NCBI GenBank assembly: GCA_030447505.1 | Contig: JAUJOT010000008.1 | Location: 97,400 to 161,399, forward strand | Direction: 5' to 3' | Origin: Solirubrobacteraceae bacterium | GTDB lineage: Bacteria; Actinomycetota; Thermoleophilia; Solirubrobacterales; Solirubrobacteraceae | Length of the DNA: 64,000 bases | Shown here: piece after piece, positions 1 to 64,000 of the stretch | How positions within the stretch are numbered: the stretch's first letter is position 1 | How the letters are laid out: each line of letters begins with the position of its first letter | Program-made: the position numbers and the translations under genes | The notes under the pieces: model-generated | What the model saw: the letters and a program-made list of their open reading frames with translations, nothing else | Told to the model about the DNA's origin: nothing | Database searches by the model: none

Positions 1-1
1 C

Positions 2-1315
2 TTCCTGCACGCTGCGGCGGGTGCCGACGTCGCCGTGATCGAGGGCGTCATGGGCCTCTTCGACGGGGCCTCGGGCCGGGGCGAGCTGGCTTCGACGGCG
101 CACGTCGCGAAGCTGCTCGACGCCCCGGTCCTGCTCGTGATCGACGCCGCATCGATGGCGCGCAGCGCGGCCGCGATCGTGCACGGCTACCGCACGTTCG
201 ATCCCGACGTCGAGATCGCGGGCGTGATCGTCAACAAGGTCGGCTCCGACCACCACGTCGAGCTGCTGCGCGAGGCGATCGAGCCGCTCGGCGTGCCGGT
301 GCTGGGCGCGCTGCGCCGCGACGACCGCGTCGCGGCACCGGAGCGCCACCTCGGCCTCGTGCCCGCGGTCGAGCGCGAGGGCCGGACGCGCGGCGCGATC
401 GACGCGCTGCGCGAAGCGGTGCTCGCGCACGTCGACCTGGGTCGCGTGCTGGCGCTGGCGCGCTCGGCGCCCGCGCTCGCTGGTCGCGTCTGGTCGCCGG
501 CGGGCTCGGGCGGCGGCGACCCGCCTTCCGTCGTGCGTGAGCAGCGCCCGCCAGCACCGCTGATAGCGGGCGCTGCTCGCCCTCACGCAGCGAGCCCGGG
601 GCGGGGCGCTGACGTCCACCAGCGCTCATCGTCAGCGCCCGCCACGATCGCGATCGCCCGCGGTCCCGCGTTCTCCTTCCACTACGAGGAGAACCTCGAG
701 CTGCTGCGCGCCGCCGGCGCGACGCTCGCGCCCTTCGACCCGCTGACCGACAGCGCGCTGCCCGAGGACGCCGGCGCGCTGATCCTCGCCGGCGGCTTTC
801 CGGAGATCTTCGGCGCCGAGCTGTCGGCGAACGCGCCGCTGCGCGAGGTCGTCGCCGCGTTCGCCCGGCGCGGCCGGCCGGTGCTCGCCGAGTGCGGCGG
901 CCTGCTGTACCTCTGCGAGGAGCTCGACGGGATGGCGATGTGCGGTGTCCTGCCGGCCCGCGCGCGGATGGCGGGGCGGCTGTCGATCGGCTACCGCGAG
1001 GCGGTCGCGCAGGCCGCGTCGGCGCTGTGGACGGGCGGCGAGCAGGTGCGCGGCCACGAGTTTCACTACTCGGCGGTCGAGGGTGACGGCGCCGCCGCGT
1101 GGGAGCTGAGCGCGCGCGGGCGCACGCGGCCGGAGGGCTTCGTCGCCGGGGCCGTGCACGCGTCCTACCTGCACGTCCACTGGGCGGCGTTCCCGCAGGC
1201 GGCGCGGCGGCTCGTGGCGGCCGCCGCGCGCCAGCCGGCGGGCGCAGCGCGCGGAGCCGCGGCGGTCCTGACGAGAGCCAGCGCAGCGAGCGACGGCGCC
1301 CGGTCGTGGCCCTGA
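2..1315 (+). CDS. cobB: cobyrinate a,c-diamide synthase (CobB/CbiA), 5' end cut by the window edge
   Basis: The frame is open from nt 2. N-terminal half shows ...ADVAVIEGVMGLFDG. C-terminal glutamine-amidotransferase half shows AECGGLLYL and GHEFHYS. Stop TGA at 1313-1315 overlaps the next start. Confidence 0.9.
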   Translation, partial: FLHAAAGADVAVIEGVMGLFDGASGRGELASTAHVAKLLDAPVLLVIDAASMARSAAAIVHGYRTFDPDVEIAGVIVNKVGSDHHVELLREAIEPLGVPVLGALRRDDRVAAPERHLGLVPAVEREGRTRGAIDALREAVLAHVDLGRVLALARSAPALAGRVWSPAGSGGGDPPSVVREQRPPAPLIAGAARPHAASPGRGADVHQRSSSAPATIAIARGPAFSFHYEENLELLRAAGATLAPFDPLTDSALPEDAGALILAGGFPEIFGAELSANAPLREVVAAFARRGRPVLAECGGLLYLCEELDGMAMCGVLPARARMAGRLSIGYREAVAQAASALWTGGEQVRGHEFHYSAVEGDGAAAWELSARGRTRPEGFVAGAVHASYLHVHWAAFPQAARRLVAAAARQPAGAARGAAAVLTRASAASDGARSWP

Positions 1316-2856
1316 CGCTCGTCCTCGGCGGCACGCGCTCGGGCAAGAGCTCGTACGCGGAGGGGCTCGCGCGCCGCAGCGGACTGCCGGTGCGCTACGT
1401 GGCGACCGCCGATCCACGCGACGCGTCGATGCAGGAGCGGATCGCGGCGCACGTCGCGCGGCGCCCGCCGGAGTGGGAGACGGTCGTCGCCGACGACGAC
1501 CTGGCGTCGTTGCTGAGCCCGGGCGTCGGCGTGCTCGTCGACGGCCTCGGCACGTGGATCGCGAGCGTCATGCAGCGCGCCGGTGCGGACGCCCGCTGCC
1601 GGGTGCGCGAGCAGGTCGCGGCGCTCGCTCGCGCGGCGGCGGCGACGGGCGATCTCGTGATCGTCGTCGCCGAGCAGGCGGGGGAGGGGATGCTGCCGCC
1701 GGACGCCCTGTCGCGCGGATGGCTCGATCTGGTCGGCGAGGCGACGCAGGCGCTCGGCGAGGTCGCGCAGAGCGCCGTGCTCGTCGTGGCGGGACGCGCG
1801 ATCGAGCTGCCGCCGCGCGACGTGCTCCCCGCGAGCGCGCTCGCTGGGCTGCGCCGGCACGGCGACACGCTGGTGCGCCCCGGTGACGCCGACCACGCCG
1901 TCAGCGTGCTCGCCGGAGGGCCGCCGCCCTGGCTGCGCAGTGCGCTGGCGCAGGCGCTGCAGGACGACGTCTCGGCCTACCCGCGCGAGGACGAGACGGT
2001 GGTGGCGCTCGCCGCGCTGCACGGCCGCGCGCCCGAGGAGATCGTCCCGACCAACGGCGCCGCGCAGGCGCTGTGGCTGCTGCCCGCCGCGCTGCGCCCG
2101 CGCCTGGCGGCCTGCGTCCACCCCGGCTTCACCGAGACGGAGGCCGCGCTGCGCGCCCACGGCGTCCCGGTCGCGCGCGTCCTGCGCAGCGCCGACGACG
2201 ACTTCGCGCTCGATCCGGCGGCGGTCCCGGACGGCGCCGACCTCGTCGTCGCCGGCAATCCCGCCTCGCCGAGCGGCACGCTCGACCCTGTCGCGTCGCT
2301 GCTGCAGCTGCGGCGTCCCGGCCGCACCGTCGTCGTCGACGAGGCCTTCATGGATCTCGTGCCGGGCCAGCCAGCGTCGCTCGTGCGCGACGTGCTGCCC
2401 GACGTCATCGTCGTGCGCTCGATGACGAAGTCGCTCGCGATCCCCGGCCTGCGCGCCGGCTACGCCGTCGCGTCCGCGCCGCTCGCCGAGCGTCTGCGGG
2501 CGGTGCGACCGCCGTGGTCGTGCAACGCGCTCGCGCTCGCGGCGTTGCGCGCGATGGCCCGGCGACCGGAGGCGCTCGACGCAGCGGCGGCGCGGGCGCA
2601 GGCCGAGCGCGCCGATCTCGAGGCGCGTCTCGCCGAGCTGCCCGGGCTGCGGACCTGGCCCGCGGCCGCCAACTACGTGCTCGTCCGCGTGCGCGACGGC
2701 GCCGCCGTCGCGGCGAGGCTGCGCGACGCGGGGATCGCGGTGCGCCCGGCGGGATCGTTCCCGGGCCTCACCTCCGACGACCTGCGCATCACCGCGCGCG
2801 CGCCGCGCGACAACGAGCGTCTGGCCGGCGTGCTCGCGGCGGCGGTCGCGCGGTGA
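1306..2856 (+). CDS. cobU/cobC: fusion of adenosylcobinamide kinase/guanylyltransferase (CobU/CobP) with threonine-phosphate decarboxylase-type aminotransferase (CobC/CobD)
   Basis: GTG at 1306 overlaps the cobB stop. N-half has the P-loop LVLGGTRSGKSS plus VLVDGLGTW and VVAEQAGEGMLP. C-half is a class I/II aminotransferase fold with PLP-Lys motif SMTKSLAIPGLRAGY. It is one uninterrupted frame. Confidence 0.85.
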   Translation: MALTLVLGGTRSGKSSYAEGLARRSGLPVRYVATADPRDASMQERIAAHVARRPPEWETVVADDDLASLLSPGVGVLVDGLGTWIASVMQRAGADARCRVREQVAALARAAAATGDLVIVVAEQAGEGMLPPDALSRGWLDLVGEATQALGEVAQSAVLVVAGRAIELPPRDVLPASALAGLRRHGDTLVRPGDADHAVSVLAGGPPPWLRSALAQALQDDVSAYPREDETVVALAALHGRAPEEIVPTNGAAQALWLLPAALRPRLAACVHPGFTETEAALRAHGVPVARVLRSADDDFALDPAAVPDGADLVVAGNPASPSGTLDPVASLLQLRRPGRTVVVDEAFMDLVPGQPASLVRDVLPDVIVVRSMTKSLAIPGLRAGYAVASAPLAERLRAVRPPWSCNALALAALRAMARRPEALDAAAARAQAERADLEARLAELPGLRTWPAAANYVLVRVRDGAAVAARLRDAGIAVRPAGSFPGLTSDDLRITARAPRDNERLAGVLAAAVAR

Positions 2857-4052
2857 TCACCGTCGTCGGGATCGGCGCCGACGGCTGGCCGAGCCTCTCG
2901 CCCGAGACGCGCGAGCTCGTGCTCTCGGCGGACCTGCTCGTCGGCGGGGAGCGCCAGCTGGACCTCGTTCCCGACGACGCCGCCGGCGAGCGGCGACCGT
3001 GGCCGAAGAGCATCGTCGCGCTCGTCGACGAGCTGCCTGCGCTTGACGACTCGCGCTCGATCGTCGTGCTCGCGAGCGGCGATCCGCTGCTGCACGGCGT
3101 CGGGGCGACGATCGTGCGGCGGCTCGGCGACGAGCGCGTGCGGATCGTCCCGGCGATCTCGTCGTACGCGTTGGCCTGCGCGCGCCTGGGCTGGCCGCAG
3201 GCCGACACCGAGCTCGTCTCCGCGACGAGCCGCATCCCCGAGGTCGTCGTGCCGGCGCTGCAGCCCGGGCGCCGGATCGTCGTGCTCGGCTTCGGCGCAC
3301 GCAGCGCGGCCGAGATCGCGCGCGTGCTGCGCGAGCGCGGGTTCGGCGCGAGCCGGCTTGTCGTGCTCGAGGAGCTCGGCGGCGAGGCCGAGGCGATCAT
3401 CGATTCGACGGCCGACGACTGGGGCGACCGCGACGCCGCCGCACTGCACGTCGTCGCGCTCGAGGTCGGCGGCGACGGCCGGCTGCTCGGACGCGCGCCC
3501 GGGCTGCCCGACGACGCCTACGAGCACGACGGCCAGATCACGAAGAGCGACGTGCGGGCGATCACGCTCGCGGCACTCGTGCCGGTGCCCGGTCAGCTTC
3601 TGTGGGACGTCGGCGCGGGCAGCGGCTCCGTCGCGATCGAATGGCTGCGCGCCGCGCCCGGGGCACGCGCGATCGCGATCGAGCGCGACGCCGAGCGCGC
3701 GCGGCGGATCGAGCGCAACGCCGTGGCGCTCGGCGTGCCGTCGCTTCGGGTCGTCAACGGCGAGGCGCCGGCGGCGCTCGACGCGCTCGACGAGCGGCCG
3801 GACGCGATCTTCATCGGCGGTGGCCTGACGACCTACGGCCTGCTGACGCGGTGTCGCAAGGCGCTGCGGTCCGGCGGCCGGCTCGTCGCCAACGTCGTCA
3901 CCGTCGAGGGCGAGACGCTGCTCTCGCGCGCTCACGCCGAGCAGGGCGGCCGGCTCAAGCGGCTCGCGATCACGCACGCCGAGCCGCTCGGCGCCTTCAC
4001 GGGCTGGCGGCCGGCGCTGCCCGTCACGCAATACGAGCTGCGCGTCCCGTGA
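2853..4052 (+). CDS. cobL: precorrin-6Y C5,15-methyltransferase (decarboxylating), CbiE/CbiT-type fusion
   Basis: GTG at 2853 sits in a GTGA overlap with the upstream stop. VITVVGIGADGWPSL marks the tetrapyrrole methylase half. LWDVGAGSGSVAIEW marks the SAM-MTase half. Confidence 0.9.
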   Translation: MITVVGIGADGWPSLSPETRELVLSADLLVGGERQLDLVPDDAAGERRPWPKSIVALVDELPALDDSRSIVVLASGDPLLHGVGATIVRRLGDERVRIVPAISSYALACARLGWPQADTELVSATSRIPEVVVPALQPGRRIVVLGFGARSAAEIARVLRERGFGASRLVVLEELGGEAEAIIDSTADDWGDRDAAALHVVALEVGGDGRLLGRAPGLPDDAYEHDGQITKSDVRAITLAALVPVPGQLLWDVGAGSGSVAIEWLRAAPGARAIAIERDAERARRIERNAVALGVPSLRVVNGEAPAALDALDERPDAIFIGGGLTTYGLLTRCRKALRSGGRLVANVVTVEGETLLSRAHAEQGGRLKRLAITHAEPLGAFTGWRPALPVTQYELRVP

Positions 4053-4792
4053 CGGTTCACTTCATCGGCGCCGGTCCGGGCGCGGCCGATCTCATCACGC
4101 TGCGCGCGCAGCGGCTGATCGCCGCGTCGCCGGTGGTGCTCTACGCCGGCGCGCTCGTCCCCGACGAGGTGCTCGCCCACGCGCCGCGCGACGCGCGCCT
4201 GGTCGACACGCAGAACCTCGCGCTCGACGCGATCGTCGCGGAGTACCGCGGCGCGCATGAGCGAGGCGAGGACGTCGCGCGCCTGCACTCGGGCGACATC
4301 TCGATCTGGAGCGCCGCCGCCGAGCAGATGCGCCGCCTCGACGAGCTCGGGATCGCCTACGACCTCACGCCGGGCGTGCCGGCGTTCGCCGCCGCCGCGG
4401 CGTCGCTGCGCCGCGAGCTGACGCTGCCAGCGATCGCCCAGACGGTGATCCTGACACGCCATGCGCGGCGCGCGACGCCGATGCCAGAAGGCGAGGAGCT
4501 CGACGCGCTCGCCGCCCACGGCGCCACCCTCGTCCTGCACCTCGCCGTCCAGGCGATCGACGAGCTCGCGCCGAGGCTCGCCGAGCACTACGGCGTCGAC
4601 GGGGCGGTCGCGGTCGTCGCGCGCGCGTCGCACCCGGACGAGATCGTCCTGCGCGGCACGCTCGAGACGATCGCCTCGCAGGTGCGCGACGCAGGGGTGC
4701 GCCGGACGGCCGTGATCATCGTCGGGCCGGCGCTCGCTGATCGGGGCTTCTGCGACAGCCACCTGTACTCGGCTGAGCGCGCGAGACCCTAG
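4049..4792 (+). CDS. cobM: precorrin-4 C11-methyltransferase
   Basis: GTG at 4049 sits in a GTGA overlap. VHFIGAGPGAADLITLRAQRLI and the full-length tetrapyrrole methylase pattern are present. Confidence 0.9.
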   Translation: MTVHFIGAGPGAADLITLRAQRLIAASPVVLYAGALVPDEVLAHAPRDARLVDTQNLALDAIVAEYRGAHERGEDVARLHSGDISIWSAAAEQMRRLDELGIAYDLTPGVPAFAAAAASLRRELTLPAIAQTVILTRHARRATPMPEGEELDALAAHGATLVLHLAVQAIDELAPRLAEHYGVDGAVAVVARASHPDEIVLRGTLETIASQVRDAGVRRTAVIIVGPALADRGFCDSHLYSAERARP

Positions 4793-4818
4793 GGGGAACA
4801 TTCAGCGTCTGAAACGAC

Positions 4819-4844
4819 GAAGGCCCGCTCAAGAGCGGGCCTTC
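4819..4844. terminator. perfect GC hairpin between convergent cobM and the acyltransferase gene
   Basis: GAAGGCCCGCTC-AA-GAGCGGGCCTTC is a 12-nt perfect inverted repeat, 27 nt after the cobM stop. Confidence 0.6.
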
Positions 4845-4978
4845 GCGGAGGGAGGAGACTCGAGTGCCGTATCGGCTGCCGGGCAGCGGCACTTGAGCGT
4901 TTCGCGCCGTTCGTGTCAGCGGCGCTGTTTCTCGGGGCGCGTCTTCTGTTCGCGGCCGTGGCGCTTGCGGGCTGCTCG

Positions 4979-6004
4979 CTAGCTCACGCTCGCTTCCAAG
5001 GCCCGCGCCTCGTGGCGCTCGGACACCCAATCGTCGAGCGTCCGCCACCACGCGAACAGCCAGTCGATCCGCCCGTCGCGGTCGCAGGGAACCTCCTCGG
5101 CGGGCACCGCCCAGAGCCTGACCTCGACGGTCTGCTGGTGCGCGAGCAGACGCCACGCCGCTCGCAGCGAGGCTGGGACGCCGACGTGCGCGGCGAAGAT
5201 CACGACCGCATCGGGCGCGGCCTCGATCGCCGCCAGCGCGCCGCCGGGGCGCGGCGCCGACATATGGCGCATGCTGCGCGCCCAGTCGGCCTCTTCGCAG
5301 TGGCCTGCCTGTTCGAGACGCTCGATCGCGCGCCGGCGCCGGCGCGCGCTGAAGTTCCCGCCTTCGGGGAAGATCAGCAGCGCTGCGCGCTCGTCCATGT
5401 CGCGCGCCAGCGCGGCGATCTGCATTTCCGTGTCACCGCCCTCCGGGTCGACGAAGCGGTTTGGCAGGCGCGTTCCCAGCACGTCGATGAGCGGATCCAA
5501 GCGCAGCCGCTCGTGCATCACGATCCGGGGAAGGCGGTGGTGGCGGCACAGCAGCTGGTGGATCACAAGCAGCGTGTCGCCCTCGCCGGCGTGACGGCTG
5601 AGCACCACGGCAGGACGTCGAGACGACGAGAGGACCTCCTCGGCGACCGCCGATTCGGACAACCGGACCTCGACACGTGCCGCGCGTACGACCGCTCCGT
5701 AGAAGCCGCCCACGAACGAGCGCAGCACGCCGTAGAGGGCGTGCTGGAGTCGCTCGCGGTCGGCGCGCCGGCCAAGGCCGGCGGTCGCCCACAGGCGCGC
5801 ACAGGCGGCGCTGGCGACGAGGTGGCGCAGCGCGAACGAGAGCACGATGACGGCCACGCGCACGGGACGCCAGCCGCCGAACGCGGGCGACGCGAGCACG
5901 GCCGCGACGAGCACGAGCGGCGAGACGAGCATCAGCGCAAGCTCGAGCACGACGATCAGCGGCGCGAGCACGAAGCGGCGGACCGCCAGGGGCGGGGTTG
6001 GCAT
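4979..6004 (-). CDS. lysophospholipid (1-acyl-sn-glycerol-3-phosphate-type) acyltransferase family membrane protein
   Basis: ATG at 6004 overlaps the upstream stop by 1 nt (CTGATG). HX4D motif SRHAGEGD and FPEGGNFS are present. The N-terminus is hydrophobic. The 504-aa track ORF upstream of this ATG is Arg-rich shadow sequence. Confidence 0.8.
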   Translation of the reverse strand: MPTPPLAVRRFVLAPLIVVLELALMLVSPLVLVAAVLASPAFGGWRPVRVAVIVLSFALRHLVASAACARLWATAGLGRRADRERLQHALYGVLRSFVGGFYGAVVRAARVEVRLSESAVAEEVLSSSRRPAVVLSRHAGEGDTLLVIHQLLCRHHRLPRIVMHERLRLDPLIDVLGTRLPNRFVDPEGGDTEMQIAALARDMDERAALLIFPEGGNFSARRRRRAIERLEQAGHCEEADWARSMRHMSAPRPGGALAAIEAAPDAVVIFAAHVGVPASLRAAWRLLAHQQTVEVRLWAVPAEEVPCDRDGRIDWLFAWWRTLDDWVSERHEARALEASVS

Positions 6005-6867
6005 CAGCCGTCGTCCGGTCGGACGCGGTCGAGATAGAGCCCGCTCGCCTCGCGTGCGCGTGCGATGTTGTCGCCGATCTGCGAGCTGTCGCGGTAGCGC
6101 AGCTGCGAGAGGTCGTTGTAGCGCGGCGGGTCGGTCTGGCCGGTCGGGAGCACGTGGACGGTGACATTCTCGGGCAGCCGGGCGAGGTCGCCGACGAAGC
6201 GGTGGCGCCGCGCGATCTCGAACGCTACGAGGCCCACCTCCCAGGGCCAGCGCGGAGGCTCGAGCGGACGGTCGAGCCGCCCCACTTGCAGGACGTAGAC
6301 CGTGTCCGCGCCCAGCTCGACGGCGCGGGCAACCGGGATGCTGTTGACGATCCCGCCGTCGACGAAGTGCTCGCCGCAAAGCTCGACGGCGGGCAGGATG
6401 CCGGGAACCGCGGCAGAGGCCATCACGGCGTCGACGAGCGGGCCGTGCTCGAACCAGTGCTCCGACGCCCGCTCGATGCTTGCCGCCACGCACTGAAAGG
6501 GCACCGCGAGGTCCTCGATCCGCTCGGGCAGCACGTCGACCAGCAACCGCCGCAGCGCCTCGTCGCCGTGCAGATGCGTGCGCGTGCGCACCAGCGTGGC
6601 CGCGCGGCGCAGGAGCGAGCCCTTGAAGACGCCTTCCTGCTCGAACCGCGACCAGACCTCCGTGAGCCGGCCGGCCATCGCGACGGTCGGTTGCGCGGCG
6701 ATCACCGCCCCGTTGATCGCGCCGACCGAGGTTCCGACGATCAACGACGGCGCGATGCCGCGGTCGAGCAGCGCCTCGAGCATCCCCACCTCGTGCGCAC
6801 CGAGGTGCCCACCTCCGCCGAGTACGAAGGCGACGCGATCACGGCCGGTTCGCGCGCTCGCGCTCAC
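6004..6867 (-). CDS. patatin-like phospholipase
   Basis: Oxyanion motif GGGGHLG, nucleophile elbow GTSVGA and the DGG catalytic Asp motif are all present. Confidence 0.9.
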   Translation of the reverse strand: MSASARTGRDRVAFVLGGGGHLGAHEVGMLEALLDRGIAPSLIVGTSVGAINGAVIAAQPTVAMAGRLTEVWSRFEQEGVFKGSLLRRAATLVRTRTHLHGDEALRRLLVDVLPERIEDLAVPFQCVAASIERASEHWFEHGPLVDAVMASAAVPGILPAVELCGEHFVDGGIVNSIPVARAVELGADTVYVLQVGRLDRPLEPPRWPWEVGLVAFEIARRHRFVGDLARLPENVTVHVLPTGQTDPPRYNDLSQLRYRDSSQIGDNIARAREASGLYLDRVRPDDG

Positions 6868-7013
6868 CCGCGCAGCGCTCGTGACGGGATGGTCGCGAGA
6901 TCCAAAGTCATTTGAGGTACCGGCCGCCTACCCGACCCGTCAGCAGGCCGAAGCGCAGCATCATCATGATCGGCAGGCCGAAGAACACCAGCAGCCGGGG
7001 CGTCAGCTCTCGC

Positions 7014-8948
7014 TCAGCCCGTGGCTTCGAGCTCGGCGACCGGCGTCGCCCGCCGCCCGATCGGAAGGCTGACGGCCGACGGTGCACCGACGCGGACCTC
7101 GACAAGCTGCTCGCCGACCCGCAGCTCGACGATCGCGGTGCCGGCGAGGCCGACCATCTCGCGCGCCTCGCTCAGGGCCCTCGCGACGTGCGGCCCGCCG
7201 ACGCCGCAGGCGACGAGGAACTGCTCGACCCAGCCGCCGCGCAGCATCGCTGCGTCGACCTCGAGCTCCTCCAGTCGCAGCGACCAGTGCTCGGCGCCGC
7301 CGGGCAGCGCCGTGATGATGCAGGCAGCCATGTCGTCGCACTGCTCCTGGCTGCGGCGCACGATCCGCGCGATCAGGTCGCAGGCCTCGCCGTTCGGGCC
7401 GATCGCCTGCAGCTGCTCGTCGACGCCGTCGCGTCCGAGGCGGCGTCGAGGCGCGATCAGCACCTCCCCGAGACCGTCGGTGTGGAAGCACGCGCGGGCG
7501 CCGGGCGGGAGCCCGACGGTCGTCTGCCGGCGACCCGTCGGCACGCCGGCGCCGATCGGCGGCGACGAGCAGACGGTCACGAGCGACGCCTGCGTTCCGA
7601 CCAGAAGCGGCGGCCAGTGCCCGGCGCAGGCGTAGGTCAGGCGTCCCGTTCCGGGATCGAAGATCGCGACGACGATCGTCACCTGCCGGCCGCCGAGCTG
7701 CGCGGCGAGCACGTTGGATGCGACGTGGAGCGTCGCCCGCGGCGCGAGGCCCGCCTCGAGATAGGCGCGCAGGTTGTAGCGCACGAGCGCGGTCAGCGGG
7801 ACGGCGTCGCGGCCGTGCCCGGCGACGTCGCCGACGATCACTGCGGTGCGGCCGCCGGGCAGCTCGAAGGCGTCGTAGAAGTCGCCGCCGGCGGCGAGAC
7901 CGGCCGCGGGCCGGTACGCCGCGCTGACGCGCGCCCCGCCGATCCGCTCGGGCAGATCGGGCAGCAGCGCCGACTGCAGCACCCCGACGTCGGCGAGCAG
8001 CATCCGACGCTGCCGTGCGAGCCGCCGGCTGCGGACCGTCTGGACCGCGGTGCTGGCACCCAGCAGCAGACCCAGCAGGGCCAGCGCGGCGAGCGCGATG
8101 CGCACGCGCGGCGGGATCACCTCGAGCACGCGCACGACCGTCCGCGTCAGGGGCGATTGAGGCCGCGCGCCACGCGCGCCGCCCTCGCCGCTCGAGCGCG
8201 CCGCCGTCGGCGTAGCGGCGGCGCGAACGGGCGGAGTCGGCGCCACCGGGGCCGGGCGCAGCGCGTCGGAGCTGCGCTGCGCAAGCGGCGTCGGGCGACC
8301 GGCCGTGCCCGAGCTCCGCGTCGGGCTCCTGCGGGCACGCGCCGGCGCGACAGTGCGTGGCCGCGGCGCAGGCTCGGCCTGCGTCTGCGCCGCAGACCCC
8401 GGTGGCGCAGCCGGAAGCGGCGTCGCAACGGCCGCCGGCGCCGGCGCGGCCGCGGGCGCGGGCGCGGCCGGCGGCGCCGGCAGGGGGGTGCCGGACCCCG
8501 CCCGCTTCGATCCCTTCGTGGAGGCGCCCGTCTTCTTCGAACGCCCCGGGCTACGAGACGCGCTGACGTCCTGCGACTGCGCCGGCGTCGCATCCTTCGA
8601 CTGCACGGCCGTCGCGGACGGCGGCGCGTCCTTTTGACGCGCCGGTGTACGCGCAGATGCCGCTTTCTTCGCCCGATGAGGCGCGGCCTGAGGCGCGCCG
8701 GCGGAGGCAGGCGCTCGTGCCTGAGCGACCGGAGCGGCCGCGGCCGGCTTCTTCGCCTGGCCGGGCGGGATGTGAGCCGCGCGCGGTCGGTCCTCGCTAC
8801 CGCGACCGTTGCCGCCCGAGTGCGGTGCGGCGGCCGGCGCAGCCGTTGTCAGCGCGGCCAGGGCGACCCCGAGAGCAAGCGCTGAACGCGCCCAGCGACC
8901 CGCGACCGGGAACCTTCGGCTGCCGTCCGTGGGCCGATCCGATCTCAC
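7014..8948 (-). CDS. membrane-anchored PP2C/SpoIIE-family serine phosphatase with a long Pro/Ala-rich N-terminal region
   Basis: Signal-like N-terminus (RWARSALALGVALAALTTAAPAAAP), then about 250 aa rich in P/A/S, then a TM helix (IALAALALLGLLLGAS). The PP2C domain shows GGDFYD, VGDVAGHG and TDGLGE. Confidence 0.85.
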   Translation of the reverse strand: MRSDRPTDGSRRFPVAGRWARSALALGVALAALTTAAPAAAPHSGGNGRGSEDRPRAAHIPPGQAKKPAAAAPVAQARAPASAGAPQAAPHRAKKAASARTPARQKDAPPSATAVQSKDATPAQSQDVSASRSPGRSKKTGASTKGSKRAGSGTPLPAPPAAPAPAAAPAPAAVATPLPAAPPGSAAQTQAEPAPRPRTVAPARARRSPTRSSGTAGRPTPLAQRSSDALRPAPVAPTPPVRAAATPTAARSSGEGGARGARPQSPLTRTVVRVLEVIPPRVRIALAALALLGLLLGASTAVQTVRSRRLARQRRMLLADVGVLQSALLPDLPERIGGARVSAAYRPAAGLAAGGDFYDAFELPGGRTAVIVGDVAGHGRDAVPLTALVRYNLRAYLEAGLAPRATLHVASNVLAAQLGGRQVTIVVAIFDPGTGRLTYACAGHWPPLLVGTQASLVTVCSSPPIGAGVPTGRRQTTVGLPPGARACFHTDGLGEVLIAPRRRLGRDGVDEQLQAIGPNGEACDLIARIVRRSQEQCDDMAACIITALPGGAEHWSLRLEELEVDAAMLRGGWVEQFLVACGVGGPHVARALSEAREMVGLAGTAIVELRVGEQLVEVRVGAPSAVSLPIGRRATPVAELEATG

Positions 8949-9075
8949 GACGTCCTAACGCTGGGTGGGTGAGCGACGAGCTACGTTCGAATGATCGCCT
9001 CACGGCGGCCTGAGCTGAAGCGTTCTGGACACAGGTTCTAGCGCCGCGCTCACGCAACGCGTCACGTCGGCGCGA

Positions 9076-9843
9076 TCACGCCGTCCGCCTGCGCAGCAGG
9101 TACGTGTCCATGATCCAGCCCTTGCGCTCGCGTGCCTGCGCCCGCACGCGCTCGATCTCGCCGGCGATGTCGTCGAGCGCGCCCGCGATCAGGATCTCGT
9201 CGGGCGTGCCGAGGTAGGCACCCCAGTAGATGTCGATCTCCTCGCCGCGGAGGTTGCCGAACGAGCAGTGCGCGTCGAGCATGACGACGACGTCGGGGGC
9301 GTTCTCGGGGAAGCCCTCGCGAGCGAGGCGACGGCCGGTCGTGACGTGGACTGCCTCGCCGACGCGGTTGAGCGCGATCGCGTGGCGGGCGCAGAGCGCG
9401 GCGATCGCGCTGACGCCGGGAATGACGTCGACGGCGAACCGCACGCGGCCCGCCGCGAGGATCGAGTCGACGATCGTGAGCGTCGAGTCGTACAGCGACG
9501 GGTCGCCCCAGACGAGGATCGCGCCGGTCCCGCCCTCCTCGTCGAGCTCGTCGGCGATCAGGCGCTCCCAGATCTCGGCCCGGGCGCGGCGCCAGTCGTC
9601 CACGGCGGAGGCGTACGCCGCGGCCGTGCGGTCGCGCTCGGGGTCGCGGACGGCGACGATGCGGTAGGACTGATCTTCGATGAAGCGCTCGCACACCTCG
9701 CGGCGCAGGGCGACGAGGTCGTCCTTCTGCTCGCCCTTCTCGACGACGAAGAAGACGTCCACCTCGTTGAGCGCGCGGATCGCCTGCTGCGTGACGTACT
9801 CGGGGTCGCCCGCGCCGATCCCGATCAGCAGCATGCGCCTCAT
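9076..9843 (-). CDS. cobF: precorrin-6A synthase (deacetylating)
   Basis: MLLIGIGAGDPEYVT..., ILVWGDPSLYDS and IPGVSAI are present, and the length is CobF-like (255 aa). Confidence 0.9.
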   Translation of the reverse strand: MRRMLLIGIGAGDPEYVTQQAIRALNEVDVFFVVEKGEQKDDLVALRREVCERFIEDQSYRIVAVRDPERDRTAAAYASAVDDWRRARAEIWERLIADELDEEGGTGAILVWGDPSLYDSTLTIVDSILAAGRVRFAVDVIPGVSAIAALCARHAIALNRVGEAVHVTTGRRLAREGFPENAPDVVVMLDAHCSFGNLRGEEIDIYWGAYLGTPDEILIAGALDDIAGEIERVRAQARERKGWIMDTYLLRRRTA

Positions 9844-9860
9844 CGCGGGGGGCTGACGCG

Positions 9861-10610
9861 ATGCCGACCGTGCTCGTGCTCGGCGGCACCGGTGAGGCGC
9901 GCGCCCTCGCCGCGGCGCTCGCAGAGATCCCCGGCACGCGCGTCATCTCCACGCTCGCCGGGCGGATCGCCAGGCCGCGCCTGCCCGTCGGCGAGGTGCG
10001 CGTGGGCGGCTTCGGCGGGCCGGCCGGGCTCGGCGAGTACATCGCAGAGCAGCGCGTCGACGCGGTCGTCGACGCGACGCACCCGTTCGCGGAGCGCATG
10101 TCGTGGTCGGCCTCGAAGGCGTGCGCGGCGACGAACACGAAGCTGCTGCGCCTCGAGCGCCCGCCGTTCCCGCGCGACCCCGCGATCGACTGGCGCGAGG
10201 TCGAGTCGCTCGCGCAGGCGGCGCAGTCGCTGCCCGCAGCCGGCCGCCGCGTCTTCCTCACGACCGGCCGCCAGGGCCTCGCCGCGTTCGCAGCCACGTC
10301 CGACGCCTTCTTCCTGATCCGCTGCGTCGACGCGCCCGATCCCGAGGCGCTTCCGCCCGATCGAGCCGTCCTGCTCGACCGCGGACCGTTCACGCTCGAG
10401 GGCGAGCTGGACCTGGTCGACCGCCACGCGCTCGACGTCCTGATCACAAAGGACTCCGGCGGTGAGATGACCCAGGCAAAGCTCGCCGCCGCGCGCGAAC
10501 GCGGCCTGCCGGTGATCGTCGTCGCCCGCCCGCCGCGGCCCGCCGCGCAGACCGTGCAGACCGTCTCGGAGGCGCTCGCCTGGCTCGGCGAGCACGCTCA
10601 CGACGGGTAG
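9861..10610 (+). CDS. cobK: precorrin-6A reductase
   Basis: VLVLGGTGEARALAAAL, VDATHPFA and LITKDSGG are the CobK/CbiJ pattern. Confidence 0.9.
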   Translation: MPTVLVLGGTGEARALAAALAEIPGTRVISTLAGRIARPRLPVGEVRVGGFGGPAGLGEYIAEQRVDAVVDATHPFAERMSWSASKACAATNTKLLRLERPPFPRDPAIDWREVESLAQAAQSLPAAGRRVFLTTGRQGLAAFAATSDAFFLIRCVDAPDPEALPPDRAVLLDRGPFTLEGELDLVDRHALDVLITKDSGGEMTQAKLAAARERGLPVIVVARPPRPAAQTVQTVSEALAWLGEHAHDG

Positions 10611-12118
10611 CTGCGCGGCGTGTAGACGAGCGTGCGCCCGCCGGCGCCGCTGATGACGCGCGTCGTCGACGAGCCGACGACGAGCAGCGTGCGCATGTCG
10701 ACCTGCTCGGCGTCGAAGCCGCCGAGCGTCGAGACCGAGATCGACTCGCCCGCGCCGCCGACGTCGCGCGCCACGACGACCGGGCAGTCCGGCGCACGGT
10801 GGCGCAGCAGCACCTCGCGCGCGCGCACGAGCTGCTCGCGGCGCGTCCGCGACGCGGGGTTGTAGAGCGCCAGCGCGAGGTCGGCCGCGCCCGCCGCGTC
10901 GAGCCGGCGTTCGATGACCTCCCACGGCTTGCGCTGGTCTGACAGCGAGATGACCGCGAAGTCGTGGCCGAGCGGCGCGCCGACGCGCGCCGCGGCGGCG
11001 TGCATCGCCGACAGCCCCGGCACGACGCGCAGATCGACGTTCTGAAACTGCCCGTTGCCCGACTCGACGGCCTCGAGCACCGCGGTCGCCATCGCGAAGA
11101 TGCCAGGGTCGCCCGACGACACGACCGCCACCGAGCAACCGGCCGCAGCCAGCTCCAGCGCGTGGCGCGCGCGGTCCATCTCGACGCGGTTGTCGCTTGC
11201 GTGGCGACGCTGCCCGGCCCGCTGCGGGACGCGGTCCAGGTATGGCCCGTAGCCGACGAGGTCGTCGGCCGTCGCCAGCGCCGCGCTCGCCTCGGGCGTC
11301 AGCCAGACGGGCCCGGCGGGTCCGAGCCCGACGACCGCGAGCGCGCCGCGGCCGGCTGCGCCGGCGCCTGCACCCGCCGCAGCTGCTGCGGTTGCGCTGC
11401 GCGCGGTCGGCACGAGCACGAGCGACATGTACGGCACGGCGCCCTCGACCTCGTCCAACGCGGCGACGCGCTCGTCCTCGTGGGACGCCCGCTCGACGTA
11501 GACGCCGCGCTCGCCGACGCCGGCGATCGCCGCTGCATCCCGCACCCCGTCGAAGCGCCGCCCGAGCTTCATCACGACCGCCGCGTCGGCGTCGCGCAGG
11601 CGCGCGGCGAGCACGTCGGGCGGCAGCGTCCCGGGCGCGACGACGAGGACGTCGTCGCGCTTGGCAAGCGGCGTGCCGGCCGCCGCGGCGGCCGCGCTGA
11701 ACGCCGTCACTCCCGGCACGACCTCCGTCGCATAGCGCTCGGCGAGGCGCTCGTGCAGGTAGATGTAGGAGCCGTAGAAGAACGGGTCGCCCTCGCAGAG
11801 GAACACGATGTCGAGACCCGCGTCCAGCCCGGCCGCGATCCGCGCGGCGGACTCGTCGTAGAAGTCGCGCAGCGCGCCCTCGTAGCCCTCCGGGTGGTCC
11901 GTCTCGCCCGTCGTCACCGGATAGACGAGCGCGAGCTCCTGACAGCCCGCCGCGATCCACGGCGCCGCCGCCTGGCGCGCGATCGAGCTGCCCGCGCGCT
12001 TCTCCGGATAGGCGACGACATCGCAGGCGCCGATCACCCGCTGCGCTTTGACCGTGACGAGCTCGGGATCGCCCGGGCCGACTCCGACGCCGAACAGGCG
12101 CCCCGCTGACGCGCTCAT
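10598..12118 (-). CDS. cobIJ: fused precorrin-2 C20-methyltransferase / precorrin-3B C17-methyltransferase
   Basis: ATG at 12118 sits in an ATGA overlap with the cobH stop. There are two tandem tetrapyrrole-methylase domains: LFGVGVGPGDPELVT... and LAVVGLGPAGPVWLTPEA...VSSGDPGIF. Confidence 0.9.
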   Translation of the reverse strand: MSASAGRLFGVGVGPGDPELVTVKAQRVIGACDVVAYPEKRAGSSIARQAAAPWIAAGCQELALVYPVTTGETDHPEGYEGALRDFYDESAARIAAGLDAGLDIVFLCEGDPFFYGSYIYLHERLAERYATEVVPGVTAFSAAAAAAGTPLAKRDDVLVVAPGTLPPDVLAARLRDADAAVVMKLGRRFDGVRDAAAIAGVGERGVYVERASHEDERVAALDEVEGAVPYMSLVLVPTARSATAAAAAGAGAGAAGRGALAVVGLGPAGPVWLTPEASAALATADDLVGYGPYLDRVPQRAGQRRHASDNRVEMDRARHALELAAAGCSVAVVSSGDPGIFAMATAVLEAVESGNGQFQNVDLRVVPGLSAMHAAAARVGAPLGHDFAVISLSDQRKPWEVIERRLDAAGAADLALALYNPASRTRREQLVRAREVLLRHRAPDCPVVVARDVGGAGESISVSTLGGFDAEQVDMRTLLVVGSSTTRVISGAGGRTLVYTPRSYPS

Positions 12119-12744
12119 TCCGCCACCTGCGCGAGCGCGTTGACGGCGGCCGCCGCGATCGCGCTGCCACCGCGCCGGCCGTGGACGACGAGGTACTCCA
12201 GGCCGGCGTCGTTGGCCGCCAGGGCGACCTTCGACTCGGCGGCACCGACGAAGCCGACTGGCACGCCGATCACGGCGGCGGGCCGCGCGATCTCGTCCTC
12301 CTCGATCAGCTCGAGCAGTCGAAACAGCGCCGTCGGCGCGTTGCCGACCACGACGAGCGCGCCGTCGAGCCGGTCGCGCCAATGCTCCAGCGCAGCCGCA
12401 CTGCGGGTCGTGCGCAGCGAGCGGGCGAGCTCGACGACGCCGGGCTTGCCCAGCGTGCAGACCACGTCGTTGGAGGCGGGCAGCCGCGCGCGCGTGACGC
12501 CCGCGGCGACCATCGCGGTGTCGCAGAGGATCGGGGCGCCCGCGCGCAGCGCACGCTCGGCGGCCACGCCGAAGTCCGACGAGAACGCCAGATCGGACAC
12601 GAGGTCGACCATGCCGCAGGCGTGGATCATCCGCACCGCCACGCGCTCGAGGACCGGATCCAGGCCGGCGAGGTCGGCTTCGGCGCGGATCGTGGCGAAC
12701 GACCGGCGGTAGATCTGCGCGCCGTCGCGCTCGTAGACGATCAT
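12115..12744 (-). CDS. cobH: precorrin-8X methylmutase
   Basis: ATG at 12744 sits in an ATGA overlap with the cobG stop. RMIHACGMVD, VVGNAPTAL and GFVGAAESK are present. Confidence 0.9.
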   Translation of the reverse strand: MIVYERDGAQIYRRSFATIRAEADLAGLDPVLERVAVRMIHACGMVDLVSDLAFSSDFGVAAERALRAGAPILCDTAMVAAGVTRARLPASNDVVCTLGKPGVVELARSLRTTRSAAALEHWRDRLDGALVVVGNAPTALFRLLELIEEDEIARPAAVIGVPVGFVGAAESKVALAANDAGLEYLVVHGRRGGSAIAAAAVNALAQVAE

Positions 12745-13958
12745 CGCGCCGCCTGCGCGAGCAGAAGCGACGCGGCGCGGCGCAGCGACCGCACGTGCGT
12801 CGTCCGCGCGTCGTAGCGCACCTCGACATCCGCCGCCTCGCGCACCGCGACGGCGACCGGCGTGCCGGGCAGCTCGCCGCAGCGCCGCTCGCACGCCGCC
12901 CAGTGCTCGGCGGGGTGGGTCGCCGCTCGTACGCGCGCACGGTCGGCCGCGGCCGCGCGCACGTCGGCCAGCGCGTGCGCGCAGCCTGCCGTCCCGGCGC
13001 AGGCCGTCAGGCCGATCCAGCCCGAGGAGCGGTCGAGCACGAGCTGCGCCGTCGCGAGCGCGTCGCGCGTCGCGGCGACGGCGTCGGGCTCGAGGTCGAC
13101 GAGCGTCACGCTGCGTCTCGTCGACAGCCGCACGTCGTCGCTCAGCGCCGCGAGCGACCGCAGCAGCCCGGGCCAGAGCTGGCCGAGCGGCGCGAGCGCG
13201 GTCAGCGCGCAGCGGCCGTCGCGCTGCTCGACGACGCCCGGCCCGAAGCCGCACGTGCGCGCCGCGCGCGTCAGCGGCGCCAGTCGTAGACCGAGCATCG
13301 CGGCGATCCTGTCGGCGCCGCCGGGCGTCTCCGACAGCCGCCAGGCGTCCCCGCGCAGCGCGACGAACACCTCGGCAGCGCCGACGGCGACCGCGACCGC
13401 TGTCCTGTCGTCGCCTTGAAACTCGATCGGCCTGCCGTCGAGCGCGACGCCGAACTTCCCGCCGCCGCGGGCGACGACCGTGACATCGGGCCCGATCTCC
13501 CGGCCGGCACCGGTTCCGTCATCGACGAGAAAGCAGAAGCGGCCCGGCAGATCGTGCAGCCGATGGGCCGCCATGAGCCGTGCGTCGAGCAGCGCGACGA
13601 CGTCGTCGACCTCGTCCAGGGCCCCCGGGGCGCGGCCCGCCAGCGGGCTCGCGAGCACGTTGCGGACGCGGTCGTGCGCCGCCGACGGCAGCAGCCCGAC
13701 CGCCTCGAGCGGCGCAGCGAGGGCGCCGGCCGCGTCGGGCGCGAGGCCGCGTAGCTGCAGGTTCGCGCGGGCGGTCAGGTCGACGAGCCCGTTGCCGAGC
13801 TCCTCGGAGATCACCGCCAGCGCAAGCAGCGCGGCGGCCGTCAGGCGTCCGCCGGGGACACGGACGCGCGCCAGCCAGCCGTCGGCGGCTTCGTGCAGGG
13901 CGAGCACGCCGGGGCAGCGATCCTGGCGGGCGCGCTGATCCGGCGCGGCGGACGTCAC
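12741..13958 (-). CDS. cobG: precorrin-3B synthase (oxygen-dependent)
   Basis: GTG at 13958. DRCPGVLALHEAADGWLARVRVPGGRL...LTARANLQLRGL is the sulfite/nitrite-reductase-like half-domain pattern. The 497-aa track ORF upstream of this GTG is Arg-rich. Confidence 0.85.
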   Translation of the reverse strand: MTSAAPDQRARQDRCPGVLALHEAADGWLARVRVPGGRLTAAALLALAVISEELGNGLVDLTARANLQLRGLAPDAAGALAAPLEAVGLLPSAAHDRVRNVLASPLAGRAPGALDEVDDVVALLDARLMAAHRLHDLPGRFCFLVDDGTGAGREIGPDVTVVARGGGKFGVALDGRPIEFQGDDRTAVAVAVGAAEVFVALRGDAWRLSETPGGADRIAAMLGLRLAPLTRAARTCGFGPGVVEQRDGRCALTALAPLGQLWPGLLRSLAALSDDVRLSTRRSVTLVDLEPDAVAATRDALATAQLVLDRSSGWIGLTACAGTAGCAHALADVRAAAADRARVRAATHPAEHWAACERRCGELPGTPVAVAVREAADVEVRYDARTTHVRSLRRAASLLLAQAAR

Positions 13959-14039
13959 GACGCCAAATCTATTCGGTCTCCCCGCCCGCGAGCACCCCGA
14001 TCGGAGCCGGCCGGCGCTCCGGCAGCTACCGTTTCGACG

Positions 14040-14372
14040 ATGACCTGGCCCGTCGCCTCCGGCTCGCTGCTGCTCGGCTTCGCCGTCGCCCAGGCGACCG
14101 GCATTCGCCCGCTCGGCGGGATCGTGCTGATCGCGGGCTGCGCGTGGTGCGCGATGCGCTGGCTGCGCGCCGCCGGAGCGGCGCGCACGGCGGCCCTCGT
14201 CCTGATCTACGTCGGCGCGTTCGTGCTGTCGCACGTCGTCGCCGACGCGCTCGGCGCCTGGCCGTCGGTCCTGCTTGCGGCCGCGGTCACCGGGATCGCG
14301 GCCTACGTGCTCGCCGACAGCGCGACCGGCGGCGGCGTCAGTCCTGCCCGCGCTCGACCTTTACGCCCGTGA
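14040..14372 (+). CDS. small multi-pass membrane protein (hypothetical)
   Basis: ATG at 14040. The 110-aa product has 3-4 hydrophobic helices (LLLGFAVAQATG, IVLIAGCAWCAM, LVLIYVGAFVLSHVV, VLLAAAVTGIAAYVL). Its 3' end overlaps the convergent gene by 35 nt. Confidence 0.5.
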   Translation: MTWPVASGSLLLGFAVAQATGIRPLGGIVLIAGCAWCAMRWLRAAGAARTAALVLIYVGAFVLSHVVADALGAWPSVLLAAAVTGIAAYVLADSATGGGVSPARARPLRP

Positions 14373-14889
14373 ACTCCGTGTCGACGGGCTTCGCGAAGCG
14401 ACAGCCGTTGATCTCGTCGTGGCGGTGGAACGTCGGCGGCTCGATGTGCACCTTGAGCGTGTACTCGCCGTCGCTGGGAACCTCCCAGTTGCGCCCGTAG
14501 TGGTAGATCATCGGGTGCCACAGCAGCGGGTGCTCGTGCGTGCCGACCTCGTTGCCGTCAGGGTCGATCAGCGTGGCGGTCACGTTCAGCCCCGGGATGA
14601 AGCGCCCGTCTGACGCATCGCAGACCGCGATCTCCACATGCAGGTTCTCGTTCTCGGGCTCATGCCAGGCGAGCTTGCCGTCCTGCCACATGTACATCCC
14701 CTCGGCCTCCTCGATCGCGTAGGCGACGAGGTACTCGTCCGCGGGGTGCATGCCGCCGTCGTGGGCGACGCTCTCGGCCATGTGGTCGAGCGCCTCGCGA
14801 TAGGCCTCGCCCTGCCTGCGGGCAAGCTCGAGCTGCTTTGCGTCGGCTTCCGAGCTGGTCGGATCCATCGGTGGGTTCTCTGTGCTCAT
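14338..14889 (-). CDS. cytoplasmic His-rich protein resembling the P19/Tp34-type 'iron transport' (PF10634-like) fold; function uncertain
   Basis: ATG at 14889. YLVAYAIEEAEGMY..., NLHVEIAVCDASDGRFIPGL, LLWHPMIYHYGRNW and the YTLKVHIEPPTFHRHD pattern are present. There is no signal peptide. Confidence 0.7.
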   Translation of the reverse strand: MSTENPPMDPTSSEADAKQLELARRQGEAYREALDHMAESVAHDGGMHPADEYLVAYAIEEAEGMYMWQDGKLAWHEPENENLHVEIAVCDASDGRFIPGLNVTATLIDPDGNEVGTHEHPLLWHPMIYHYGRNWEVPSDGEYTLKVHIEPPTFHRHDEINGCRFAKPVDTEFTGVKVERGQD

Positions 14890-15517
14890 GCCTGTGCGGG
14901 TACCCCGCGGCCGGACCCGTCTACCGGGTCCGCGCGATGGTTGGCAGGGCTGGCACTGCGGGCGGGGACAAGCGAGCTTCAAGCCGCTGGTCTCGTCGCG
15001 CAAGCCGGCGCTTTCATCGCCACCGCGAACTCTGCAGCGAATCGCGGCGGCGGGGCAAGATTGACGCAGAGCCGCGATCAGGATGCTGATTCGGTGCGTA
15101 GCCGGTCGGGCTGCAGCGCTGCTTACTTTGAGGAGCCTGCCTGACCCCGCGCTCGCAGCCGCTACCACGGCGGGCCGTAACGCATCGACGTTTCCGTTCG
15201 CTGTCGTTCGCGTTACGTCGCGCGGTCGCAACGGTTACATCTGCATTACATCGCCGAGCGTCCGCGGCCACTAGGACGCGGTGTACAAAGCCGAACGCGC
15301 AGGTTCGACAGCCGGTCGATAGCGCGCGCTGCGTCGCCGCGGCACGCTTTCGTTGCCCAGTCACTCGAGCAAGTCGTCGTGCGCGGTGGGCGTCACGCGG
15401 CCTGTCATTTGTCCTGGCAAGGGCCGCCGGTCGACCGGTGGCATGCAAGGACTGGGCGCAATGCAGACGCCCGTCCGCCGGCAGCTCGGCCTCGTCGCAG
15501 GAATAGAAAGAAGGCAG

Positions 15518-16366
15518 ATGGCTTACCTCAGCCCAGCGGAGTACACGACCAAAGCGGTCGATGCCGGCGCGTCAAAGGTCCTCATGTCGACTCGCGACAC
15601 CCTGATCCGCTCCACGATGGCTGGGGCAATCCTCGCGCTCGCCGCAGCCTTCGCAGTGACGATCTCGGTGCAGACCGGAGAGCCGTTGGCCGGGGCAGTC
15701 CTCTTTCCCGTCGGTTTCGTCCTGCTCTATCTGCTCGGGTTCGACCTGCTGACGGGCGTCTTCATGCTGACGCCGCTTGCCCTCCTCGACAAGCGGCCCG
15801 GCGTGACGTGGCGGGGCATCCTGCGCAACTGGTCGCTCGTCTTCGTCGGCAACTTCGCCGGCGCCTTCTTGGTCGCGCTGATGATGGCGACCACGTTCAC
15901 CTTCGCCTTCACAGAAGTCCCCGACGCGGTCGGCCAGAAAATCGGCGCCATCGGCGAGAGCCGGACGCTCGGGTACGCCGACCATGGCGCCGCCGGGATG
16001 CTCACGCTCTTCATCCGCGCGATGCTCTGCAACTGGATGGTCTGCACCGGCGTGATCGCCGCGATGATGTCGACGACGGTGACGGGCAAGACGATCGCGA
16101 TGTGGCTGCCGATCATGCTCTTCTTCTACATGGGCTTCGAGCACTCCATCGTCAACATGTTCCTCTTCCCGTCGGGCCTCCTGCTCGGCGGCGACTTCAC
16201 GATCGGGGACTACTTGGTCTGGAACGAGATCCCGACGGTCGTCGGCAATCTCGTGGGCGGCCTGGCCTTCGTTGGCTTGACGCTCTATTCGACCAATCTC
16301 CGCACTGGCTCGAAGAAGCTCCCGGCGAGCAAAACGGTCGCGGCCGAGAAGGTCGCGGCGGGATGA
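15518..16366 (+). CDS. formate/nitrite transporter (FNT) family channel
   Basis: ATG at 15518 follows GAAAGAAGG. LFPVGFVLLYLLGFDLLTG, CNWMVC and MGFEHSIVNMF are FNT signature regions. Confidence 0.9.
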   Translation: MAYLSPAEYTTKAVDAGASKVLMSTRDTLIRSTMAGAILALAAAFAVTISVQTGEPLAGAVLFPVGFVLLYLLGFDLLTGVFMLTPLALLDKRPGVTWRGILRNWSLVFVGNFAGAFLVALMMATTFTFAFTEVPDAVGQKIGAIGESRTLGYADHGAAGMLTLFIRAMLCNWMVCTGVIAAMMSTTVTGKTIAMWLPIMLFFYMGFEHSIVNMFLFPSGLLLGGDFTIGDYLVWNEIPTVVGNLVGGLAFVGLTLYSTNLRTGSKKLPASKTVAAEKVAAG

Positions 16367-16387
16367 TCTCGGGAGCGATGACCTGAG

Positions 16388-16819
16388 ATGCACGAGCGGA
16401 TCGATGCAGCGCGCCGGGCCGCCGGCCTGAGCTGGACCGAGCTGGCCCAGAGGGTCGGCGGGCCGCGCGTGCACACTACTGCCGCGCTGTTCGGTCAGCA
16501 CCCGCTCTTGGCTGAGCAGGCGCGGCGAGCCGCCGACGCGCTCGGAATGGACGCCGAGGAGACCGAGCGCCTGATCGAGATCCCGAGGGAAAGGATCGGA
16601 TCGAGGTTCGAGCTTCCGGCCGATCCGACGCTCTACCGCTTCTACGAGGCTCTCGCGGTGTACGGCCCGGCGCTCCGCGCCCTCATCCACGAAGAGTTCG
16701 GCGACGGGATCATGAGCGCCATCAACTTCAACATCGATCTCCGGCGTGTTGCGCATCCTGGTGGCGACCGCGTCGAAGTCGTACTCAACGGCAAGTTCCT
16801 CCCTTATCAGTGGGAGTGA
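16388..16819 (+). CDS. cynS: cyanase (cyanate hydratase)
   Basis: The N-terminal HTH-like half and the C-terminal EFGDGIMSAINFNIDL...NGKFLPY cyanase signature are both present. Confidence 0.9.
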   Translation: MHERIDAARRAAGLSWTELAQRVGGPRVHTTAALFGQHPLLAEQARRAADALGMDAEETERLIEIPRERIGSRFELPADPTLYRFYEALAVYGPALRALIHEEFGDGIMSAINFNIDLRRVAHPGGDRVEVVLNGKFLPYQWE

Positions 16820-16871
16820 GAACCCCGCCGAGCTCGCAGTGGCGGTCATCGCCCTTCTAACTGCGGGACGC

Positions 16872-16890
16872 CAACCGGACGCGCCGGTTG
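16872..16890 (+). terminator. hairpin downstream of cynS
   Basis: CAACCGG-ACGCG-CCGGTTG, 52 nt after the stop. There is no clear T-tract. Confidence 0.35.
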
Positions 16891-17268
16891 AGTGGAGGTG
16901 AGAGCGCCCCTTCTCGTCGAAGAGCAGCGTTCTCGACCTTGCCGGTCGAATCCTTGAACCAGACCGATGGAGGAACCTCTGCGGGGACAGAGCCGCGAGA
17001 GTGTCGCAATGCGCGAGAACCAGCGCTCTCGTCTGCGCCGGCCTGCCCCTGAATCGGCGTCGCTATGTACCTGACGATTAGCACCGTGCCATGCTCAGGT
17101 TCCGGCTCTACTGAGCCGCGGCGGCTCGCTCCGCGGGCGTTCATCCTTCGCGGCAGCTTCGATCTCCGCATTGTTGAGGCGAGCGTGGGGCCTTCCTGTG
17201 CGCCTTCTTCACCGAGACGACGACTCCGAGATGAGCGCGCAGCCATGACGTTAGAATACGAACCTCGA

Positions 17269-17821
17269 TCAAACCTCGAGTATGGCGCGCATCACGGCAA
17301 CAAACTCCGAAACGCGCGCTCGGTCAAGCGCGCTGAGCAGCTCGCCGACCGTCCTGCCGCCGCCCCAGGCCATCGCCTGCCGCAGGATGACGTCGCGGAA
17401 GAGCAGCGGCTCCTCATTGGCGAGCTCCGCCAACCATTCATCCGGATTCATCACTTCGACGCCCACTGAACGTAGCGCGTCGCGATCGTAGCCTTGATCG
17501 AACGTGAAAATGACCTGCGCTTCCCCGGCGATAGCGAGAGCACACACGTGCTCGTCGTCGGGGTCCGCAGTGAACGTTGACATCTTGGTGTCTAGCGACA
17601 GCGCGGAGAGGTCGGAACGGCCATTCGGAAAGGCCGTTGTCAAGTATCCGACCCAACGCCTCGCAACATCCTCGGACACACCTTTGCCCTGACGAAGCGC
17701 ACCTTCAGCCTCAGCCAAGAGTTCGTCGCTCCAAGATTAGGTCAAGCAGTCGAGCGTCGGTGGCGGCTCGGCCCAGCAGCTCGTGGAGTACGCGCGAGTA
17801 GATTACATCGACATCTAGCAC
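17269..17821 (-). pseudogene. PIN_3-type PIN-domain toxin gene split by a 1-nt frameshift
   Basis: GTG at 17821 gives VLDVDVIYSRVLHELLGRAATDARLLDLI, then stops at 17711. The next frame continues WSDELLAEAEGALRQ...DPDDEHVCALAIAGEAQVIFTFD to 17269. The two frames can only be joined between 17711 and 17739. Confidence 0.75.
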
Positions 17822-17847
17822 CGCCCGAAGAGGGCGACCAGCATGCC

Positions 17848-18093
17848 TCACTCGAGAGGTGCTCCAGCCTCGTCAAGACCGCGGCTGTGTGCGTCGGCAT
17901 GCTCGCGCGCCCGCTCACGAGATTGCTCAAACGCCACGACGCTGCTACGTGGGATCTGCGCCGAGCTCCCGGCCTCCGGGCCCTGTGAAGCCAGCGCCCC
18001 AATGCGCACGAGGTCGAGTACGTGCTCGCGCGTATAGCCAAGTCGTTGTGCCGTTTCGCTGACTGACAACGTCTCCTGACGCTCCCCTGACAT
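17848..18093 (-). CDS. HTH_17/excisionase-like DNA-binding protein, likely antitoxin of the PIN gene (may instead be the C-terminal domain of a longer protein)
   Basis: ATG at 18093. LSVSETAQRLGYTREHVLDLVRIGAL...IPRSSVVAF is present. The stop lies 26 nt upstream of the PIN start. The frame stays open upstream to 19455. Confidence 0.55.
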   Translation of the reverse strand: MSGERQETLSVSETAQRLGYTREHVLDLVRIGALASQGPEAGSSAQIPRSSVVAFEQSRERAREHADAHSRGLDEAGAPLE

Positions 18094-19005
18094 CCCACTC
18101 CTGCTTGTCCTGGCAGCTTCAGCCGGAACTTCGTCCGGCGGGAAGATCGTCGATGTGCCAGTCCCCGTCGCGCCATACGGAACGATCGCTAACTCCTCCG
18201 CCTCAGCTATGACACGTCCCTCGGGCAGATACAACCACTCCATGCCGACGTAAAGTTCCTCCCCGAAGAGCGTTGCGTACAGCGGCTGAAGCAATGAGAA
18301 CTGGAAGGGGCCTTCGCCGTCGGGCGGGGCTGCGCCGGGCGCCATCGACACTCGCGTCCAAGTAATGGGCGACTTCGGCTGTCTAATAAGCGGAAGCAAG
18401 GCACTAACTGTCGTTGCGTCGCGAGCAGACGGTCGAGGCGGAGGCTTCAGGATCCTGCCGAGCCAGGCTTCAACCTCCGTTACATATCCGAGAAATTGTC
18501 TTCTCGCTTCAAGATCTTCGATTAGTTCATCGACGTCGGTTGGCCGATCGAGGGTTGCCGATATAAGCTGATGCTCGTCCGCGGCCTGGGTGATCGCGAC
18601 CACTTGTCCAAGCAGCGCCTGCAACATTATTTGCACCGCGAGGAACTGCTCGAGAGCTCCGCCGCGCCCCAGGGTGTAGCGCCAATCGAGGCGTGTTTCA
18701 ACGGGGTCGGAGCCGCGCATCGAGACAAACAACTCGAGCCCGCCGGCTGAGGCGTGCAGCGTCCCGGCCCAGCCGCGAGCAGGCTTGGTCTCAGTCAGGA
18801 CCATCGCCAACTCAGGCGTGCCAGCGCGAACGATGATGGCTCGCCGAAAGGGAAGCGGTTCCAGCGCCTGCTCGTTCGCAGCGGTATCCGAAGTGGCTCC
18901 GGGATCGGCGGCGAGGTGCCGTTCGACTGGACCGGCCTCTAGGCTCGCTCCGAGGCCTGCGGCGACCGTGGCACGCATTCTCCTCTGGGCATTCTCAACA
19001 AGCGC
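18094..19005 (-). other. protein-like open frame of unknown function, continuous with the HTH ORF
   Basis: Balanced composition and lower GC (e.g. LDWRYTLGRGGALEQFLAVQIMLQALLGQVVAITQAADEHQLISATLDRPTDVDELIEDLEARRQFLGYV). I recognise no motif. Candidate starts are at 18978, 18804 and 18720. Confidence 0.4.
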
Positions 19006-19455
19006 TGGGGCTTGCTCTCGGCCGAGCGCGTCGATCCGCTGCGGCGTTAGACCGCCAATCGGGTAGTCGAATGCTGCGGGTGGCTGGCTCACAGGGCGAT
19101 CATCGCTACCAAGGAAACGACGTTGCAGTCCGGAGTAGGCACAGACCATCGACTTGTGCTCGGTATTCTGCCCCCAGTCGATCAGCACCTTGCCGCCGCG
19201 CAGCGCCTTCGCCATGCGCGAGACCACGCGCTCGGGCCACTGCGCTTCGAGAACCTCCGCGATCGTCCGCGCCGCGGGCTTCGTCTGCGCGTACGTGGCG
19301 GCGCTGTTGAGCGGCACGTACACCTGCAGGCCCTTCGAGCCCGACGTTTTCGCGAGCGCGCGCAGTCCCGCGCCCGCGAGCATCTCGCGCAGGCGCAGCG
19401 CGACCTCGGCGCAGCCCAGCACATCGTGCTGACGGGAACATCGGTTGATCACCAC
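19006..19455 (-). pseudogene. remnant of a LigD-type NHEJ primase-polymerase domain (C-terminal half only)
   Basis: LRALAKTSGSKGLQVYVPL...RGGKVLIDWGQNTEHKSMVCAYS...RPVSQP matches the LigD-Pol C-terminal motifs. The DxD region is degenerate (VVINRCS). Upstream frames (19456-19614) carry stops. Confidence 0.6.
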
Positions 19456-19614
19456 ATCTCGCCGCCGAAGCGATTCCGCGCCTGATCCCCGGCGAGACGC
19501 GGTCTCGCCGCTCAGAAGCTTCGGCTCGCATGATCCCGCGTCCAGGCAAAGTAGTCACCGGTGGCGGTCGAGTCACGAAAGTGATCGCGCACGGCTCGGT
19601 GTGGGCCGTAGCGT

Positions 19615-20305
19615 TTACCTGAGCGTGGCCAACGCCGTGATCGCCGGATCGTCCGACGTCATCGGCGCGCTTAAGACTCGCATAGCACGCGACCGCTGGC
19701 CGTGAACAGGGAGCCATATCTGTTGACGTCCCACGCGTGCCGGCACGACAAGGTTCTCGGCTTGGAGCATCTTAAGCACCGGGGTGACGTATTGCTTCGC
19801 ATCTTCGGCGAGTCCTCGTCGAAGTGCACCGTCCCGGCGACCCGTGCCTCGCTGAAGGTACAGCTTCTTGAGGACGGTCAAGCCTACCCGCGTACCAAGC
19901 GGCAAGCGCATCCGCAGAATGGCTTGTGTTGTGCTAGTGGTTTCAGAGTACGCCTCAAAGTCGCAGTCCACAAATTTCCCCTGCGGAGGATCCGATTCGT
20001 TCGATACGCCCGAGACTGTGCCGAATGTGCATCTGATAAAAGTAGGCGTGCTCGACACAGTCAGAGGTGCGTTGACGTCCAAGCGCTGAACGATGGAGTC
20101 AGCCAAGCGCAGGCCATCGAACGGAGTATCCGAATATCCGAGGTTGAATTCGTCTATCCATACGCCTTCGATAGGGATTTGGCTTCCCGACAACTCGTCC
20201 CCAGCGGCGTCGATCGACCGAACCAAGTCGAACGCTAGTGTGTTCCAGCCCCGCTCAATAGCGCGATCGACCGCAGCCCGTGTCGAAGCGGTTGGGAGTG
20301 CCGCG
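19615..20305 (-). pseudogene. 3' part of the IS-split NACHT/STAND NTPase gene (C-terminal, putative sensor region)
   Basis: The frame is open from the IS boundary (…PTASTRAAVDRAIERGWNTLAFDLVRSIDAAGDE…) to the stop at 19615. It is in frame with 21744-23353 once the IS and one TSD copy are removed. Confidence 0.8.
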
Positions 20306-21743
20306 GTGCCGTCCCAGGCGCTGGGGGAATCGTAGGGCGGGCGTAGCCTCCGCTTTGACCGACAAGTCGAAGCTGATGGAGGTACGCCCGCATGAAGAAG
20401 GTAGTCCCCAGCGAGCGGCTGCGCCGCGAGCTTGATGATGTCCTTGCCGCCATCGGCGAGGAGCAGGATCCGATCGAGGCGGTCGCGCGGCTCGGTGCGC
20501 GGCTGATCCTCCAGCAGGCGCTGGAGGACGAGGTGACCGAGTTCGTCGGCCGCGGGCGCTACGAGCGCCGGCGGCGGCGAGGAGGTGATCTACCGCAATG
20601 GGTTCGCCGAGCCCTCGACGGTGCGCACGACGAGCGGCCCGACGGTGATCGAGCGCCCGCGCGTGCGTGACGCAACCGCCGTTGGGTTCGAGTCGCAGGT
20701 GCTCGGCAAGGGCGTCGCGCGGACGCACGCGTTGGAGGCGTTGGTGATCTGCAGCTTCCTGCGCGGCCTGTCGGTGCGTGACGTCGAGGCCGCGCTAGAG
20801 GAGTGCTTCGGCGAGCAGGTGATCGCCAAGTCGACCGTCGCGCGGGTCTGCAAGGACGTCGCCGACCGCTACGCGGCCTGGTGCCAGCGCGACCTCTCGG
20901 TGCACGATCTCGTCTATTGCTATCTCGACGCGATCTACCTCAAGCTCAGGCCGACCGACGAGCCGGCCGAGGGCGTGCTGGTCGCCTGGGGGATCACGCT
21001 GGAGGGCCAGAAGGTGCTGCTCGGGCTGCAACTCGGATCCAGGGAGAGCTACGAGTCGTGGCTTGACTTCGGGCGCGATCTCAAGGCCCGCGGGATGCGA
21101 GCGCCGGCGTTGATCGTGGCCGACGGCGCAGCCGGGATCTGGAAGGCCACCAGGGAGCTGTTCGAGCACGCGGCCGAGCAGCGCTGCACCGTCCACGCGC
21201 TGCGTGAATCTCACGTCCAAGCTGCCCGAGCGACTGCACCGCGAAGTCAAAGCCCGCTACTGGCAGGTCCTCGACGACGCCGTCTCGGCCGCCGAGGCGA
21301 AGGCCGGACTGCTGGCCCTGGCCGGCGACTACCGCACCGCCTACCCGTCGGCGATGCGCGTCATTGACGACAACATCGACCAGCTCGTGGCGCATCTGCG
21401 CTTCCCACTCGAGCACCGCAAGCGCACCAGGAGCACAAACCTGCTCGAGCGCACGTTCGTGGAGGTCCGCCGGCGGACGAAGATCATCGGCCGCTTCCCG
21501 GGCGAGACCTCGGCACTGTCGCTGATCTGGGCCGTCCTGGAGCTCGCCAGCCGCGGCTGGCGCGGCATCACCATGACCCCCAGGCCGTCGCGCAGATCGA
21601 ACGCGTCCGCCGCGGCCAAAGCCCCCGCACCGACGTTTCCACCGCCCTTGCCGCTCAGGAGGTGATTGCGGCGTGAAGTAAAATTCACTCACACACCGCG
21701 GAAGCTACGCCCACCGCGTTTCCCCACTCCCTGGGACGCCACC
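20306..21743 (+). mobile_element. IS256-family insertion sequence (about 1.44 kb) with a 9-bp target-site duplication
   Basis: Direct repeat AGTGCCGCG at 20297-20305 and 21744-21752. Imperfect terminal inverted repeats of about 40 nt share CGTCCCAGG...GGGCGTAGC(C/T)TC. Confidence 0.85.
20392..21665 (+). pseudogene. IS256-family (Mutator-like) transposase with two +1 frameshifts
   Basis: Three consecutive frames: ...LQQALEDEVTEFVGRGRYER | GGGEEVIYRNGFAEPSTV...EQRCTVHALR | NLTSKLPERLH...STNLLERTFVEVRRRTK. The shifts lie in the CGG/GGC run around 20566-20580 and at CTGCGT-G-AATCTC around 21204. Confidence 0.85.
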
Positions 21744-23353
21744 AGTGCCGCGTCATCAATGCGGTAGGCGAGTACCTCGGCACCGAGCGCGCTTATGGTC
21801 TTTTTCCAACCCCTAGGATCGAAGCCTAGATGATCAGAATGGGGGTCAAGTGCAAAGCGAAGCGGGTCTCCGGCGGCGACTGCATCGGCTAGCGCGGTGT
21901 CAATGAACTTGCGCGTTCCTGTCACGGGGTCACCAACTGCCAATCCAGGCAGTCGCTGCAACAGCACGTAATCATTGACATCTGCTGCTCGGCCGACAAC
22001 ATCGTGGAAGGAGTGCGCGATCTGCTCGAACGTGAGCGGCCCCAAACCGTCTTCCGTACTCCTAGCGTAGGTGGCGAGCCTCTCGAGGATTTCACGGACG
22101 ACTCGGCCGGCGATACCCGCATCCGGCCGCGACTCGCGCTCTGAGATGCCGTCCAACAGATGGCTCCATCCGGCTGCAGGACCTGCTTGGAAGTCGCTCG
22201 TCGGCAGAAGGTGTCGCGCCGAGAGGTAGCCAAGCAGGTACGGCCGGCGGGGGAGCCATGTTGGGATGTCCTTGCGCTGCAAGAAGGCTTGTAGCTGGTC
22301 GTCGGTGAAGTCATTCAGCGACAACTGCGGGGTTCCCGGCCCGTAGCCCAGACCTTCCCGGCGCTCATCGTCGTTATCGAAGTAATATTCGCGACCGGCT
22401 ACGAGAAGGCCCGCGTCTGACGGGCTACTCGCAAAGAATGCCCTGACTAGTTGGACTGCTCTGCGTCGAGCGTCTCGGACGAGGTTGGCGTCCCCAGACC
22501 AGTTGGTTGCCGCCATCTCGTCGAACCCGTCAAGGAGAAGAATTGCGTAACCCGACTTCCACGCTCGTACTAGCTGGTGTGGTGCCGCGAGGCCGATGAG
22601 CGCACCGTGCCTGGCCAAAGCTTCTGACGGATCAGTCTGGCCCACGTGCTCGCCTAAATTCAGGTGCACTGGAAACCTCATGCTCAAGCTTTGCTTGTAC
22701 GAGGCAGCCAGTGCGAAGAAGACCTCTCGCGTGGTCATGCTCTTGCCGGCACCAAAGTCCCCCAGCATCACGAGCCGACCGCCATCCGCGAGTCGGGTTG
22801 ACATGTCCTGCACCGTCCATGTAGCGCCACCCGAGCCAGTCTCTAATATGTCTAGTCCGACGTATGCGCCGAGTTCCTTGTAAGAGCCCGTTTCGTCAAG
22901 AGACCGTGCGCTGCCGAACGGGTGGTCGGATCGAGCTTCAAGGTATGCGCGGGCATCTATGAGACGAGACCGAAATTGGCTAAAGGACACCGGCTGGACT
23001 GCTGCGTTCTTCAGTGCCTTGATCACTTGACGCTGATCGGCAGTCGGCTCGTGCAGAGTGACGAACCACGCCTTGACGGCATGCATGGGGTATCGACGGC
23101 CGTAATCTCGTGCCAAGTCGTCGAGCTTCTTGCCGTCCTTGGCCGCTTTCGCCTTGGTGCGGTCGGTCGTTGCCTCGATGAGTGCTACTTGATCTTCCGT
23201 GATGAAGATGCCATCCCTTTCGCGCCCTCCGACGATCGCGGCGCCGCTGTTCTCCGCCTGAGGCCACATCGCTCGGGCGATCCGGAGAACCTCGGCTTCG
23301 AACTCGGCAGCGTTCATGGAGATGAGCTTATCGGCGTCTACGACATGCCGCAT
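21744..23353 (-). pseudogene. 5' part of the IS-split NACHT/STAND NTPase gene (nuclease-like N-domain plus NACHT)
   Basis: ATG at 23353 (alternative 23317). Walker A LVMLGDFGAGKSMTT and NACHT-type Walker B AILLLDGFDEM are present. The N-terminal roughly 150 aa carry a possible PD-(D/E)xK-like pattern (RERDGIFITEDQVALIEATTDRTK). The annotated stop at 21689 lies inside the IS end. Confidence 0.8.
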
Positions 23354-23752
23354 GGGGCTGCGCGGCCTGAGGCAGCTCCCCAGCGAGCCGGAACCGTCAT
23401 GGCTGACGTTCACGCCACCGTCACGTAAGAGAGTTTCGCTTCTCGACGATAGGGGCGCTCTTCGCATTCGACGCCGAGCTCTCGCAAGTCGATCACGCGG
23501 TCGGCCCCAAGGCCCCGGCCGAGCCGGGACCCTGAGCACGGACGTTAACGGAGATCTCCGACAACGCGTACCAGTTTCGCGGTAGGAGCGACTTGCGGTC
23601 TTGCACCGGCGGTTGCGTGAATACGGTCTGTGGCATCGGCGGCTTGCTCCCTGACGGTTTGGACCTCGGCTCGACCGGCTGGCTGCGCCACCCGCCCGCA
23701 ACCGTGCACCACCCGCGATGGTCAGCGCGGTGGTTCGTCCGGTCGCTCCGTA

Positions 23753-23777
23753 AGGCGGTCCGCTAACGGAACCGCCT
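23753..23777 (-). terminator. hairpin downstream of the SGNH hydrolase gene
   Basis: AGGCGGTCCG-CTAA-CGGAACCGCCT, about 76 nt after the stop at 23853. Confidence 0.4.
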
Positions 23778-23852
23778 ACTGCGACTGGCAGTCTCCGCCA
23801 CTCGGCTGGCGGATCTGGAGGGCAGGGTCGGATCGGGCGGCGATCAACGCCG

Positions 23853-25436
23853 TCACGGGCCGCGCGACAGCAGGCGCGACAGCAGCCCGTAGCGCTCGTC
23901 GAGGAAGGCGAGTAGCTCGAGCACGCTCGTCAGCGAGCGCGGCGGCGCTGAGATCAGCGTGTCGCGGCGCAGCAGCGCGGCGAAGTCGATCTGCGTCGGG
24001 CTGTCCGCCGGCCCGCCGGCGAAGCGCACGCCGGCGAGCTTCATGACGCCGATGAACTCCTCTGCCATCAACCCGTAGGCGATCGTGGTCGGGTGCACGC
24101 CATCGAGCGAAAACAGCCCGCCAGCCGAGCGCCCACGGTCGGGGCCAGAGGCGAGAAAGCGCGAGTCGGGCGGCGGGCGCAGCTGCGCCAGCGCCGGTGG
24201 CAGCTCGTACGGGGTCCACCACTCCGGCCGCGCGGCCGCGTCGTCGATGTAGCGTCGCGCGGCCAGTCGGTCGAGCTGCCCCGACAGGTCGAGCAGGTAC
24301 CAGTCGCGCCCCTCCTCACGCGCGGCGCGGACGGCGTCCTCGAGCGCATCGTTGTAGAGATCGATCGCGCTGTCGATCGCGCGCGCCTGCTCGCCGCTGA
24401 TGTACGGATGGCGGCGCGGATGAAACTGCGCATCGCCGATCCATGGCCGCGTGTAGTAGGGGAAGTAGCGTGGGTCGTCAGCCAGCTTGGGTCCGACGCC
24501 GCGGCTGACCGGCGCGATCGTCACGTGCGGGACGGTGGCGAAGATCACGTGGCGCGCACGGATCGCGCGCACCGTTTCGAGCGCCATGTCAAGCTCCTCG
24601 CGGAAGTGCGCGGGCGTCCAGACCGTGTAGTGGCGCTTGCCTGCCGGGGCGTCATACGAGCTGCGCGCCGACCAGCAGACGCGCAGCTCGGTCACGGCGC
24701 CGAGCGCGTTGTTGGAGCCGAGCGCCACGATCAGCGTCTCGATCCCGTCGCCCTCGCCGGGCGTCTGCACGGTGCCGTCGGCCCCCAGCGCGGCGGCCGT
24801 CTGCAGCGGGCTGAGCTTCTGCTGCCCCTCGGGTCCGGGCGCCAGCACACGCAGCGCGGCGCGCTCGTTGGCGTTCTGGACGAGCTGCTTGAAAAGCGCG
24901 TCGGTCGGCGCCTCGATGTCTTGCCGGCAGGCCTCGGCGCTGCGCGTGTTGGCGTCGTACAGGTCCCAGCCGTAGACGGCGAGGTTGTGGTTGCGCGTCG
25001 CGAAGCGGCCCTCCGGCTGCGCGTCGCGCTCCCAGAAGTCCTCGATCCTGTCCATCAGGTCGCGCACGCGCAGCCCGGCGAGCGGCAGCTCCCAGGGGCT
25101 GACCTTGTCGCCGAAGCGGTCCTCGAGCTCGCGCAGCACGTACTCGAGGTTCAGAGGTAGCCCGCCGAAGCGCTCGTAGCTGGGGTGCCGGAAGCGGTCA
25201 TAGATGCCCAGCTCGCGCGCGATCAGCGCCGGATAGGACAGATGCGTGTTGAAGATCGCGCCGCTCTGGAAACCGTGCGTCAGCGAGTCGCCAACGGCCA
25301 CCAGGCGGTGCATCGGCTCCCCCGCGCGATCGCGATCGACCGCGACGCCGAGCGTCGGGTCGAAGTTCGGCACGCGCGCCGGCCGCCGCGCGGCCACCTC
25401 GTCGGGCGGCTCACTGATGCATTCTGCTGTCGCCAT
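23853..25436 (-). CDS. SGNH/GDSL-family hydrolase (lipase/esterase-like)
   Basis: Block I VAVGDSLTHG, block III LGSNNA and block V DGVHPT are present. The start is uncertain (ATG at 25436 or 25469). Confidence 0.8.
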   Translation of the reverse strand: MATAECISEPPDEVAARRPARVPNFDPTLGVAVDRDRAGEPMHRLVAVGDSLTHGFQSGAIFNTHLSYPALIARELGIYDRFRHPSYERFGGLPLNLEYVLRELEDRFGDKVSPWELPLAGLRVRDLMDRIEDFWERDAQPEGRFATRNHNLAVYGWDLYDANTRSAEACRQDIEAPTDALFKQLVQNANERAALRVLAPGPEGQQKLSPLQTAAALGADGTVQTPGEGDGIETLIVALGSNNALGAVTELRVCWSARSSYDAPAGKRHYTVWTPAHFREELDMALETVRAIRARHVIFATVPHVTIAPVSRGVGPKLADDPRYFPYYTRPWIGDAQFHPRRHPYISGEQARAIDSAIDLYNDALEDAVRAAREEGRDWYLLDLSGQLDRLAARRYIDDAAARPEWWTPYELPPALAQLRPPPDSRFLASGPDRGRSAGGLFSLDGVHPTTIAYGLMAEEFIGVMKLAGVRFAGGPADSPTQIDFAALLRRDTLISAPPRSLTSVLELLAFLDERYGLLSRLLSRGP

Positions 25437-25793
25437 GCTGAGTGTCCTCCTCCGCCTCTCCGGGTTCATCGCGGCGCCCCAAGCGCCCGTCCCTGATCAG
25501 ACAGAGGCGGCGCCGGGCGGCCTGATACGGGCCGCGGCACGCGGGGCCGATTACCCACCCGCCCAGATTCGCGTCCCACCGTTTTCGGCGCTCCGGTATG
25601 GCAGCGCGCGGTTGCGTCTCTCTCGGCCCGTCCCGACGGGCCCGATTGCGCGAGGAGGTTAAACGTAGCCCCGAGCGCTGGCATGGGCAGGGCTGCCCGG
25701 ATAGCGTTCGGTCAATCGGGTCGGCAGGACGCCGCTCGCCTTCATGACCGCCCGATCGGCGCTCACGACGGCCGCGATCGGCAAGGGGGAACA

Positions 25794-27404
25794 ATGTCCA
25801 GAACGACACCATCGATCGTCGCGACGGTAGCCGTCGCGATGCTCCTGGCGGCGAGCCCGATCGCCGTCGCCGACCCCGGCGAGGAGCACGGCCACGACGA
25901 GATCCCGGTGCCGACGCCGACACTGCCGCTGACGCCGCCGGGGTTGTCGAACTTCGCATTGCTCGACGCGGCCGACAAGGACGGCACGATCAACTCCGAC
26001 ATCGCGTTCTACGGCCGCAACGCGTACGTGGGCAACTACGACGGCTTCCGGATCATCAACATCTCGAGGCCGACAGACATGAAGGTCCGCAGCGACATCC
26101 GCTGCCGCGCCAACCAGGGCGACGTGTCGGTCTTCAAGGCCGACGACGGCCGGCGCATCCTGCTGCAGTCGATCGACCGACCGGTCACGGCGCCGGGCTG
26201 CAACGCCGTCGACACGCCGCTCGTCAGCGAGCTGGAAGGGCCCAATGGCCAATCCACGACGGACCCCGCGAACGCCCAGACGCGCAGCCGCGCGCGCTTC
26301 GGCTACGAGGGGCTGCGGATGTTCGACGTGACGAACCCGAGGAAGCCGCGCTTCCTGCGCTTCTTCCGTACCGCATGCGGCTCGCACACGCATACGCTCG
26401 CGCCGGACCCCGCAAACGGGATGGTGCACGCCTATGTCGCGTCGTATCCGTTGGGCGCCGGCATCACGCCGCAGGTCGACCGGGCGCAGTCCGACAGCCT
26501 CGGGCTGACGTGCAAGGCGCCGCACCAGAAGATCTCGATCGTCCACATCCCGCTGAACGACCCGGCGGCGGGAACCGTCGAGCAGAAGCCGCTGAGCTCC
26601 GACACCGAGCCCTATGACCCCGACGGCCAGCCGCGCAGCGACGACGGCACCCAGCAGGGCAACGCGCCGGCGTTCATCGCCTGCCACGACCACCAGGCGT
26701 TCCTGCCGCGCGACATCATGATCGGCTCGTGCGCCGGCGACGCGCAGTACTGGTCAATCAGGGTCCGGGGCAACCCGACGTCGGCCGACGGGGAGCCGCA
26801 CACGCACATCAAGCGCGAGGACGGCACGACCGAGTCGTTCGACTTCATCCACAACGCGGTCGCGACATGGGACGGCAAGGTCGCCGCGATCACCGACGAG
26901 AGCGGCGGTGGCGTCGAGCCGCGCTGCGACGGGCCGAACACGAAGCGCGGCTTCACGTTCTTCTATCCCCTCGTGGAGCCGGGCACGGCGGTCGACGGCT
27001 TCGCCGACCTGAAGGGCCGCTACGTCATCCCCCGCCCGCAGAACACGGAGATCTGCGTATCGCACAACGGCAGCGTCCTGCCGACCAGGGACGGACGCTA
27101 CCTGCAGGTCCAGGCCTTCTACCAGGGCGGCAACTCGTTCTACGATTTCACGAACCCGGCGGCGCCGCGCGAGCTCGGCTTCGCCGACCTCGACGACGAG
27201 CTCGGGGCCGCGGACTCGTGGTCGACGTACTGGTACAACGGCACGGTCTTCGTCAACGGCGGCCTCAACCGCCGCGGCGCGACCGCGAACCGCGGCTTCG
27301 AGGCGTACGCCGTCCTCATCCACCCCAGCCAGGTCTCACGCAAGAGGTGGCGCTGGTCCAATCCGCAGACGCAGGAAGAGTTCCAGGCGCCGATCGACGA
27401 GTAG
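25794..27404 (+). CDS. secreted LVIVD-repeat / beta-propeller protein
   Basis: ATG at 25794 follows AAGGGGGA. Signal peptide IVATVAVAMLLAASPIAVA is present. Recurring units include YDGFRIINISRPTDMKV, GLRMFDVTNPRKPRFL and SFYDFTNPAAPREL. Confidence 0.75.
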   Translation: MSRTTPSIVATVAVAMLLAASPIAVADPGEEHGHDEIPVPTPTLPLTPPGLSNFALLDAADKDGTINSDIAFYGRNAYVGNYDGFRIINISRPTDMKVRSDIRCRANQGDVSVFKADDGRRILLQSIDRPVTAPGCNAVDTPLVSELEGPNGQSTTDPANAQTRSRARFGYEGLRMFDVTNPRKPRFLRFFRTACGSHTHTLAPDPANGMVHAYVASYPLGAGITPQVDRAQSDSLGLTCKAPHQKISIVHIPLNDPAAGTVEQKPLSSDTEPYDPDGQPRSDDGTQQGNAPAFIACHDHQAFLPRDIMIGSCAGDAQYWSIRVRGNPTSADGEPHTHIKREDGTTESFDFIHNAVATWDGKVAAITDESGGGVEPRCDGPNTKRGFTFFYPLVEPGTAVDGFADLKGRYVIPRPQNTEICVSHNGSVLPTRDGRYLQVQAFYQGGNSFYDFTNPAAPRELGFADLDDELGAADSWSTYWYNGTVFVNGGLNRRGATANRGFEAYAVLIHPSQVSRKRWRWSNPQTQEEFQAPIDE

Positions 27405-27425
27405 CGAGGCGCTCAAGCGCGACGG

Positions 27426-27453
27426 CGAGGGGGTGGCTCACGCCGCCCCCTCG
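27426..27453 (+). terminator. hairpin downstream of the propeller gene
   Basis: CGAGGGGG-(12 nt)-CCCCCTCG, 22 nt after the stop. Confidence 0.5.
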
Positions 27454-27465
27454 ACTGCGCGCGTC

Positions 27466-28851
27466 TCAAGCAGGTCGAGTGCTCAGCAGGCCCCGCGGGT
27501 GGGGCCAGGCGCAGCGGGCACCAGGTAGGCCAGAACGCCGACAGCCACGCGATGGCGGGAGTTCCACAACCGCACCGCGAGCTCGGACCCCGGCTCCTCG
27601 ACGAGGAGCTTGATCAGCGACGAGGTGTCGAAGTAGAGGGTCAGCGACGCTGGTCGGCGACGAGATCAGAAACGGGACCCTTCGCCTTGACCCGCGGACG
27701 CGCATCGCGCAGCTACATCGGCGAGTGCCTGACTCGCCGTCGCTGATGGGCGCGAAGGACTTCGGATCGGTCGGCGCCTCGGTGCAGATCGCAAGTGCCG
27801 CCGGGCGCGCGTCGTCGAGGCCGAGCGACTCCCACGTACGCTCGGGCCGGCGCTCGCGCAGGGCCAGCAGGCCGGCGACGCCGGATGCGCCGGTCTCGCC
27901 GCAGACGAGGTTGTCGAGCAGCAGCAGCCGCACGGCCTCGTCGGCCGAGCGGTCGTCGATCGTGCAGAACGCGGCGATCCCCGCCGCCATGTCCGGCAGC
28001 GCGACGCGCGACGCGAGGCCGCAGTTCAGCCCCGCCATGATCGAGCGGTGCGGCCCGGCGACGAGCACGGGCCGGCCCTCGCGCACCGCCTGCAGCGCGC
28101 ATGCCGCGTCGGCCGGCTCGACGCCCACGATCACCCGCCCAGGCGACGCCAGCGCCCGCACCGCGGCGGAGGCGAGCGCGCCGACGCCGATCTGGATCGC
28201 GACGAGCGGCGGCGGCTCGCCGCCCAGCTGCTCGGCAAGCTCCTCGAAGATCGTCGCGTAGCCGTCTGCCACCCAGCCGGGAACGAGCTCGTAGCCGGGC
28301 CACGAGGTGTCGGAGATCACGAGGTGGTCGTCGCTGGCGAGCGCTGACGAGAGCCTCACGGCGTCGTCGTAGCTTCCCGGCACGACGTCGACGGTGGCGC
28401 CCTCGCCGGCGATCGCGTCGATCCGCGCCCGGGCGCTGTGCTCGGGAATCAGGATCCGCGCGTCGAGGTCGAGCAGCCGCGCGATCCGGGCGACGGCGCG
28501 GCCGTGGTTTCCGTCCGTCGCGGCGACGAGCGTGAGGCCGTCGAGGCGAGGGATGATCGCGCGCAGCTCGTCGAACGTCGCGGCGGGCTCGAGGCCGGCG
28601 CGCAGGCTCAGCGCGCGACAGGTCGCCCACGAGGCGCCGAGGATCTTGAACGACGGCAGGCCGAAGCGCTCGCTCTCGAGCTTGACGAGCAGCCGCGAGA
28701 GCCCGAGCCCGGCAGCGGCGCTGGGCGCCTCGGCGACCGCGGTCGGCTCGTAGCCGGGCATGCTGCGGTGAAAGCGCGCGGCGCGTGGATCGGGCCTGGC
28801 CGGCACGCTGACGGCGCGATCTGCGTTGTCGAGGAACGCGACGAGGCTCAT
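27466..28851 (-). CDS. dpaL: diaminopropionate ammonia-lyase (PLP-dependent) with an atypical Arg-rich C-terminal tail
   Basis: ATG at 28851. ESERFGLPSFKILGASWA, VAATDGNHGRAVA and ICTEAPTDPKSF are present. The last 70-80 codons overlap the vapBC remnant in another frame. The rest of the 1126-aa track ORF is antisense shadow. Confidence 0.8.
   Translation of the reverse strand: MSLVAFLDNADRAVSVPARPDPRAARFHRSMPGYEPTAVAEAPSAAAGLGLSRLLVKLESERFGLPSFKILGASWATCRALSLRAGLEPAATFDELRAIIPRLDGLTLVAATDGNHGRAVARIARLLDLDARILIPEHSARARIDAIAGEGATVDVVPGSYDDAVRLSSALASDDHLVISDTSWPGYELVPGWVADGYATIFEELAEQLGGEPPPLVAIQIGVGALASAAVRALASPGRVIVGVEPADAACALQAVREGRPVLVAGPHRSIMAGLNCGLASRVALPDMAAGIAAFCTIDDRSADEAVRLLLLDNLVCGETGASGVAGLLALRERRPERTWESLGLDDARPAALAICTEAPTDPKSFAPISDGESGTRRCSCAMRVRGSRRRVPFLISSPTSVADPLLRHLVADQAPRRGAGVRARGAVVELPPSRGCRRSGLPGARCAWPHPRGLLSTRPA
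27483..27644 (-). pseudogene. truncated VapC-type PIN toxin fragment (N-terminus only), preceded by a VapB-like C-terminal stub
   Basis: LTLYFDTSSLIKLLVEEPGSELAVRLWNS is a canonical VapC N-terminus. It starts at CTG inside CGCTGACC, where an upstream stub (…PRVKAKGPVSDLVADQRR, 27641-27712) stops. It ends after 53 aa. Confidence 0.6.
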
Positions 28852-28884
28852 GCGTCCGAGCGTACGGGGTACTCGCAGGCCGTC

Positions 28885-29424
28885 ATGTCCGCCCCGACGC
28901 CAGCCGTGGATCGGAATCCTGCGACCGCGCCGAGGGCGCCTGCGTTCCTGATGGGCGTCGGGCTCGGCGGCTTCATCGACGGGATCCTGCTGCACCAGCT
29001 GCTGCAGTGGCACCACATGCTCAGCAGCACGGCTGAACATCCAGTCGGCACGGTTGCCGGCCTGCAGGCGAACACGCTGGCCGACGGGTTCTTCCACGTC
29101 GCGACCTGGATCTGCGTCGTCGTTGCGATGCTGCTGATCGTTCGCGGCTGGCAGCGACGCGAGCTCGCGCCACCGTGGCGCGTGCAGGTCGGGATGCTGC
29201 TCGCCGGCTGGGGCGCGTTCAATCTCGTCGAGGGTCTCGTCGACCACGTGATCCTCGGCATCCACCACGTGCGCGACGACCTCGGCGGCCCGCTCGGCTG
29301 GGATCTCGCGTTCCTCGCCTTCGGGGCGCTGCTGATCGCCGTCGGGCTCTGGCTGGCGCGGTCGAGCGGTCGCGCAGAGGCGTCCGGCGCCGAACCGTCG
29401 GGCGGCGCGCCGCGCCCGACATAG
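28885..29424 (+). CDS. DUF2243-type membrane protein
   Basis: ATG at 28885. LGGFIDGILLHQLLQWHHM and LVEGLVDHVILGIHHV are present, with four hydrophobic helices. Confidence 0.7.
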   Translation: MSAPTPAVDRNPATAPRAPAFLMGVGLGGFIDGILLHQLLQWHHMLSSTAEHPVGTVAGLQANTLADGFFHVATWICVVVAMLLIVRGWQRRELAPPWRVQVGMLLAGWGAFNLVEGLVDHVILGIHHVRDDLGGPLGWDLAFLAFGALLIAVGLWLARSSGRAEASGAEPSGGAPRPT

Positions 29425-29475
29425 CGTGTGACGCAGCCCACGCCCTCGCGCCTGGGCCGCGGGTAGTGTGGCGCC

Positions 29476-31044
29476 ATGGAGCGCGCCTACGATGCGATCG
29501 TCGTCGGCTCGGGGTTCGGTGGGGGAATCACCGCCTGCCGTCTCGCCGAGCAGGGCTGGCGGGTGTGCGTGCTCGAGCGCGGCCGGCGCTTCGGTGCCGG
29601 CGACTTTCCCGACCGCCTGGCGCAGTTTCCGCACGCGCTGTGGCACCCGCGGCGCAACCCGGGCGGCATGTTCGACGTCCGCATCATGCGCGACGTCGCC
29701 GTCGTGACCGGCGCCGGAGTGGGCGGCGGCTCGCTCGTCTACGCGAACGTCCAGCTGCCCGCGCCCGACGCGATCTTCGACGACCCCGCGTGGCCCCACG
29801 TGATCGACGGCGGCGAGCTCGACCGCTTCTACACCCGCACCGAGGAGGCACTCGACCCGCACGCGACGCCGGCGCAGCCGCCGCTGGCGAAGGTCGGCGC
29901 CTTTGACCGGATGGCGGAGAACGCGGGGCGCACGGCGCTGCGGCTGCCGATCGCGGTGCACTTCGGCGCCGACCGCCGCCACCCGTTCAGCGGCGTCTTC
30001 CAGCAGGGCTGCGACAACCTCGCCCGCTGCGACGTCGGCTGCCCACGGATGTCGAAGAACACGATCGACATCACGTACATCGCGCGCGCCGAGATGTTCG
30101 GCGCCGAGGTCTTCCCGCTGCACGAGGTGCACCGCATCGACGCGCCCGCGCGCCGCGGCGACGACTGGCGCGTCGGGTTCCGGGACCTGCAGTACAAGAC
30201 CGCGGCCGAGGTCAGCGCGCCCGTCCTCGTTCTCGCCGCCGGGGCGCTCGGCTCGACCCGCCTGCTGCTGCGAAACCGCAGGCGGCTGCCGCGCCTGTCG
30301 CCGGCGCTCGGCAGCCGCTACTCCGGCAACGGCGATGCGCTGGCGCTTGCCCTCGATCCGACCGCGACCGGCGTCGCGGGCGCGCAGGCCGACGTCGGTC
30401 CCGTCATGACGAGCCGGATCGACTACATCGTCGAGCGCGGGCACATGATCGCCGACGGCGGCCTGCCCGCGAGCTTCGGCGACGTGCTCGAGGTGCTGCG
30501 CGGCGTCCGGCTGCTGACGGGCCTGGGCCGGCTGCGCGTCGGCGCGAAGAACGCGGCGACGAAGATCGGCTTCTCCGACCACGCGCTCGCGCCCGGCGAC
30601 ATGCGCGTCAAGCGCCGCCAGCCGATCGGCGACGCGCTGATCTTCCTCTGCATCGGGCGCGACGCCGCCGACGGGCGGATGCACCTCACCCGCTTCGGGC
30701 GCTTTGACATCCGCTGGCAGATGAACCGCAGCCAGCGGCTGTTCGACGCGATGCGCGGCAGCGTGCGCGAGCTCGCCGACGCCGCCGGCGCGACGGCGTT
30801 CTTCGCGCTCGACGCCGGCCCGCTGGGCAAGTACGTCACGGTTCATCCGCTTGGCGGCTGCCCGATGTCAGACGACCCGGTCGCGGGCGTCGTCGACGAT
30901 GCGGGCAAGGTGTTCGGCTACGGCGGCCTGTACGTGCTCGACGGCTCGATCGTGCCGACGGCGATCGGCGTCAACCCCTCCAAGACGATCGCCGCGCTCG
31001 CCGAGCGCGGCGTCGAGCGGCTGCTGGCCGAGCGGGCGCGGTGA
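29476..31044 (+). CDS. GMC-family FAD oxidoreductase (cholesterol-oxidase-like)
   Basis: YDAIVVGSGFGGG (the dinucleotide fold) and the C-terminal HPLGGCPM...LYVLDGSIVPTAIGVNPSKTIAALAER are present. Confidence 0.85.
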   Translation: MERAYDAIVVGSGFGGGITACRLAEQGWRVCVLERGRRFGAGDFPDRLAQFPHALWHPRRNPGGMFDVRIMRDVAVVTGAGVGGGSLVYANVQLPAPDAIFDDPAWPHVIDGGELDRFYTRTEEALDPHATPAQPPLAKVGAFDRMAENAGRTALRLPIAVHFGADRRHPFSGVFQQGCDNLARCDVGCPRMSKNTIDITYIARAEMFGAEVFPLHEVHRIDAPARRGDDWRVGFRDLQYKTAAEVSAPVLVLAAGALGSTRLLLRNRRRLPRLSPALGSRYSGNGDALALALDPTATGVAGAQADVGPVMTSRIDYIVERGHMIADGGLPASFGDVLEVLRGVRLLTGLGRLRVGAKNAATKIGFSDHALAPGDMRVKRRQPIGDALIFLCIGRDAADGRMHLTRFGRFDIRWQMNRSQRLFDAMRGSVRELADAAGATAFFALDAGPLGKYVTVHPLGGCPMSDDPVAGVVDDAGKVFGYGGLYVLDGSIVPTAIGVNPSKTIAALAERGVERLLAERAR

Positions 31045-32513
31045 TGCAGTTCGAGATCCGCAAGACGTGGAAGAACCACCTCGGCAACCAGCGGATCGAC
31101 CCGCTGCGGATCTACGCGCCGCGCTCGATCGCCGAGGTCCAGCAGATCGTGCGCCTCGCCCGCGAGCGGGGCGTCAACGTGCGCGCCGTCGGCTCGGGCC
31201 ACTCGTGGTCAGACGTGGCGCTGACCGAGGGCTTCCTGCTCGAGCCGACGGGCATGACGCGCGTGCCCGCTTCCGAGCCCGACTTCATCCGTGCCGACTG
31301 GGCGGCGCGCAGGCTCGTGCGGGCGGAGGGCGGCGCCCGCATCCGCGAGCTCAACGCGTGGCTTGACGCCAACGGGATGGGCTTCGCGAACCTCGGCGGC
31401 TACGACGGGCAGACGATCGCCGGCGTGACGTCGACCTCGACGCACGGCTCCGGAGTCGGGTTCGGCCCGCTCAACGACGCGCTGCGCTCGCTGGACGTCG
31501 TCGTGGGCGACGGCAGCGTCCAGCGCATCGAGCCCAGCGACGGGCCGACGGACCGGGCGGCGTTCGAGGCGCACTTCGGCGACGGGCGCAGGCTCGTGCA
31601 GGACGATCACGTCTTCGACGCCGTCTGCGTCGGGATGGGCTGCATGGGCGTGATCTGCACGGCGATGATCGAGGTCCGCGAGCGCTTCTTCATGCGCGAG
31701 GTACGCGAGATGCACCCGTGGGCGAAGGTGCGCGCCGACCTCGAGGACGGTGGCGTGCTGCAGCGCCACGAGCACTACGAGCTGGCCTTCAGCCCGTACG
31801 ACGACGGCTATCCGTACCCGTTCCTCGTGACGACCCGCGACACCGTCGGCGACCCGCGCAACCGACCGTGGGACAAGCGCATGCGCAACTGGCTCGTCGA
31901 GGCCGCTGCGCTGTTTCCGTTCACGCCGCACGTCATCAACCTGATCCTGGACGTGGCGCCGAGGCTGGCGCCGGCGATGCTGCGCGGCTCGGTCAGGTCG
32001 CTCGTCAAGGACGAGTACGACGCCGTCAGCTTCAAGGTCTTCAACATCGGCACGCTGAACAACCTGCCCGCGTACTCGTGTGAGATCGCGGTGCCGACGG
32101 ACGGCCGCCACATCGAGGCCGTCGAGACGATCTTCCGCGTCGCGCGCGAGCGCCGCGAGCTCGGACAGGTCTACCAGAGCTCGCCGATCGCGCTGCGCTT
32201 CGTGCAGGCCTCGCCGGCCTACCTGTCGATGATGAACGGTCGCGACACGATGATGATCGAGCTGATCGGGCTGAACGGAAACGACGGCGGCATCGAGCTG
32301 CTCAAGGCCTACGAGGAGGCGCTCTACGCGCTGGGCGGGCGGCCGCACTGGGGCCACATCAACACGCTGTCGGGCAGCGGGGAGTTCGTCGCCTCGATGT
32401 ATCCGCGGCTGGGCGACTGGCTCGAGGTGCGCGCCGCGCTGGATCCGGACGGCGTGTTCGACTCGCCGTTCACGAAGCGGGTGGGGCTGTCGCGGCAGGC
32501 GTTCGTGGCTTGA
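31041..32513 (+). CDS. FAD-linked oxidase of the gulono-/arabinono-1,4-lactone oxidase type
   Basis: GTG at 31041 sits in a GTGA overlap. The FAD_binding_4 region RAVGSGHSWSD...GGYDGQTIAGVTSTSTHGSG and the C-terminal GGRPHWGH are present. Confidence 0.8.
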   Translation: MMQFEIRKTWKNHLGNQRIDPLRIYAPRSIAEVQQIVRLARERGVNVRAVGSGHSWSDVALTEGFLLEPTGMTRVPASEPDFIRADWAARRLVRAEGGARIRELNAWLDANGMGFANLGGYDGQTIAGVTSTSTHGSGVGFGPLNDALRSLDVVVGDGSVQRIEPSDGPTDRAAFEAHFGDGRRLVQDDHVFDAVCVGMGCMGVICTAMIEVRERFFMREVREMHPWAKVRADLEDGGVLQRHEHYELAFSPYDDGYPYPFLVTTRDTVGDPRNRPWDKRMRNWLVEAAALFPFTPHVINLILDVAPRLAPAMLRGSVRSLVKDEYDAVSFKVFNIGTLNNLPAYSCEIAVPTDGRHIEAVETIFRVARERRELGQVYQSSPIALRFVQASPAYLSMMNGRDTMMIELIGLNGNDGGIELLKAYEEALYALGGRPHWGHINTLSGSGEFVASMYPRLGDWLEVRAALDPDGVFDSPFTKRVGLSRQAFVA

Positions 32514-32716
32514 GGGACTTGCGGTGGGGCCCGCGGCAGCGGTCTTGGCGCCGGCGCCGTACGCGGCGCGCGGCGCGCGGGGTTCGGGGTGTCGCTCGAG
32601 CACCCCAAGGCGACCGATCCCACGCTTCTTCCTTCATCGCTGCTGTTCAGCCGCGCCACGGCAGCCATCCGCGCACCGCGCGGAGCGCCACCGCGACCGC
32701 CTGACACCCGCGAAGC

Positions 32717-33217
32717 TCATCCCCCCGCGCCCCCGTGGCCGCCGCCGCCATCATCGTCGCCCGACACCAGCTTCAGCGCATGCGGCAGCATCGGCATCAG
32801 CACCCCGAGGCACTCCCGGACCGCCTTTGGATTGCCGGGCAGGTTGATCACGAGCGTCCGGCCGCGCGTCCCGGCGACCGCGCGCGACAGCCACGCCAGA
32901 CGCTGGAACTGCGCGGTCTCGGCGCGCATCGCCTCGGCGATCCCCGGCGCCTCGCGGTCGATCACCGAACGCGTCGCCTCGGGCGTGACGTCGCGCGGGG
33001 CGAGGCCGGTCCCGCCGGACGTCAGCACGAGCGTCGCGCCGTCGCAGAGCTCGACGATCGCGGCGGCGATCTCGTCCTGCTCGTCGGGCACGAGCCGGGT
33101 CGCGACGATCTCGATCTCGATCCCCTCGAGGATCTCGGCCATCAGCGCGGTCGTCGTGTCTTCGCGCGTGCCCGCCGAGCGGGTGTCCGAGACGGTCAGG
33201 ATCGCGGCGGTTAGCAT
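32717..33217 (-). CDS. moaB: molybdenum cofactor biosynthesis protein B / MogA-type
   Basis: ATG at 33217. ILTVSDTRS, LVLTSGGTGLAPRDVTPEA and NLPGNPKA are present. Confidence 0.85.
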   Translation of the reverse strand: MLTAAILTVSDTRSAGTREDTTTALMAEILEGIEIEIVATRLVPDEQDEIAAAIVELCDGATLVLTSGGTGLAPRDVTPEATRSVIDREAPGIAEAMRAETAQFQRLAWLSRAVAGTRGRTLVINLPGNPKAVRECLGVLMPMLPHALKLVSGDDDGGGGHGGAGG

Positions 33218-33223
33218 CAGGGA

Positions 33224-33886
33224 ATGGACGTTACCGTGAGACTCTTCGCCAGCCTGCGCGAGCACGCCGGGGCTGGCACGGTGCCGCTGCAGCTCGGCGA
33301 CGGCGCGACGGTCGCCGACGCCATCGCGCAGCTGCGCAGCGGCGCGCTGGCGGGCCTGCCGGAGAACGCGCCCTTCGTCGCGGCGGTCGCGCGCGAGTAC
33401 GTCAAGCAGGACCACCCGCTTGCCGACGGCGACGAGCTCGCGCTCGTGCCGCCGGTCAGCGGCGGGTCCGGCGAGGTCCTGCTCGCCGAGGTCACCGGCG
33501 AGAAGCTCGACCCCGAGGCGGTGCGCAGGCTCGTCGCGCACCCCGCGACCGGCGCGACGGTCGTCTTCTGCGGCACGACGCGCGAGGTTCCGAGCCTCGA
33601 GTACGAGGCCTACGTCGAGATGGCCGAGGAGAAGATCCGCGAGCTCGCCGAGGCGGTCGTCGCCGAGTACGGCCTCGCCGCCGTCGCGGTCGCGCACCGC
33701 ACCGGCACCGTCGAGCTGATGGAGCCGAGCATCGTCATCGCGGTCTCCGCGGGGCACCGCGCGGAGGCCTTCGCCGGCGCGCGGGCGCTGCTTGACGCGG
33801 TCAAGTCGCAGGCGCCGATCTGGAAGCAGGAGCACCCGGAGGACGGCCCGCCGGAATGGGTCGCGGGGACGTTGCCGCAGGTCTGA
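33224..33886 (+). CDS. moaD/moaE: MoaD-MoaE fusion (molybdopterin synthase sulfur-carrier plus catalytic subunit)
   Basis: The N-terminal 85 aa end in the MoaD-type LVPPVSGG. A MoaE domain follows (TGATVVFCGTTRE...IAVSAGHRAEAF...APIWKQE). Confidence 0.85.
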   Translation: MDVTVRLFASLREHAGAGTVPLQLGDGATVADAIAQLRSGALAGLPENAPFVAAVAREYVKQDHPLADGDELALVPPVSGGSGEVLLAEVTGEKLDPEAVRRLVAHPATGATVVFCGTTREVPSLEYEAYVEMAEEKIRELAEAVVAEYGLAAVAVAHRTGTVELMEPSIVIAVSAGHRAEAFAGARALLDAVKSQAPIWKQEHPEDGPPEWVAGTLPQV

Positions 33887-34073
33887 CGCTGTGATCTTCG
33901 GCGATAGATGCGGTATCTCGAGCGCTACGTGGCGCGGAGGGCAGCGTCGAGAGGCTGCTGTTGCGCCGCCAGTCCGAAGACGTGTGTCGTACGACGCCCC
34001 TGTCCGGGGTTTGGATTGGGGCCGCTCTAACGCGACGGCCACACGTCAGGCTGCGCGAGCGAGCTGGTCACAG

Positions 34074-34265
34074 TCAGGCGAAAGCAGCAGCGCCGAGCGC
34101 TCGTTGTGACGACTGACGCAACCGCTGTTTGATGTCCCACGCGATGAGGGCGGCACCAGATCCCAGCACCACACCGCCAAGCCAGTCGAGCGGCCCGAGG
34201 CCAGAAGGGAGCCGCCGAACCGCCAAAGCGACCATCAGGACCATGGCCAGCGCAGAGAGCCACAT
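34074..34265 (-). CDS. possible small two-helix membrane protein
   Basis: MWLSALAMVLMVALAV...GGVVLGSGAALIAWDI. Only the last 63 codons of a 255-aa shadow ORF look protein-like. Confidence 0.3.
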   Translation of the reverse strand: MWLSALAMVLMVALAVRRLPSGLGPLDWLGGVVLGSGAALIAWDIKQRLRQSSQRALGAAAFA

Positions 34266-34548
34266 GGGCGGATCGCTGAACCACCGGGACACCTTCGATC
34301 TGTACCCCGATGGCTTCCGCGTCGACACAGGACCGGCACGCTCCACGTGGCCCCCCGGACGATGAGCCCAGCCGCGCCGATCGGTCGACCGCGGCGTGGG
34401 CGAGCGATTGTCAGGTCGGCCCTCGGCGTAACACCGCCGCTGCGGTTCGCGAAGCGACTCGGCCGGCCCGGCGCTTGGCGCGCGGAGGTGGCACTCGTCC
34501 CGCGGCCGCCGCACGTGTGAGGCGCGACCAGAGCGGGCATCCGGTGGC

Positions 34549-34746
34549 ATGGCCCGGATCCGTACCCTCGCCGCTGCTTTGCTCGTTGTCACCGTCGCGT
34601 TTTTGGGCGCCGCCTGCGGCGGCGACAACGCCAGCCCGTCACAGCAGGATGAGGCGCCGCTCAACGAGCAAACGCCGAGTGGCCAGCAACAGGGCGAGAC
34701 GACCCCGGCGCCAGCGGACTCCGAGCGGGGATCCGGCGGCGGCTGA
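34549..34746 (+). CDS. possible small secreted lipoprotein
   Basis: MARIRTLAAALLVVTVAFLGAAC-GGD is a signal peptide with a lipobox-like Cys. A Q/P/E-rich tail follows. Confidence 0.4.
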   Translation: MARIRTLAAALLVVTVAFLGAACGGDNASPSQQDEAPLNEQTPSGQQQGETTPAPADSERGSGGG

Positions 34747-34935
34747 CACGACAGCCGGCGCTCGCAGCCAGCCGCGAAGGTGGCGAGGGCGCGACCGCAG
34801 CGGCGACGGACACCGGCTCGCCGGCGATCGCGTTGCGCCAACGGCGCCTCTCCGCTACGCGTTCGGCCGGTCGCCCTCCCGAGAGCCGATCCTCTACGAG
34901 GGCGGCGAAGTCTGCTGCGTCCCGATAGCCGTTGG

Positions 34936-35343
34936 CTATGCGAGCACCGCCGTTGCTTCGATCTCGATCAGATAGTCGGGCTCAAACAGCGCCGCGACGC
35001 CGATCAGCGTGGCCGGCTTTACGGGATCGACACCCAGCTTCTCGGCAGCAGCGCCGACCCCCGCGAAGAGCGCCTCCATCTTCGCCGGCTCCCAGTCGAC
35101 GACGTAGATCGTGAGCTTCGCGACATCGCCGAAGCTCGCCCCAACGGAGTCCAAGGCGCTCGCCACATTGACGAGCGCTTGCTCAGTCTGCCCTGCCAGA
35201 TCGCCCGCGGCGACCGTGGCGCCCTCGGCGTCCTGTGACACCTGACCGGCGAGGTACACGGTCTTGCTGCCCGTCGCCACGCCCACGTGCACGTAGCCCT
35301 CCGGCTCGACGCGACCCGGGACATTGCTCAGCTCGACTGACAT
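34936..35343 (-). CDS. RidA/YjgF/Endoribonuclease L-PSP family protein
   Basis: ATG at 35343. VYLAGQVSQDAEG, QTEQALVNV and PDYLIEIEATAV are present. Confidence 0.85.
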   Translation of the reverse strand: MSVELSNVPGRVEPEGYVHVGVATGSKTVYLAGQVSQDAEGATVAAGDLAGQTEQALVNVASALDSVGASFGDVAKLTIYVVDWEPAKMEALFAGVGAAAEKLGVDPVKPATLIGVAALFEPDYLIEIEATAVLA

Positions 35344-35801
35344 CGCGCGCTCCCTGTTGGCTTGATTAGATCGGCCGACCGGCCGATGACGCATATTCCC
35401 TGAACGCGTCTCCTACCGGTCAAAAGAATCAGCGATGGAGACCGCGCCGCAGCGCAGAGCTGAGCCCCTCAAGCGGTCGGCTACGGGACGCGCGGCTGCA
35501 GCGGGCGATGTCCCGCTGAGGGACCGGCTATCGAGTCGAGTTCCACGACTTCGTCGGACTCCGCTGAGCGGCCCATTTGCTGGGATGGTCACAGCAGCGG
35601 CCCGTTCAGCGGGACCCCCCGAGCGAGACCGCTTGCGCCACGTCTCGAGCGGTCTCGGGCGCGCGGATGGGGGAGGGGCACGCGCTTGCCGCGGGGCACC
35701 GCGTGCGCGGCGTAGACTCGCTGTATGAGCGCGCCTTCACAGCCGCCCGAGTTCGGGGACGCCGGCGTCGTCGTCTACGACAGCGGGGGCGCCGGCACGT
35801 C

Positions 35802-35960
35802 GTGCCGTATCGACCGGACGGCGCCTACCTGGAGGCGCTGCGAGGTGGAGCTGCCGCCCGCGACGCCAGGCTACCGCTGGATGAGGTTCTCGACGAGATC
35901 GGCGGCTTGGGCGGGCAGCTGGACGAGTTCGAGCCGGCGTTCACGCAACCGTCGCGGTGA
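35802..35960 (+). CDS. short ORF translationally coupled to the nucleotidyltransferase gene (possible partner or antitoxin); 5' extent unclear
   Basis: Its stop sits in a GTGA overlap with the next start. The acidic C-terminus is LPLDEVLDEIGGLGGQLDEFEPAF. A protein-like start in another frame (MSAPSQPPEFGDAGVVVYDSGGAG at 35725) suggests a frameshift near 35795-35805. Confidence 0.3.
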   Translation: MPYRPDGAYLEALRGGAAARDARLPLDEVLDEIGGLGGQLDEFEPAFTQPSR

Positions 35961-36319
35961 GCGGTCGCCCGCGGCATGAGATCGCTGCGATCCTCCAAGA
36001 GCTGGACGCCCGCGGCGTGCAATACGTCGTGATCGGCGGCGTCGCCGGCCGCGCGCACGGCGACCCAACCGTCACCTACGACCTGAATATCACGCCCGCG
36101 GCGTCACGCGAGAACCTGAACCGGCTCGCCGCCGCCCTTGACGACCTGCGTGTCGGGCTGCGCGTGCCCGACCTCGACGAACCGATCGCCTTCGAGTTCG
36201 ACGCGACGTCGATCGCGCGGTTCACGACGCTCACGACCCGCGGTGCATACGGCGACCTCGACGTCGTGCTGCGGCTGGCTCCGGCGCTGTCGCTGCGGTC
36301 CGCCGGCACGTCCGTCTAA
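35957..36319 (+). CDS. minimal nucleotidyltransferase-fold protein, apparently 3'-truncated
   Basis: YVVIGGVAGRAHGDPTVTYDLNITP is a GG...G...T.D.D NTase motif. The product ends shortly after GDLDVVLRL without the usual C-terminal helical part. Confidence 0.5.
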   Translation: MSGRPRHEIAAILQELDARGVQYVVIGGVAGRAHGDPTVTYDLNITPAASRENLNRLAAALDDLRVGLRVPDLDEPIAFEFDATSIARFTTLTTRGAYGDLDVVLRLAPALSLRSAGTSV

Positions 36320-36321
36320 CC

Positions 36322-36954
36322 GAGGCCTGGCGCATCGCCACCACCGTCACCGATCCCGGTTCGATCGCACAGCTGCTCGACTACCGCAGGCAGGTCGCCG
36401 AGCTCTATGCCGAGGTCCGCGCGGCCGCGGACCCTGCGCAAGCGCACGCCCTGTGGTCGGCGGCGCGCCGCCGTCTGTATGCCGAGCACCCTCAGTCGCC
36501 GCTACCGGCGCCCGAGCGCGAGGGGTTCGGCGGCCCGCATGTCTGGGACTACGATCCGAGCTGGCGACTGCTGGCTAGCGTCGAAGCAGCGACTCAGGAG
36601 ACATTCGAGCTGCCCGCTAGCGACGGCGCGACGATGCGCTTCACCCGCTTCGCGCGCGCTCGCACGGAGCGGGTGTCGCTGGATCTGTTCTGGCTGGATG
36701 CCTACGGCGGCGGGCTGTTCGTCCCGTTCGCCGACGCGACCAGCGGCGAGCACTCCTACGGCGCCGGGCGCTATGCGCTGGACACGATCAAGGGGGCCGA
36801 CCTCGGCACCGAGCGCGGGCTGCTCGTGCTCGATCTGAACTTCGCCTACCAGCCGTCGTGCTCCTACGACGACCGCTGGATGTGCCCGCTCGCGCCACCC
36901 ACCAACCGTCTGAACGTCGCGGTGCGCGCGGGCGAGCGGCTGCTGGGCTCGTAG
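36322..36954 (+). CDS. DUF1684 domain protein with no canonical start codon before codon 105
   Basis: FVPFADATSGEHSYGAGRYAL...LDLNFAYQPSCSYDDRWMCPLAPPTNRL is present. The frame is protein-like from 36322 (HPQSPLPAPEREGFGG...). The first ATG/GTG/TTG is at 36634 and a CTG lies at 36373. Confidence 0.7.
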   Translation, partial: EAWRIATTVTDPGSIAQLLDYRRQVAELYAEVRAAADPAQAHALWSAARRRLYAEHPQSPLPAPEREGFGGPHVWDYDPSWRLLASVEAATQETFELPASDGATMRFTRFARARTERVSLDLFWLDAYGGGLFVPFADATSGEHSYGAGRYALDTIKGADLGTERGLLVLDLNFAYQPSCSYDDRWMCPLAPPTNRLNVAVRAGERLLGS

Positions 36955-37197
36955 GCGGACTCATTCCGTCGAGGTGTCCGTTGCGACGGGGCACTCTCGA
37001 CGCGGCCGCGAGCGACGCGGCCGTCCGCCGCATCGTGCCGGTAGGGGACCGGCTTGCGCAACGCGAGGGGCTGCCGAAGCCAGCCAAGACGCCGGCGATC
37101 GGCGCCGCGGATCACCGGCTCAACGTGCACCGGCGCGGGGAGCCTCCGCGCTTGGCCGTCTCCACCGCCGCCCACATGCCAAGCTCACGGAACATAA

Positions 37198-37220
37198 GGG
37201 ACCCGGCGATGCCGGGCCCC
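37198..37220 (-). terminator. hairpin after the small basic protein gene
   Basis: GGGACCCGGC-GAT-GCCGGGCCCC, 25 nt after the stop at 37245. TTATGTT follows on the coding strand. Confidence 0.5.
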
Positions 37221-37244
37221 TTGTCGAAGTTGGTCTGGTGGTGG

Positions 37245-37403
37245 CTACTTCGCGCCGCGCTTGACGCTGCGCTGGCTCTGGACGCGCGTGCGCGCTTCCT
37301 TCTTCAGCGTGGTCACGTAGGTCTTGGCGCTCGTCTGCCCCTTCAAGAGCCGGGTGTACTGCCGAGACGACTCGGACTGCGGCTTTGGGGACGGCTTGCT
37401 CAT
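37245..37403 (-). CDS. small basic protein (52 aa), hypothetical
   Basis: ATG at 37403 is preceded by a strong GGAGGG 5 nt upstream. The product begins MSKPSPKPQSESSRQYTRLLKGQTSAKTYVTTLKKEARTRV... A terminator hairpin follows. Confidence 0.6.
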   Translation of the reverse strand: MSKPSPKPQSESSRQYTRLLKGQTSAKTYVTTLKKEARTRVQSQRSVKRGAK

Positions 37404-37443
37404 AGAACCCTCCGTTTGATGTCGCGGCACACTAGCGGACCGC

Positions 37444-38319
37444 TCACTCGGAATCTGACGCTTCCCGTTCATCGTCCTTGAGGTGCGCGCCCATTGCGAC
37501 GGCGATGACCGCGCCGAGCGACGCGAGGTAGCGCTCTTCCGCCGGATCGAACGCGTACGGCTCCGACGAGACCGCATTGAAGACGCCGACCGTCCGCTCC
37601 CCCCAGCGGATCGGGAACGACAACAGCGCGCGGGTCGGATGGCTCGCCTTCGGGTTCTGGCGAAACGATCGGTCCTCCTCGACGTCGTCCCATTTCTGCG
37701 GCTCGCCCGTCTCGAAGGCATGACGCGCGAGAGTGTCCACGATCTTCTCGGCGTACTTCGCCTTCCCGGTGATCGTGTGCCCTGCGCTCCAGACCATCGT
37801 CCACCGCTCGGGGTCCTCGGCGCGGGGCGCGAGGACGGAGAGCCGAACGTGCTCGGCAGGCTTGTCGGTGATCAGGTCGCGGGCGGGCTCGAGCACTCCC
37901 GCCTCGATGTAGTGGTCGAGGGGGACGTCGATCTCATCCGTCAGCACCTGTTGAAGAGCGTCGAGTGCCTGGGCGACGTGACCCGAGTAAGTCTCGTGCC
38001 GCTCCAACGCCGCCTCGTAGTCCGCGGCGATCGACTCGTAGTCGTCGCGTTCCTTCTCGATCTCGCCAATCTCTCGCCGCACCGCGCGCGACGAGCGGCT
38101 CCAGAGGGCGGTGAAGATGGCAGCGACGAGAACGACCGCCGCGAGCAGGAGCCACGCGGGGACCGAGCCGCCCTGCCAGATGATCAGCGCCACCAGGGCA
38201 AGGAAGCTCGCGCCGACGAACACGACGACCTTCTTCGTGACATCCACGAGCAGCGCGAAACCGACCTGCTTCGCGAGGCGCGTCACCCAGTTGTCGTCGC
38301 TGCGCGTTTCGAGATCCAT
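37444..38319 (-). CDS. membrane-anchored GAF-domain protein
   Basis: Two N-terminal TM helices, a coiled segment, and a C-terminal GAF-like region (VRLSVLAPRAEDPERWTMVWSAGH...LLSFPIRWGERTVGVFNAVS) are present. Confidence 0.7.
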   Translation of the reverse strand: MDLETRSDDNWVTRLAKQVGFALLVDVTKKVVVFVGASFLALVALIIWQGGSVPAWLLLAAVVLVAAIFTALWSRSSRAVRREIGEIEKERDDYESIAADYEAALERHETYSGHVAQALDALQQVLTDEIDVPLDHYIEAGVLEPARDLITDKPAEHVRLSVLAPRAEDPERWTMVWSAGHTITGKAKYAEKIVDTLARHAFETGEPQKWDDVEEDRSFRQNPKASHPTRALLSFPIRWGERTVGVFNAVSSEPYAFDPAEERYLASLGAVIAVAMGAHLKDDEREASDSE

Positions 38320-38777
38320 GGCAAAGTGCGCGACGATCTTCTCGAATGGCGGCCGACGAGCGGCACCGCGGCTACCACACGTGCGGAACGCTCCTGTCGC
38401 GAGGTCGTGATTCCCTCGCCCGCTTCAGCGATTCGGCGACGCGTGGAAGGATCACCGCGCCACCAGCCGAAGGACTCAGCAGAGCCTGACCGCACCGTCT
38501 AGCGGCTTCTGGTTCCGACGAGCAGCGGCAGCGACGCAGATACCGGTCCACGCTCAGCCGCGCTTCTGCTTTGACGCAGACCGGACCGGCGCTCTCCACG
38601 AACGATGAGGCCGCGCGATCCGCTGCGGCGTCCCGGTTTCGGTTCGTCAGATGCGTCGCCGAAACACGCGACGAATGTCGCCGGCTTGGCGGTTGGCGCC
38701 GTCCTCGGTCTCCCGCGCGCTCGCGGGGTCCGGATGTGGATCAATGTCACAGGGGTCGGATCTCGCTCCGGCGACGT

Positions 38778-38999
38778 TCAGATCAGCGCGATCGACCGCG
38801 CCAGGCTGTCGACGTGATCGCTGTCGAGTTCGCGCACGTTGTCACGCACGCGGATGCCATCCAGGGCCAAGAGGCGCACCAGTTCGGACGTGCGCGGCTG
38901 CGCGCCCTCAACGAGCGCGCGGTGGCGGAGAACGTCAACCGGCGCGTTGTGAGGCGTTCTCGCGCGACGTCTGGGCCGGAACGCCGCCGCGCGCGGCCG
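38778..38999 (-). pseudogene. fragment resembling the N-terminal ParB/Srx-like domain
   Basis: LVRLLALDGIRVRDNVRELDSDHVDSLARSIALI then stops, where ParB-N domains continue. No credible start or downstream continuation exists in any frame. Confidence 0.3.
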
Positions 39000-39072
39000 T
39001 TAGTGGCGTTCACATTCGTCTGACTCGTCGCTCGCCGAGACCTGAGAAGGACGGGAGCGGCAACTGAGCAAC

Positions 39073-39101
39073 CTCCTCTTGAGAGTCACGAAAGGAGGAG
39101 G
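39073..39101 (-). terminator. hairpin after the Gly-rich repeat protein gene
   Basis: CCTCCTC-(15 nt)-GAGGAGG, about 45 nt after the stop at 39144. Confidence 0.4.
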
Positions 39102-39143
39102 CTCACGCAGAGCCGGGCGTTTGAGGATGCCGCTCGTGACCTA

Positions 39144-40142
39144 TCAGCGCAGGCTGGCGAGAACCGGAATCAGCGCCCGGCCGGACGACAGCGGGGCGAG
39201 CGCCTTGCCAATGATCGCGCCGAACGCCCGGGCCGGGTCGGCGGCCTTCATCGCGTGCCCCGGCAGAGCCGCGGTCGTGAGCATGTCGCCGACCTGGATG
39301 CGCGCTGCGCTCGCGTCGGCCCGGCAGTAGACCTTGCCCATCAGCGCCACCGGCACGGCCTCGCCGTCGCGCGACCGCGCGTCGAGCGTCAGTCCGGGCC
39401 GGTACTCGCCCGCACCCGAGACCACGCCCGCCACGCGCGGATCGTACTCGGCCTCGCTCGGCAGGAGCCGCCCGCGCTCGGAGAGAACGACCACGGTCCC
39501 CGGCTCGATCGGGCCCGCCTCGAGCTCGAACTCCTCGGCGCAGTCGGCGTTCGTCAGCCGGACGTCCCCCCCCACCTCGACGTTCCCCGTCACCACGAGG
39601 TTGCCCTCGAAGTGGCCCGCGGGATTGCCACGGCCGAAGATCCCCGGGTTGCCCTCTCCGAACACGCCCATGCCCCGGCCGGTGAGGCTGTAGCCGGCGA
39701 CACCAGCGAGGCCGGGCCCGCTCGCGTGACCCTTGACCCCGACGCCGCCCTGCCCGCCCTCGCCGAGCACGCCCGACGGCCCGTTCGTGGTGCCGCGTGT
39801 CTCGCCGTACACGCCGATCCACGTCTTGCCGACGCCGATCACGCCGGTGTTGCCCTCGCCCATCGCGCCGGCCCCGCCGGTGGTCGACTCGCTATTCCCG
39901 TACACGCCGTGCCAGGTCTGGCTGTAGCCCCAGGCCCCCGTGGCGCGACTCTGCCCGTACAACGCCGGGCCGGCCTGGTCGCTCGCGTTCTCCTGGATCC
40001 CCACGACCGCCCCGTGACCGGCCGCGTAGCACACGCCGCGCACGCCGTTGAACAGCGTGCTCTCGCCGTACACTCCGCCGTCGAACTCCGGGTTCCCGTT
40101 GTGGTTGCGGCTGATGATCGGGTCGTCCTGATAACTGGGCAC
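39144..40142 (-). CDS. glycine-rich repeat (beta-helix/fibre-like) protein with a conserved-looking C-terminal globular domain; unknown function
   Basis: GTG at 40142 follows GGGAGG. About 10 units of type GV(Y/F/L/A)G(E/N)(S/G/T) are present (GVYGES, GVYGNS, GVIGVG, GVYGET, GVLGEG, GVAGYS, GVFGEG, GIFGRG). The C-terminus is DVRLTNADCAEEFE...VAGVVSGAG...GDMLTTAALPGHAMKA...IGKALAPL. There is no signal peptide. Confidence 0.8.
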   Translation of the reverse strand: MPSYQDDPIISRNHNGNPEFDGGVYGESTLFNGVRGVCYAAGHGAVVGIQENASDQAGPALYGQSRATGAWGYSQTWHGVYGNSESTTGGAGAMGEGNTGVIGVGKTWIGVYGETRGTTNGPSGVLGEGGQGGVGVKGHASGPGLAGVAGYSLTGRGMGVFGEGNPGIFGRGNPAGHFEGNLVVTGNVEVGGDVRLTNADCAEEFELEAGPIEPGTVVVLSERGRLLPSEAEYDPRVAGVVSGAGEYRPGLTLDARSRDGEAVPVALMGKVYCRADASAARIQVGDMLTTAALPGHAMKAADPARAFGAIIGKALAPLSSGRALIPVLASLR

Positions 40143-40231
40143 GGCTGCCTCCCGGGTCTACACGTACTGGGTGTAAAGTGCTACTTGGGGCTTAAGCGCT
40201 CGAATCATATGGACCCAGCGGGAGGCGTTGA

Positions 40232-41416
40232 GTGGCGACCCTGATGCAGGCCGTGGAGCGTGTCCGCAACGACGGGCAGCTACCCGTAACCGGACAGGTG
40301 AGCCTCCGCGACCTGCACGCCCGCTTCCCGCCCGGCCAGCGCGGCTCGCTGCGCTCGGTGCAGGACCAGATGTTCCAGGGCGCGGCGAAGAAGCCGTGGG
40401 CGATCATCCTCTGCCGCTTCAAGAACGAGCCCGCCGACCCCGCCCGCGAGGGCCCGATCGAGCAGTTCTACCGCGGCGCATTCACGAAGGGCACGGGCGG
40501 GCTCGTCGAGTTCTGGCGCGATGCCTCGCTAGGCAAGCTCGACGTCTCAGGGTCGCGGGTGTTCGGCTGGATCGAAGTCGACTTGGAGCGCAGCAAGGCC
40601 AACGTCGGATCGGGGCAGAACCGCTCGACGCTCGTGGACACAGCGATCGCCGCCGCCCGGCGCGACGGGCACGACCCGATCACGGGGTTCCATAGCCAGC
40701 TCTCGGTCTACATCGAGAACTGGTCGATGAGCGGGGCCCCGCCCGGCGCCGACTGGAGCCATCCGACCTGGGGCCAGTTCTGGATCGACGGCAGCGCCGA
40801 CGGGCGCGGCAAGGTCAGCCTCACCCCGCCTCACACCGGGAACATCGTCGCCCACGAGATGGGCCACAGCTTTGGGATGGATCACGACCTCGGCGCCGAC
40901 CTCGTCGGCCACTACATGGACCCCTGCTGCATCATGAGTCAGAACAACGCGTTCATCCAGCAGCCCTGGAACGTCGCGTTCGGTCCGGCGATCTGCACGT
41001 CGCACCTATCGCTGCACGGGTGGATGTACCCGCGTCGCCTCTACGTCGACGCCGGCGGCTGGATGAACGAGCCCGACGGTATCTCGCTGCCGCTGGCGAC
41101 GCTCACGGACCCCGCCGCGCGAGCGAACCTCGGGATCAAGCTGGTGCTGCGCCGGCCCGGGAAGGCGTGGGACTACTTCCTCGAGTACATCCGGCCCGAA
41201 GGTTGGAACCGTGGAATCGCGCAGCCGCTGGTGTTCGTCCGCCGCTCGGCGCCGTTTGGAAGTTCACAGACGTCGGCCTTCCTCGGCTCGCTCGTGGTGC
41301 CCAGCAACCCCGGCGATAGGGCGGAGTTCGTGGAGCTCAGCGGCAACGTGCGGTTCTCGGTACAGCTCTTCGACAACGCCGGTCGGATCCTAAGGGTGAC
41401 GGCGAAAGCGCTTTGA
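40232..41416 (+). CDS. metzincin-type zinc metalloprotease, no signal peptide
   Basis: GTG at 40232 follows GGGAGG. The extended zinc site is HEMGHSFGMDH (HExxHxxGxxH), followed by CCIMS (a possible Met-turn). The N-terminal WAIILCRFKNEP...FWRDASLGKLDVSG resembles M6/M11-like proteases. Confidence 0.8.
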   Translation: MATLMQAVERVRNDGQLPVTGQVSLRDLHARFPPGQRGSLRSVQDQMFQGAAKKPWAIILCRFKNEPADPAREGPIEQFYRGAFTKGTGGLVEFWRDASLGKLDVSGSRVFGWIEVDLERSKANVGSGQNRSTLVDTAIAAARRDGHDPITGFHSQLSVYIENWSMSGAPPGADWSHPTWGQFWIDGSADGRGKVSLTPPHTGNIVAHEMGHSFGMDHDLGADLVGHYMDPCCIMSQNNAFIQQPWNVAFGPAICTSHLSLHGWMYPRRLYVDAGGWMNEPDGISLPLATLTDPAARANLGIKLVLRRPGKAWDYFLEYIRPEGWNRGIAQPLVFVRRSAPFGSSQTSAFLGSLVVPSNPGDRAEFVELSGNVRFSVQLFDNAGRILRVTAKAL

Positions 41417-41430
41417 GACAGGGGGATGAC

Positions 41431-41742
41431 ATGAGTGACGACTACGTGCTGGTCCCGCGGCGGCTGATGGAGGAGCTCGTGGCGTGCCTCGAGGGCAGCC
41501 CGGAACGCGAGGCCGGACGAGCGTACACCCGCGGCAGTCAGCGTTCGGGGACCGAGCGTCGGGCCGCCGAGGTGCTCGAGTCGCAGCCGGGCCGCGTACC
41601 GGCGCTCGAGCGCGAGATGCGCCGGATCGACACCGGCGGGCAGGTCGTACCCGAGGCGGGACGCGCGCCGCGGGGCGGCGCCGGCTCCGAGGCGGCCGAC
41701 CCGACCTACTGCGAGCCACGCATCGACTCCGACACCGCCTGA
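41431..41742 (+). CDS. small hypothetical protein downstream of the metzincin
   Basis: ATG at 41431 is preceded by GGGGGA. An alternative TTG at 41413 overlaps the upstream stop. The product begins MSDDYVLVPRRLMEELVACLEGSPE... and has a disordered C-terminus. Confidence 0.5.
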   Translation: MSDDYVLVPRRLMEELVACLEGSPEREAGRAYTRGSQRSGTERRAAEVLESQPGRVPALEREMRRIDTGGQVVPEAGRAPRGGAGSEAADPTYCEPRIDSDTA

Positions 41743-44196
41743 TCACGGCACGAGCGCGAGTTCAGAGCGCATGAGCTGCACCTGATAGGGGCGGCTGGTG
41801 GACATCAGGAAAAGCAGGGTGAGGACGCGCGCGCTGGGGTCCCAGCGCGCGAGCGGCGCCAGCAGGTGCGCCCCGTACGCCCAGCCGGGGTCGTCCGGCA
41901 TGCCCGGCGGGTCCCGATGCAGCCGGTCGAGCCCGGGCCAGTGCATGTACCGGCCGTACGCCTCGTCACGGCAGGGATCGAACAAAATCCTCTCGGGCGC
42001 CGCCCCGAGCGCCACCGGATCGCGCGCGACTCGCGCGATCACCGGCTGGCGGGCGCGGAACACATGCGGCGGATCGAAGAGCGCCTTCGAGTAGAGGGCG
42101 ACCCAGCGGCGGGGGGCGGCGAGCCAGGCGAGCGAGACAGCCGTGTAGCCGCCCGGCGTAAGCCACAGCGCCCGCGCCGCGGCCAGGTCAGGCGACCACT
42201 GGCGGGGGTCTGGCGTCGCGCCGTCGCAATATCGGACGCTCGAGCGCGCGTCGGGAGCGAGCGGGAGCGGCAGCCAGGCAAGGTGAACGGCGTCGCCGAG
42301 CCCGGGCTGGAAGCCGTGCCCGAGGAGCGCCACGCCCTCGCCGACGTCCGCGGACAGACCGACCGCGCCGGGATCGCGCACGACCCAGGGGGCGACCTGC
42401 CAGAAGCGCTCTTCGGCCCAGCGGAACACGAGTTCGTACGGCTCCCCCGCCCCCGGATCGGGCGACGCGGTCAGGTACGAGACGACCTTGCCGCCGGGGA
42501 CGGGGCGCGGGACCGGCTCGCCGTTCGGGCCCTCGTGAACCAGCACGAAGACGTACGCGCGGTCGCCGTCGCTAAAGGCGCCGGTCGGCGTCTGGACGGT
42601 CTGCGGGACGAAGATGCCGTCGGGGCGCCGGATCGCCAACGGCGCGAACAGCCCGTCGTTTCCGAGCACCGGGCTCAACTTGACCGACTCCGGGCTCATG
42701 CTCGTCACGCGCGCGACGACGTCCGCGTCGTGCGGCGGTCCGGGCCCGGGTTCGAAGCGCGGGACGTCGCCGAAGAAGACCCAGTGCTCGCCACGGTGCT
42801 CGGTGTTCGCGCCGAGGTCGGTGCCGGGGACGCCGGCGGCCACCCACTCCGGACCGCCGGTGACCTGCATAACGTGGTCGGTTCGGACATCCGGGGCCGG
42901 CGCGGCCGCGCGCCGGACGATCGGGAGCGCACACGGCCGCCAGAAACCGTTGCGGTCCTTCCAGATCACGCGCCCGAGGAAGACAGGATCGCCCGCAGCG
43001 ACCGCGAGGGTGTCGCCCGGCGGAGCCGCCCCGTCGTCCGGTGGAGCGACGTCGTCACGCGCAGCCGCGGGCGGCTGGTGCGCCGCCGACACGGGCGCCG
43101 CGGGCGCGCCGCTCCCGGGCTCTGTCAGGGCGATCGGGCCCTGCCAGCCGTCGCCTCCTACGCGCCACACGAGCCACAGCGCGTCGTGGCCTCCGACGAC
43201 CGCCTCGAGCTGGTCGTGCCCGGCGTAGTGGATCGCGGCGACCGGCGCGCCGGCGGGCGCGAACCCGTCCGAGCTCAGCCGCTGCGGCGGGGAGCCCCAG
43301 GCTTCGTTGTCGCGCTTCGACAGCGCGCGCAGCGCCCCGCGGGCGTCCACGAACAGCACCGCGAGCGTCCGCACGGACGGCTGGTGCACCGCGCTCAGGT
43401 GCGCGCCTGGTGGCACCGGGTGTGAGATCGACTCAGTGAGCGGGACGGGCTCGTGCCACTCGGAGCCGTCCACGCCCTCGGCCCGCCACAGCACGTGCAC
43501 CACGTCGTCTGCCACCACGAAGGCTTCTAGGCTCCCCCCCGGCGGGTGGTGGGCCAGCGCAAGCGGCGCGCCCGGCGGCGCGAAGCCGTTGTCGCTGAGC
43601 CGCTCCGCATTCGACCACGGCATGCTGCCACGCCGCCGCTGCGCCCTGACGGCGCCGCGCGCGTCCGCGAGCACGAGCTCGAGCGTCCCGGCCGGCCGGT
43701 GGTGGGCGACCGCGACCGCCGCGCCGGGCGGCGCCGCGCCCTGAGGCCCGATCCGCTCGGGCGCCGACCACGGCTCGCCCCCGCGCCGGTGCACGGCGAC
43801 GACCGTCCCGCCGCCGTCGACGAACAGCGCCGCGAGCGTCCCGCTCGCCGGGTCGAACGCCGCGCCGATGCGGGCCCCGGGCGGCGCGGCCGCAGGCGCG
43901 CTGAGCGTCCGTGGCGACTCCCAGCCCCGCGCGCCCCTGCTCGCCGCCGCGACCGCCCCATCGTCACCGACCGTGAGTAGCTCCAGCGTTCCGGTCGGCG
44001 GGTGGTGAACGATGGTAGGGACGAGCGGCTTCAACCCGCCAGCTCGTGCTCCAGCGAGCAGGAGATGGGTGCCGTCATCGGGAGCTTCTCGATAGAAGGC
44101 ACCACGAGATACAACAACGTGGACTCTCCGCACTACGCATGTATCACTTCGATCGCGCGATTCGGAATGGCCGACACTACGGCCGCCATCGGGCAA
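41743..44196 (-). CDS. repeat-propeller (lectin-like) N-domain fused to a DUF4185-type putative glycoside hydrolase domain
   Basis: Six to seven repeats of about 50 aa share the pattern (A/F)(A/P)PGA..aa.H.P..GTLE....D..G......R....W..P. The C-terminal part shows TPTGAFSDGDRAYVFV... and ends ...LFLMSTSRPYQVQLMRSEL, as in DUF4185. The start is uncertain (44196 or GTG at 44133). Confidence 0.8.
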   Translation of the reverse strand: MPDGGRSVGHSESRDRSDTCVVRRVHVVVSRGAFYREAPDDGTHLLLAGARAGGLKPLVPTIVHHPPTGTLELLTVGDDGAVAAASRGARGWESPRTLSAPAAAPPGARIGAAFDPASGTLAALFVDGGGTVVAVHRRGGEPWSAPERIGPQGAAPPGAAVAVAHHRPAGTLELVLADARGAVRAQRRRGSMPWSNAERLSDNGFAPPGAPLALAHHPPGGSLEAFVVADDVVHVLWRAEGVDGSEWHEPVPLTESISHPVPPGAHLSAVHQPSVRTLAVLFVDARGALRALSKRDNEAWGSPPQRLSSDGFAPAGAPVAAIHYAGHDQLEAVVGGHDALWLVWRVGGDGWQGPIALTEPGSGAPAAPVSAAHQPPAAARDDVAPPDDGAAPPGDTLAVAAGDPVFLGRVIWKDRNGFWRPCALPIVRRAAAPAPDVRTDHVMQVTGGPEWVAAGVPGTDLGANTEHRGEHWVFFGDVPRFEPGPGPPHDADVVARVTSMSPESVKLSPVLGNDGLFAPLAIRRPDGIFVPQTVQTPTGAFSDGDRAYVFVLVHEGPNGEPVPRPVPGGKVVSYLTASPDPGAGEPYELVFRWAEERFWQVAPWVVRDPGAVGLSADVGEGVALLGHGFQPGLGDAVHLAWLPLPLAPDARSSVRYCDGATPDPRQWSPDLAAARALWLTPGGYTAVSLAWLAAPRRWVALYSKALFDPPHVFRARQPVIARVARDPVALGAAPERILFDPCRDEAYGRYMHWPGLDRLHRDPPGMPDDPGWAYGAHLLAPLARWDPSARVLTLLFLMSTSRPYQVQLMRSELALVP

Positions 44197-44331
44197 CGGT
44201 CAACCCTTCGACAAGAAAGTTCGCTTACGCTGGGCCGATCTCGCTTATGGCTACGCGGCCAACGGGCGGATCCGCCGGACGGGGGCACGTGCGCCAGCCA
44301 CCGGCCTCGAGCGCGGACTCGCCGACGAGGG

Positions 44332-45806
44332 GAGGTTGTCCCGTAGCTCGTAGAACTTCGTAGTACGGCGGTCCCTCCCGCCGCGTCCGCTGCCGTTGGC
44401 AGCGTTCGCGGTGATCCGCCAAAGATCGAGGAGGAACCGCCATGAAGACCGTATCGGTCGCGCAGGCCGCGGCCGCGCAGGAGGGCGTGTTGCCCGCGCG
44501 CGTGCAGGAAGCGCTCGGTGAGCTCGTCGGCGCCGCGAAGGAAGGACTGTTGGCGCTGAGCGTCGGCGTCGGCCTCGGCGTGCTCGCCGAGTTGATGGAA
44601 GAAGAGGTCGATGAGGTCGTCGGGCCGAAGGGCCGCCACGACCCTGATCGCAGCGCGGTGCGTCACGGCCGCGAGGACGGCAGCGTGACGCTCGGCGGCC
44701 GGCGCGTCCCGGTTCAACGGCCGCGCGTGCGTAGCGCCGACGACAGCGAGGAGGTGGCCTTGAAGACGTACGCGCACTTCGCCGACCGTGACGCCCTGAC
44801 AGCTGTCGTGCTCGAGCGGATGCTCGCCGGTGTGAGCACGCGCCGCTACGCGCGCACGCAGGAGCCCGTCGGCGAGGAGGTCGAGCAGGCGTCGCGGTCG
44901 ACGTCGAAGTCGGCGGTCTCGCGGGCGTTCGTGGCGCGCACGAGCGAGCGCCTGGGCGAGCTGATGGCGCGTCGCCTGGACGACATCCGCCTCGCGGTGC
45001 TGATGCTTGACGGCATCGATCTGAAGGGCCGCTGCAACGTCGTCGCGCTCGGGATCACGACCGAGGGCGTGAAGATCCCGCTCGGGCTGTGGGAAGGCTC
45101 GACGGAGAACGCGGCGGTCGCGACCGCACTGCTGGCCGACCTCGTCGACCGCGGTCTGAATGTCGGTCAGGGCGTGCTCTGCGTCCTTGACGGCGCCAAG
45201 GCGCTGCGCAAAGCGGTCCGCGACGTGCTCGGCGCCGACACGCCGGTGCAGCGCGCTGTATCCGTCACAAGGAACGCAACGTCCTCGATCACCTGCCCGA
45301 GCGCGATCGTCCGCCCGTCAAGCGCCGGCTGCGGGCGGCGTGGAAGCTTGACGATCACGCTGCAGCGCTCGAGCGGCTGCAGGCGCTCGCCGACGAGCTC
45401 GCGCGCTCACACCCGGGTGCCGCGGCGTCGCTGCGTGAGGGCATCGCCGAGACGCTGACAGTGACCAGGCTCGGGATTCGCGGCGCGCTGAAGCGCACGC
45501 TCGAGTCCACGAACCCGTGCGAGTCGATGATCGAGTGCGTGCGTCGCACCAGCCGCAACGTCAAGCACTGGCAGTCCGGCGACATGGCGCTGCGCTGGAC
45601 GGCCGCGGGCATGCTCGAAGCCGAGCAGCAGTTTCGCCGCGTGATCGGCTACCGCGATCTCGCCAAGCTCGCCGTCGCCGTCGAACGCGATCTCACCGCC
45701 AAGACGAACCTCTCGCCGCCCGCCGAGCAGGACGCTACGCTCGTCACCGCCTGACCATCAACACCGGGACCGTCATCACGAAGTTCCACGACGAACGGGA
45801 CATCCT
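44332..45806 (+). mobile_element. second IS256-family insertion sequence (about 1.47 kb) flanked by a direct repeat
   Basis: CCGACGAGGG lies at 44322-44331 and 45807-45816. Imperfect IRs of about 40 nt are GAGGTTGTCCCGTAGCTCGTAGAACTTCGTAG... versus AGGATGTCCCGTTCGTCGTGGAACTTCGTGA... Confidence 0.8.
44442..45754 (+). pseudogene. IS256-family transposase with one frameshift
   Basis: Frame 0 runs to ...GADTPVQR. The sequence then continues in another frame as CIRHKERNVLDHLPER...STNPCESMIECVRRTSRNVKHW. An extra GC in CAGCGC-GC-TGTATC lies around 45251-45256. Confidence 0.8.
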
Positions 45807-46350
45807 CCGACGAGGGCGGCGGGCGGATCTTCGTCACCGAGAACCTCAGAGCGACGACGCTCGTGGTCCCGAGAAGACCGCGACCGAAGCGATGGCCCGA
45901 GCTGGAGTTGGACGCGGCGCGCGAACCTAAATTTCCGATCGCGTCAACGTGGTAGCCGCTCTGTGCTCGACGTTGAGCGTGAACGAGGTGTGGGAACCGG
46001 GTGATCGCCCTAAAGACCGATCGTTCGCGGCCCACGCTACGCTGTGAATGCGCCGTCGCCTTGGACGTCCGGCTACGTCTCCGGCGTCGCTGCCCGCACC
46101 TTTCGCGAATATCGCGAGCTACTCCGACCGCTCCTGCTGTGAGGCACGAGCAGCGGTCTGCAGCGCACGCAAGCCGGTGGATCGCGCGTAGCGTCGCGTT
46201 TGCCGCTCGTGGGAACGTGTTCGGATGCGTCCCGCAATTACGTGGCCTAGCGCAGCGGAGCTGTTCGAGGCCGCCGTCCCGGTTGTGGTTCGTCTCCGGG
46301 ACGGCCAGGCAGCGCGTCGCGCGTCGGGTCCGGGCCCGGGTGAAGGACGC

Positions 46351-46683
46351 CTATGGAGTGGTTTTCGGAGCGGAAAGCTGGACCAGACTCTCTGCCTCCA
46401 CGATGAGCGACACCGTGAGCATGAGCGCCGTGAGGCTGTTTCCAACGGCGTACTGCGGCTGGGAGACGCGATGCATAGTCTCCGAGCGATTGAAGTTCTG
46501 ACGAGGCCGCTTCCCGAACGGATCGTAGCCCTCAAGCGCGCGGGCGGTCGCGAATAGCAGCGCTCCGAGTCGTAACTGTCTCGCGGATGCATCGCTCTCT
46601 GCGAGCTGGCGAAAAGCCTTGCGCGCTTGGCGTACATGACGATGGCTGAAGTAGTCCTGCGCGGCAGGGTCCAGACGCAGCAA
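46351..46683 (-). CDS. possible orphan ORF or gene fragment (helical, unknown)
   Basis: LDPAAQDYFSHRHVRQARKAFRQLAESDASARQLRLGALLFATARALEGYDPFGKRPRQNF... has protein-like composition. TTG start. It overlaps the upstream region of the CPBP gene. Confidence 0.3.
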   Translation of the reverse strand: MLRLDPAAQDYFSHRHVRQARKAFRQLAESDASARQLRLGALLFATARALEGYDPFGKRPRQNFNRSETMHRVSQPQYAVGNSLTALMLTVSLIVEAESLVQLSAPKTTP

Positions 46684-46725
46684 GGGAGTCTGTTCGTCGC
46701 CTTGCCGCGCCGTACGCTCACGACC

Positions 46726-47574
46726 ATGGCTGAAACCGCTCCGCCGCCCGTCAAGCAGCCAAGCGGTGTTGACGCGGCGGCGCCGTCACCGGCGCTCGGA
46801 GCGGCTGGCTGGCAGCCATGGACCGTCGGGGTCGCGGCCGTGGGAGCTTTCGCGCTCGTGCTCGCCGGTCGGGCGATCGTCTCGACCGCTACGGGCGATG
46901 ACGTGGACGCGCTGGTCGGTGTCGCGCTGATTGTGCTGAACGCCGCCCCGATCGCTCTGGCGCTGATCTTGGCCCGTCTGCACGGTAGAGCGACCGCCCG
47001 TGACTTTGGGCTGCGCCGCCCACCGCTCGTACGCGCGATGGGGCTGCTTGTCGCCGTCTGGTTGGGGCTGACCGTGCTTACTGTCCTGTGGGTCGCGGCG
47101 CTCGGCCTCGACGGTGAGGAAGGCCAGGCGCTGACGCAGCGACTCGGGGCCGAGGGGACGTTGTCCGTGATCGTCCTCGTGGTGGTCGTGTCGGTTGTGG
47201 GGCCGGTCGGCGAAGAGGTGCTCTTTCGCGGCTACATCTTTCGGGCGCTGCGCAACTGGCGCGGCGTATGGCCGGCGACGATCACGACGGGCGTGCTGTT
47301 CGCTGCGACGCACCTCGGATGGGTGTCGCTCGCGCTGATCGTCCCGATCGTCGTCTTCGGCATCGCGATGTGTCTGCTGTATCACTGGACCGGGTCGCTG
47401 TATCCATGTATCGCGGTGCATGCGTTCGGCAACGCGATTCCGCTCGCGGGCGCGCTGGACTGGACCTGGCAGGCCCCGCTGCTGATCGTGGGCTCAACGC
47501 TCGCCGCACTGACGCTCACCCGACTGCTCGCCCTCGGACTCGGCGACGGGCATCGCGCTGCACCCGAAGCCTGA
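46726..47574 (+). CDS. CPBP-family (CAAX-type) intramembrane glutamic endopeptidase
   Basis: ATG at 46726. GPVGEEVLFRGYIF, FAATHL and the AVHAFGNA motifs are present, with multiple TM helices. Confidence 0.85.
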   Translation: MAETAPPPVKQPSGVDAAAPSPALGAAGWQPWTVGVAAVGAFALVLAGRAIVSTATGDDVDALVGVALIVLNAAPIALALILARLHGRATARDFGLRRPPLVRAMGLLVAVWLGLTVLTVLWVAALGLDGEEGQALTQRLGAEGTLSVIVLVVVVSVVGPVGEEVLFRGYIFRALRNWRGVWPATITTGVLFAATHLGWVSLALIVPIVVFGIAMCLLYHWTGSLYPCIAVHAFGNAIPLAGALDWTWQAPLLIVGSTLAALTLTRLLALGLGDGHRAAPEA

Positions 47575-47797
47575 ATCCACAACACGACGTTCCCCAGGCC
47601 TGCACCCTGTCGAGACGCCTCGTCCCGTTTGCGCTTCGCCTGTCGGACGCGCCGGCGGGACCGCCCGCGCCTTCGCGGGCTCGTCTTGCGTCCCGCTGGA
47701 GGACCGGGTTGCGGCCCACCGTGCGAGCGTCCGGCAAGCGGATCCCTCTGCCGGGTCCCGGCCGTACCGCCGCCCGCTGAGACGCGCGGCCCTGCGG

Positions 47798-47971
47798 TCA
47801 GCCGGTGTGCGCGAGCACGTTGACGATCGTTCTTCCAGGGTCCTCGACGAAGAAGCGGCGAACGCCCCACGGCTCGTCGGTGAGCGGGTAGACGACGCGC
47901 AGCCCGCGTCTGAGCGCGTCATCATCGCGACAAAACCAGCCCGCCTCGGTCGCTCGAAGCGACGAGGTCAT
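47798..47971 (-). pseudogene. C-terminal fragment of a VOC/glyoxalase-family protein
   Basis: The 57-aa ORF ends ...VYPLTDEPWGVRRFFVEDPGRTIVNVLAH. The N-terminal beta-alpha-beta half is absent, and the upstream frames do not match the family. Confidence 0.45.
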
Positions 47972-48016
47972 TGCCTTCGTCTGCGAGCAGGCGCGGCGCG
48001 TTCGTCCTCCGCGGCG

Positions 48017-49180
48017 TCAAGGTGGGGGTCCCTCACCGATCGCCGACGCGGCGATGGTCCAGGCCTCGGCGGACTCGCGGAAGCGGTCGAAGTCAGCGGC
48101 GGCCGGTGTTGCGCCGCTGTAGTCGGCGATCCATCGGAAGATCTGGTTGCCCTCGACGGCGAGCGTCCGGAGCGAGGCGGTGTCGGGCGCCGCTTCCCCC
48201 TCCGTCAGCCATAAGCGCTCGATCGTCGCCCAAACCCCGCCTTGTCGGCCTGCCCCCACCTCTCGGGCGATCTCGGGCGCGCCGAGCACGTCGAACGATT
48301 CGTGCAGCTGCGCGTGCAAATCGGTTACCTGCATTAGCGCCACGCGGCTCATGTGCTCGGTCAGGTTGAGCTGCAGGTCCCTCGTCGCGAGTTCGATCGG
48401 GACCTTGCTGACGGTATTCTGCCCGGCGCCCTGGGTCTCGCGGATGTAGTCGGCGACCCTCGACATCAGCTGGCGCCAGAGGTTCGGGAAGGCGTCGTTC
48501 ACGACCATCCCCGACAGCACTTCGGTATTGCCCTTGGCCAGAACACGCCGATAGAGCATCCCGCGGTCCTTCGCCGAGAGCCGGTCATCGCTCAGCTGCC
48601 AATGACGGTTCAAGCGGCTCTTAGTCGCGGGATCTCGGACATCGAAGACACCGGCCGTCCAGCGCAGCACGAGCGCGTCGGCGAGCTTGAAGACGCCCAG
48701 CAGCTCACCGAGGACGTAGACATAGTCGAGTGCCCCGGCCGCGAGGATGTACTCGCGGATCGACTTCTCGCCCTCGACGTGGTGGAACGTCCCCACCTGG
48801 AAGTCCGAAGGTCCGATGATCGTGGCCAACTGGCGCGCGAACCTGATCGGCTCCTGGACCTGGCCGCGGCCGCTGCGGTGGCTGCGCGGGCTAGACGACC
48901 CCGACGAGCGCTGCGGAGGGACGGCCGCCGCGGACGGCGGCTTGTGCGTCGCGGCCGCGGCGGGCGTCGATTCGCGAGCGCTGCCAGTGGGCGCTTCGCT
49001 GGGGCCAGAAAGTGGCGTCGGCTTGCATACCGTGTCTCCATTGGTCGACGAACGATGACCCGCCCGACGCAGCTCAAGTGTGAGATCCGTCCCCCACAGG
49101 GTCTGGCGTGGGATCGATCGCCGAGTGAGTCCCAGTTGACGTTCGTCTTGGAACGGGCGCGGCGCAGCCTGGAGGATCAC
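48017..49180 (-). CDS. orphan hypothetical protein (disordered S/P/A-rich N-terminus plus helical domain of about 270 aa)
   Basis: GTG at 49180. GC is lower than in the neighbours. Composition is balanced (…YILAAGALDYVYVLGELLGVFKLADALVLRW…NDAFPNLWRQLMSRVADYIRET…). I recognise no motif. Confidence 0.65.
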   Translation of the reverse strand: MILQAAPRPFQDERQLGLTRRSIPRQTLWGTDLTLELRRAGHRSSTNGDTVCKPTPLSGPSEAPTGSARESTPAAAATHKPPSAAAVPPQRSSGSSSPRSHRSGRGQVQEPIRFARQLATIIGPSDFQVGTFHHVEGEKSIREYILAAGALDYVYVLGELLGVFKLADALVLRWTAGVFDVRDPATKSRLNRHWQLSDDRLSAKDRGMLYRRVLAKGNTEVLSGMVVNDAFPNLWRQLMSRVADYIRETQGAGQNTVSKVPIELATRDLQLNLTEHMSRVALMQVTDLHAQLHESFDVLGAPEIAREVGAGRQGGVWATIERLWLTEGEAAPDTASLRTLAVEGNQIFRWIADYSGATPAAADFDRFRESAEAWTIAASAIGEGPPP

Positions 49181-49207
49181 ACCTGAGCCCTATGCAATGC
49201 TTAGGCG

Positions 49208-49990
49208 GTGCACGCGCGCCTCCGTTCGACGTCCCTGCTCGTCGCCGCGCTGCTCGGCGCCGCTCTCGTCGCCGCGAGCTGCGGTTCGGACGACGCAGGC
49301 AATGACCGCAGCGAGGTCGTCGTCTCGGCCGCGACCTCGCTGAAGAGCGGGCTCACGAGCTACGGCGAGCGGTTCAGCGACGGCGAGGCGCAGTTCTCGT
49401 TCGCCGGCTCCGACGAACTCGCCGCCCAGATCCGCGCGGGTGCCAAGCCCGACGTCTTCGCCGCGGCGAACACGGAGCTTCCCGACGCACTCTTCGAGGA
49501 GGGACTGGTCGAGCGCCCGCAGGTCTTCGCATCCAACCGGCTCGTGCTCGCCGTGCCGGCCGAGGGAGCGAAGGTAGGCTCGCTCGACGACGTCGCGAAG
49601 GAGGGCGTGACGATCGTGATCGGGTCGCAGTCCGTCCCGATCGGCGCCTACACGCGCAAGGTCCTAGGCCGCCTCGACGGCGCCACACGCGCCGGCATTC
49701 TCGCCAACGTGCGCTCGAACGAGCCCGACGTCGGCGGCATCTCGGCGAAGCTCACGCAGGGCGCCGCGGACGCGGGCTTTCTGTACCGCACGGACGTCGT
49801 CGCGACGAACGGCCGCCTGAAGGCGATCGAGCTGCCCGCCCGGCTGCAGCCGGACGTCGCCTACGGCGTCGCGATCGTCAAGGGCGCCGAGCACCGCGCG
49901 GAGGCGCAGGCGTTCGTCGCCGGCCTGCTCGACGGCAGCGGCGCCGACGCGCTGACGAGCGCGGGCTTCCGGCCGCCGCCGACGAAGTGA
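49208..49990 (+). CDS. modA: molybdate ABC transporter substrate-binding lipoprotein
   Basis: Lipobox LVAASC is present. VSAATSLKSG, FSFAGSDELAAQI and VPIGAYTRKVL are present. Confidence 0.9.
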   Translation: MHARLRSTSLLVAALLGAALVAASCGSDDAGNDRSEVVVSAATSLKSGLTSYGERFSDGEAQFSFAGSDELAAQIRAGAKPDVFAAANTELPDALFEEGLVERPQVFASNRLVLAVPAEGAKVGSLDDVAKEGVTIVIGSQSVPIGAYTRKVLGRLDGATRAGILANVRSNEPDVGGISAKLTQGAADAGFLYRTDVVATNGRLKAIELPARLQPDVAYGVAIVKGAEHRAEAQAFVAGLLDGSGADALTSAGFRPPPTK

Positions 49991-50787
49991 CGCGCGGGCG
50001 CTGGTTCGCGCCGGCGCTCGTCGTCGCCCTCGCCGTCGCACTGACGTTCCTCACGCTGCCCGTCGTCGCGATCTTCGTCCGCACGAGCCCCGGCAACCTC
50101 GTCGCCGCGCTCGACGACCCGGGCGTCCTCGACGCGCTGTGGCTGAGCCTGCGCACGACGCTCACCGCGCTGGCGATCATCGTCGTCGTCGGCACGCCGG
50201 CCGCCTACCTGCTGGCCACGCGGATGTTCCGCGGCCACGCGCTCGTCGTGACGCTCGTCGAGCTGCCGCTCGTCCTGCCGCCGGCGGTCGCCGGCGTCGG
50301 ACTGCTCGTCGCTGTCGGGCCGGGCGGCATCATCGGCGCGAAGATCGCGGACGCCGGAGTACGGCTGGCCCTGGAGACGGCGGGCGTCGTCGTCGCGCTG
50401 ACGTTCGTCGCGGCGCCGTTCTTCATCCGCGGCGCGCAGGCGGCCTTCGCCGCGGTCGAGCGCTCGTGGCTGGAGGCGTCGCGCACGCTCGGCGCCAGCG
50501 AGGTACGCACGTTCCTGCGCGTCGCGGTGCCGGCCGCCGCGCCGGGGATGCTGGCCGGCCTCGCGCTCGCGTGGGGCCGCGCGGTGGGCGAGTTCGGCGC
50601 CACGCTGATCTTCGCGGGCTCCTTCCGCGGGCGCACCCAGACCGCGCCGCTGGCGATCTACGAGCGCCTCGGGACGGACCTCGACGCCGCGCTGGCGCTG
50701 TCGGCGGTGCTCGTCGCCGTCTCCGGCGCGCTGCTGCTGACCGCGAAGCTGCTGGGCGCCAGGGGGGTCGTGCGTGCTGCGCGTTGA
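49987..50787 (+). CDS. modB: molybdate ABC transporter permease
   Basis: GTGA overlap with modA. The EAA-like loop is EASRTLGASEVRTFLRVAVP...GEFGATLIFAG. Confidence 0.9.
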   Translation: MTRGRWFAPALVVALAVALTFLTLPVVAIFVRTSPGNLVAALDDPGVLDALWLSLRTTLTALAIIVVVGTPAAYLLATRMFRGHALVVTLVELPLVLPPAVAGVGLLVAVGPGGIIGAKIADAGVRLALETAGVVVALTFVAAPFFIRGAQAAFAAVERSWLEASRTLGASEVRTFLRVAVPAAAPGMLAGLALAWGRAVGEFGATLIFAGSFRGRTQTAPLAIYERLGTDLDAALALSAVLVAVSGALLLTAKLLGARGVVRAAR

Positions 50788-51838
50788 GGCCTGCACGGCG
50801 CTTGGCGGCTTCGAGCTGGACGCCGCGCTCGCGGTGCCCGCGGGCACCTGCCTGGCGCTGGCCGGGCCGTCGGGCGCCGGCAAGAGCACGCTGCTGCGGA
50901 TCGCGGCAGGCCTGCTGCGCCCGCAGCACGGCAGGGTGACCTGCGGCGACGACGTCTGGCTCGACACGGCGAGCCGGCACGAGCTGGCGCCCGAGCTGCG
51001 CGCCTGCGGCTATGTCTTCCAGGACTACGCGCTGTTCGGCCACATGGCGGTCTGGCAGAACGTCGCGTACGGGCTGCGCGGCGTGGCGCGTGGCGAGCGC
51101 CGCCGTCGCGCCGAGGAGCTGCTCGCGCGCTTCGGCATCGCGCAGCTCGCAGACGAGCGGCCGCGCACGCTGTCGGGCGGGGAGCGCCAGCGGGTCGCGC
51201 TGGCGCGCGCGCTCGCGCCCAGGCCGCGCGTGCTGCTGCTCGACGAGCCGCTGTCGGCGCTCGATGCTCGCACGCGCGCGAGCGCGTCGCGCGAGCTGGC
51301 GGGCGTTCTGCGCGAGACGGGCGTGCCCGCGCTGCTCGTGACGCATGACTTCACCGAGGCGGCGGTGCTCGGCGACCGCGTCGCCGTGATCGACGGCGGG
51401 CGGATCGTGCAGCAGGGGACGGCAGGCGAGCTCGCCGCGGCGCCGGGGTCGGCGTTCATCGCCGACTTCACGGGCGCGGTCGTGCTGACGGGCGTCGCGC
51501 GCGGCGGCCCCGGTGACCTGACTGCGGTCGACCTCGACGGCGGCGGCGTCGCGACGAGCACCGATCGGGCCGCGGGCCCGGTCGCGCTGAGCGTGCACCC
51601 CTGGGAGATCTCGCTCGGGCCGGCCGGCGCGCGCGCCGAGGGCTCGGCCCAGAACCACCTCGATGCCGAGGTCGTGACGGTGACGCACGTCGGCAATCGC
51701 GTGCGCGTCGGGCTTGCCGCGCCGCAGCCGCTGGTCGCGGAGATCACCGGGGCCGCGGTCGGCGGGCTGCACCTCGCGCCGGGCATGCGCGTGACCGCGA
51801 CGTGGAAGGCGACCGCGACACGGCTCGTCAGCGTGTGA
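50774..51838 (+). CDS. modC: molybdate ABC transporter ATP-binding protein with a TOBE-like C-terminus
   Basis: Walker A GPSGAGKST, signature LSGGERQRV and Walker B LLLDEP are present. The C-terminal part is beta-rich. Confidence 0.9.
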   Translation: MLRVEACTALGGFELDAALAVPAGTCLALAGPSGAGKSTLLRIAAGLLRPQHGRVTCGDDVWLDTASRHELAPELRACGYVFQDYALFGHMAVWQNVAYGLRGVARGERRRRAEELLARFGIAQLADERPRTLSGGERQRVALARALAPRPRVLLLDEPLSALDARTRASASRELAGVLRETGVPALLVTHDFTEAAVLGDRVAVIDGGRIVQQGTAGELAAAPGSAFIADFTGAVVLTGVARGGPGDLTAVDLDGGGVATSTDRAAGPVALSVHPWEISLGPAGARAEGSAQNHLDAEVVTVTHVGNRVRVGLAAPQPLVAEITGAAVGGLHLAPGMRVTATWKATATRLVSV

Positions 51839-52014
51839 GGAGCTCGATCGTCGCGCGAACCGCGCCCACGGCGCGACGACGATGCGCACGGCCGGCGTCG
51901 AGCGACGGCGTGCTGCGTGTCGGCGAGTGCGGCCTCGGCGAGCGCGGCAGCCTGCGCAGCCTCGTGGCGGGCAACCGACCTGGTGCTGACGCGCGGCGTG
52001 GCATCCTGCCGGGC

Positions 52015-53280
52015 GTGCCCCGCGCCGTCATCGTGTCCGCGCTCGCCTTTGCACTGCTCGTGCTCGCCGCCTGCGGCTCCGACGACAGCGCCGCCGAGAG
52101 CACGACCGCCCCGGCCGAGAGCACGACCGCCCCGGCCGAGAGCAAGACCGCCCCGGCCGTGACGGCGTCCTCCGCGACGCGGGCCAAGGCGTCCGCGGCA
52201 GACGGCGTGAAGCTGCTCAGGGTCGGACGGTTCGACGCGCCCGTCTACGTCACGGCGCCACCCGGCGACAGGCGGCGGATCTTCGTCGTCGAGCAGGGCG
52301 GCACGATCCGCGTCGTACGTGACGGCAGGCGCGTGTCGCGTCCGTTCCTCGACCTGCGCTCGAAGGTCGTCGCCGGCGGCGAGCAGGGGCTGCTGTCGAT
52401 GGCGTTCGCTCCCGACTACGCCAAGAGCCGGCGCTTCTACGTCAACTACACCGACCGCAGCGGAACGCAGAGCGTCGTCGAGTTTCGCCGTTCGCAGAGC
52501 CAGGACCGCGCCCTGACGAGCGGGCGCCTCGTCCTGCGCTACGACGACGAGGAGAGCAACCACAACGGCGGCCTCGTCGTGTTCGGTCCCGACCGGCTGC
52601 TGTACATCGGCACCGGCGACGGTGGCGGTGGCAACGACCGGCACGGCCGGCGCGGCAACGCGCAGGACCTCGGCAGCCTGCTCGGCAAGATCCTGCGCAT
52701 CGATCCGCGGCGCTCGGGCGCCAGGCCCTATCGCGTGCCGTCCAGCAACCCGTTCCTGAACCGCTCCGGTGCGCGCGGCGAGATCTACAGCTTCGGCCTG
52801 CGCAACCCATGGCGCTTCTCGTTCGATCGCTCCAACGGCGACCTGACGATCGGCGACGTCGGTCAGGGCGCCGTCGAGGAGGTCAACTTCGCCAGGAAGG
52901 GCCGCGCGCGCGGCGCCAACTACGGCTGGCGCCCGTTCGAGGGCAGCCGCCGGACGCCCGGCATCAGCAGCGACGAGACGGCGCCGGGCCACGTGCCGCC
53001 CGTCATCGAGCTCTCCCACGACCGCGGCAACTGCTCGGTCACCGGCGGCTACGTCGTGCGCGACAAGGGCGTCCCTGCGCTCGAGGGGCGCTACGTGTAC
53101 GGCGACTTCTGCAAGGGCCAGCTGCGCTCGGCGAAGCTCTCGCCGGGGTCGGCGAGCGACGACGCCGCGATTCCCGGCGTCAAGAGGATCTCGCAGCTCT
53201 CCTCGTTCGGCGAGGACGCCCGCGGGCGCGTCTACGTGACGTCGCTCAGCGGGTCGGTCTACCGCCTCGCAGCCGGCTGA
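52015..53280 (+). CDS. PQQ-dependent sugar (glucose/sorbosone-type) dehydrogenase lipoprotein
   Basis: GTG at 52015. Lipobox LVLAAC is present. GEQGLLSMAFAPDY, HNGGLVVFGPD, GKILRIDP and GLRNPWRFSFD are present. Confidence 0.85.
   Translation: MPRAVIVSALAFALLVLAACGSDDSAAESTTAPAESTTAPAESKTAPAVTASSATRAKASAADGVKLLRVGRFDAPVYVTAPPGDRRRIFVVEQGGTIRVVRDGRRVSRPFLDLRSKVVAGGEQGLLSMAFAPDYAKSRRFYVNYTDRSGTQSVVEFRRSQSQDRALTSGRLVLRYDDEESNHNGGLVVFGPDRLLYIGTGDGGGGNDRHGRRGNAQDLGSLLGKILRIDPRRSGARPYRVPSSNPFLNRSGARGEIYSFGLRNPWRFSFDRSNGDLTIGDVGQGAVEEVNFARKGRARGANYGWRPFEGSRRTPGISSDETAPGHVPPVIELSHDRGNCSVTGGYVVRDKGVPALEGRYVYGDFCKGQLRSAKLSPGSASDDAAIPGVKRISQLSSFGEDARGRVYVTSLSGSVYRLAAG
52093..52155 (+). repeat. 3 x 21-bp tandem repeat inside the lipoprotein linker
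   Basis: GCCGAGAGCACGACCGCCCCG occurs twice, then once with a single C-to-A change. It encodes AESTTAP-AESTTAP-AESKTAP. Confidence 0.95.
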
Positions 53281-53315
53281 CCCGCTCCACGCGCCCTCGG
53301 ACATACGCTTGCGGC

Positions 53316-54110
53316 ATGAGCCTGGAGCGCTTCGACGTCGCGCTCGTGCACGCCGACAACCCCGGTCCCTTCACGCTGAGCGGCACGAACACGTGGATCG
53401 TCGGCCGCGACCCGTGCTGGATCGTCGACCCGGGCCCGCAGCTCGAGGAGCACGTCGAGCACGTGCTGGCCGAGGCCCGGCGGCGCGGCGGCGCGGCGGG
53501 CATCGCGCTGACGCACGACCACGACGACCACTGCGGTGCCGCGGCGGCGGTGCGCGCGGGCGCCGGCGGGATACCGGCGGGGGCGGCGCGCTGGGAGGGC
53601 GCCGACGTCGTGCTCGGCGACGGCGACGCGTTCGGCCCGCTCGAGGTCGTCGCGACGCCGGGTCACGCCACCGACCACCTCGCGTTCGTGACCGGCAAGG
53701 TGTGCTTCACGGGCGACGCGGTGCTCGCCCAGAGCAGCGTCTTCGTCGCGCCCGACCCGGGCGCTCTGCGCGGATATCTCGCCGCGCTCGCCCGCCTGCG
53801 CGCGATGAACCTCGAGCTGCTGTGCACCGGCCACGGCCCGCCGGTGCAGGACCCCGCCGCGCTGCTCGACCGCTACCTCGCTCACCGCGCCGACCGCGAG
53901 CGCCGCCTGCTCGCCGCCCTCGACGAGGGCCTGCGCAGCGTCGAAGAGCTGCTCGCCCGCGCCTGGCACGATGCGCCCGCCAGCCTGCGCCTCGCCGCCA
54001 CCGCGACGCTGCTCGCGCACCTCGACAAGCTCGACGAGGAGGGACGGCTGCCGGACGGGGTGCAGCGCCCGCAATGGCCGCCGGCGGGCGGGCTGCGCCC
54101 GGTGGTGTAG
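53316..54110 (+). CDS. MBL-fold metallo-hydrolase
   Basis: ATG at 53316. LTHDHDDHCG (HxHxDH) and TPGHATDH are present. Confidence 0.85.
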   Translation: MSLERFDVALVHADNPGPFTLSGTNTWIVGRDPCWIVDPGPQLEEHVEHVLAEARRRGGAAGIALTHDHDDHCGAAAAVRAGAGGIPAGAARWEGADVVLGDGDAFGPLEVVATPGHATDHLAFVTGKVCFTGDAVLAQSSVFVAPDPGALRGYLAALARLRAMNLELLCTGHGPPVQDPAALLDRYLAHRADRERRLLAALDEGLRSVEELLARAWHDAPASLRLAATATLLAHLDKLDEEGRLPDGVQRPQWPPAGGLRPVV

Positions 54111-54123
54111 CGCCGCGCCGCCC

Positions 54124-55203
54124 TCAGCCGCCGGCCTCCGCCAGCCGCTCGCGCGCCAGCACGATCGCCGCATCGAGCGGCGTCGCGTCCCGCACGGCGG
54201 CGTCGTCGAAGATCCGCCGCAGCGTGTCGCCGATCCCGCGCACGAGCCTGCCGGCGCGGCGCGGGTCATAGCCGCCGGGCTCTAGCTCGACCGAGATGTT
54301 GATGATGCCGCCCGCGTTGACGACGAAGTCCGGTGCCCAGAGGACGCCGCGCTGCGCGAGGACGGCCGCGACGTCGTCGTCGGCGAGCTGGTTATTCGCC
54401 GCGCCGGCGACGATCGGCGCACCGAGCCGGGCGACGCTGTCGTGATCGAGCAGCCCGCCGAGCGCGCACGGCGCGAACACGTCGACCGCCGCCGTGAGCG
54501 CCTCTGCGGGCTCGACCCAGCGCGCGCTCAGGGTGTCCGCGAGCGCACGCTTGCGCGGATCGATGTCGTTCACGAGCAGCGTCGCTCCGGCCTTCGCGCA
54601 GGCCGTCGCAACGCGGCCGCCGACGTTGCCGAGGCCGGAGATGGCGATCGTCCGACCCCGCAGCGAGGGCGTCCCGAAGACGCGCTCGCAGCAGACGCCG
54701 ATCGCCGTCTCGACGCCGAGCGCGGTCCACGGGCTCGGATCGCCCGAGCCGCCGTGCCGCCGCGAGAGGCCGGTCACGTGGCTCGTCACGGAGGAGATGA
54801 GCTGCATGTCGCGTGCCGACGTGCCGACGTCCTCGGCCGTGATGTAGCTGCCGCCGAGCGCGGCGACGGTGTCGCCGAAGTCGCGCAGCGCGTCGGCGCG
54901 CCGGCCGCGGCCGCGGGCTGAAGCGGCGGGGTCGGGCGCCATGATCACGCCCTTGCCGCCGCCGAGCGGCAGGCCGGCGACGGCCGACTTGAAGGTCATC
55001 GCCTGCGACAGCCGCAGCGCGTCGCGGACCGCCGCCCGCGCATCGCCGTAGTGCCACATGCGACAGCCGCCGAGCGCGGGGCCACGCGCCGTCGAGTGCA
55101 CGGCGACGATCGTGAAGCAGCGCGAGCGCGTGCCGCGGCGTACAAGCAGCGTCTCGTGGTCGAGCGTTGCGAGGTAGCGGTCGATGCCTACGACGCTACT
55201 CAA
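54124..55203 (-). CDS. Glu/Leu/Phe/Val dehydrogenase family enzyme (Leu/Val dehydrogenase-like)
   Basis: LGGGKGVI (catalytic Lys region), GLGNVGG (Rossmann fold) and GAANNQL are present. The TTG start at 55203 lies 4 nt after the sigma gene stop. Confidence 0.85.
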   Translation of the reverse strand: MSSVVGIDRYLATLDHETLLVRRGTRSRCFTIVAVHSTARGPALGGCRMWHYGDARAAVRDALRLSQAMTFKSAVAGLPLGGGKGVIMAPDPAASARGRGRRADALRDFGDTVAALGGSYITAEDVGTSARDMQLISSVTSHVTGLSRRHGGSGDPSPWTALGVETAIGVCCERVFGTPSLRGRTIAISGLGNVGGRVATACAKAGATLLVNDIDPRKRALADTLSARWVEPAEALTAAVDVFAPCALGGLLDHDSVARLGAPIVAGAANNQLADDDVAAVLAQRGVLWAPDFVVNAGGIINISVELEPGGYDPRRAGRLVRGIGDTLRRIFDDAAVRDATPLDAAIVLARERLAEAGG

Positions 55204-55207
55204 GCGA

Positions 55208-56614
55208 CTACGGCGCGGGGGCGACCGCTGCGGCCGACGCCGCGGGCGCGGCGGCAGGCGCGTCTACCGGTGCCGAGGCGCCGCCGCTGTCGGGCGCCGT
55301 GCCGGGCGCCGCGGAGGCGCCGACCGGCAGCTCCCCGCTCGGCTGCAGGCCGTCGACATCGTCAGCGAAGCCCTCGTCCTCGTCGGGCGCCGCCGCGCCG
55401 CCGGTCACCGCGTCGGCCGCGCCGACGGCCGTCGCCGCGGCCGGCGCCGTGCTCGCGCGCGTCGGCGATGCCGTGCTGCGGCGGATCTCGCTGCCCGCGG
55501 AACCGCCGGCGTCGGCGCCGGCCTTGCCCGAGCCCGACAGAGACGCGCCGATCGCCCCGGCCGCCGTCGCGGCGCTGCCCGTGGGCTGTATCGGGATCGG
55601 CGCCCCAGGCGCGCCAACAGAACCCTGCGCCGAGCGCGCGCCGCCGCCGGACGGCTCCTTCAGCTTGTCGGTGACCTCGGCGGCACCGCCCGCGGCGAGG
55701 GCCGCGCAGCAGACGACGGCTGTGACCTTCGCGGCCGTGCCGCCGCCCGCGACGACGACGACCCCGCCGCCCGCGGCGCTGCTGGCGGCGCCGCCGCCGG
55801 CCGCGCCTCCGAGGCCGAGCAGCTTGAGCGCGGCGCCCAGCGGTCCCGCGCCGGCCGGGGACATCGCGGCCAGCCCCTCGCGCACGCCGCGCAGCTGTGC
55901 GCGGTACTGGCTGCAGACGGCGCAGTCGCGCAGGTGGCGCCGCGAGCGCCCGCTCGCGCGCACGCCGCGATCAAACGCGCCGACCAGATCGGCACGGATC
56001 TCCGAGCACGCGGTGTCGCGTGCCTCGAGCGCCTCCACGAGCCCGATCCGCGCGCGCACGAGCAGCGACTTCACCGCCGGCAACGACACGCCGAGCGCCT
56101 CGCTCAGCTCGGCGTAGCTCATGCCGTCCATCTCGCGCATCAGTAGCGCCGAGCGCTGCTGGTCGGGCAGCCGGCGCACGTCCTCGATCAGCTGACGTAG
56201 GTCCTCGCGGCGCTCGGACTCGACGATCGGGTCGTGCAGCGGCTTGCGCGACGTGTCGAAGAGGTCGACCGCCGGGGGGACCGGCCTGCGCAGATGGTCG
56301 ATGCAGCGGTTGTGCGCGACGCGGTACAGCCAGGCGCGCAGCGACAGCGGACGCTCGCTGCCGCGCAGCGAGGAGTAGGCGCGCAGGAAGACGTCCTGCA
56401 GGGCGTCCTCGGCATCCTGTCGCGATCCGCCGAGCATCTGCCGGGCGTAGGCGAACAGGCGCTGGCGGTAGCGATCGTGGATGACGCTGAAGGCGGCGTC
56501 GTTGCCCGCGCGGAAGAGCGCCACGAGCTGCTCGTCCGAGCGCAGCCGCAGAAGCGGCGCCGTGACCGAGATCCGGTTGATTGCGGCGGGTGCTCTGAGC
56601 GCTCCGGCCTCCAT
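55208..56614 (-). CDS. ECF sigma factor fused to a zinc-finger anti-sigma-like segment, a TM helix and a Gly/Ala/Pro-rich tail
   Basis: Sigma-2 region DALQDVFLRAYSSL...WLYRVAHNRCIDHLRR. Sigma-4 region QRSALLMREMDGMSYAELSEALGVSLPAVKSLLVRAR. HLRDCAVC gives Hx3Cx2C. The TM helix is VTAVVCCAALAAGGAA. A low-complexity stretch of about 170 aa follows. Confidence 0.85.
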   Translation of the reverse strand: MEAGALRAPAAINRISVTAPLLRLRSDEQLVALFRAGNDAAFSVIHDRYRQRLFAYARQMLGGSRQDAEDALQDVFLRAYSSLRGSERPLSLRAWLYRVAHNRCIDHLRRPVPPAVDLFDTSRKPLHDPIVESERREDLRQLIEDVRRLPDQQRSALLMREMDGMSYAELSEALGVSLPAVKSLLVRARIGLVEALEARDTACSEIRADLVGAFDRGVRASGRSRRHLRDCAVCSQYRAQLRGVREGLAAMSPAGAGPLGAALKLLGLGGAAGGGAASSAAGGGVVVVAGGGTAAKVTAVVCCAALAAGGAAEVTDKLKEPSGGGARSAQGSVGAPGAPIPIQPTGSAATAAGAIGASLSGSGKAGADAGGSAGSEIRRSTASPTRASTAPAAATAVGAADAVTGGAAAPDEDEGFADDVDGLQPSGELPVGASAAPGTAPDSGGASAPVDAPAAAPAASAAAVAPAP

Positions 56615-56676
56615 GCGGCTACCCCGTCAACTGTAACTGCTGAGCGGCCGGAGGCCGTACGACTTCCTGCAATGCG

Positions 56677-57540
56677 CTACAGATCCGCGTGCGTGCGCAG
56701 CGACGCCGCGATGACGACGAGCGCGATCGCGGCCGCCTCGACGAGCCCCGGAACCTGGCCGAGGACGATCGCGCCGATCACCGCGGCGGTCGCGGGCAGC
56801 AGCGCGAGCAGCAGCGCGAAGCGCGCACGCGCCAGCCGCCGCATCGCGATCTGCTCGAGCGCGTAGGGCACGACGCTCGACGCGACACCGACCGCGAGGC
56901 ACGCTGCCAGCAGCGGCGGGCTGACGATCGCCGGCACCGCGCTGACGACGAGGAAGGGGGCGAGTCCGGCCGCGCCGATCGCCATCGCCAGCGCCAGGCC
57001 ATCCTGCGGCCGGATCTCCGTGTCGGCCGCGACGCGGTGGCCGAGCACGATGTACGCGGCCCAGAACAGGCCGGCGCCGGCCGCCAGGGCGAAGCCGCCG
57101 GGGCTGCCGGCGAGGTGCACGTCGGCGAGCGCCAGCACGCCGACGGCGGCGAGCGCGAGCGCGGCGACGTCGCGCGGCGTGCGCGAGCCGAGCGCGGCCA
57201 CGAAGATCGGACCGCAGAACTCGATCGCGACCGCCGTGCCGAGCGGCAGCCGGTCGATCGCGAGGTAGAAGCACAGGTTCATCAGCGCGAGCGCCACGCC
57301 GAAGGCGCCGACGAGCTGCAGCCGCGCGGGCGTCCAGCGCGTCTGCCACGGCCGCCGCCAGGCGACGAGCACCGCCGCCGCCGCGACGACGCGCAGCCAC
57401 GCCACTCCCGCGGCGGGGACCGCGGCGAACAGCAGCACGGCAAGCGCCGCGCCGACGTACTGCGAGATCGCGCCGAGGACGAACAGCGCCTGCGGGGGCA
57501 GCCGGTCCAGGGTGGCGGCGGCGGGCGCGGCGCGCAGCAT
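56677..57540 (-). CDS. EamA/DMT-family transporter
   Basis: ATG at 57540. Ten hydrophobic helices form two EamA-like halves (…LFYLAIDRLPLGTAVAIEF…). Confidence 0.8.
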   Translation of the reverse strand: MLRAAPAAATLDRLPPQALFVLGAISQYVGAALAVLLFAAVPAAGVAWLRVVAAAAVLVAWRRPWQTRWTPARLQLVGAFGVALALMNLCFYLAIDRLPLGTAVAIEFCGPIFVAALGSRTPRDVAALALAAVGVLALADVHLAGSPGGFALAAGAGLFWAAYIVLGHRVAADTEIRPQDGLALAMAIGAAGLAPFLVVSAVPAIVSPPLLAACLAVGVASSVVPYALEQIAMRRLARARFALLLALLPATAAVIGAIVLGQVPGLVEAAAIALVVIAASLRTHADL

Positions 57541-57690
57541 CGGGTGTAAGGCTATGGCGCCTGGAGGGAGGCGCTGCGTCAGCGGCTCGTGCGCGCTGGG
57601 TCTGCACACGATCCTCGACGCGCCCGCGGTCCGGGCGCTCCACAGCATCCGCACAAAACCTCCAACGCGCCCCGACGCGCGCGGCTTAGC

Positions 57691-58404
57691 ATGCGCCTCG
57701 TGGAGGGAGCGCGGAGGACGACGATCGTCATCGTGGAGGACGAGCCGGCGATCGCCGACGCGCTCGCTGCGCGCCTGCGCGTGGAGGGATTCGCCGTCGA
57801 GGTCGCCGGCGACGGCCTGCGCGGGGTCGAGCTGTGCGACCGCATCGCGCCCGACCTCGTCGTGCTGGACGTCATGCTGCCGGCGATCGACGGCCACGAG
57901 GTCTGCCGGCGCATCCAGCGCGAGCGCCCGGTGCCGGTCCTGATGCTGACGGCGCTCGACAGCGAGGCCGACCTGCTCGTCGGGCTCGGCGTCGGCGCCG
58001 ACGACTACATGACGAAGCCGTTCAGTCAGCGCGAGTTCGTGGCGCGCGTGCGGGCGCTGCTGCGGCGCGCGCAGCGCGCCGGCGAGCCGGCGCCGAAGGC
58101 GATCAGCGCGGGTCCGATCACGATCGATCCCGAGCGCCGCGAGGTGCGCCGCGACGGCGCGCTCGTGCACCTCACGCCGACCGAGTTCGACCTCGTGCAC
58201 CGCCTCGCGCTGCGTCCCGGCGTCGTCTTGAGCCGCGAGCAGCTGCTCGAGGAGGTCTGGGGCTACGCCGACGGCAGCGCGGGCGTGCGCACCGTCGACT
58301 CGCACGTCGCGGCGGTCCGGCGCAAGCTCGGCGCCGACGTGCTGCGCACGGTCCAGGGAATCGGCTACGCGTTCGGCATGCCCGCAGCAGCACCCGAGCG
58401 ATGA
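57691..58404 (+). CDS. OmpR-family response regulator
   Basis: The receiver shows IVIVEDEPAI...DLVVLDVMLPAIDG...TKPF. The winged-helix region shows LTPTEFDLV...VDSHVAAVRRKL. Confidence 0.9.
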   Translation: MRLVEGARRTTIVIVEDEPAIADALAARLRVEGFAVEVAGDGLRGVELCDRIAPDLVVLDVMLPAIDGHEVCRRIQRERPVPVLMLTALDSEADLLVGLGVGADDYMTKPFSQREFVARVRALLRRAQRAGEPAPKAISAGPITIDPERREVRRDGALVHLTPTEFDLVHRLALRPGVVLSREQLLEEVWGYADGSAGVRTVDSHVAAVRRKLGADVLRTVQGIGYAFGMPAAAPER

Positions 58405-59408
58405 GACCGCTGCAGTCGCTCGGCTCGCTGAAGCTCAAGCTCGGCATCGTGATCGTCGCGGCCGTGTGGATCACCGCGGGCGCGACGATCGCCGCGGTCC
58501 GCTGGCTCGGATTGCCGTCGATCGTGGGCGCCGGCGCGGGGGTCGCGCTCGCGCTCGCGTGCGTGCAGCTGCTCGCGCGCGGCACGACGAGGCCGCTGCG
58601 CGAGATGGCCGCCGTCGCAACGGCGATGGCGGGCGGCGAGCACGGCCGCCAGGTCGCGGTCTCGTCCAACGACGAGGTTGGCGAGCTCGCCCGCGCGTTC
58701 AACCGGATGACGGCCGAGCTGGCCGAGACCGACCGCCTGCGGCGCGAGCTCGTCGCCAACGTCTCGCACGAGCTGCGCACCCCGCTCGGTGCGCTGCAGG
58801 CGGTGCTCGAGAACGTCGTCGACGGGGTCAGCGAGCCCGATCCCGAGACGCTGCGCACGATGCTCGCGCAGACGCGCCGCCTCGGTCGCCTCGTCTCGCA
58901 GCTGCTCGACCTCTCGCGCCTGGAGGCCGGCGAGCAGCCGTTCGACATGCGCTCGTTCGCGCCGCGCGAGATCCTCGAGAGCGCTGCCCGCGAGGCGCGC
59001 CTGCATGCACCCGAGGACGTCGTCTTCTCGATCGATGCGACCGCGGCGCTCGAGGCGCACGGCGACCCGGAGCGCATCCACCAGGTCGTCGTGAACCTCG
59101 TCGAGAACGCGGTCCGCTACTCGCCGCGGCCCGGCCAGGTGGCGCTGCGCGCGTCCTCGGGCGCCGATCACAGCGTCGTGCTCGAAGTCGAGGACGAGGG
59201 GCCGGGGATCCCGCGCGAGGATCTCGAGCGCGTGTTCGAGCGCTTCTACCGCGGCGACGGGCGACGCGGCGCGGACGGCGGCGGCGCCGGGCTGGGCCTG
59301 GCGATCGCGCGCTGGATCGTCGAGCTGCACGGCGGAACGATCCGCGCCCAGCGGCGCGAGCCGCAGGGCAGCCAGATCGTTGTCACGCTGCCGCAGTCGG
59401 ACGCATGA
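58401..59408 (+). CDS. sensor histidine kinase (TM-HAMP-HisKA-HATPase)
   Basis: ATGA overlap with the regulator. H-box is SHELRTPL, N-box is VVNLVENAVRYS, and the G-boxes are DEGPGIP and GGAGLGLAI. Confidence 0.9.
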   Translation: MRPLQSLGSLKLKLGIVIVAAVWITAGATIAAVRWLGLPSIVGAGAGVALALACVQLLARGTTRPLREMAAVATAMAGGEHGRQVAVSSNDEVGELARAFNRMTAELAETDRLRRELVANVSHELRTPLGALQAVLENVVDGVSEPDPETLRTMLAQTRRLGRLVSQLLDLSRLEAGEQPFDMRSFAPREILESAAREARLHAPEDVVFSIDATAALEAHGDPERIHQVVVNLVENAVRYSPRPGQVALRASSGADHSVVLEVEDEGPGIPREDLERVFERFYRGDGRRGADGGGAGLGLAIARWIVELHGGTIRAQRREPQGSQIVVTLPQSDA

Positions 59409-60793
59409 GCGCGAGCGGCCCGCGCTTCGCGCTCGCGGCGACGTGCGCCGGCGTCCTCGCCGCGGCGCTGCTGCCCGGCGCGCGTGCCGGCCTCGGCCTC
59501 GTGCTCGTCGCGGTCGCGCTCGCCGTCGCCGCCGCGCTCGCCGGGCCCGTGCCGCATCCGCTGCGCGCGGCGCTCCTCGGTGCCCTCGCGCTCGGGCTGG
59601 CCGCCTCGGCGGCGTTCCGCGACGCCGGCTGGGTCGTCGCGGGCGAGCTTGCCGGCGCACTCGTGCTCGCTTCGATCGCGATGAGCGCGCCGCTGCACTG
59701 GCGCGCGACCGCGCTCGCATCGATCGCCGCGCTGCTGCGGATGCCGTCGGGCGCGCGGCGCGTCGCGCGGGCCGCCGCCGCCGGCCGGTCGGGCGGGCCC
59801 GTCGCCAAGGGCGTCGCGCTCGGCCGCGGCCTCGTCCTGACGGGGGCGCTCGTCGCGATCTTCGGCGCCTTGCTCGCGAGCGGCGACCGCGCGTTCGCCC
59901 AGCTCGCGGGAGACGTCCTGCCCGACGCGGTGGCGCTCGACGACCTGCCGCTGCGGCTCGTCGTCTTCGGCCTCGTCATGTCGTTCGCGGGCGGACTCGC
60001 GCAGGCTGCGACCGTCGCCGACGAGCCCGCGCGCCGGCCCCTGCTGCGTCTCGGCCGCCTCGAGTGGCTGCTCGCGCTCGTTGCGCTGGACGCGCTGTTC
60101 GCTCTGTTCGTCGCCGTCCAGGTCGCGGTCCTCTTCGGCGGCGATGCGTACGTCCGCGAGACCTCGGGCCTGACGTACGCGCAGTACGCGCGCTCGGGAT
60201 TCGCGCAGCTCGTCGTCGTCACGGCGCTGACGCTCGGCGTCGTCGCGAGCGCGCTGCGCTGGGCGCGCACCGAGCACGCGCGCGACGCGGCCGTCCTGCG
60301 GGCGCTGCTCGCGACCCTGTGCCTGCTGACGCTGGTCGTGCTCGTGTCGGCGCTGCACCGGCTGGGGCTCTACGAGGAGGCCTACGGCTTCACGCGGCTA
60401 CGGCTCGCCGTGCACGCGCTGCTGCTGTTCGGCGGCGCGCTGTTCGTGCTCGTGATCGCAGCGCTGGCGAGCGGCCGGCGCGACTGGCTCGCGCGGGCGA
60501 CGGTCGTGCTCGGCGCGCTCGCCGCGCTCGCCTTCTGGGTCGCCGACCCCGACCGCCGGATCGCGGCGCACAACGTCGAGCGCTATCAGTCCACCGGCCG
60601 CATCGACGCCGGCTACCTGTCTGGCCTCAGCGCGGACGCGGTGTCGCCGCTGCTGCGCCTGCCGCCCGCGCTGCGCGAGCAGGTGCTGGCGCGCCAGCGC
60701 GCGCGGATCGCGGGCGGCGAGCGGGACGGGCTCGCCGGAGCAAATCGCGCCCGCGCGCGGGCGCGTGACGCACTCGCCGAGGGCGGGCCGTAG
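59405..60793 (+). CDS. polytopic membrane protein, DUF4153/DUF4173-like
   Basis: ATGA overlap with the kinase stop. More than 10 hydrophobic helices are followed by a C-terminal soluble tail (…AHNVERYQSTGRIDAGYLSGLSADAV…). Confidence 0.7.
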   Translation: MSASGPRFALAATCAGVLAAALLPGARAGLGLVLVAVALAVAAALAGPVPHPLRAALLGALALGLAASAAFRDAGWVVAGELAGALVLASIAMSAPLHWRATALASIAALLRMPSGARRVARAAAAGRSGGPVAKGVALGRGLVLTGALVAIFGALLASGDRAFAQLAGDVLPDAVALDDLPLRLVVFGLVMSFAGGLAQAATVADEPARRPLLRLGRLEWLLALVALDALFALFVAVQVAVLFGGDAYVRETSGLTYAQYARSGFAQLVVVTALTLGVVASALRWARTEHARDAAVLRALLATLCLLTLVVLVSALHRLGLYEEAYGFTRLRLAVHALLLFGGALFVLVIAALASGRRDWLARATVVLGALAALAFWVADPDRRIAAHNVERYQSTGRIDAGYLSGLSADAVSPLLRLPPALREQVLARQRARIAGGERDGLAGANRARARARDALAEGGP

Positions 60794-60803
60794 CCTCGGC
60801 GGC

Positions 60804-61217
60804 ATGAGAGCCCGGTGCAGCCTGCTCGCCGCCGCCCTGTCGCTCGTCGCCGCCGGCTGCGGGGAGCAGCGCGGCAACGCGACCCGCACGCTGCCCGAGC
60901 CTGCCGGCGCCGCGCCGACGATCGACCGGCGCGCGGTCGCCAGCGCCGAGGTGTCGCTCGTCGACTACGCGCTCGTCGTGTCCGATCCGCGCGTGCCGCG
61001 CGCGGGCCTGATCGCGTTCGCGGCGACGAACGACGGCCTCGTCCGCCACGCGCTCGCCGTCGACGGCCCGTCGGGGCAGGTGCGCACGGCGGCGCTGCGC
61101 CGCGGCGAGCGCGCGGTGTTCACCGTGCGGCTGCCGCCCGGCACGTACAAGTGGTACTGCCCGATCGCCGACCACGAGCAGCGCGGCATGGTCGGCCGCG
61201 TGCGCGTCGCGGAGTGA
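60804..61217 (+). CDS. cupredoxin-like (plastocyanin/azurin family) lipoprotein
   Basis: Lipobox LVAAGC is present. Candidate type-1 Cu ligands are the His in VRHALAV and the Cys, His and Met in YKWYCPIADHEQRGM (C-x4-H-x4-M). Confidence 0.75.
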   Translation: MRARCSLLAAALSLVAAGCGEQRGNATRTLPEPAGAAPTIDRRAVASAEVSLVDYALVVSDPRVPRAGLIAFAATNDGLVRHALAVDGPSGQVRTAALRRGERAVFTVRLPPGTYKWYCPIADHEQRGMVGRVRVAE

Positions 61218-61260
61218 GACCGCGCGCTCGCTGCCGTCCCGGGCCTCCGAAGGTCGGGGG

Positions 61261-61899
61261 CTAGCCGATCGCGTGCTCGACGGCCCAGCGCGTGAGCTCG
61301 GAGCGACGCCGCAGGCCCGTCTTCTCCCGGATCCGCGTGAGGTGGTTCTGCACGGTGCGCGGCGAGATGAAGAGCTCCTTGCCGATCTCGTTGTCGGTCT
61401 TGCCCTGCACCACGAGGCGCAGGACGTCGAGCTCGCGGCCCTGCAGCGGGCGCACGGGCGACTGCTCGCCGCGCGCCGAGCTCGAGAACTCCTTCAGCAG
61501 GTGGCTTGCGAGCGAGGGCGTGATGACCGAGCCGCCGCCGTGGGCGGTGATGACGGCCTGGCGCAGCTCCTCGCCGGTGCTGCGCTTGGAGAGATAGCCG
61601 GCGGCGCCGGCGGCGATCGCGTCGAGCAGCGTGCTCGCCTGCTCGCTGGCGGTCATCACGATGACGCGGATCTCGGGACGGCTCGTGCGCAGCTTGTCGA
61701 GCACCGCCAGCCCGCCCAGGTCGGGCATCCGCAGATCGAGGATCATCACGTCGGGCCTCAGATCCTCTGCGATCGTCAGCGCGTCGTGCCCGTTCTCGGC
61801 CTGTGCGATGACCTCGATCGCGGGGTCCGCGCTGAGCGCGCGCGCGACGCCCTCGCGCACGAGCGGGAAGTCATCGGCGACAACGACGCGGATCTTCAT
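61261..61899 (-). CDS. NarL/FixJ (LuxR-type HTH) response regulator
   Basis: ATG at 61899. The receiver shows VVVADDFPLVREG...DVMILDLRMPDLGG. The LuxR HTH region is LDVLRLVVQGKTDNEIGKELFISPRTVQNHL. Confidence 0.9.
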   Translation of the reverse strand: MKIRVVVADDFPLVREGVARALSADPAIEVIAQAENGHDALTIAEDLRPDVMILDLRMPDLGGLAVLDKLRTSRPEIRVIVMTASEQASTLLDAIAAGAAGYLSKRSTGEELRQAVITAHGGGSVITPSLASHLLKEFSSSARGEQSPVRPLQGRELDVLRLVVQGKTDNEIGKELFISPRTVQNHLTRIREKTGLRRRSELTRWAVEHAIG

Positions 61900-62810
61900 G
61901 ACTGTTTCAGGCTCCTCGGCTTCGACGTCACGAGCGTGACGAGCGTTCCTCCGCCCGGCGCGTCCTGCAGCGAGGCGTCTCCGCCGACGCGCTTCATGCG
62001 GCCCACGATGCTGCCCTTGACTCCCAGGCCGTCGCCGTTCTGGGCCTGCTCGAGATCGATCCCGATGCCGTCGTCGGTGACGGTCACGGCGGTCCGTCCG
62101 TCGCTGTCGCACTCGACGCGCACGATGACGTGTGAGGCCTGGGCGTGCTTGCGCGCGTTCGTGACGGCCTCGCGCACGGCGCCGGCGAGCGCCTCGACCT
62201 GCTCGCTCGTCGGCTTGGCGCGGATCTCGCCGACGACGAGCTCGACGCGCGGGTCCAGCGAGCGGGCCTGCTCGGTGATGAGCTCGAGCTCCGGCAGCAG
62301 CTCGGGCCCGACCGGCAGCGCGAGCGAGTCCACCCAGCGGTGCAGGTCGCGCGCCGCGCCGCCCGCCAGGCGCGCGATCTTCTCGGCCGAGAGACCGGTG
62401 CCGAATCCGTCGCCCGCGACGAACTCGAGGATCTGCAGCGCGGTGTCGTGCAGGTGGCCGCGGACCCACTCGCGCTCCTCGACGGCGGCGGGGTCGTCGA
62501 CGCCGCCGGGACCGAGCAGGCCGTCCTCGTCGTCGGAGCGCTCGAGCTCTGCGCGCAGCCGGCGCGACTGGCGGTCGGCGCGCGCGATCAGGTCGGCGGG
62601 GGAAGCGGCGGGATCGTCGAGCCCCTCGAGCCCCGGAATGACGTCCGTGCACACACGTGCGAGCAGGCGCGCACGCTCACGCGCGCAGTCGCGGTCGACG
62701 CCCTGCCCGCGTGGTCTGATTGCACCGCGATTGTCGGCGTCCGCGTCCTGCGACCGCCCCGACTGCCCCAGACTCATCACGTTCCTGCCTTCTGGCTCTG
62801 AGACCGTCAT
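61896..62810 (-). CDS. cytoplasmic histidine kinase (HisKA_3-like H-box plus HATPase)
   Basis: ATGA overlap with the regulator start. HLHDTALQ is the H-box. VREAVTNARKHA and DDGIGI...GLGVKG are present. There is no TM helix. An alternative ATG lies at 62777. Confidence 0.8.
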   Translation of the reverse strand: MTVSEPEGRNVMSLGQSGRSQDADADNRGAIRPRGQGVDRDCARERARLLARVCTDVIPGLEGLDDPAASPADLIARADRQSRRLRAELERSDDEDGLLGPGGVDDPAAVEEREWVRGHLHDTALQILEFVAGDGFGTGLSAEKIARLAGGAARDLHRWVDSLALPVGPELLPELELITEQARSLDPRVELVVGEIRAKPTSEQVEALAGAVREAVTNARKHAQASHVIVRVECDSDGRTAVTVTDDGIGIDLEQAQNGDGLGVKGSIVGRMKRVGGDASLQDAPGGGTLVTLVTSKPRSLKQS

Positions 62811-63047
62811 TGGTCTGCAGAAAAAGGAGTGTCTTCGGCTGCAACCTTACGCAAGAGCGGTTGCGATGGTCAACCCTAGTGTGCTTCTCCTCACGCAGCG
62901 ATTGCAGCCTGGGGTCCCCAGTTCTACGGGTGCTGTGCACGCCTTTTATCAGCGGCCGCCGCTGCGTGATCGCGCATCCCGGCGCCTTGCCGAGGGCGCT
63001 GGAGCGCGTGCAGGATCTGCACAGCTTTTCGCGACGGCGTGCTTTCC

Positions 63048-63677
63048 TCAGCCCTCGTAGCCCGGCTCGCCCGGGAGCAGCACGCGCGGCTTGTCGGCGC
63101 CCTCGACGACCCGCGGGAGGATCGGCTGCACGTCGAGGTCACGGGCGTGCTCCAGCAGCTCGTCGACGCTCGCGAACCGCACGAGGCCCTCGAGCAGCTT
63201 GAGCGTCGGGAGGACGAGCGCCAGCTCGCCGCCGACGTACGCGGCGACCGCCGCGGCCGGCGTCGTCCAGCGCAGGTCGACGCACTCGCGGCGATCGACG
63301 CGCGGTTGCGCCGCGGCGGGCGCGCGGGCGACGAAGAAGTGCGTGTCAAAGCGCGTCTGGATCGCCGCGGGCGTGATCCAGCGGCTGTACGGCACGAGCG
63401 CGTCGGGGTGCACGCCCGTCACCGCTGCTTCCTCGGCGAGCTCGCGAACCGCGGTGACGCGATGCGACTCGCCCTCGTCGACCGCTCCACCGGGAAAGAC
63501 CCAGAAGCCGCCCATGAAGCGTTGCTGCGGGTTGCGCTGGACGAGCAGCAGCTCGACGCCGCCGGCAGCGTCGCGGACGAGGATCACGGAGGCGGACTGG
63601 CGCGGTGTCGTCGGAGGTCCCTCGCGCCGCAGCCGCTCGGCGATCGTCGGGCGCTCCACTAGCGGGCCTTCTCGCAA
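63048..63677 (-). CDS. NUDIX hydrolase
   Basis: The Nudix box is FPGGAVDEGESHRVTAVRELAEEAAV. Confidence 0.85.
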   Translation of the reverse strand: MREGPLVERPTIAERLRREGPPTTPRQSASVILVRDAAGGVELLLVQRNPQQRFMGGFWVFPGGAVDEGESHRVTAVRELAEEAAVTGVHPDALVPYSRWITPAAIQTRFDTHFFVARAPAAAQPRVDRRECVDLRWTTPAAAVAAYVGGELALVLPTLKLLEGLVRFASVDELLEHARDLDVQPILPRVVEGADKPRVLLPGEPGYEG

Positions 63678-63727
63678 CGTCGTACGGGCCGACCCACCAG
63701 GCGAAGGTATCGCCTACCCTCCAGCGC

Positions 63728-63910
63728 ATGACGACCGAGACCGCGACCATGCGCTGGATCTGCGAATCCTGCGGCTTCATCTACGAGCCCGACGAGGGCG
63801 ATCCGGACGGCGGCATCCCGCCGGGCACGGCGTTCGAGGACATTCCCGACACGTGGTTCTGTCCGGTCTGCGGCGCGCGCAAGAAGGACTTCACGCGCTA
63901 CGAGGGGTAG
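63728..63910 (+). CDS. rubredoxin
   Basis: WICESCGFIYEPDEGDP...PDTWFCPVCGARKKDF carries two CxxCG knuckles. The start may be the second ATG at 63749. Confidence 0.9.
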   Translation: MTTETATMRWICESCGFIYEPDEGDPDGGIPPGTAFEDIPDTWFCPVCGARKKDFTRYEG

Positions 63911-64000
63911 TACGCGAACCTTCGCGAGCCGCCGGACGACCGCCGGCCGCAGCTGAGCGAGCCGGCGCGGCGCGGCGCCGGTAGGCTCGCCGACAGATGG

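Follow-up and report, generated by a model that had tools for sequence, protein, structure and literature searches.

The 64,000-nucleotide stretch analysed here (the window) contains a variable slot flanked by cynS and a GDSL-like gene, in which a low-GC cargo of 6.4 kb includes, on the minus strand, a gene for a NACHT NTPase split by an insertion sequence (IS) of the IS256 family (Table 1). The flanks of the cargo are shared with a 99%-identical sister genome (blastn, 99.35% identity over 23439-35441 and 99.13% over 10133-17038), with nothing shared between them: in the same slot the sister genome holds another cargo, of 2.68 kb, with a different gene carrying an Mrr domain. Near-identical genomes thus have different genes with restriction-endonuclease (REase) domains in this slot. 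Direct repeats bounding the 6.4-kb cargo were sought without success; a search for an intact syntenic orthologue of the split gene or for an empty site gave neither, and the nearest homologues of the restored protein (71%, 64% and 59% identity) have a different genomic setting or are located on short contigs.

Table 1 Features of the split NACHT gene, its insertion element and the surrounding cargo (positions in the window; residues of the restored 763-aa protein).
Feature	Position	Strand	Remarks
Low-GC variable cargo, 6.4 kb	17039-23438		Split gene, PIN-like ORF, HTH_17 ORF, LigD Prim-Pol remnant
3' fragment of the NACHT gene	19615-20296	-	Residues 537-763 and stop codon
Conserved C-terminal domain, winged-helix-like (from secondary structure)	19669-19929	-	Residues 660-746; motif LTVLKKLYxQxGxGRR..ALxRGLD
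Region assigned as beta-solenoid-like	19942-20184	-	Residues 575-655; AlphaFold secondary structure, consensus, periodicity and entropy
Target-site duplication, left copy AGTGCCGCG	20297-20305		8 or 9 bp
IS256-family insertion sequence	20305-21743	+	Single copy in the window; imperfect terminal inverted repeats
Transposase pseudogene	20392-21665	+	Three frames: 20392-20670, 20585-21367, 21204-21665
Stop of the truncated 5' fragment	21689-21691	-	From the right end of the IS, after 17 IS-encoded codons
Target-site duplication, right copy AGTGCCGCG	21744-21752
5' fragment of the NACHT gene	21744-23317	-	Residue 13 to ~536 (numbering of the preliminary description); homologue-supported start
NACHT module	21914-22786	-	Residues 190-480
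Walker B ILLLDGFDE	22517-22543	-
Walker A GDFGAGKS	22739-22762	-	Residues 198-205
N-terminal PD-(D/E)xK-like REase-fold domain (predicted)	22979-23317	-	Residues 13-125

The insertion element

A preliminary description of this DNA had proposed that a 9-bp direct repeat brackets an element of about 1.44 kb with imperfect inverted ends belonging to the IS256 family, and each of these points was borne out. The repeat AGTGCCGCG occurs on the plus strand of the window in two copies only, those listed in Table 1. Because G20305 may be counted with the repeat or with the end of the IS, the target duplication (AGTGCCGC[G]) is 8 or 9 bp long and the element 1,439 bp, or 1,438 bp if this nucleotide is counted to the repeat. 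Both IS ends read GGTG[C/G]CGTCCCAGG, the inverted arms (20305-20329 and 21719-21743, 25 nt) are 80% complementary, and a further matching block lies inside the ends (20336-20353 and 21698-21715). The blastn comparison of the IS with the window returned the self-match only.

The IS holds no single intact transposase ORF, the coding sequence being spread over three frames with a possible third frameshift at a C-run near 21575. Taken singly, the ORFs match the IS256 and Transposase_mut models in successive stretches; the transposase scored 192 bits with NCBIfam NF033543 (transpos_IS256; cut-off 150), and the frame-joined protein (429 aa) matched PF00872 (Transposase_mut) in one stretch with 247 bits (positions 24-376 of 379). 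The element resembles the IS256 family in its transposase, which matches IS256 and Mutator models, in its size of ~1.44 kb, in its imperfect terminal inverted repeats and in its 8-9-bp target duplication; it differs in a transposase ORF broken by 2-3 frameshifts and in a DNA identity of merely 65-69% to actinobacterial IS256-family transposase genes from a plasmid collection.

The split gene and its restoration

Excision of 20306-21752 in silico (equivalently 20297-21743) joins the two fragments as ...RIDDAALPTAST... and, as had been predicted, restores one in-frame ORF of 2,292 nt (763 aa) free of internal stops. In agreement with the earlier claims, the present copy is inactivated and owes its stop codon to the IS: the 5' fragment reads on through the IS-encoded codons, so that the translation of ORF 21689-23701 ends in ...RIDDAALVASQGVGKRGGRSFRGV before the stop. 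The 3' fragment lacks an evident start. Alternative starts of the 5' fragment lie at 23353 (preliminary description) and at 23467 (NCBI product P0001); since the closest homologues begin at residue 13 of the preliminary numbering, which is kept here, the real start is likely the ATG at 23317 (M13), giving a protein of 751 aa. In terms of annotation, the recorded 592-aa "protein" is an artefact: it is truncated, its tail is encoded by the IS, and its start is probably wrong.

Copies of a repeated IS are generally hard to assemble and the transposase frameshifts could be read errors, which would suit a misplaced IS and a split that is an artefact of assembly; alternatively, the two flanks might normally be separate genes, a case also raised in the preliminary description. 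Either explanation is scarcely credible, as a perfect 9-bp duplication flanks the inverted ends exactly, the two fragments join in frame, and at 75 of 80 homologous loci the whole protein is encoded in one piece by an ORF of at least 721 aa. It is also improbable that the insertion is functional, whether through expression of a sensor-less REase-NACHT fragment (residues 1-536 plus the 17-aa IS tail) as a variant, altered or constitutive, or through the IS acting as a reversible switch. The 5' fragment does retain its start together with every NTPase and REase motif, no further lesion is present elsewhere in the gene, and precise excision might in principle proceed through the 8-9-bp direct repeats; however, the frameshifted transposase has no second IS copy beside it in the window, and the break removes the best-conserved C-terminal domain from a protein whose homologues are almost always full length.

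Taken as a whole, the locus is probably best read as a stand-alone NACHT gene of the bNACHT69 lineage (see below) that was pseudogenised by insertion of an IS256-family element at codon ~536; the element would have entered with its 8-9-bp target duplication, leaving a pseudogene and a non-functional copy.

Predicted domains of the restored protein

The structure of the restored protein was predicted with AlphaFold (pLDDT 89, pTM 0.76), with an alignment in which the fused window segments were aligned to full-length homologues. The motifs GDFGAGKS and LLLDGFDE, on which the preliminary description had based a NACHT (STAND) NTPase, are present as Walker A and within Walker B and are conserved in the family (K204 of Walker A in 249/250 members, D275-G-F-D-E279 in 250/250); the latter matches D[GAS]hDE, the Walker B motif that defines NACHT proteins (Kibby et al. 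2022/2023). Pfam NACHT (PF05729) scored 25.2 bits on the restored protein, against a gathering score of 26.7, and a precomputed match to this model exists in most homologues. Foldseek matched the model to NLRC4 (4kxf, E 8.1e-10), Avs3 (8dgc, E 1.6e-9), NOD2 (5irn, E 2.9e-9) and also NLRP3, and the module is modelled with the NBD-HD-WHD fold of solved NLR NACHT modules, which upholds the assignment.

The possible PD-(D/E)xK pattern noted earlier in the N-terminal region gained support from weak Pfam matches in 24 members (NA-iREase1 10/24, Card1_endonuc 8/24, Mrr_cat 2/24) and from Foldseek, whose top 50 matches to the domain model were almost all PD-(D/E)xK nucleases (among them Nt.BspD6I, 1.5e-3, Cdn1, Can2, Card1, XisH and SduA), the leading ones with a probability of 1.00 and weak E-values. 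The model gives this domain the alpha-beta-beta-beta-alpha-beta core of the PD-(D/E)xK fold. The residues E19, D47, E60, T62, K69, D73 and K76 vary little or not at all among 250 members (E19 236/237, D47 247/247, E60 247/249), and the secondary-structure register puts the acidic E19, D47 and E60 at the canonical metal-binding positions. The canonical Lys of (D/E)xK is missing, being Thr (E60-x-T62) in 247/249 members; K69, which lies on the following helix and is found in 242/250, might stand in for it. Kibby et al. catalogue the N-terminal domain found in this clade as "NACHT-associated inactive REase" (NA-iREase), a name that implies that these authors predicted inactivity. Given the Thr in place of Lys and this name, nuclease activity of the domain is doubtful. 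A sequence search of the PDB with full-length, N-terminal and C-terminal profiles returned P-loop noise only.

In the C-terminal region, sequence entropy peaks at residues 500-620. Residues 575-655, which fall where the family varies most, were assigned from the model as beta-solenoid-like, with ~3.5 repeats of ~22 residues and the motif F-x-x-C-x-F ... L-P. This region had no Pfam or PDB match; no Pfam pentapeptide match was obtained at E<=5 in 24 members, and the repeat period of ~22 contrasts with the 20 residues of pentapeptide coils. The segment that follows (helix-helix-helix-strand-strand, pLDDT above 90) shows lower entropy than the rest of the C-terminal half and, judged from secondary structure alone, would be winged-helix-like. 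In 24 members, the last 278 aa gave no match with Pfam, and Foldseek with a model of the N-terminal domain plus the helical and solenoid regions returned matches to the REase domain only and none to the helical and solenoid regions.

Distribution and genomic neighbours of the family

The restored protein has more than 900 homologues, single proteins of ~750-770 aa that align with 96-99% of its length. At E<=1e-30 the family falls into 688 clusters (50% identity), and it spans most bacterial phyla. A conserved partner gene was sought at 80 loci and none was found, the commonest neighbour family being present at 4/80. At least 14 of the 140 immediately adjacent genes matched restriction-modification (R-M) or PbeA models of PADLOC, and R-M models matched 0/108 genes at a distance of at least 7 kb; this enrichment of R-M genes, together with the location in a variable hotspot, is indirect support for a defence role. 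The entropy peak in the C-terminal region also speaks for such a role. Searches of the restored protein itself with PADLOC 2.0 and NCBIfam gave no usable match (a lone faint CARF_PDDEXK with PADLOC, E 0.023, residues 46-87).

Possible function and significance

The event at this locus amounts to ordinary pseudogenisation and not to a new system, because the family of the gene is already catalogued, though functionally unproven. As a routine IS kill of an accessory gene in a variable slot, the split gene matters chiefly for annotation, and, for studies of cargo turnover in Solirubrobacterales-like actinobacteria, the cynS/GDSL-like hotspot offers a natural handle. Of broader value is the family, which is widespread, uncharacterised and absent from PADLOC and has a strictly conserved, non-canonical REase active-site pattern.

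The intact protein would consist of four parts: the REase-fold domain, the NACHT ATPase, a fast-varying helical region with a short beta-solenoid, and the winged-helix-like C-terminus. In intact members, an invader-derived ligand would be bound by the variable C-terminal region, nucleotide-dependent oligomerisation of the NACHT module would gather the N-terminal REase-fold domains, and these, by analogy with bNACHT25/32 and Avs, would cut DNA in a defence of the abortive-infection type. A defence function of the family, the antiviral Avs/bNACHT-type role suggested in the preliminary description, is plausible, not proven. Counting against it are the empty defence entry of bNACHT69, the lack of a matching PADLOC model, the doubtful nuclease activity and an N-terminal domain unlike that of bNACHT25.

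The N-terminal domain could instead be catalytically dead and act as a DNA-binding or adaptor module, with the family signalling otherwise and perhaps not against phages; the output would then be either the C-terminal winged helix binding DNA, as in a STAND regulator like MalT or AfsR, or a recruited host effector. We consider this possible but doubtful. It fits the Thr that replaces the canonical Lys, the "inactive" NA-iREase1 as best Pfam match among members, the NA-iREase2 label on the clade-15 relatives, the lack of a recorded defence for bNACHT69 and the winged-helix-like segment as the best-conserved part of the C-terminal half. On the other side, E19, D47 and E60 are essentially invariant and are all kept, together with K69, in bNACHT69 at 24% identity; active REases without the canonical Lys exist (BamHI, BglII); unlike a local transcription regulator, the family has no conserved neighbour gene; and R-M genes are enriched beside its members.

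With an active nuclease, the bNACHT69-like family could, tentatively, be a genuine single-gene anti-phage NLR, comprising a variant active site (E...D...E-x-T plus the helix Lys), a small fast-evolving helical and beta-solenoid sensor and a conserved winged helix. If so, the negative result for bNACHT69 would reflect the wrong host or phages. Should an intact member be found to defend its host, it would represent an NLR-type sensor that is compact and new in its sensor fold, and the label of "inactive REase" would be overturned.

Comparison with known systems

The closest catalogued protein is bNACHT69 of Klebsiella pneumoniae (WP_087866631, 743 aa), of NACHT clade 15 (Kibby et al. 2022/2023), and profile comparison places the restored gene in its lineage. 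The N-terminal domain and the NACHT module are colinear in both proteins (hhalign probability 100%, E 4e-43, residues 4-396 against 20-422), so that the suggestion of the preliminary description that this may be an undescribed variant does not hold. D47, E60, T62, K69, D73, K76 and both Walker motifs are kept, and size and single-gene operon are the same; identity is merely 24%, in a comparison that spans the first 399 residues of bNACHT69. Table S1 of Kibby et al. lists in clade 15, beside bNACHT69, the architecture NA-iREase2+NACHT+Pentapeptide, in which the repeat region (~545-590) lies where the restored protein has its putative beta-solenoid. These "Pentapeptide" labels come from the authors' own profiles, whereas the Pfam pentapeptide models miss this subfamily. 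The "Phage Defense" column of the same work is empty for bNACHT69, the only relative tested (E. coli phage panel), and a literature search for "iREase" and "bNACHT69" found no report on function. Two other placements were rejected: clade 7 with bNACHT70, on the comparison with bNACHT70 (hhalign probability 0.8%; the Corallococcus "REase+NACHT" entry of clade 7 was left out), and the bNACHT25-type REase-NACHT proteins of clade 6 (N-terminal hhalign probability 0.2%).

The Avs/AVAST proteins (e.g. Avs3) share with the restored protein a STAND NTPase core (the Foldseek match to 8dgc), an N-terminal nuclease-type domain, a C-terminal sensor and stand-alone genes in variable regions. They differ in that the NTPase here is a NACHT-type one (DGFDE), the protein matches none of the Avs models in PADLOC, and the region after the NACHT module is ~280 aa long and not TPR-like, compared with at least 400 aa in the sensors clustered by Lee et al. 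2026.

The E. coli proteins bNACHT25 and bNACHT32 (clade 6), which are antiphage DNases with a REase-NACHT-NCH1 architecture, resemble the restored protein in their PD-(D/E)xK-fold effector, NACHT module and C-terminal sensor, all in a single gene for ~750 aa. The differences lie in the N-terminal domains, which have no detectable similarity, in the canonical Lys of bNACHT25 (ICK), missing here (EAT), in the NACHT clade, and in the C-terminal region, a helical NCH1 in those proteins but a predicted helical, beta-solenoid and winged-helix region here. Both require the REase residue D48 for defence and, upon activation, degrade DNA in a D48-dependent manner (PMC12169576), and they are the best experimental model for how a protein of this kind may work.

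Insertion anatomy and in silico restoration

The NACHT gene on the minus strand was destroyed by an IS insertion. The element is bracketed, as the preliminary description had it, by a 9-bp direct repeat (AGTGCCGCG) that occurs only twice on the plus strand of the window; imperfect inverted repeats (25 nt, 80% complementary) lie directly inside the two copies, and a second inverted-repeat block lies further in. Both IS ends read GGTG[C/G]CGTCCCAGG, so that G20305 is assignable to the IS, indicating a target duplication of 8 or 9 bp and an element of 1,438-1,439 bp. Removal of either 20306-21752 or 20297-21743 fused both minus-strand ORFs in frame, giving the uninterrupted ORF predicted for the first of these deletions (2,292 nt, 763 codons, no internal stops; junction ...RIDDAALPTAST...). 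The truncated 5′ ORF reads 17 IS codons before its stop, which is IS-encoded, as had been proposed.

The central ORF of the element scored 192 bits on NCBIfam transpos_IS256 (cut-off 150) and also matched Pfam Transposase_mut, assigning the element by sequence to the IS256 family, in agreement with the original proposal. The transposase is spread over three frames; the frame-joined product (429 aa) aligns continuously with Transposase_mut positions 24-376 of 379 (247 bits). This requires a minimum of two frameshifts; a third is probable at a C-run close to the 3′ end. Besides the insertion, the 2.29-kb host gene carries no lesions, versus two or three in the 1.3-kb transposase, which suggests either that an already defective IS copy inserted through a transposase acting in trans or that read or assembly indel errors account for some of the shifts. 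No further copy of the IS was found in the window, and the best DNA identity in the plasmid collection was only 65-69%, to actinobacterial IS256-family genes.

Features of the interrupted locus and of related loci
Feature	Coordinates	Strand	Remarks
High-GC flank	9800-16900		ordinary chromosome, syntenic with sister genome; CbiJ, TP_methylase, CbiC, NIR_SIR (cobalamin-biosynthesis-type), Fe2+ transport protein, formate/nitrite transporter, cyanase (cynS)
Cargo	17039-23438		6.4 kb; GC 0.62-0.64 (flanks 0.71-0.72)
PIN-like ORF	17269-17718	-	partial, sub-threshold PIN_3 match; just downstream of HTH_17 segment, toxin-antitoxin-pair-like
535-aa ORF	17848-19455	-	truncated LigD primase-polymerase start (Pfam positions 117-211 of 254, E 3e-28); HTH_17 end
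9-bp direct repeat	20297-20305; 21744-21752	+	
Inverted repeats, outer	20305-20329 / 21719-21743		
Inverted repeats, second block	20336-20353 / 21698-21715		
Transposase, three frames	20392-20670; 20585-21367; 21204-21665		
Stop of 5′ ORF	21689-21691	-	
Residue 234	~22652-22654	-	NLGEH
Start candidates	23317; 23353; 23467	-	favoured by closest homologues; preliminary description; NCBI (P0001)
Insert of sister assembly (L086)	11999-14678		2.68 kb, low GC, in the cargo's place
PIN-type toxin-antitoxin pair, locus L002	6755-7427		directly beside NACHT homologue in another genome
PIN-type toxin-antitoxin pair, locus L005	7145-7862		directly beside NACHT homologue in another genome

Full-length homologues and start codon

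In its homologues the gene is normally undivided: across 80 loci of species-representative genomes, 75 homologous ORFs reach at least 721 aa, and the taxa covered include Thermoleophilia, Streptomyces, Kitasatospora, Chloroflexota, Acidobacteriota, Proteobacteria, Bacteroidota and Planctomycetota, among others. Culturable hosts with an intact homologue include Streptomyces venezuelae ATCC 10712 (L067), Kitasatospora hibisci (L030) and Corallococcus coralloides (WP_164933303). More than 900 proteins matched the restored sequence; almost all of the top 120 are 745-775 aa long, with 96-99% query coverage, and the first three share 71%, 64% and 59% identity with it. The truncated product annotated in the genome of the window itself (P0001, the NCBI product of the 5′ fragment) has 592 aa. 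When 1.84 billion cluster representatives were searched with a profile, 688 matched at E ≤ 1e-30, rising to 1,165 at E ≤ 1e-10. The N-termini of the closest homologues align at M13 in the 763-aa numbering, so ATG 23317 is the likely start, giving a protein of 751 aa. The NCBI start falls outside the cargo, in flank DNA common to the sister genome.

NACHT module and C-terminal region

The proposed NACHT/STAND NTPase was supported by predicted structure and motif conservation. Pfam NACHT scored 25.2 bits, slightly below the gathering score of 26.7; the best PDB matches of an AlphaFold model of the restored protein (68-sequence input, pLDDT 89.1, pTM 0.76) were NLRC4 (8e-10) and Avs3 (1.6e-9), then NOD2 and NLRP3. 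The Walker A lysine (K204) is present in 249 of 250 full-length members and the D-G-F-D-E motif, of the type that defines NACHT modules (Kibby et al.), in all 250; from this conservation, an active NTPase would be expected. At residue 234 the near-invariant Arg of NLRDH is Gly here and in the three closest homologues, a clade-specific substitution, not decay.

The C-terminal 280 residues gave no Pfam, PDB-sequence or Foldseek match. In the model they form helices, approximately 3.5 beta-solenoid-like repeats of about 22 residues (F-x-x-C-x-F ... L-P) and a helix-helix-helix-strand-strand unit resembling a winged helix. Entropy along the sequence reaches its maximum at residues 500-620, the variable stretch in which the IS lies, and its minimum at 661-700; the 5′ product would have neither the solenoid nor the conserved C-terminal domain.

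Genomic setting

The locus between cynS and a GDSL-like gene is a cargo hotspot, since the sister assembly GCA_030446825.1, 99.1-99.35% identical on both sides of the cargo, carries a different insert. The 730-aa product of this insert carries an Mrr_cat match at its N-terminus (Pfam 22 bits, gathering score 21), lacks a P-loop and shows no similarity to the NACHT family. At the cargo ends, direct repeats were looked for and not found. For the flanking gene, the closest named relative comes from a Solirubrobacteraceae MAG (70% identity). Within the cargo, the 535-aa ORF is probably a ligD remnant reading through into a small HTH gene.

No conserved neighbour gene was found across the 80 loci, the most widespread family (a Type I methyltransferase) being present in four. 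PADLOC matches to Type I R-M subunits, Type IIG or PbeA were obtained for at least 14 of 140 immediately adjacent genes; among 108 genes at least 7 kb away there were no R-M matches, and CRISPR I-E at only one locus. Several homologues are flanked by PIN-type toxin-antitoxin pairs, and the gene in the window by a putative one.

N-terminal domain and relation to catalogued NACHT lineages

The N-terminal domain (residues ~13-125, alpha-beta-beta-beta-alpha-beta) is PD-(D/E)xK-like, as the preliminary description had considered possible. Weak Pfam matches among 24 members were to three REase-fold families (NA-iREase1 in 10, Card1_endonuc in eight, Mrr_cat in two). A second model, of this domain fused to residues 486-662 (pLDDT 89), matched almost exclusively PD-(D/E)xK nucleases in Foldseek (Nt.BspD6I, Cdn1, Can2, Card1, XisH, SduA; E from 1.5e-3, probability 1.00 for the leading ones).

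By analogy with Avs proteins and bNACHT25/32, E. coli REase-NACHT antiphage DNases (PMC12169576), the variable C-terminal region of intact members may sense an invader-derived ligand, whereupon ATP-dependent NACHT oligomerisation would cluster the REase-fold domains to act on DNA. We give this defence-nuclease model slightly better than even chances, the chief uncertainty being whether the predicted domain cuts DNA. That the domain is instead an inactive adaptor, or that the family has another output, seems less likely: the canonical Lys is replaced by an invariant Thr (T62) and the catalogue authors regard this domain type as inactive (Kibby et al.), but E19, D47 and E60 are essentially invariant across the 250 full-length members, in which K69 on the next helix is also nearly invariant, and D47 and E60 are kept in bNACHT69 of Klebsiella pneumoniae.

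The preliminary description was thus correct in its observations and largely so in its interpretation; the suggestion of an undescribed variant did not hold. NACHT clade 15 (Table S1 of Kibby et al., bioRxiv 10.1101/2022.07.19.500537) holds NA-iREase2+NACHT+Pentapeptide proteins from Paenibacillus, Vibrio cholerae, Ignavibacteriales and Desulfobotulus, with the iREase at residues ~4-125 and the repeats at ~545-590, and also bNACHT09, bNACHT34 and bNACHT69. Neither bNACHT70 (clade 7) nor the N-terminus of bNACHT25 (clade 6) showed similarity to the family. Residues 1-399 of bNACHT69 (743 aa; a one-gene operon with an empty 'Phage Defense' column in Table S2 of Kibby et al.) are colinear with the family profile (hhalign probability 100%, E 4e-43, 24% identity) and, besides D47 and E60, retain T62, K69, D73 and K76. 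Given this colinearity and the clade 15 listing, the architecture is not undescribed, and the interrupted gene is a new but dead member of a known, uncharacterised NACHT lineage.
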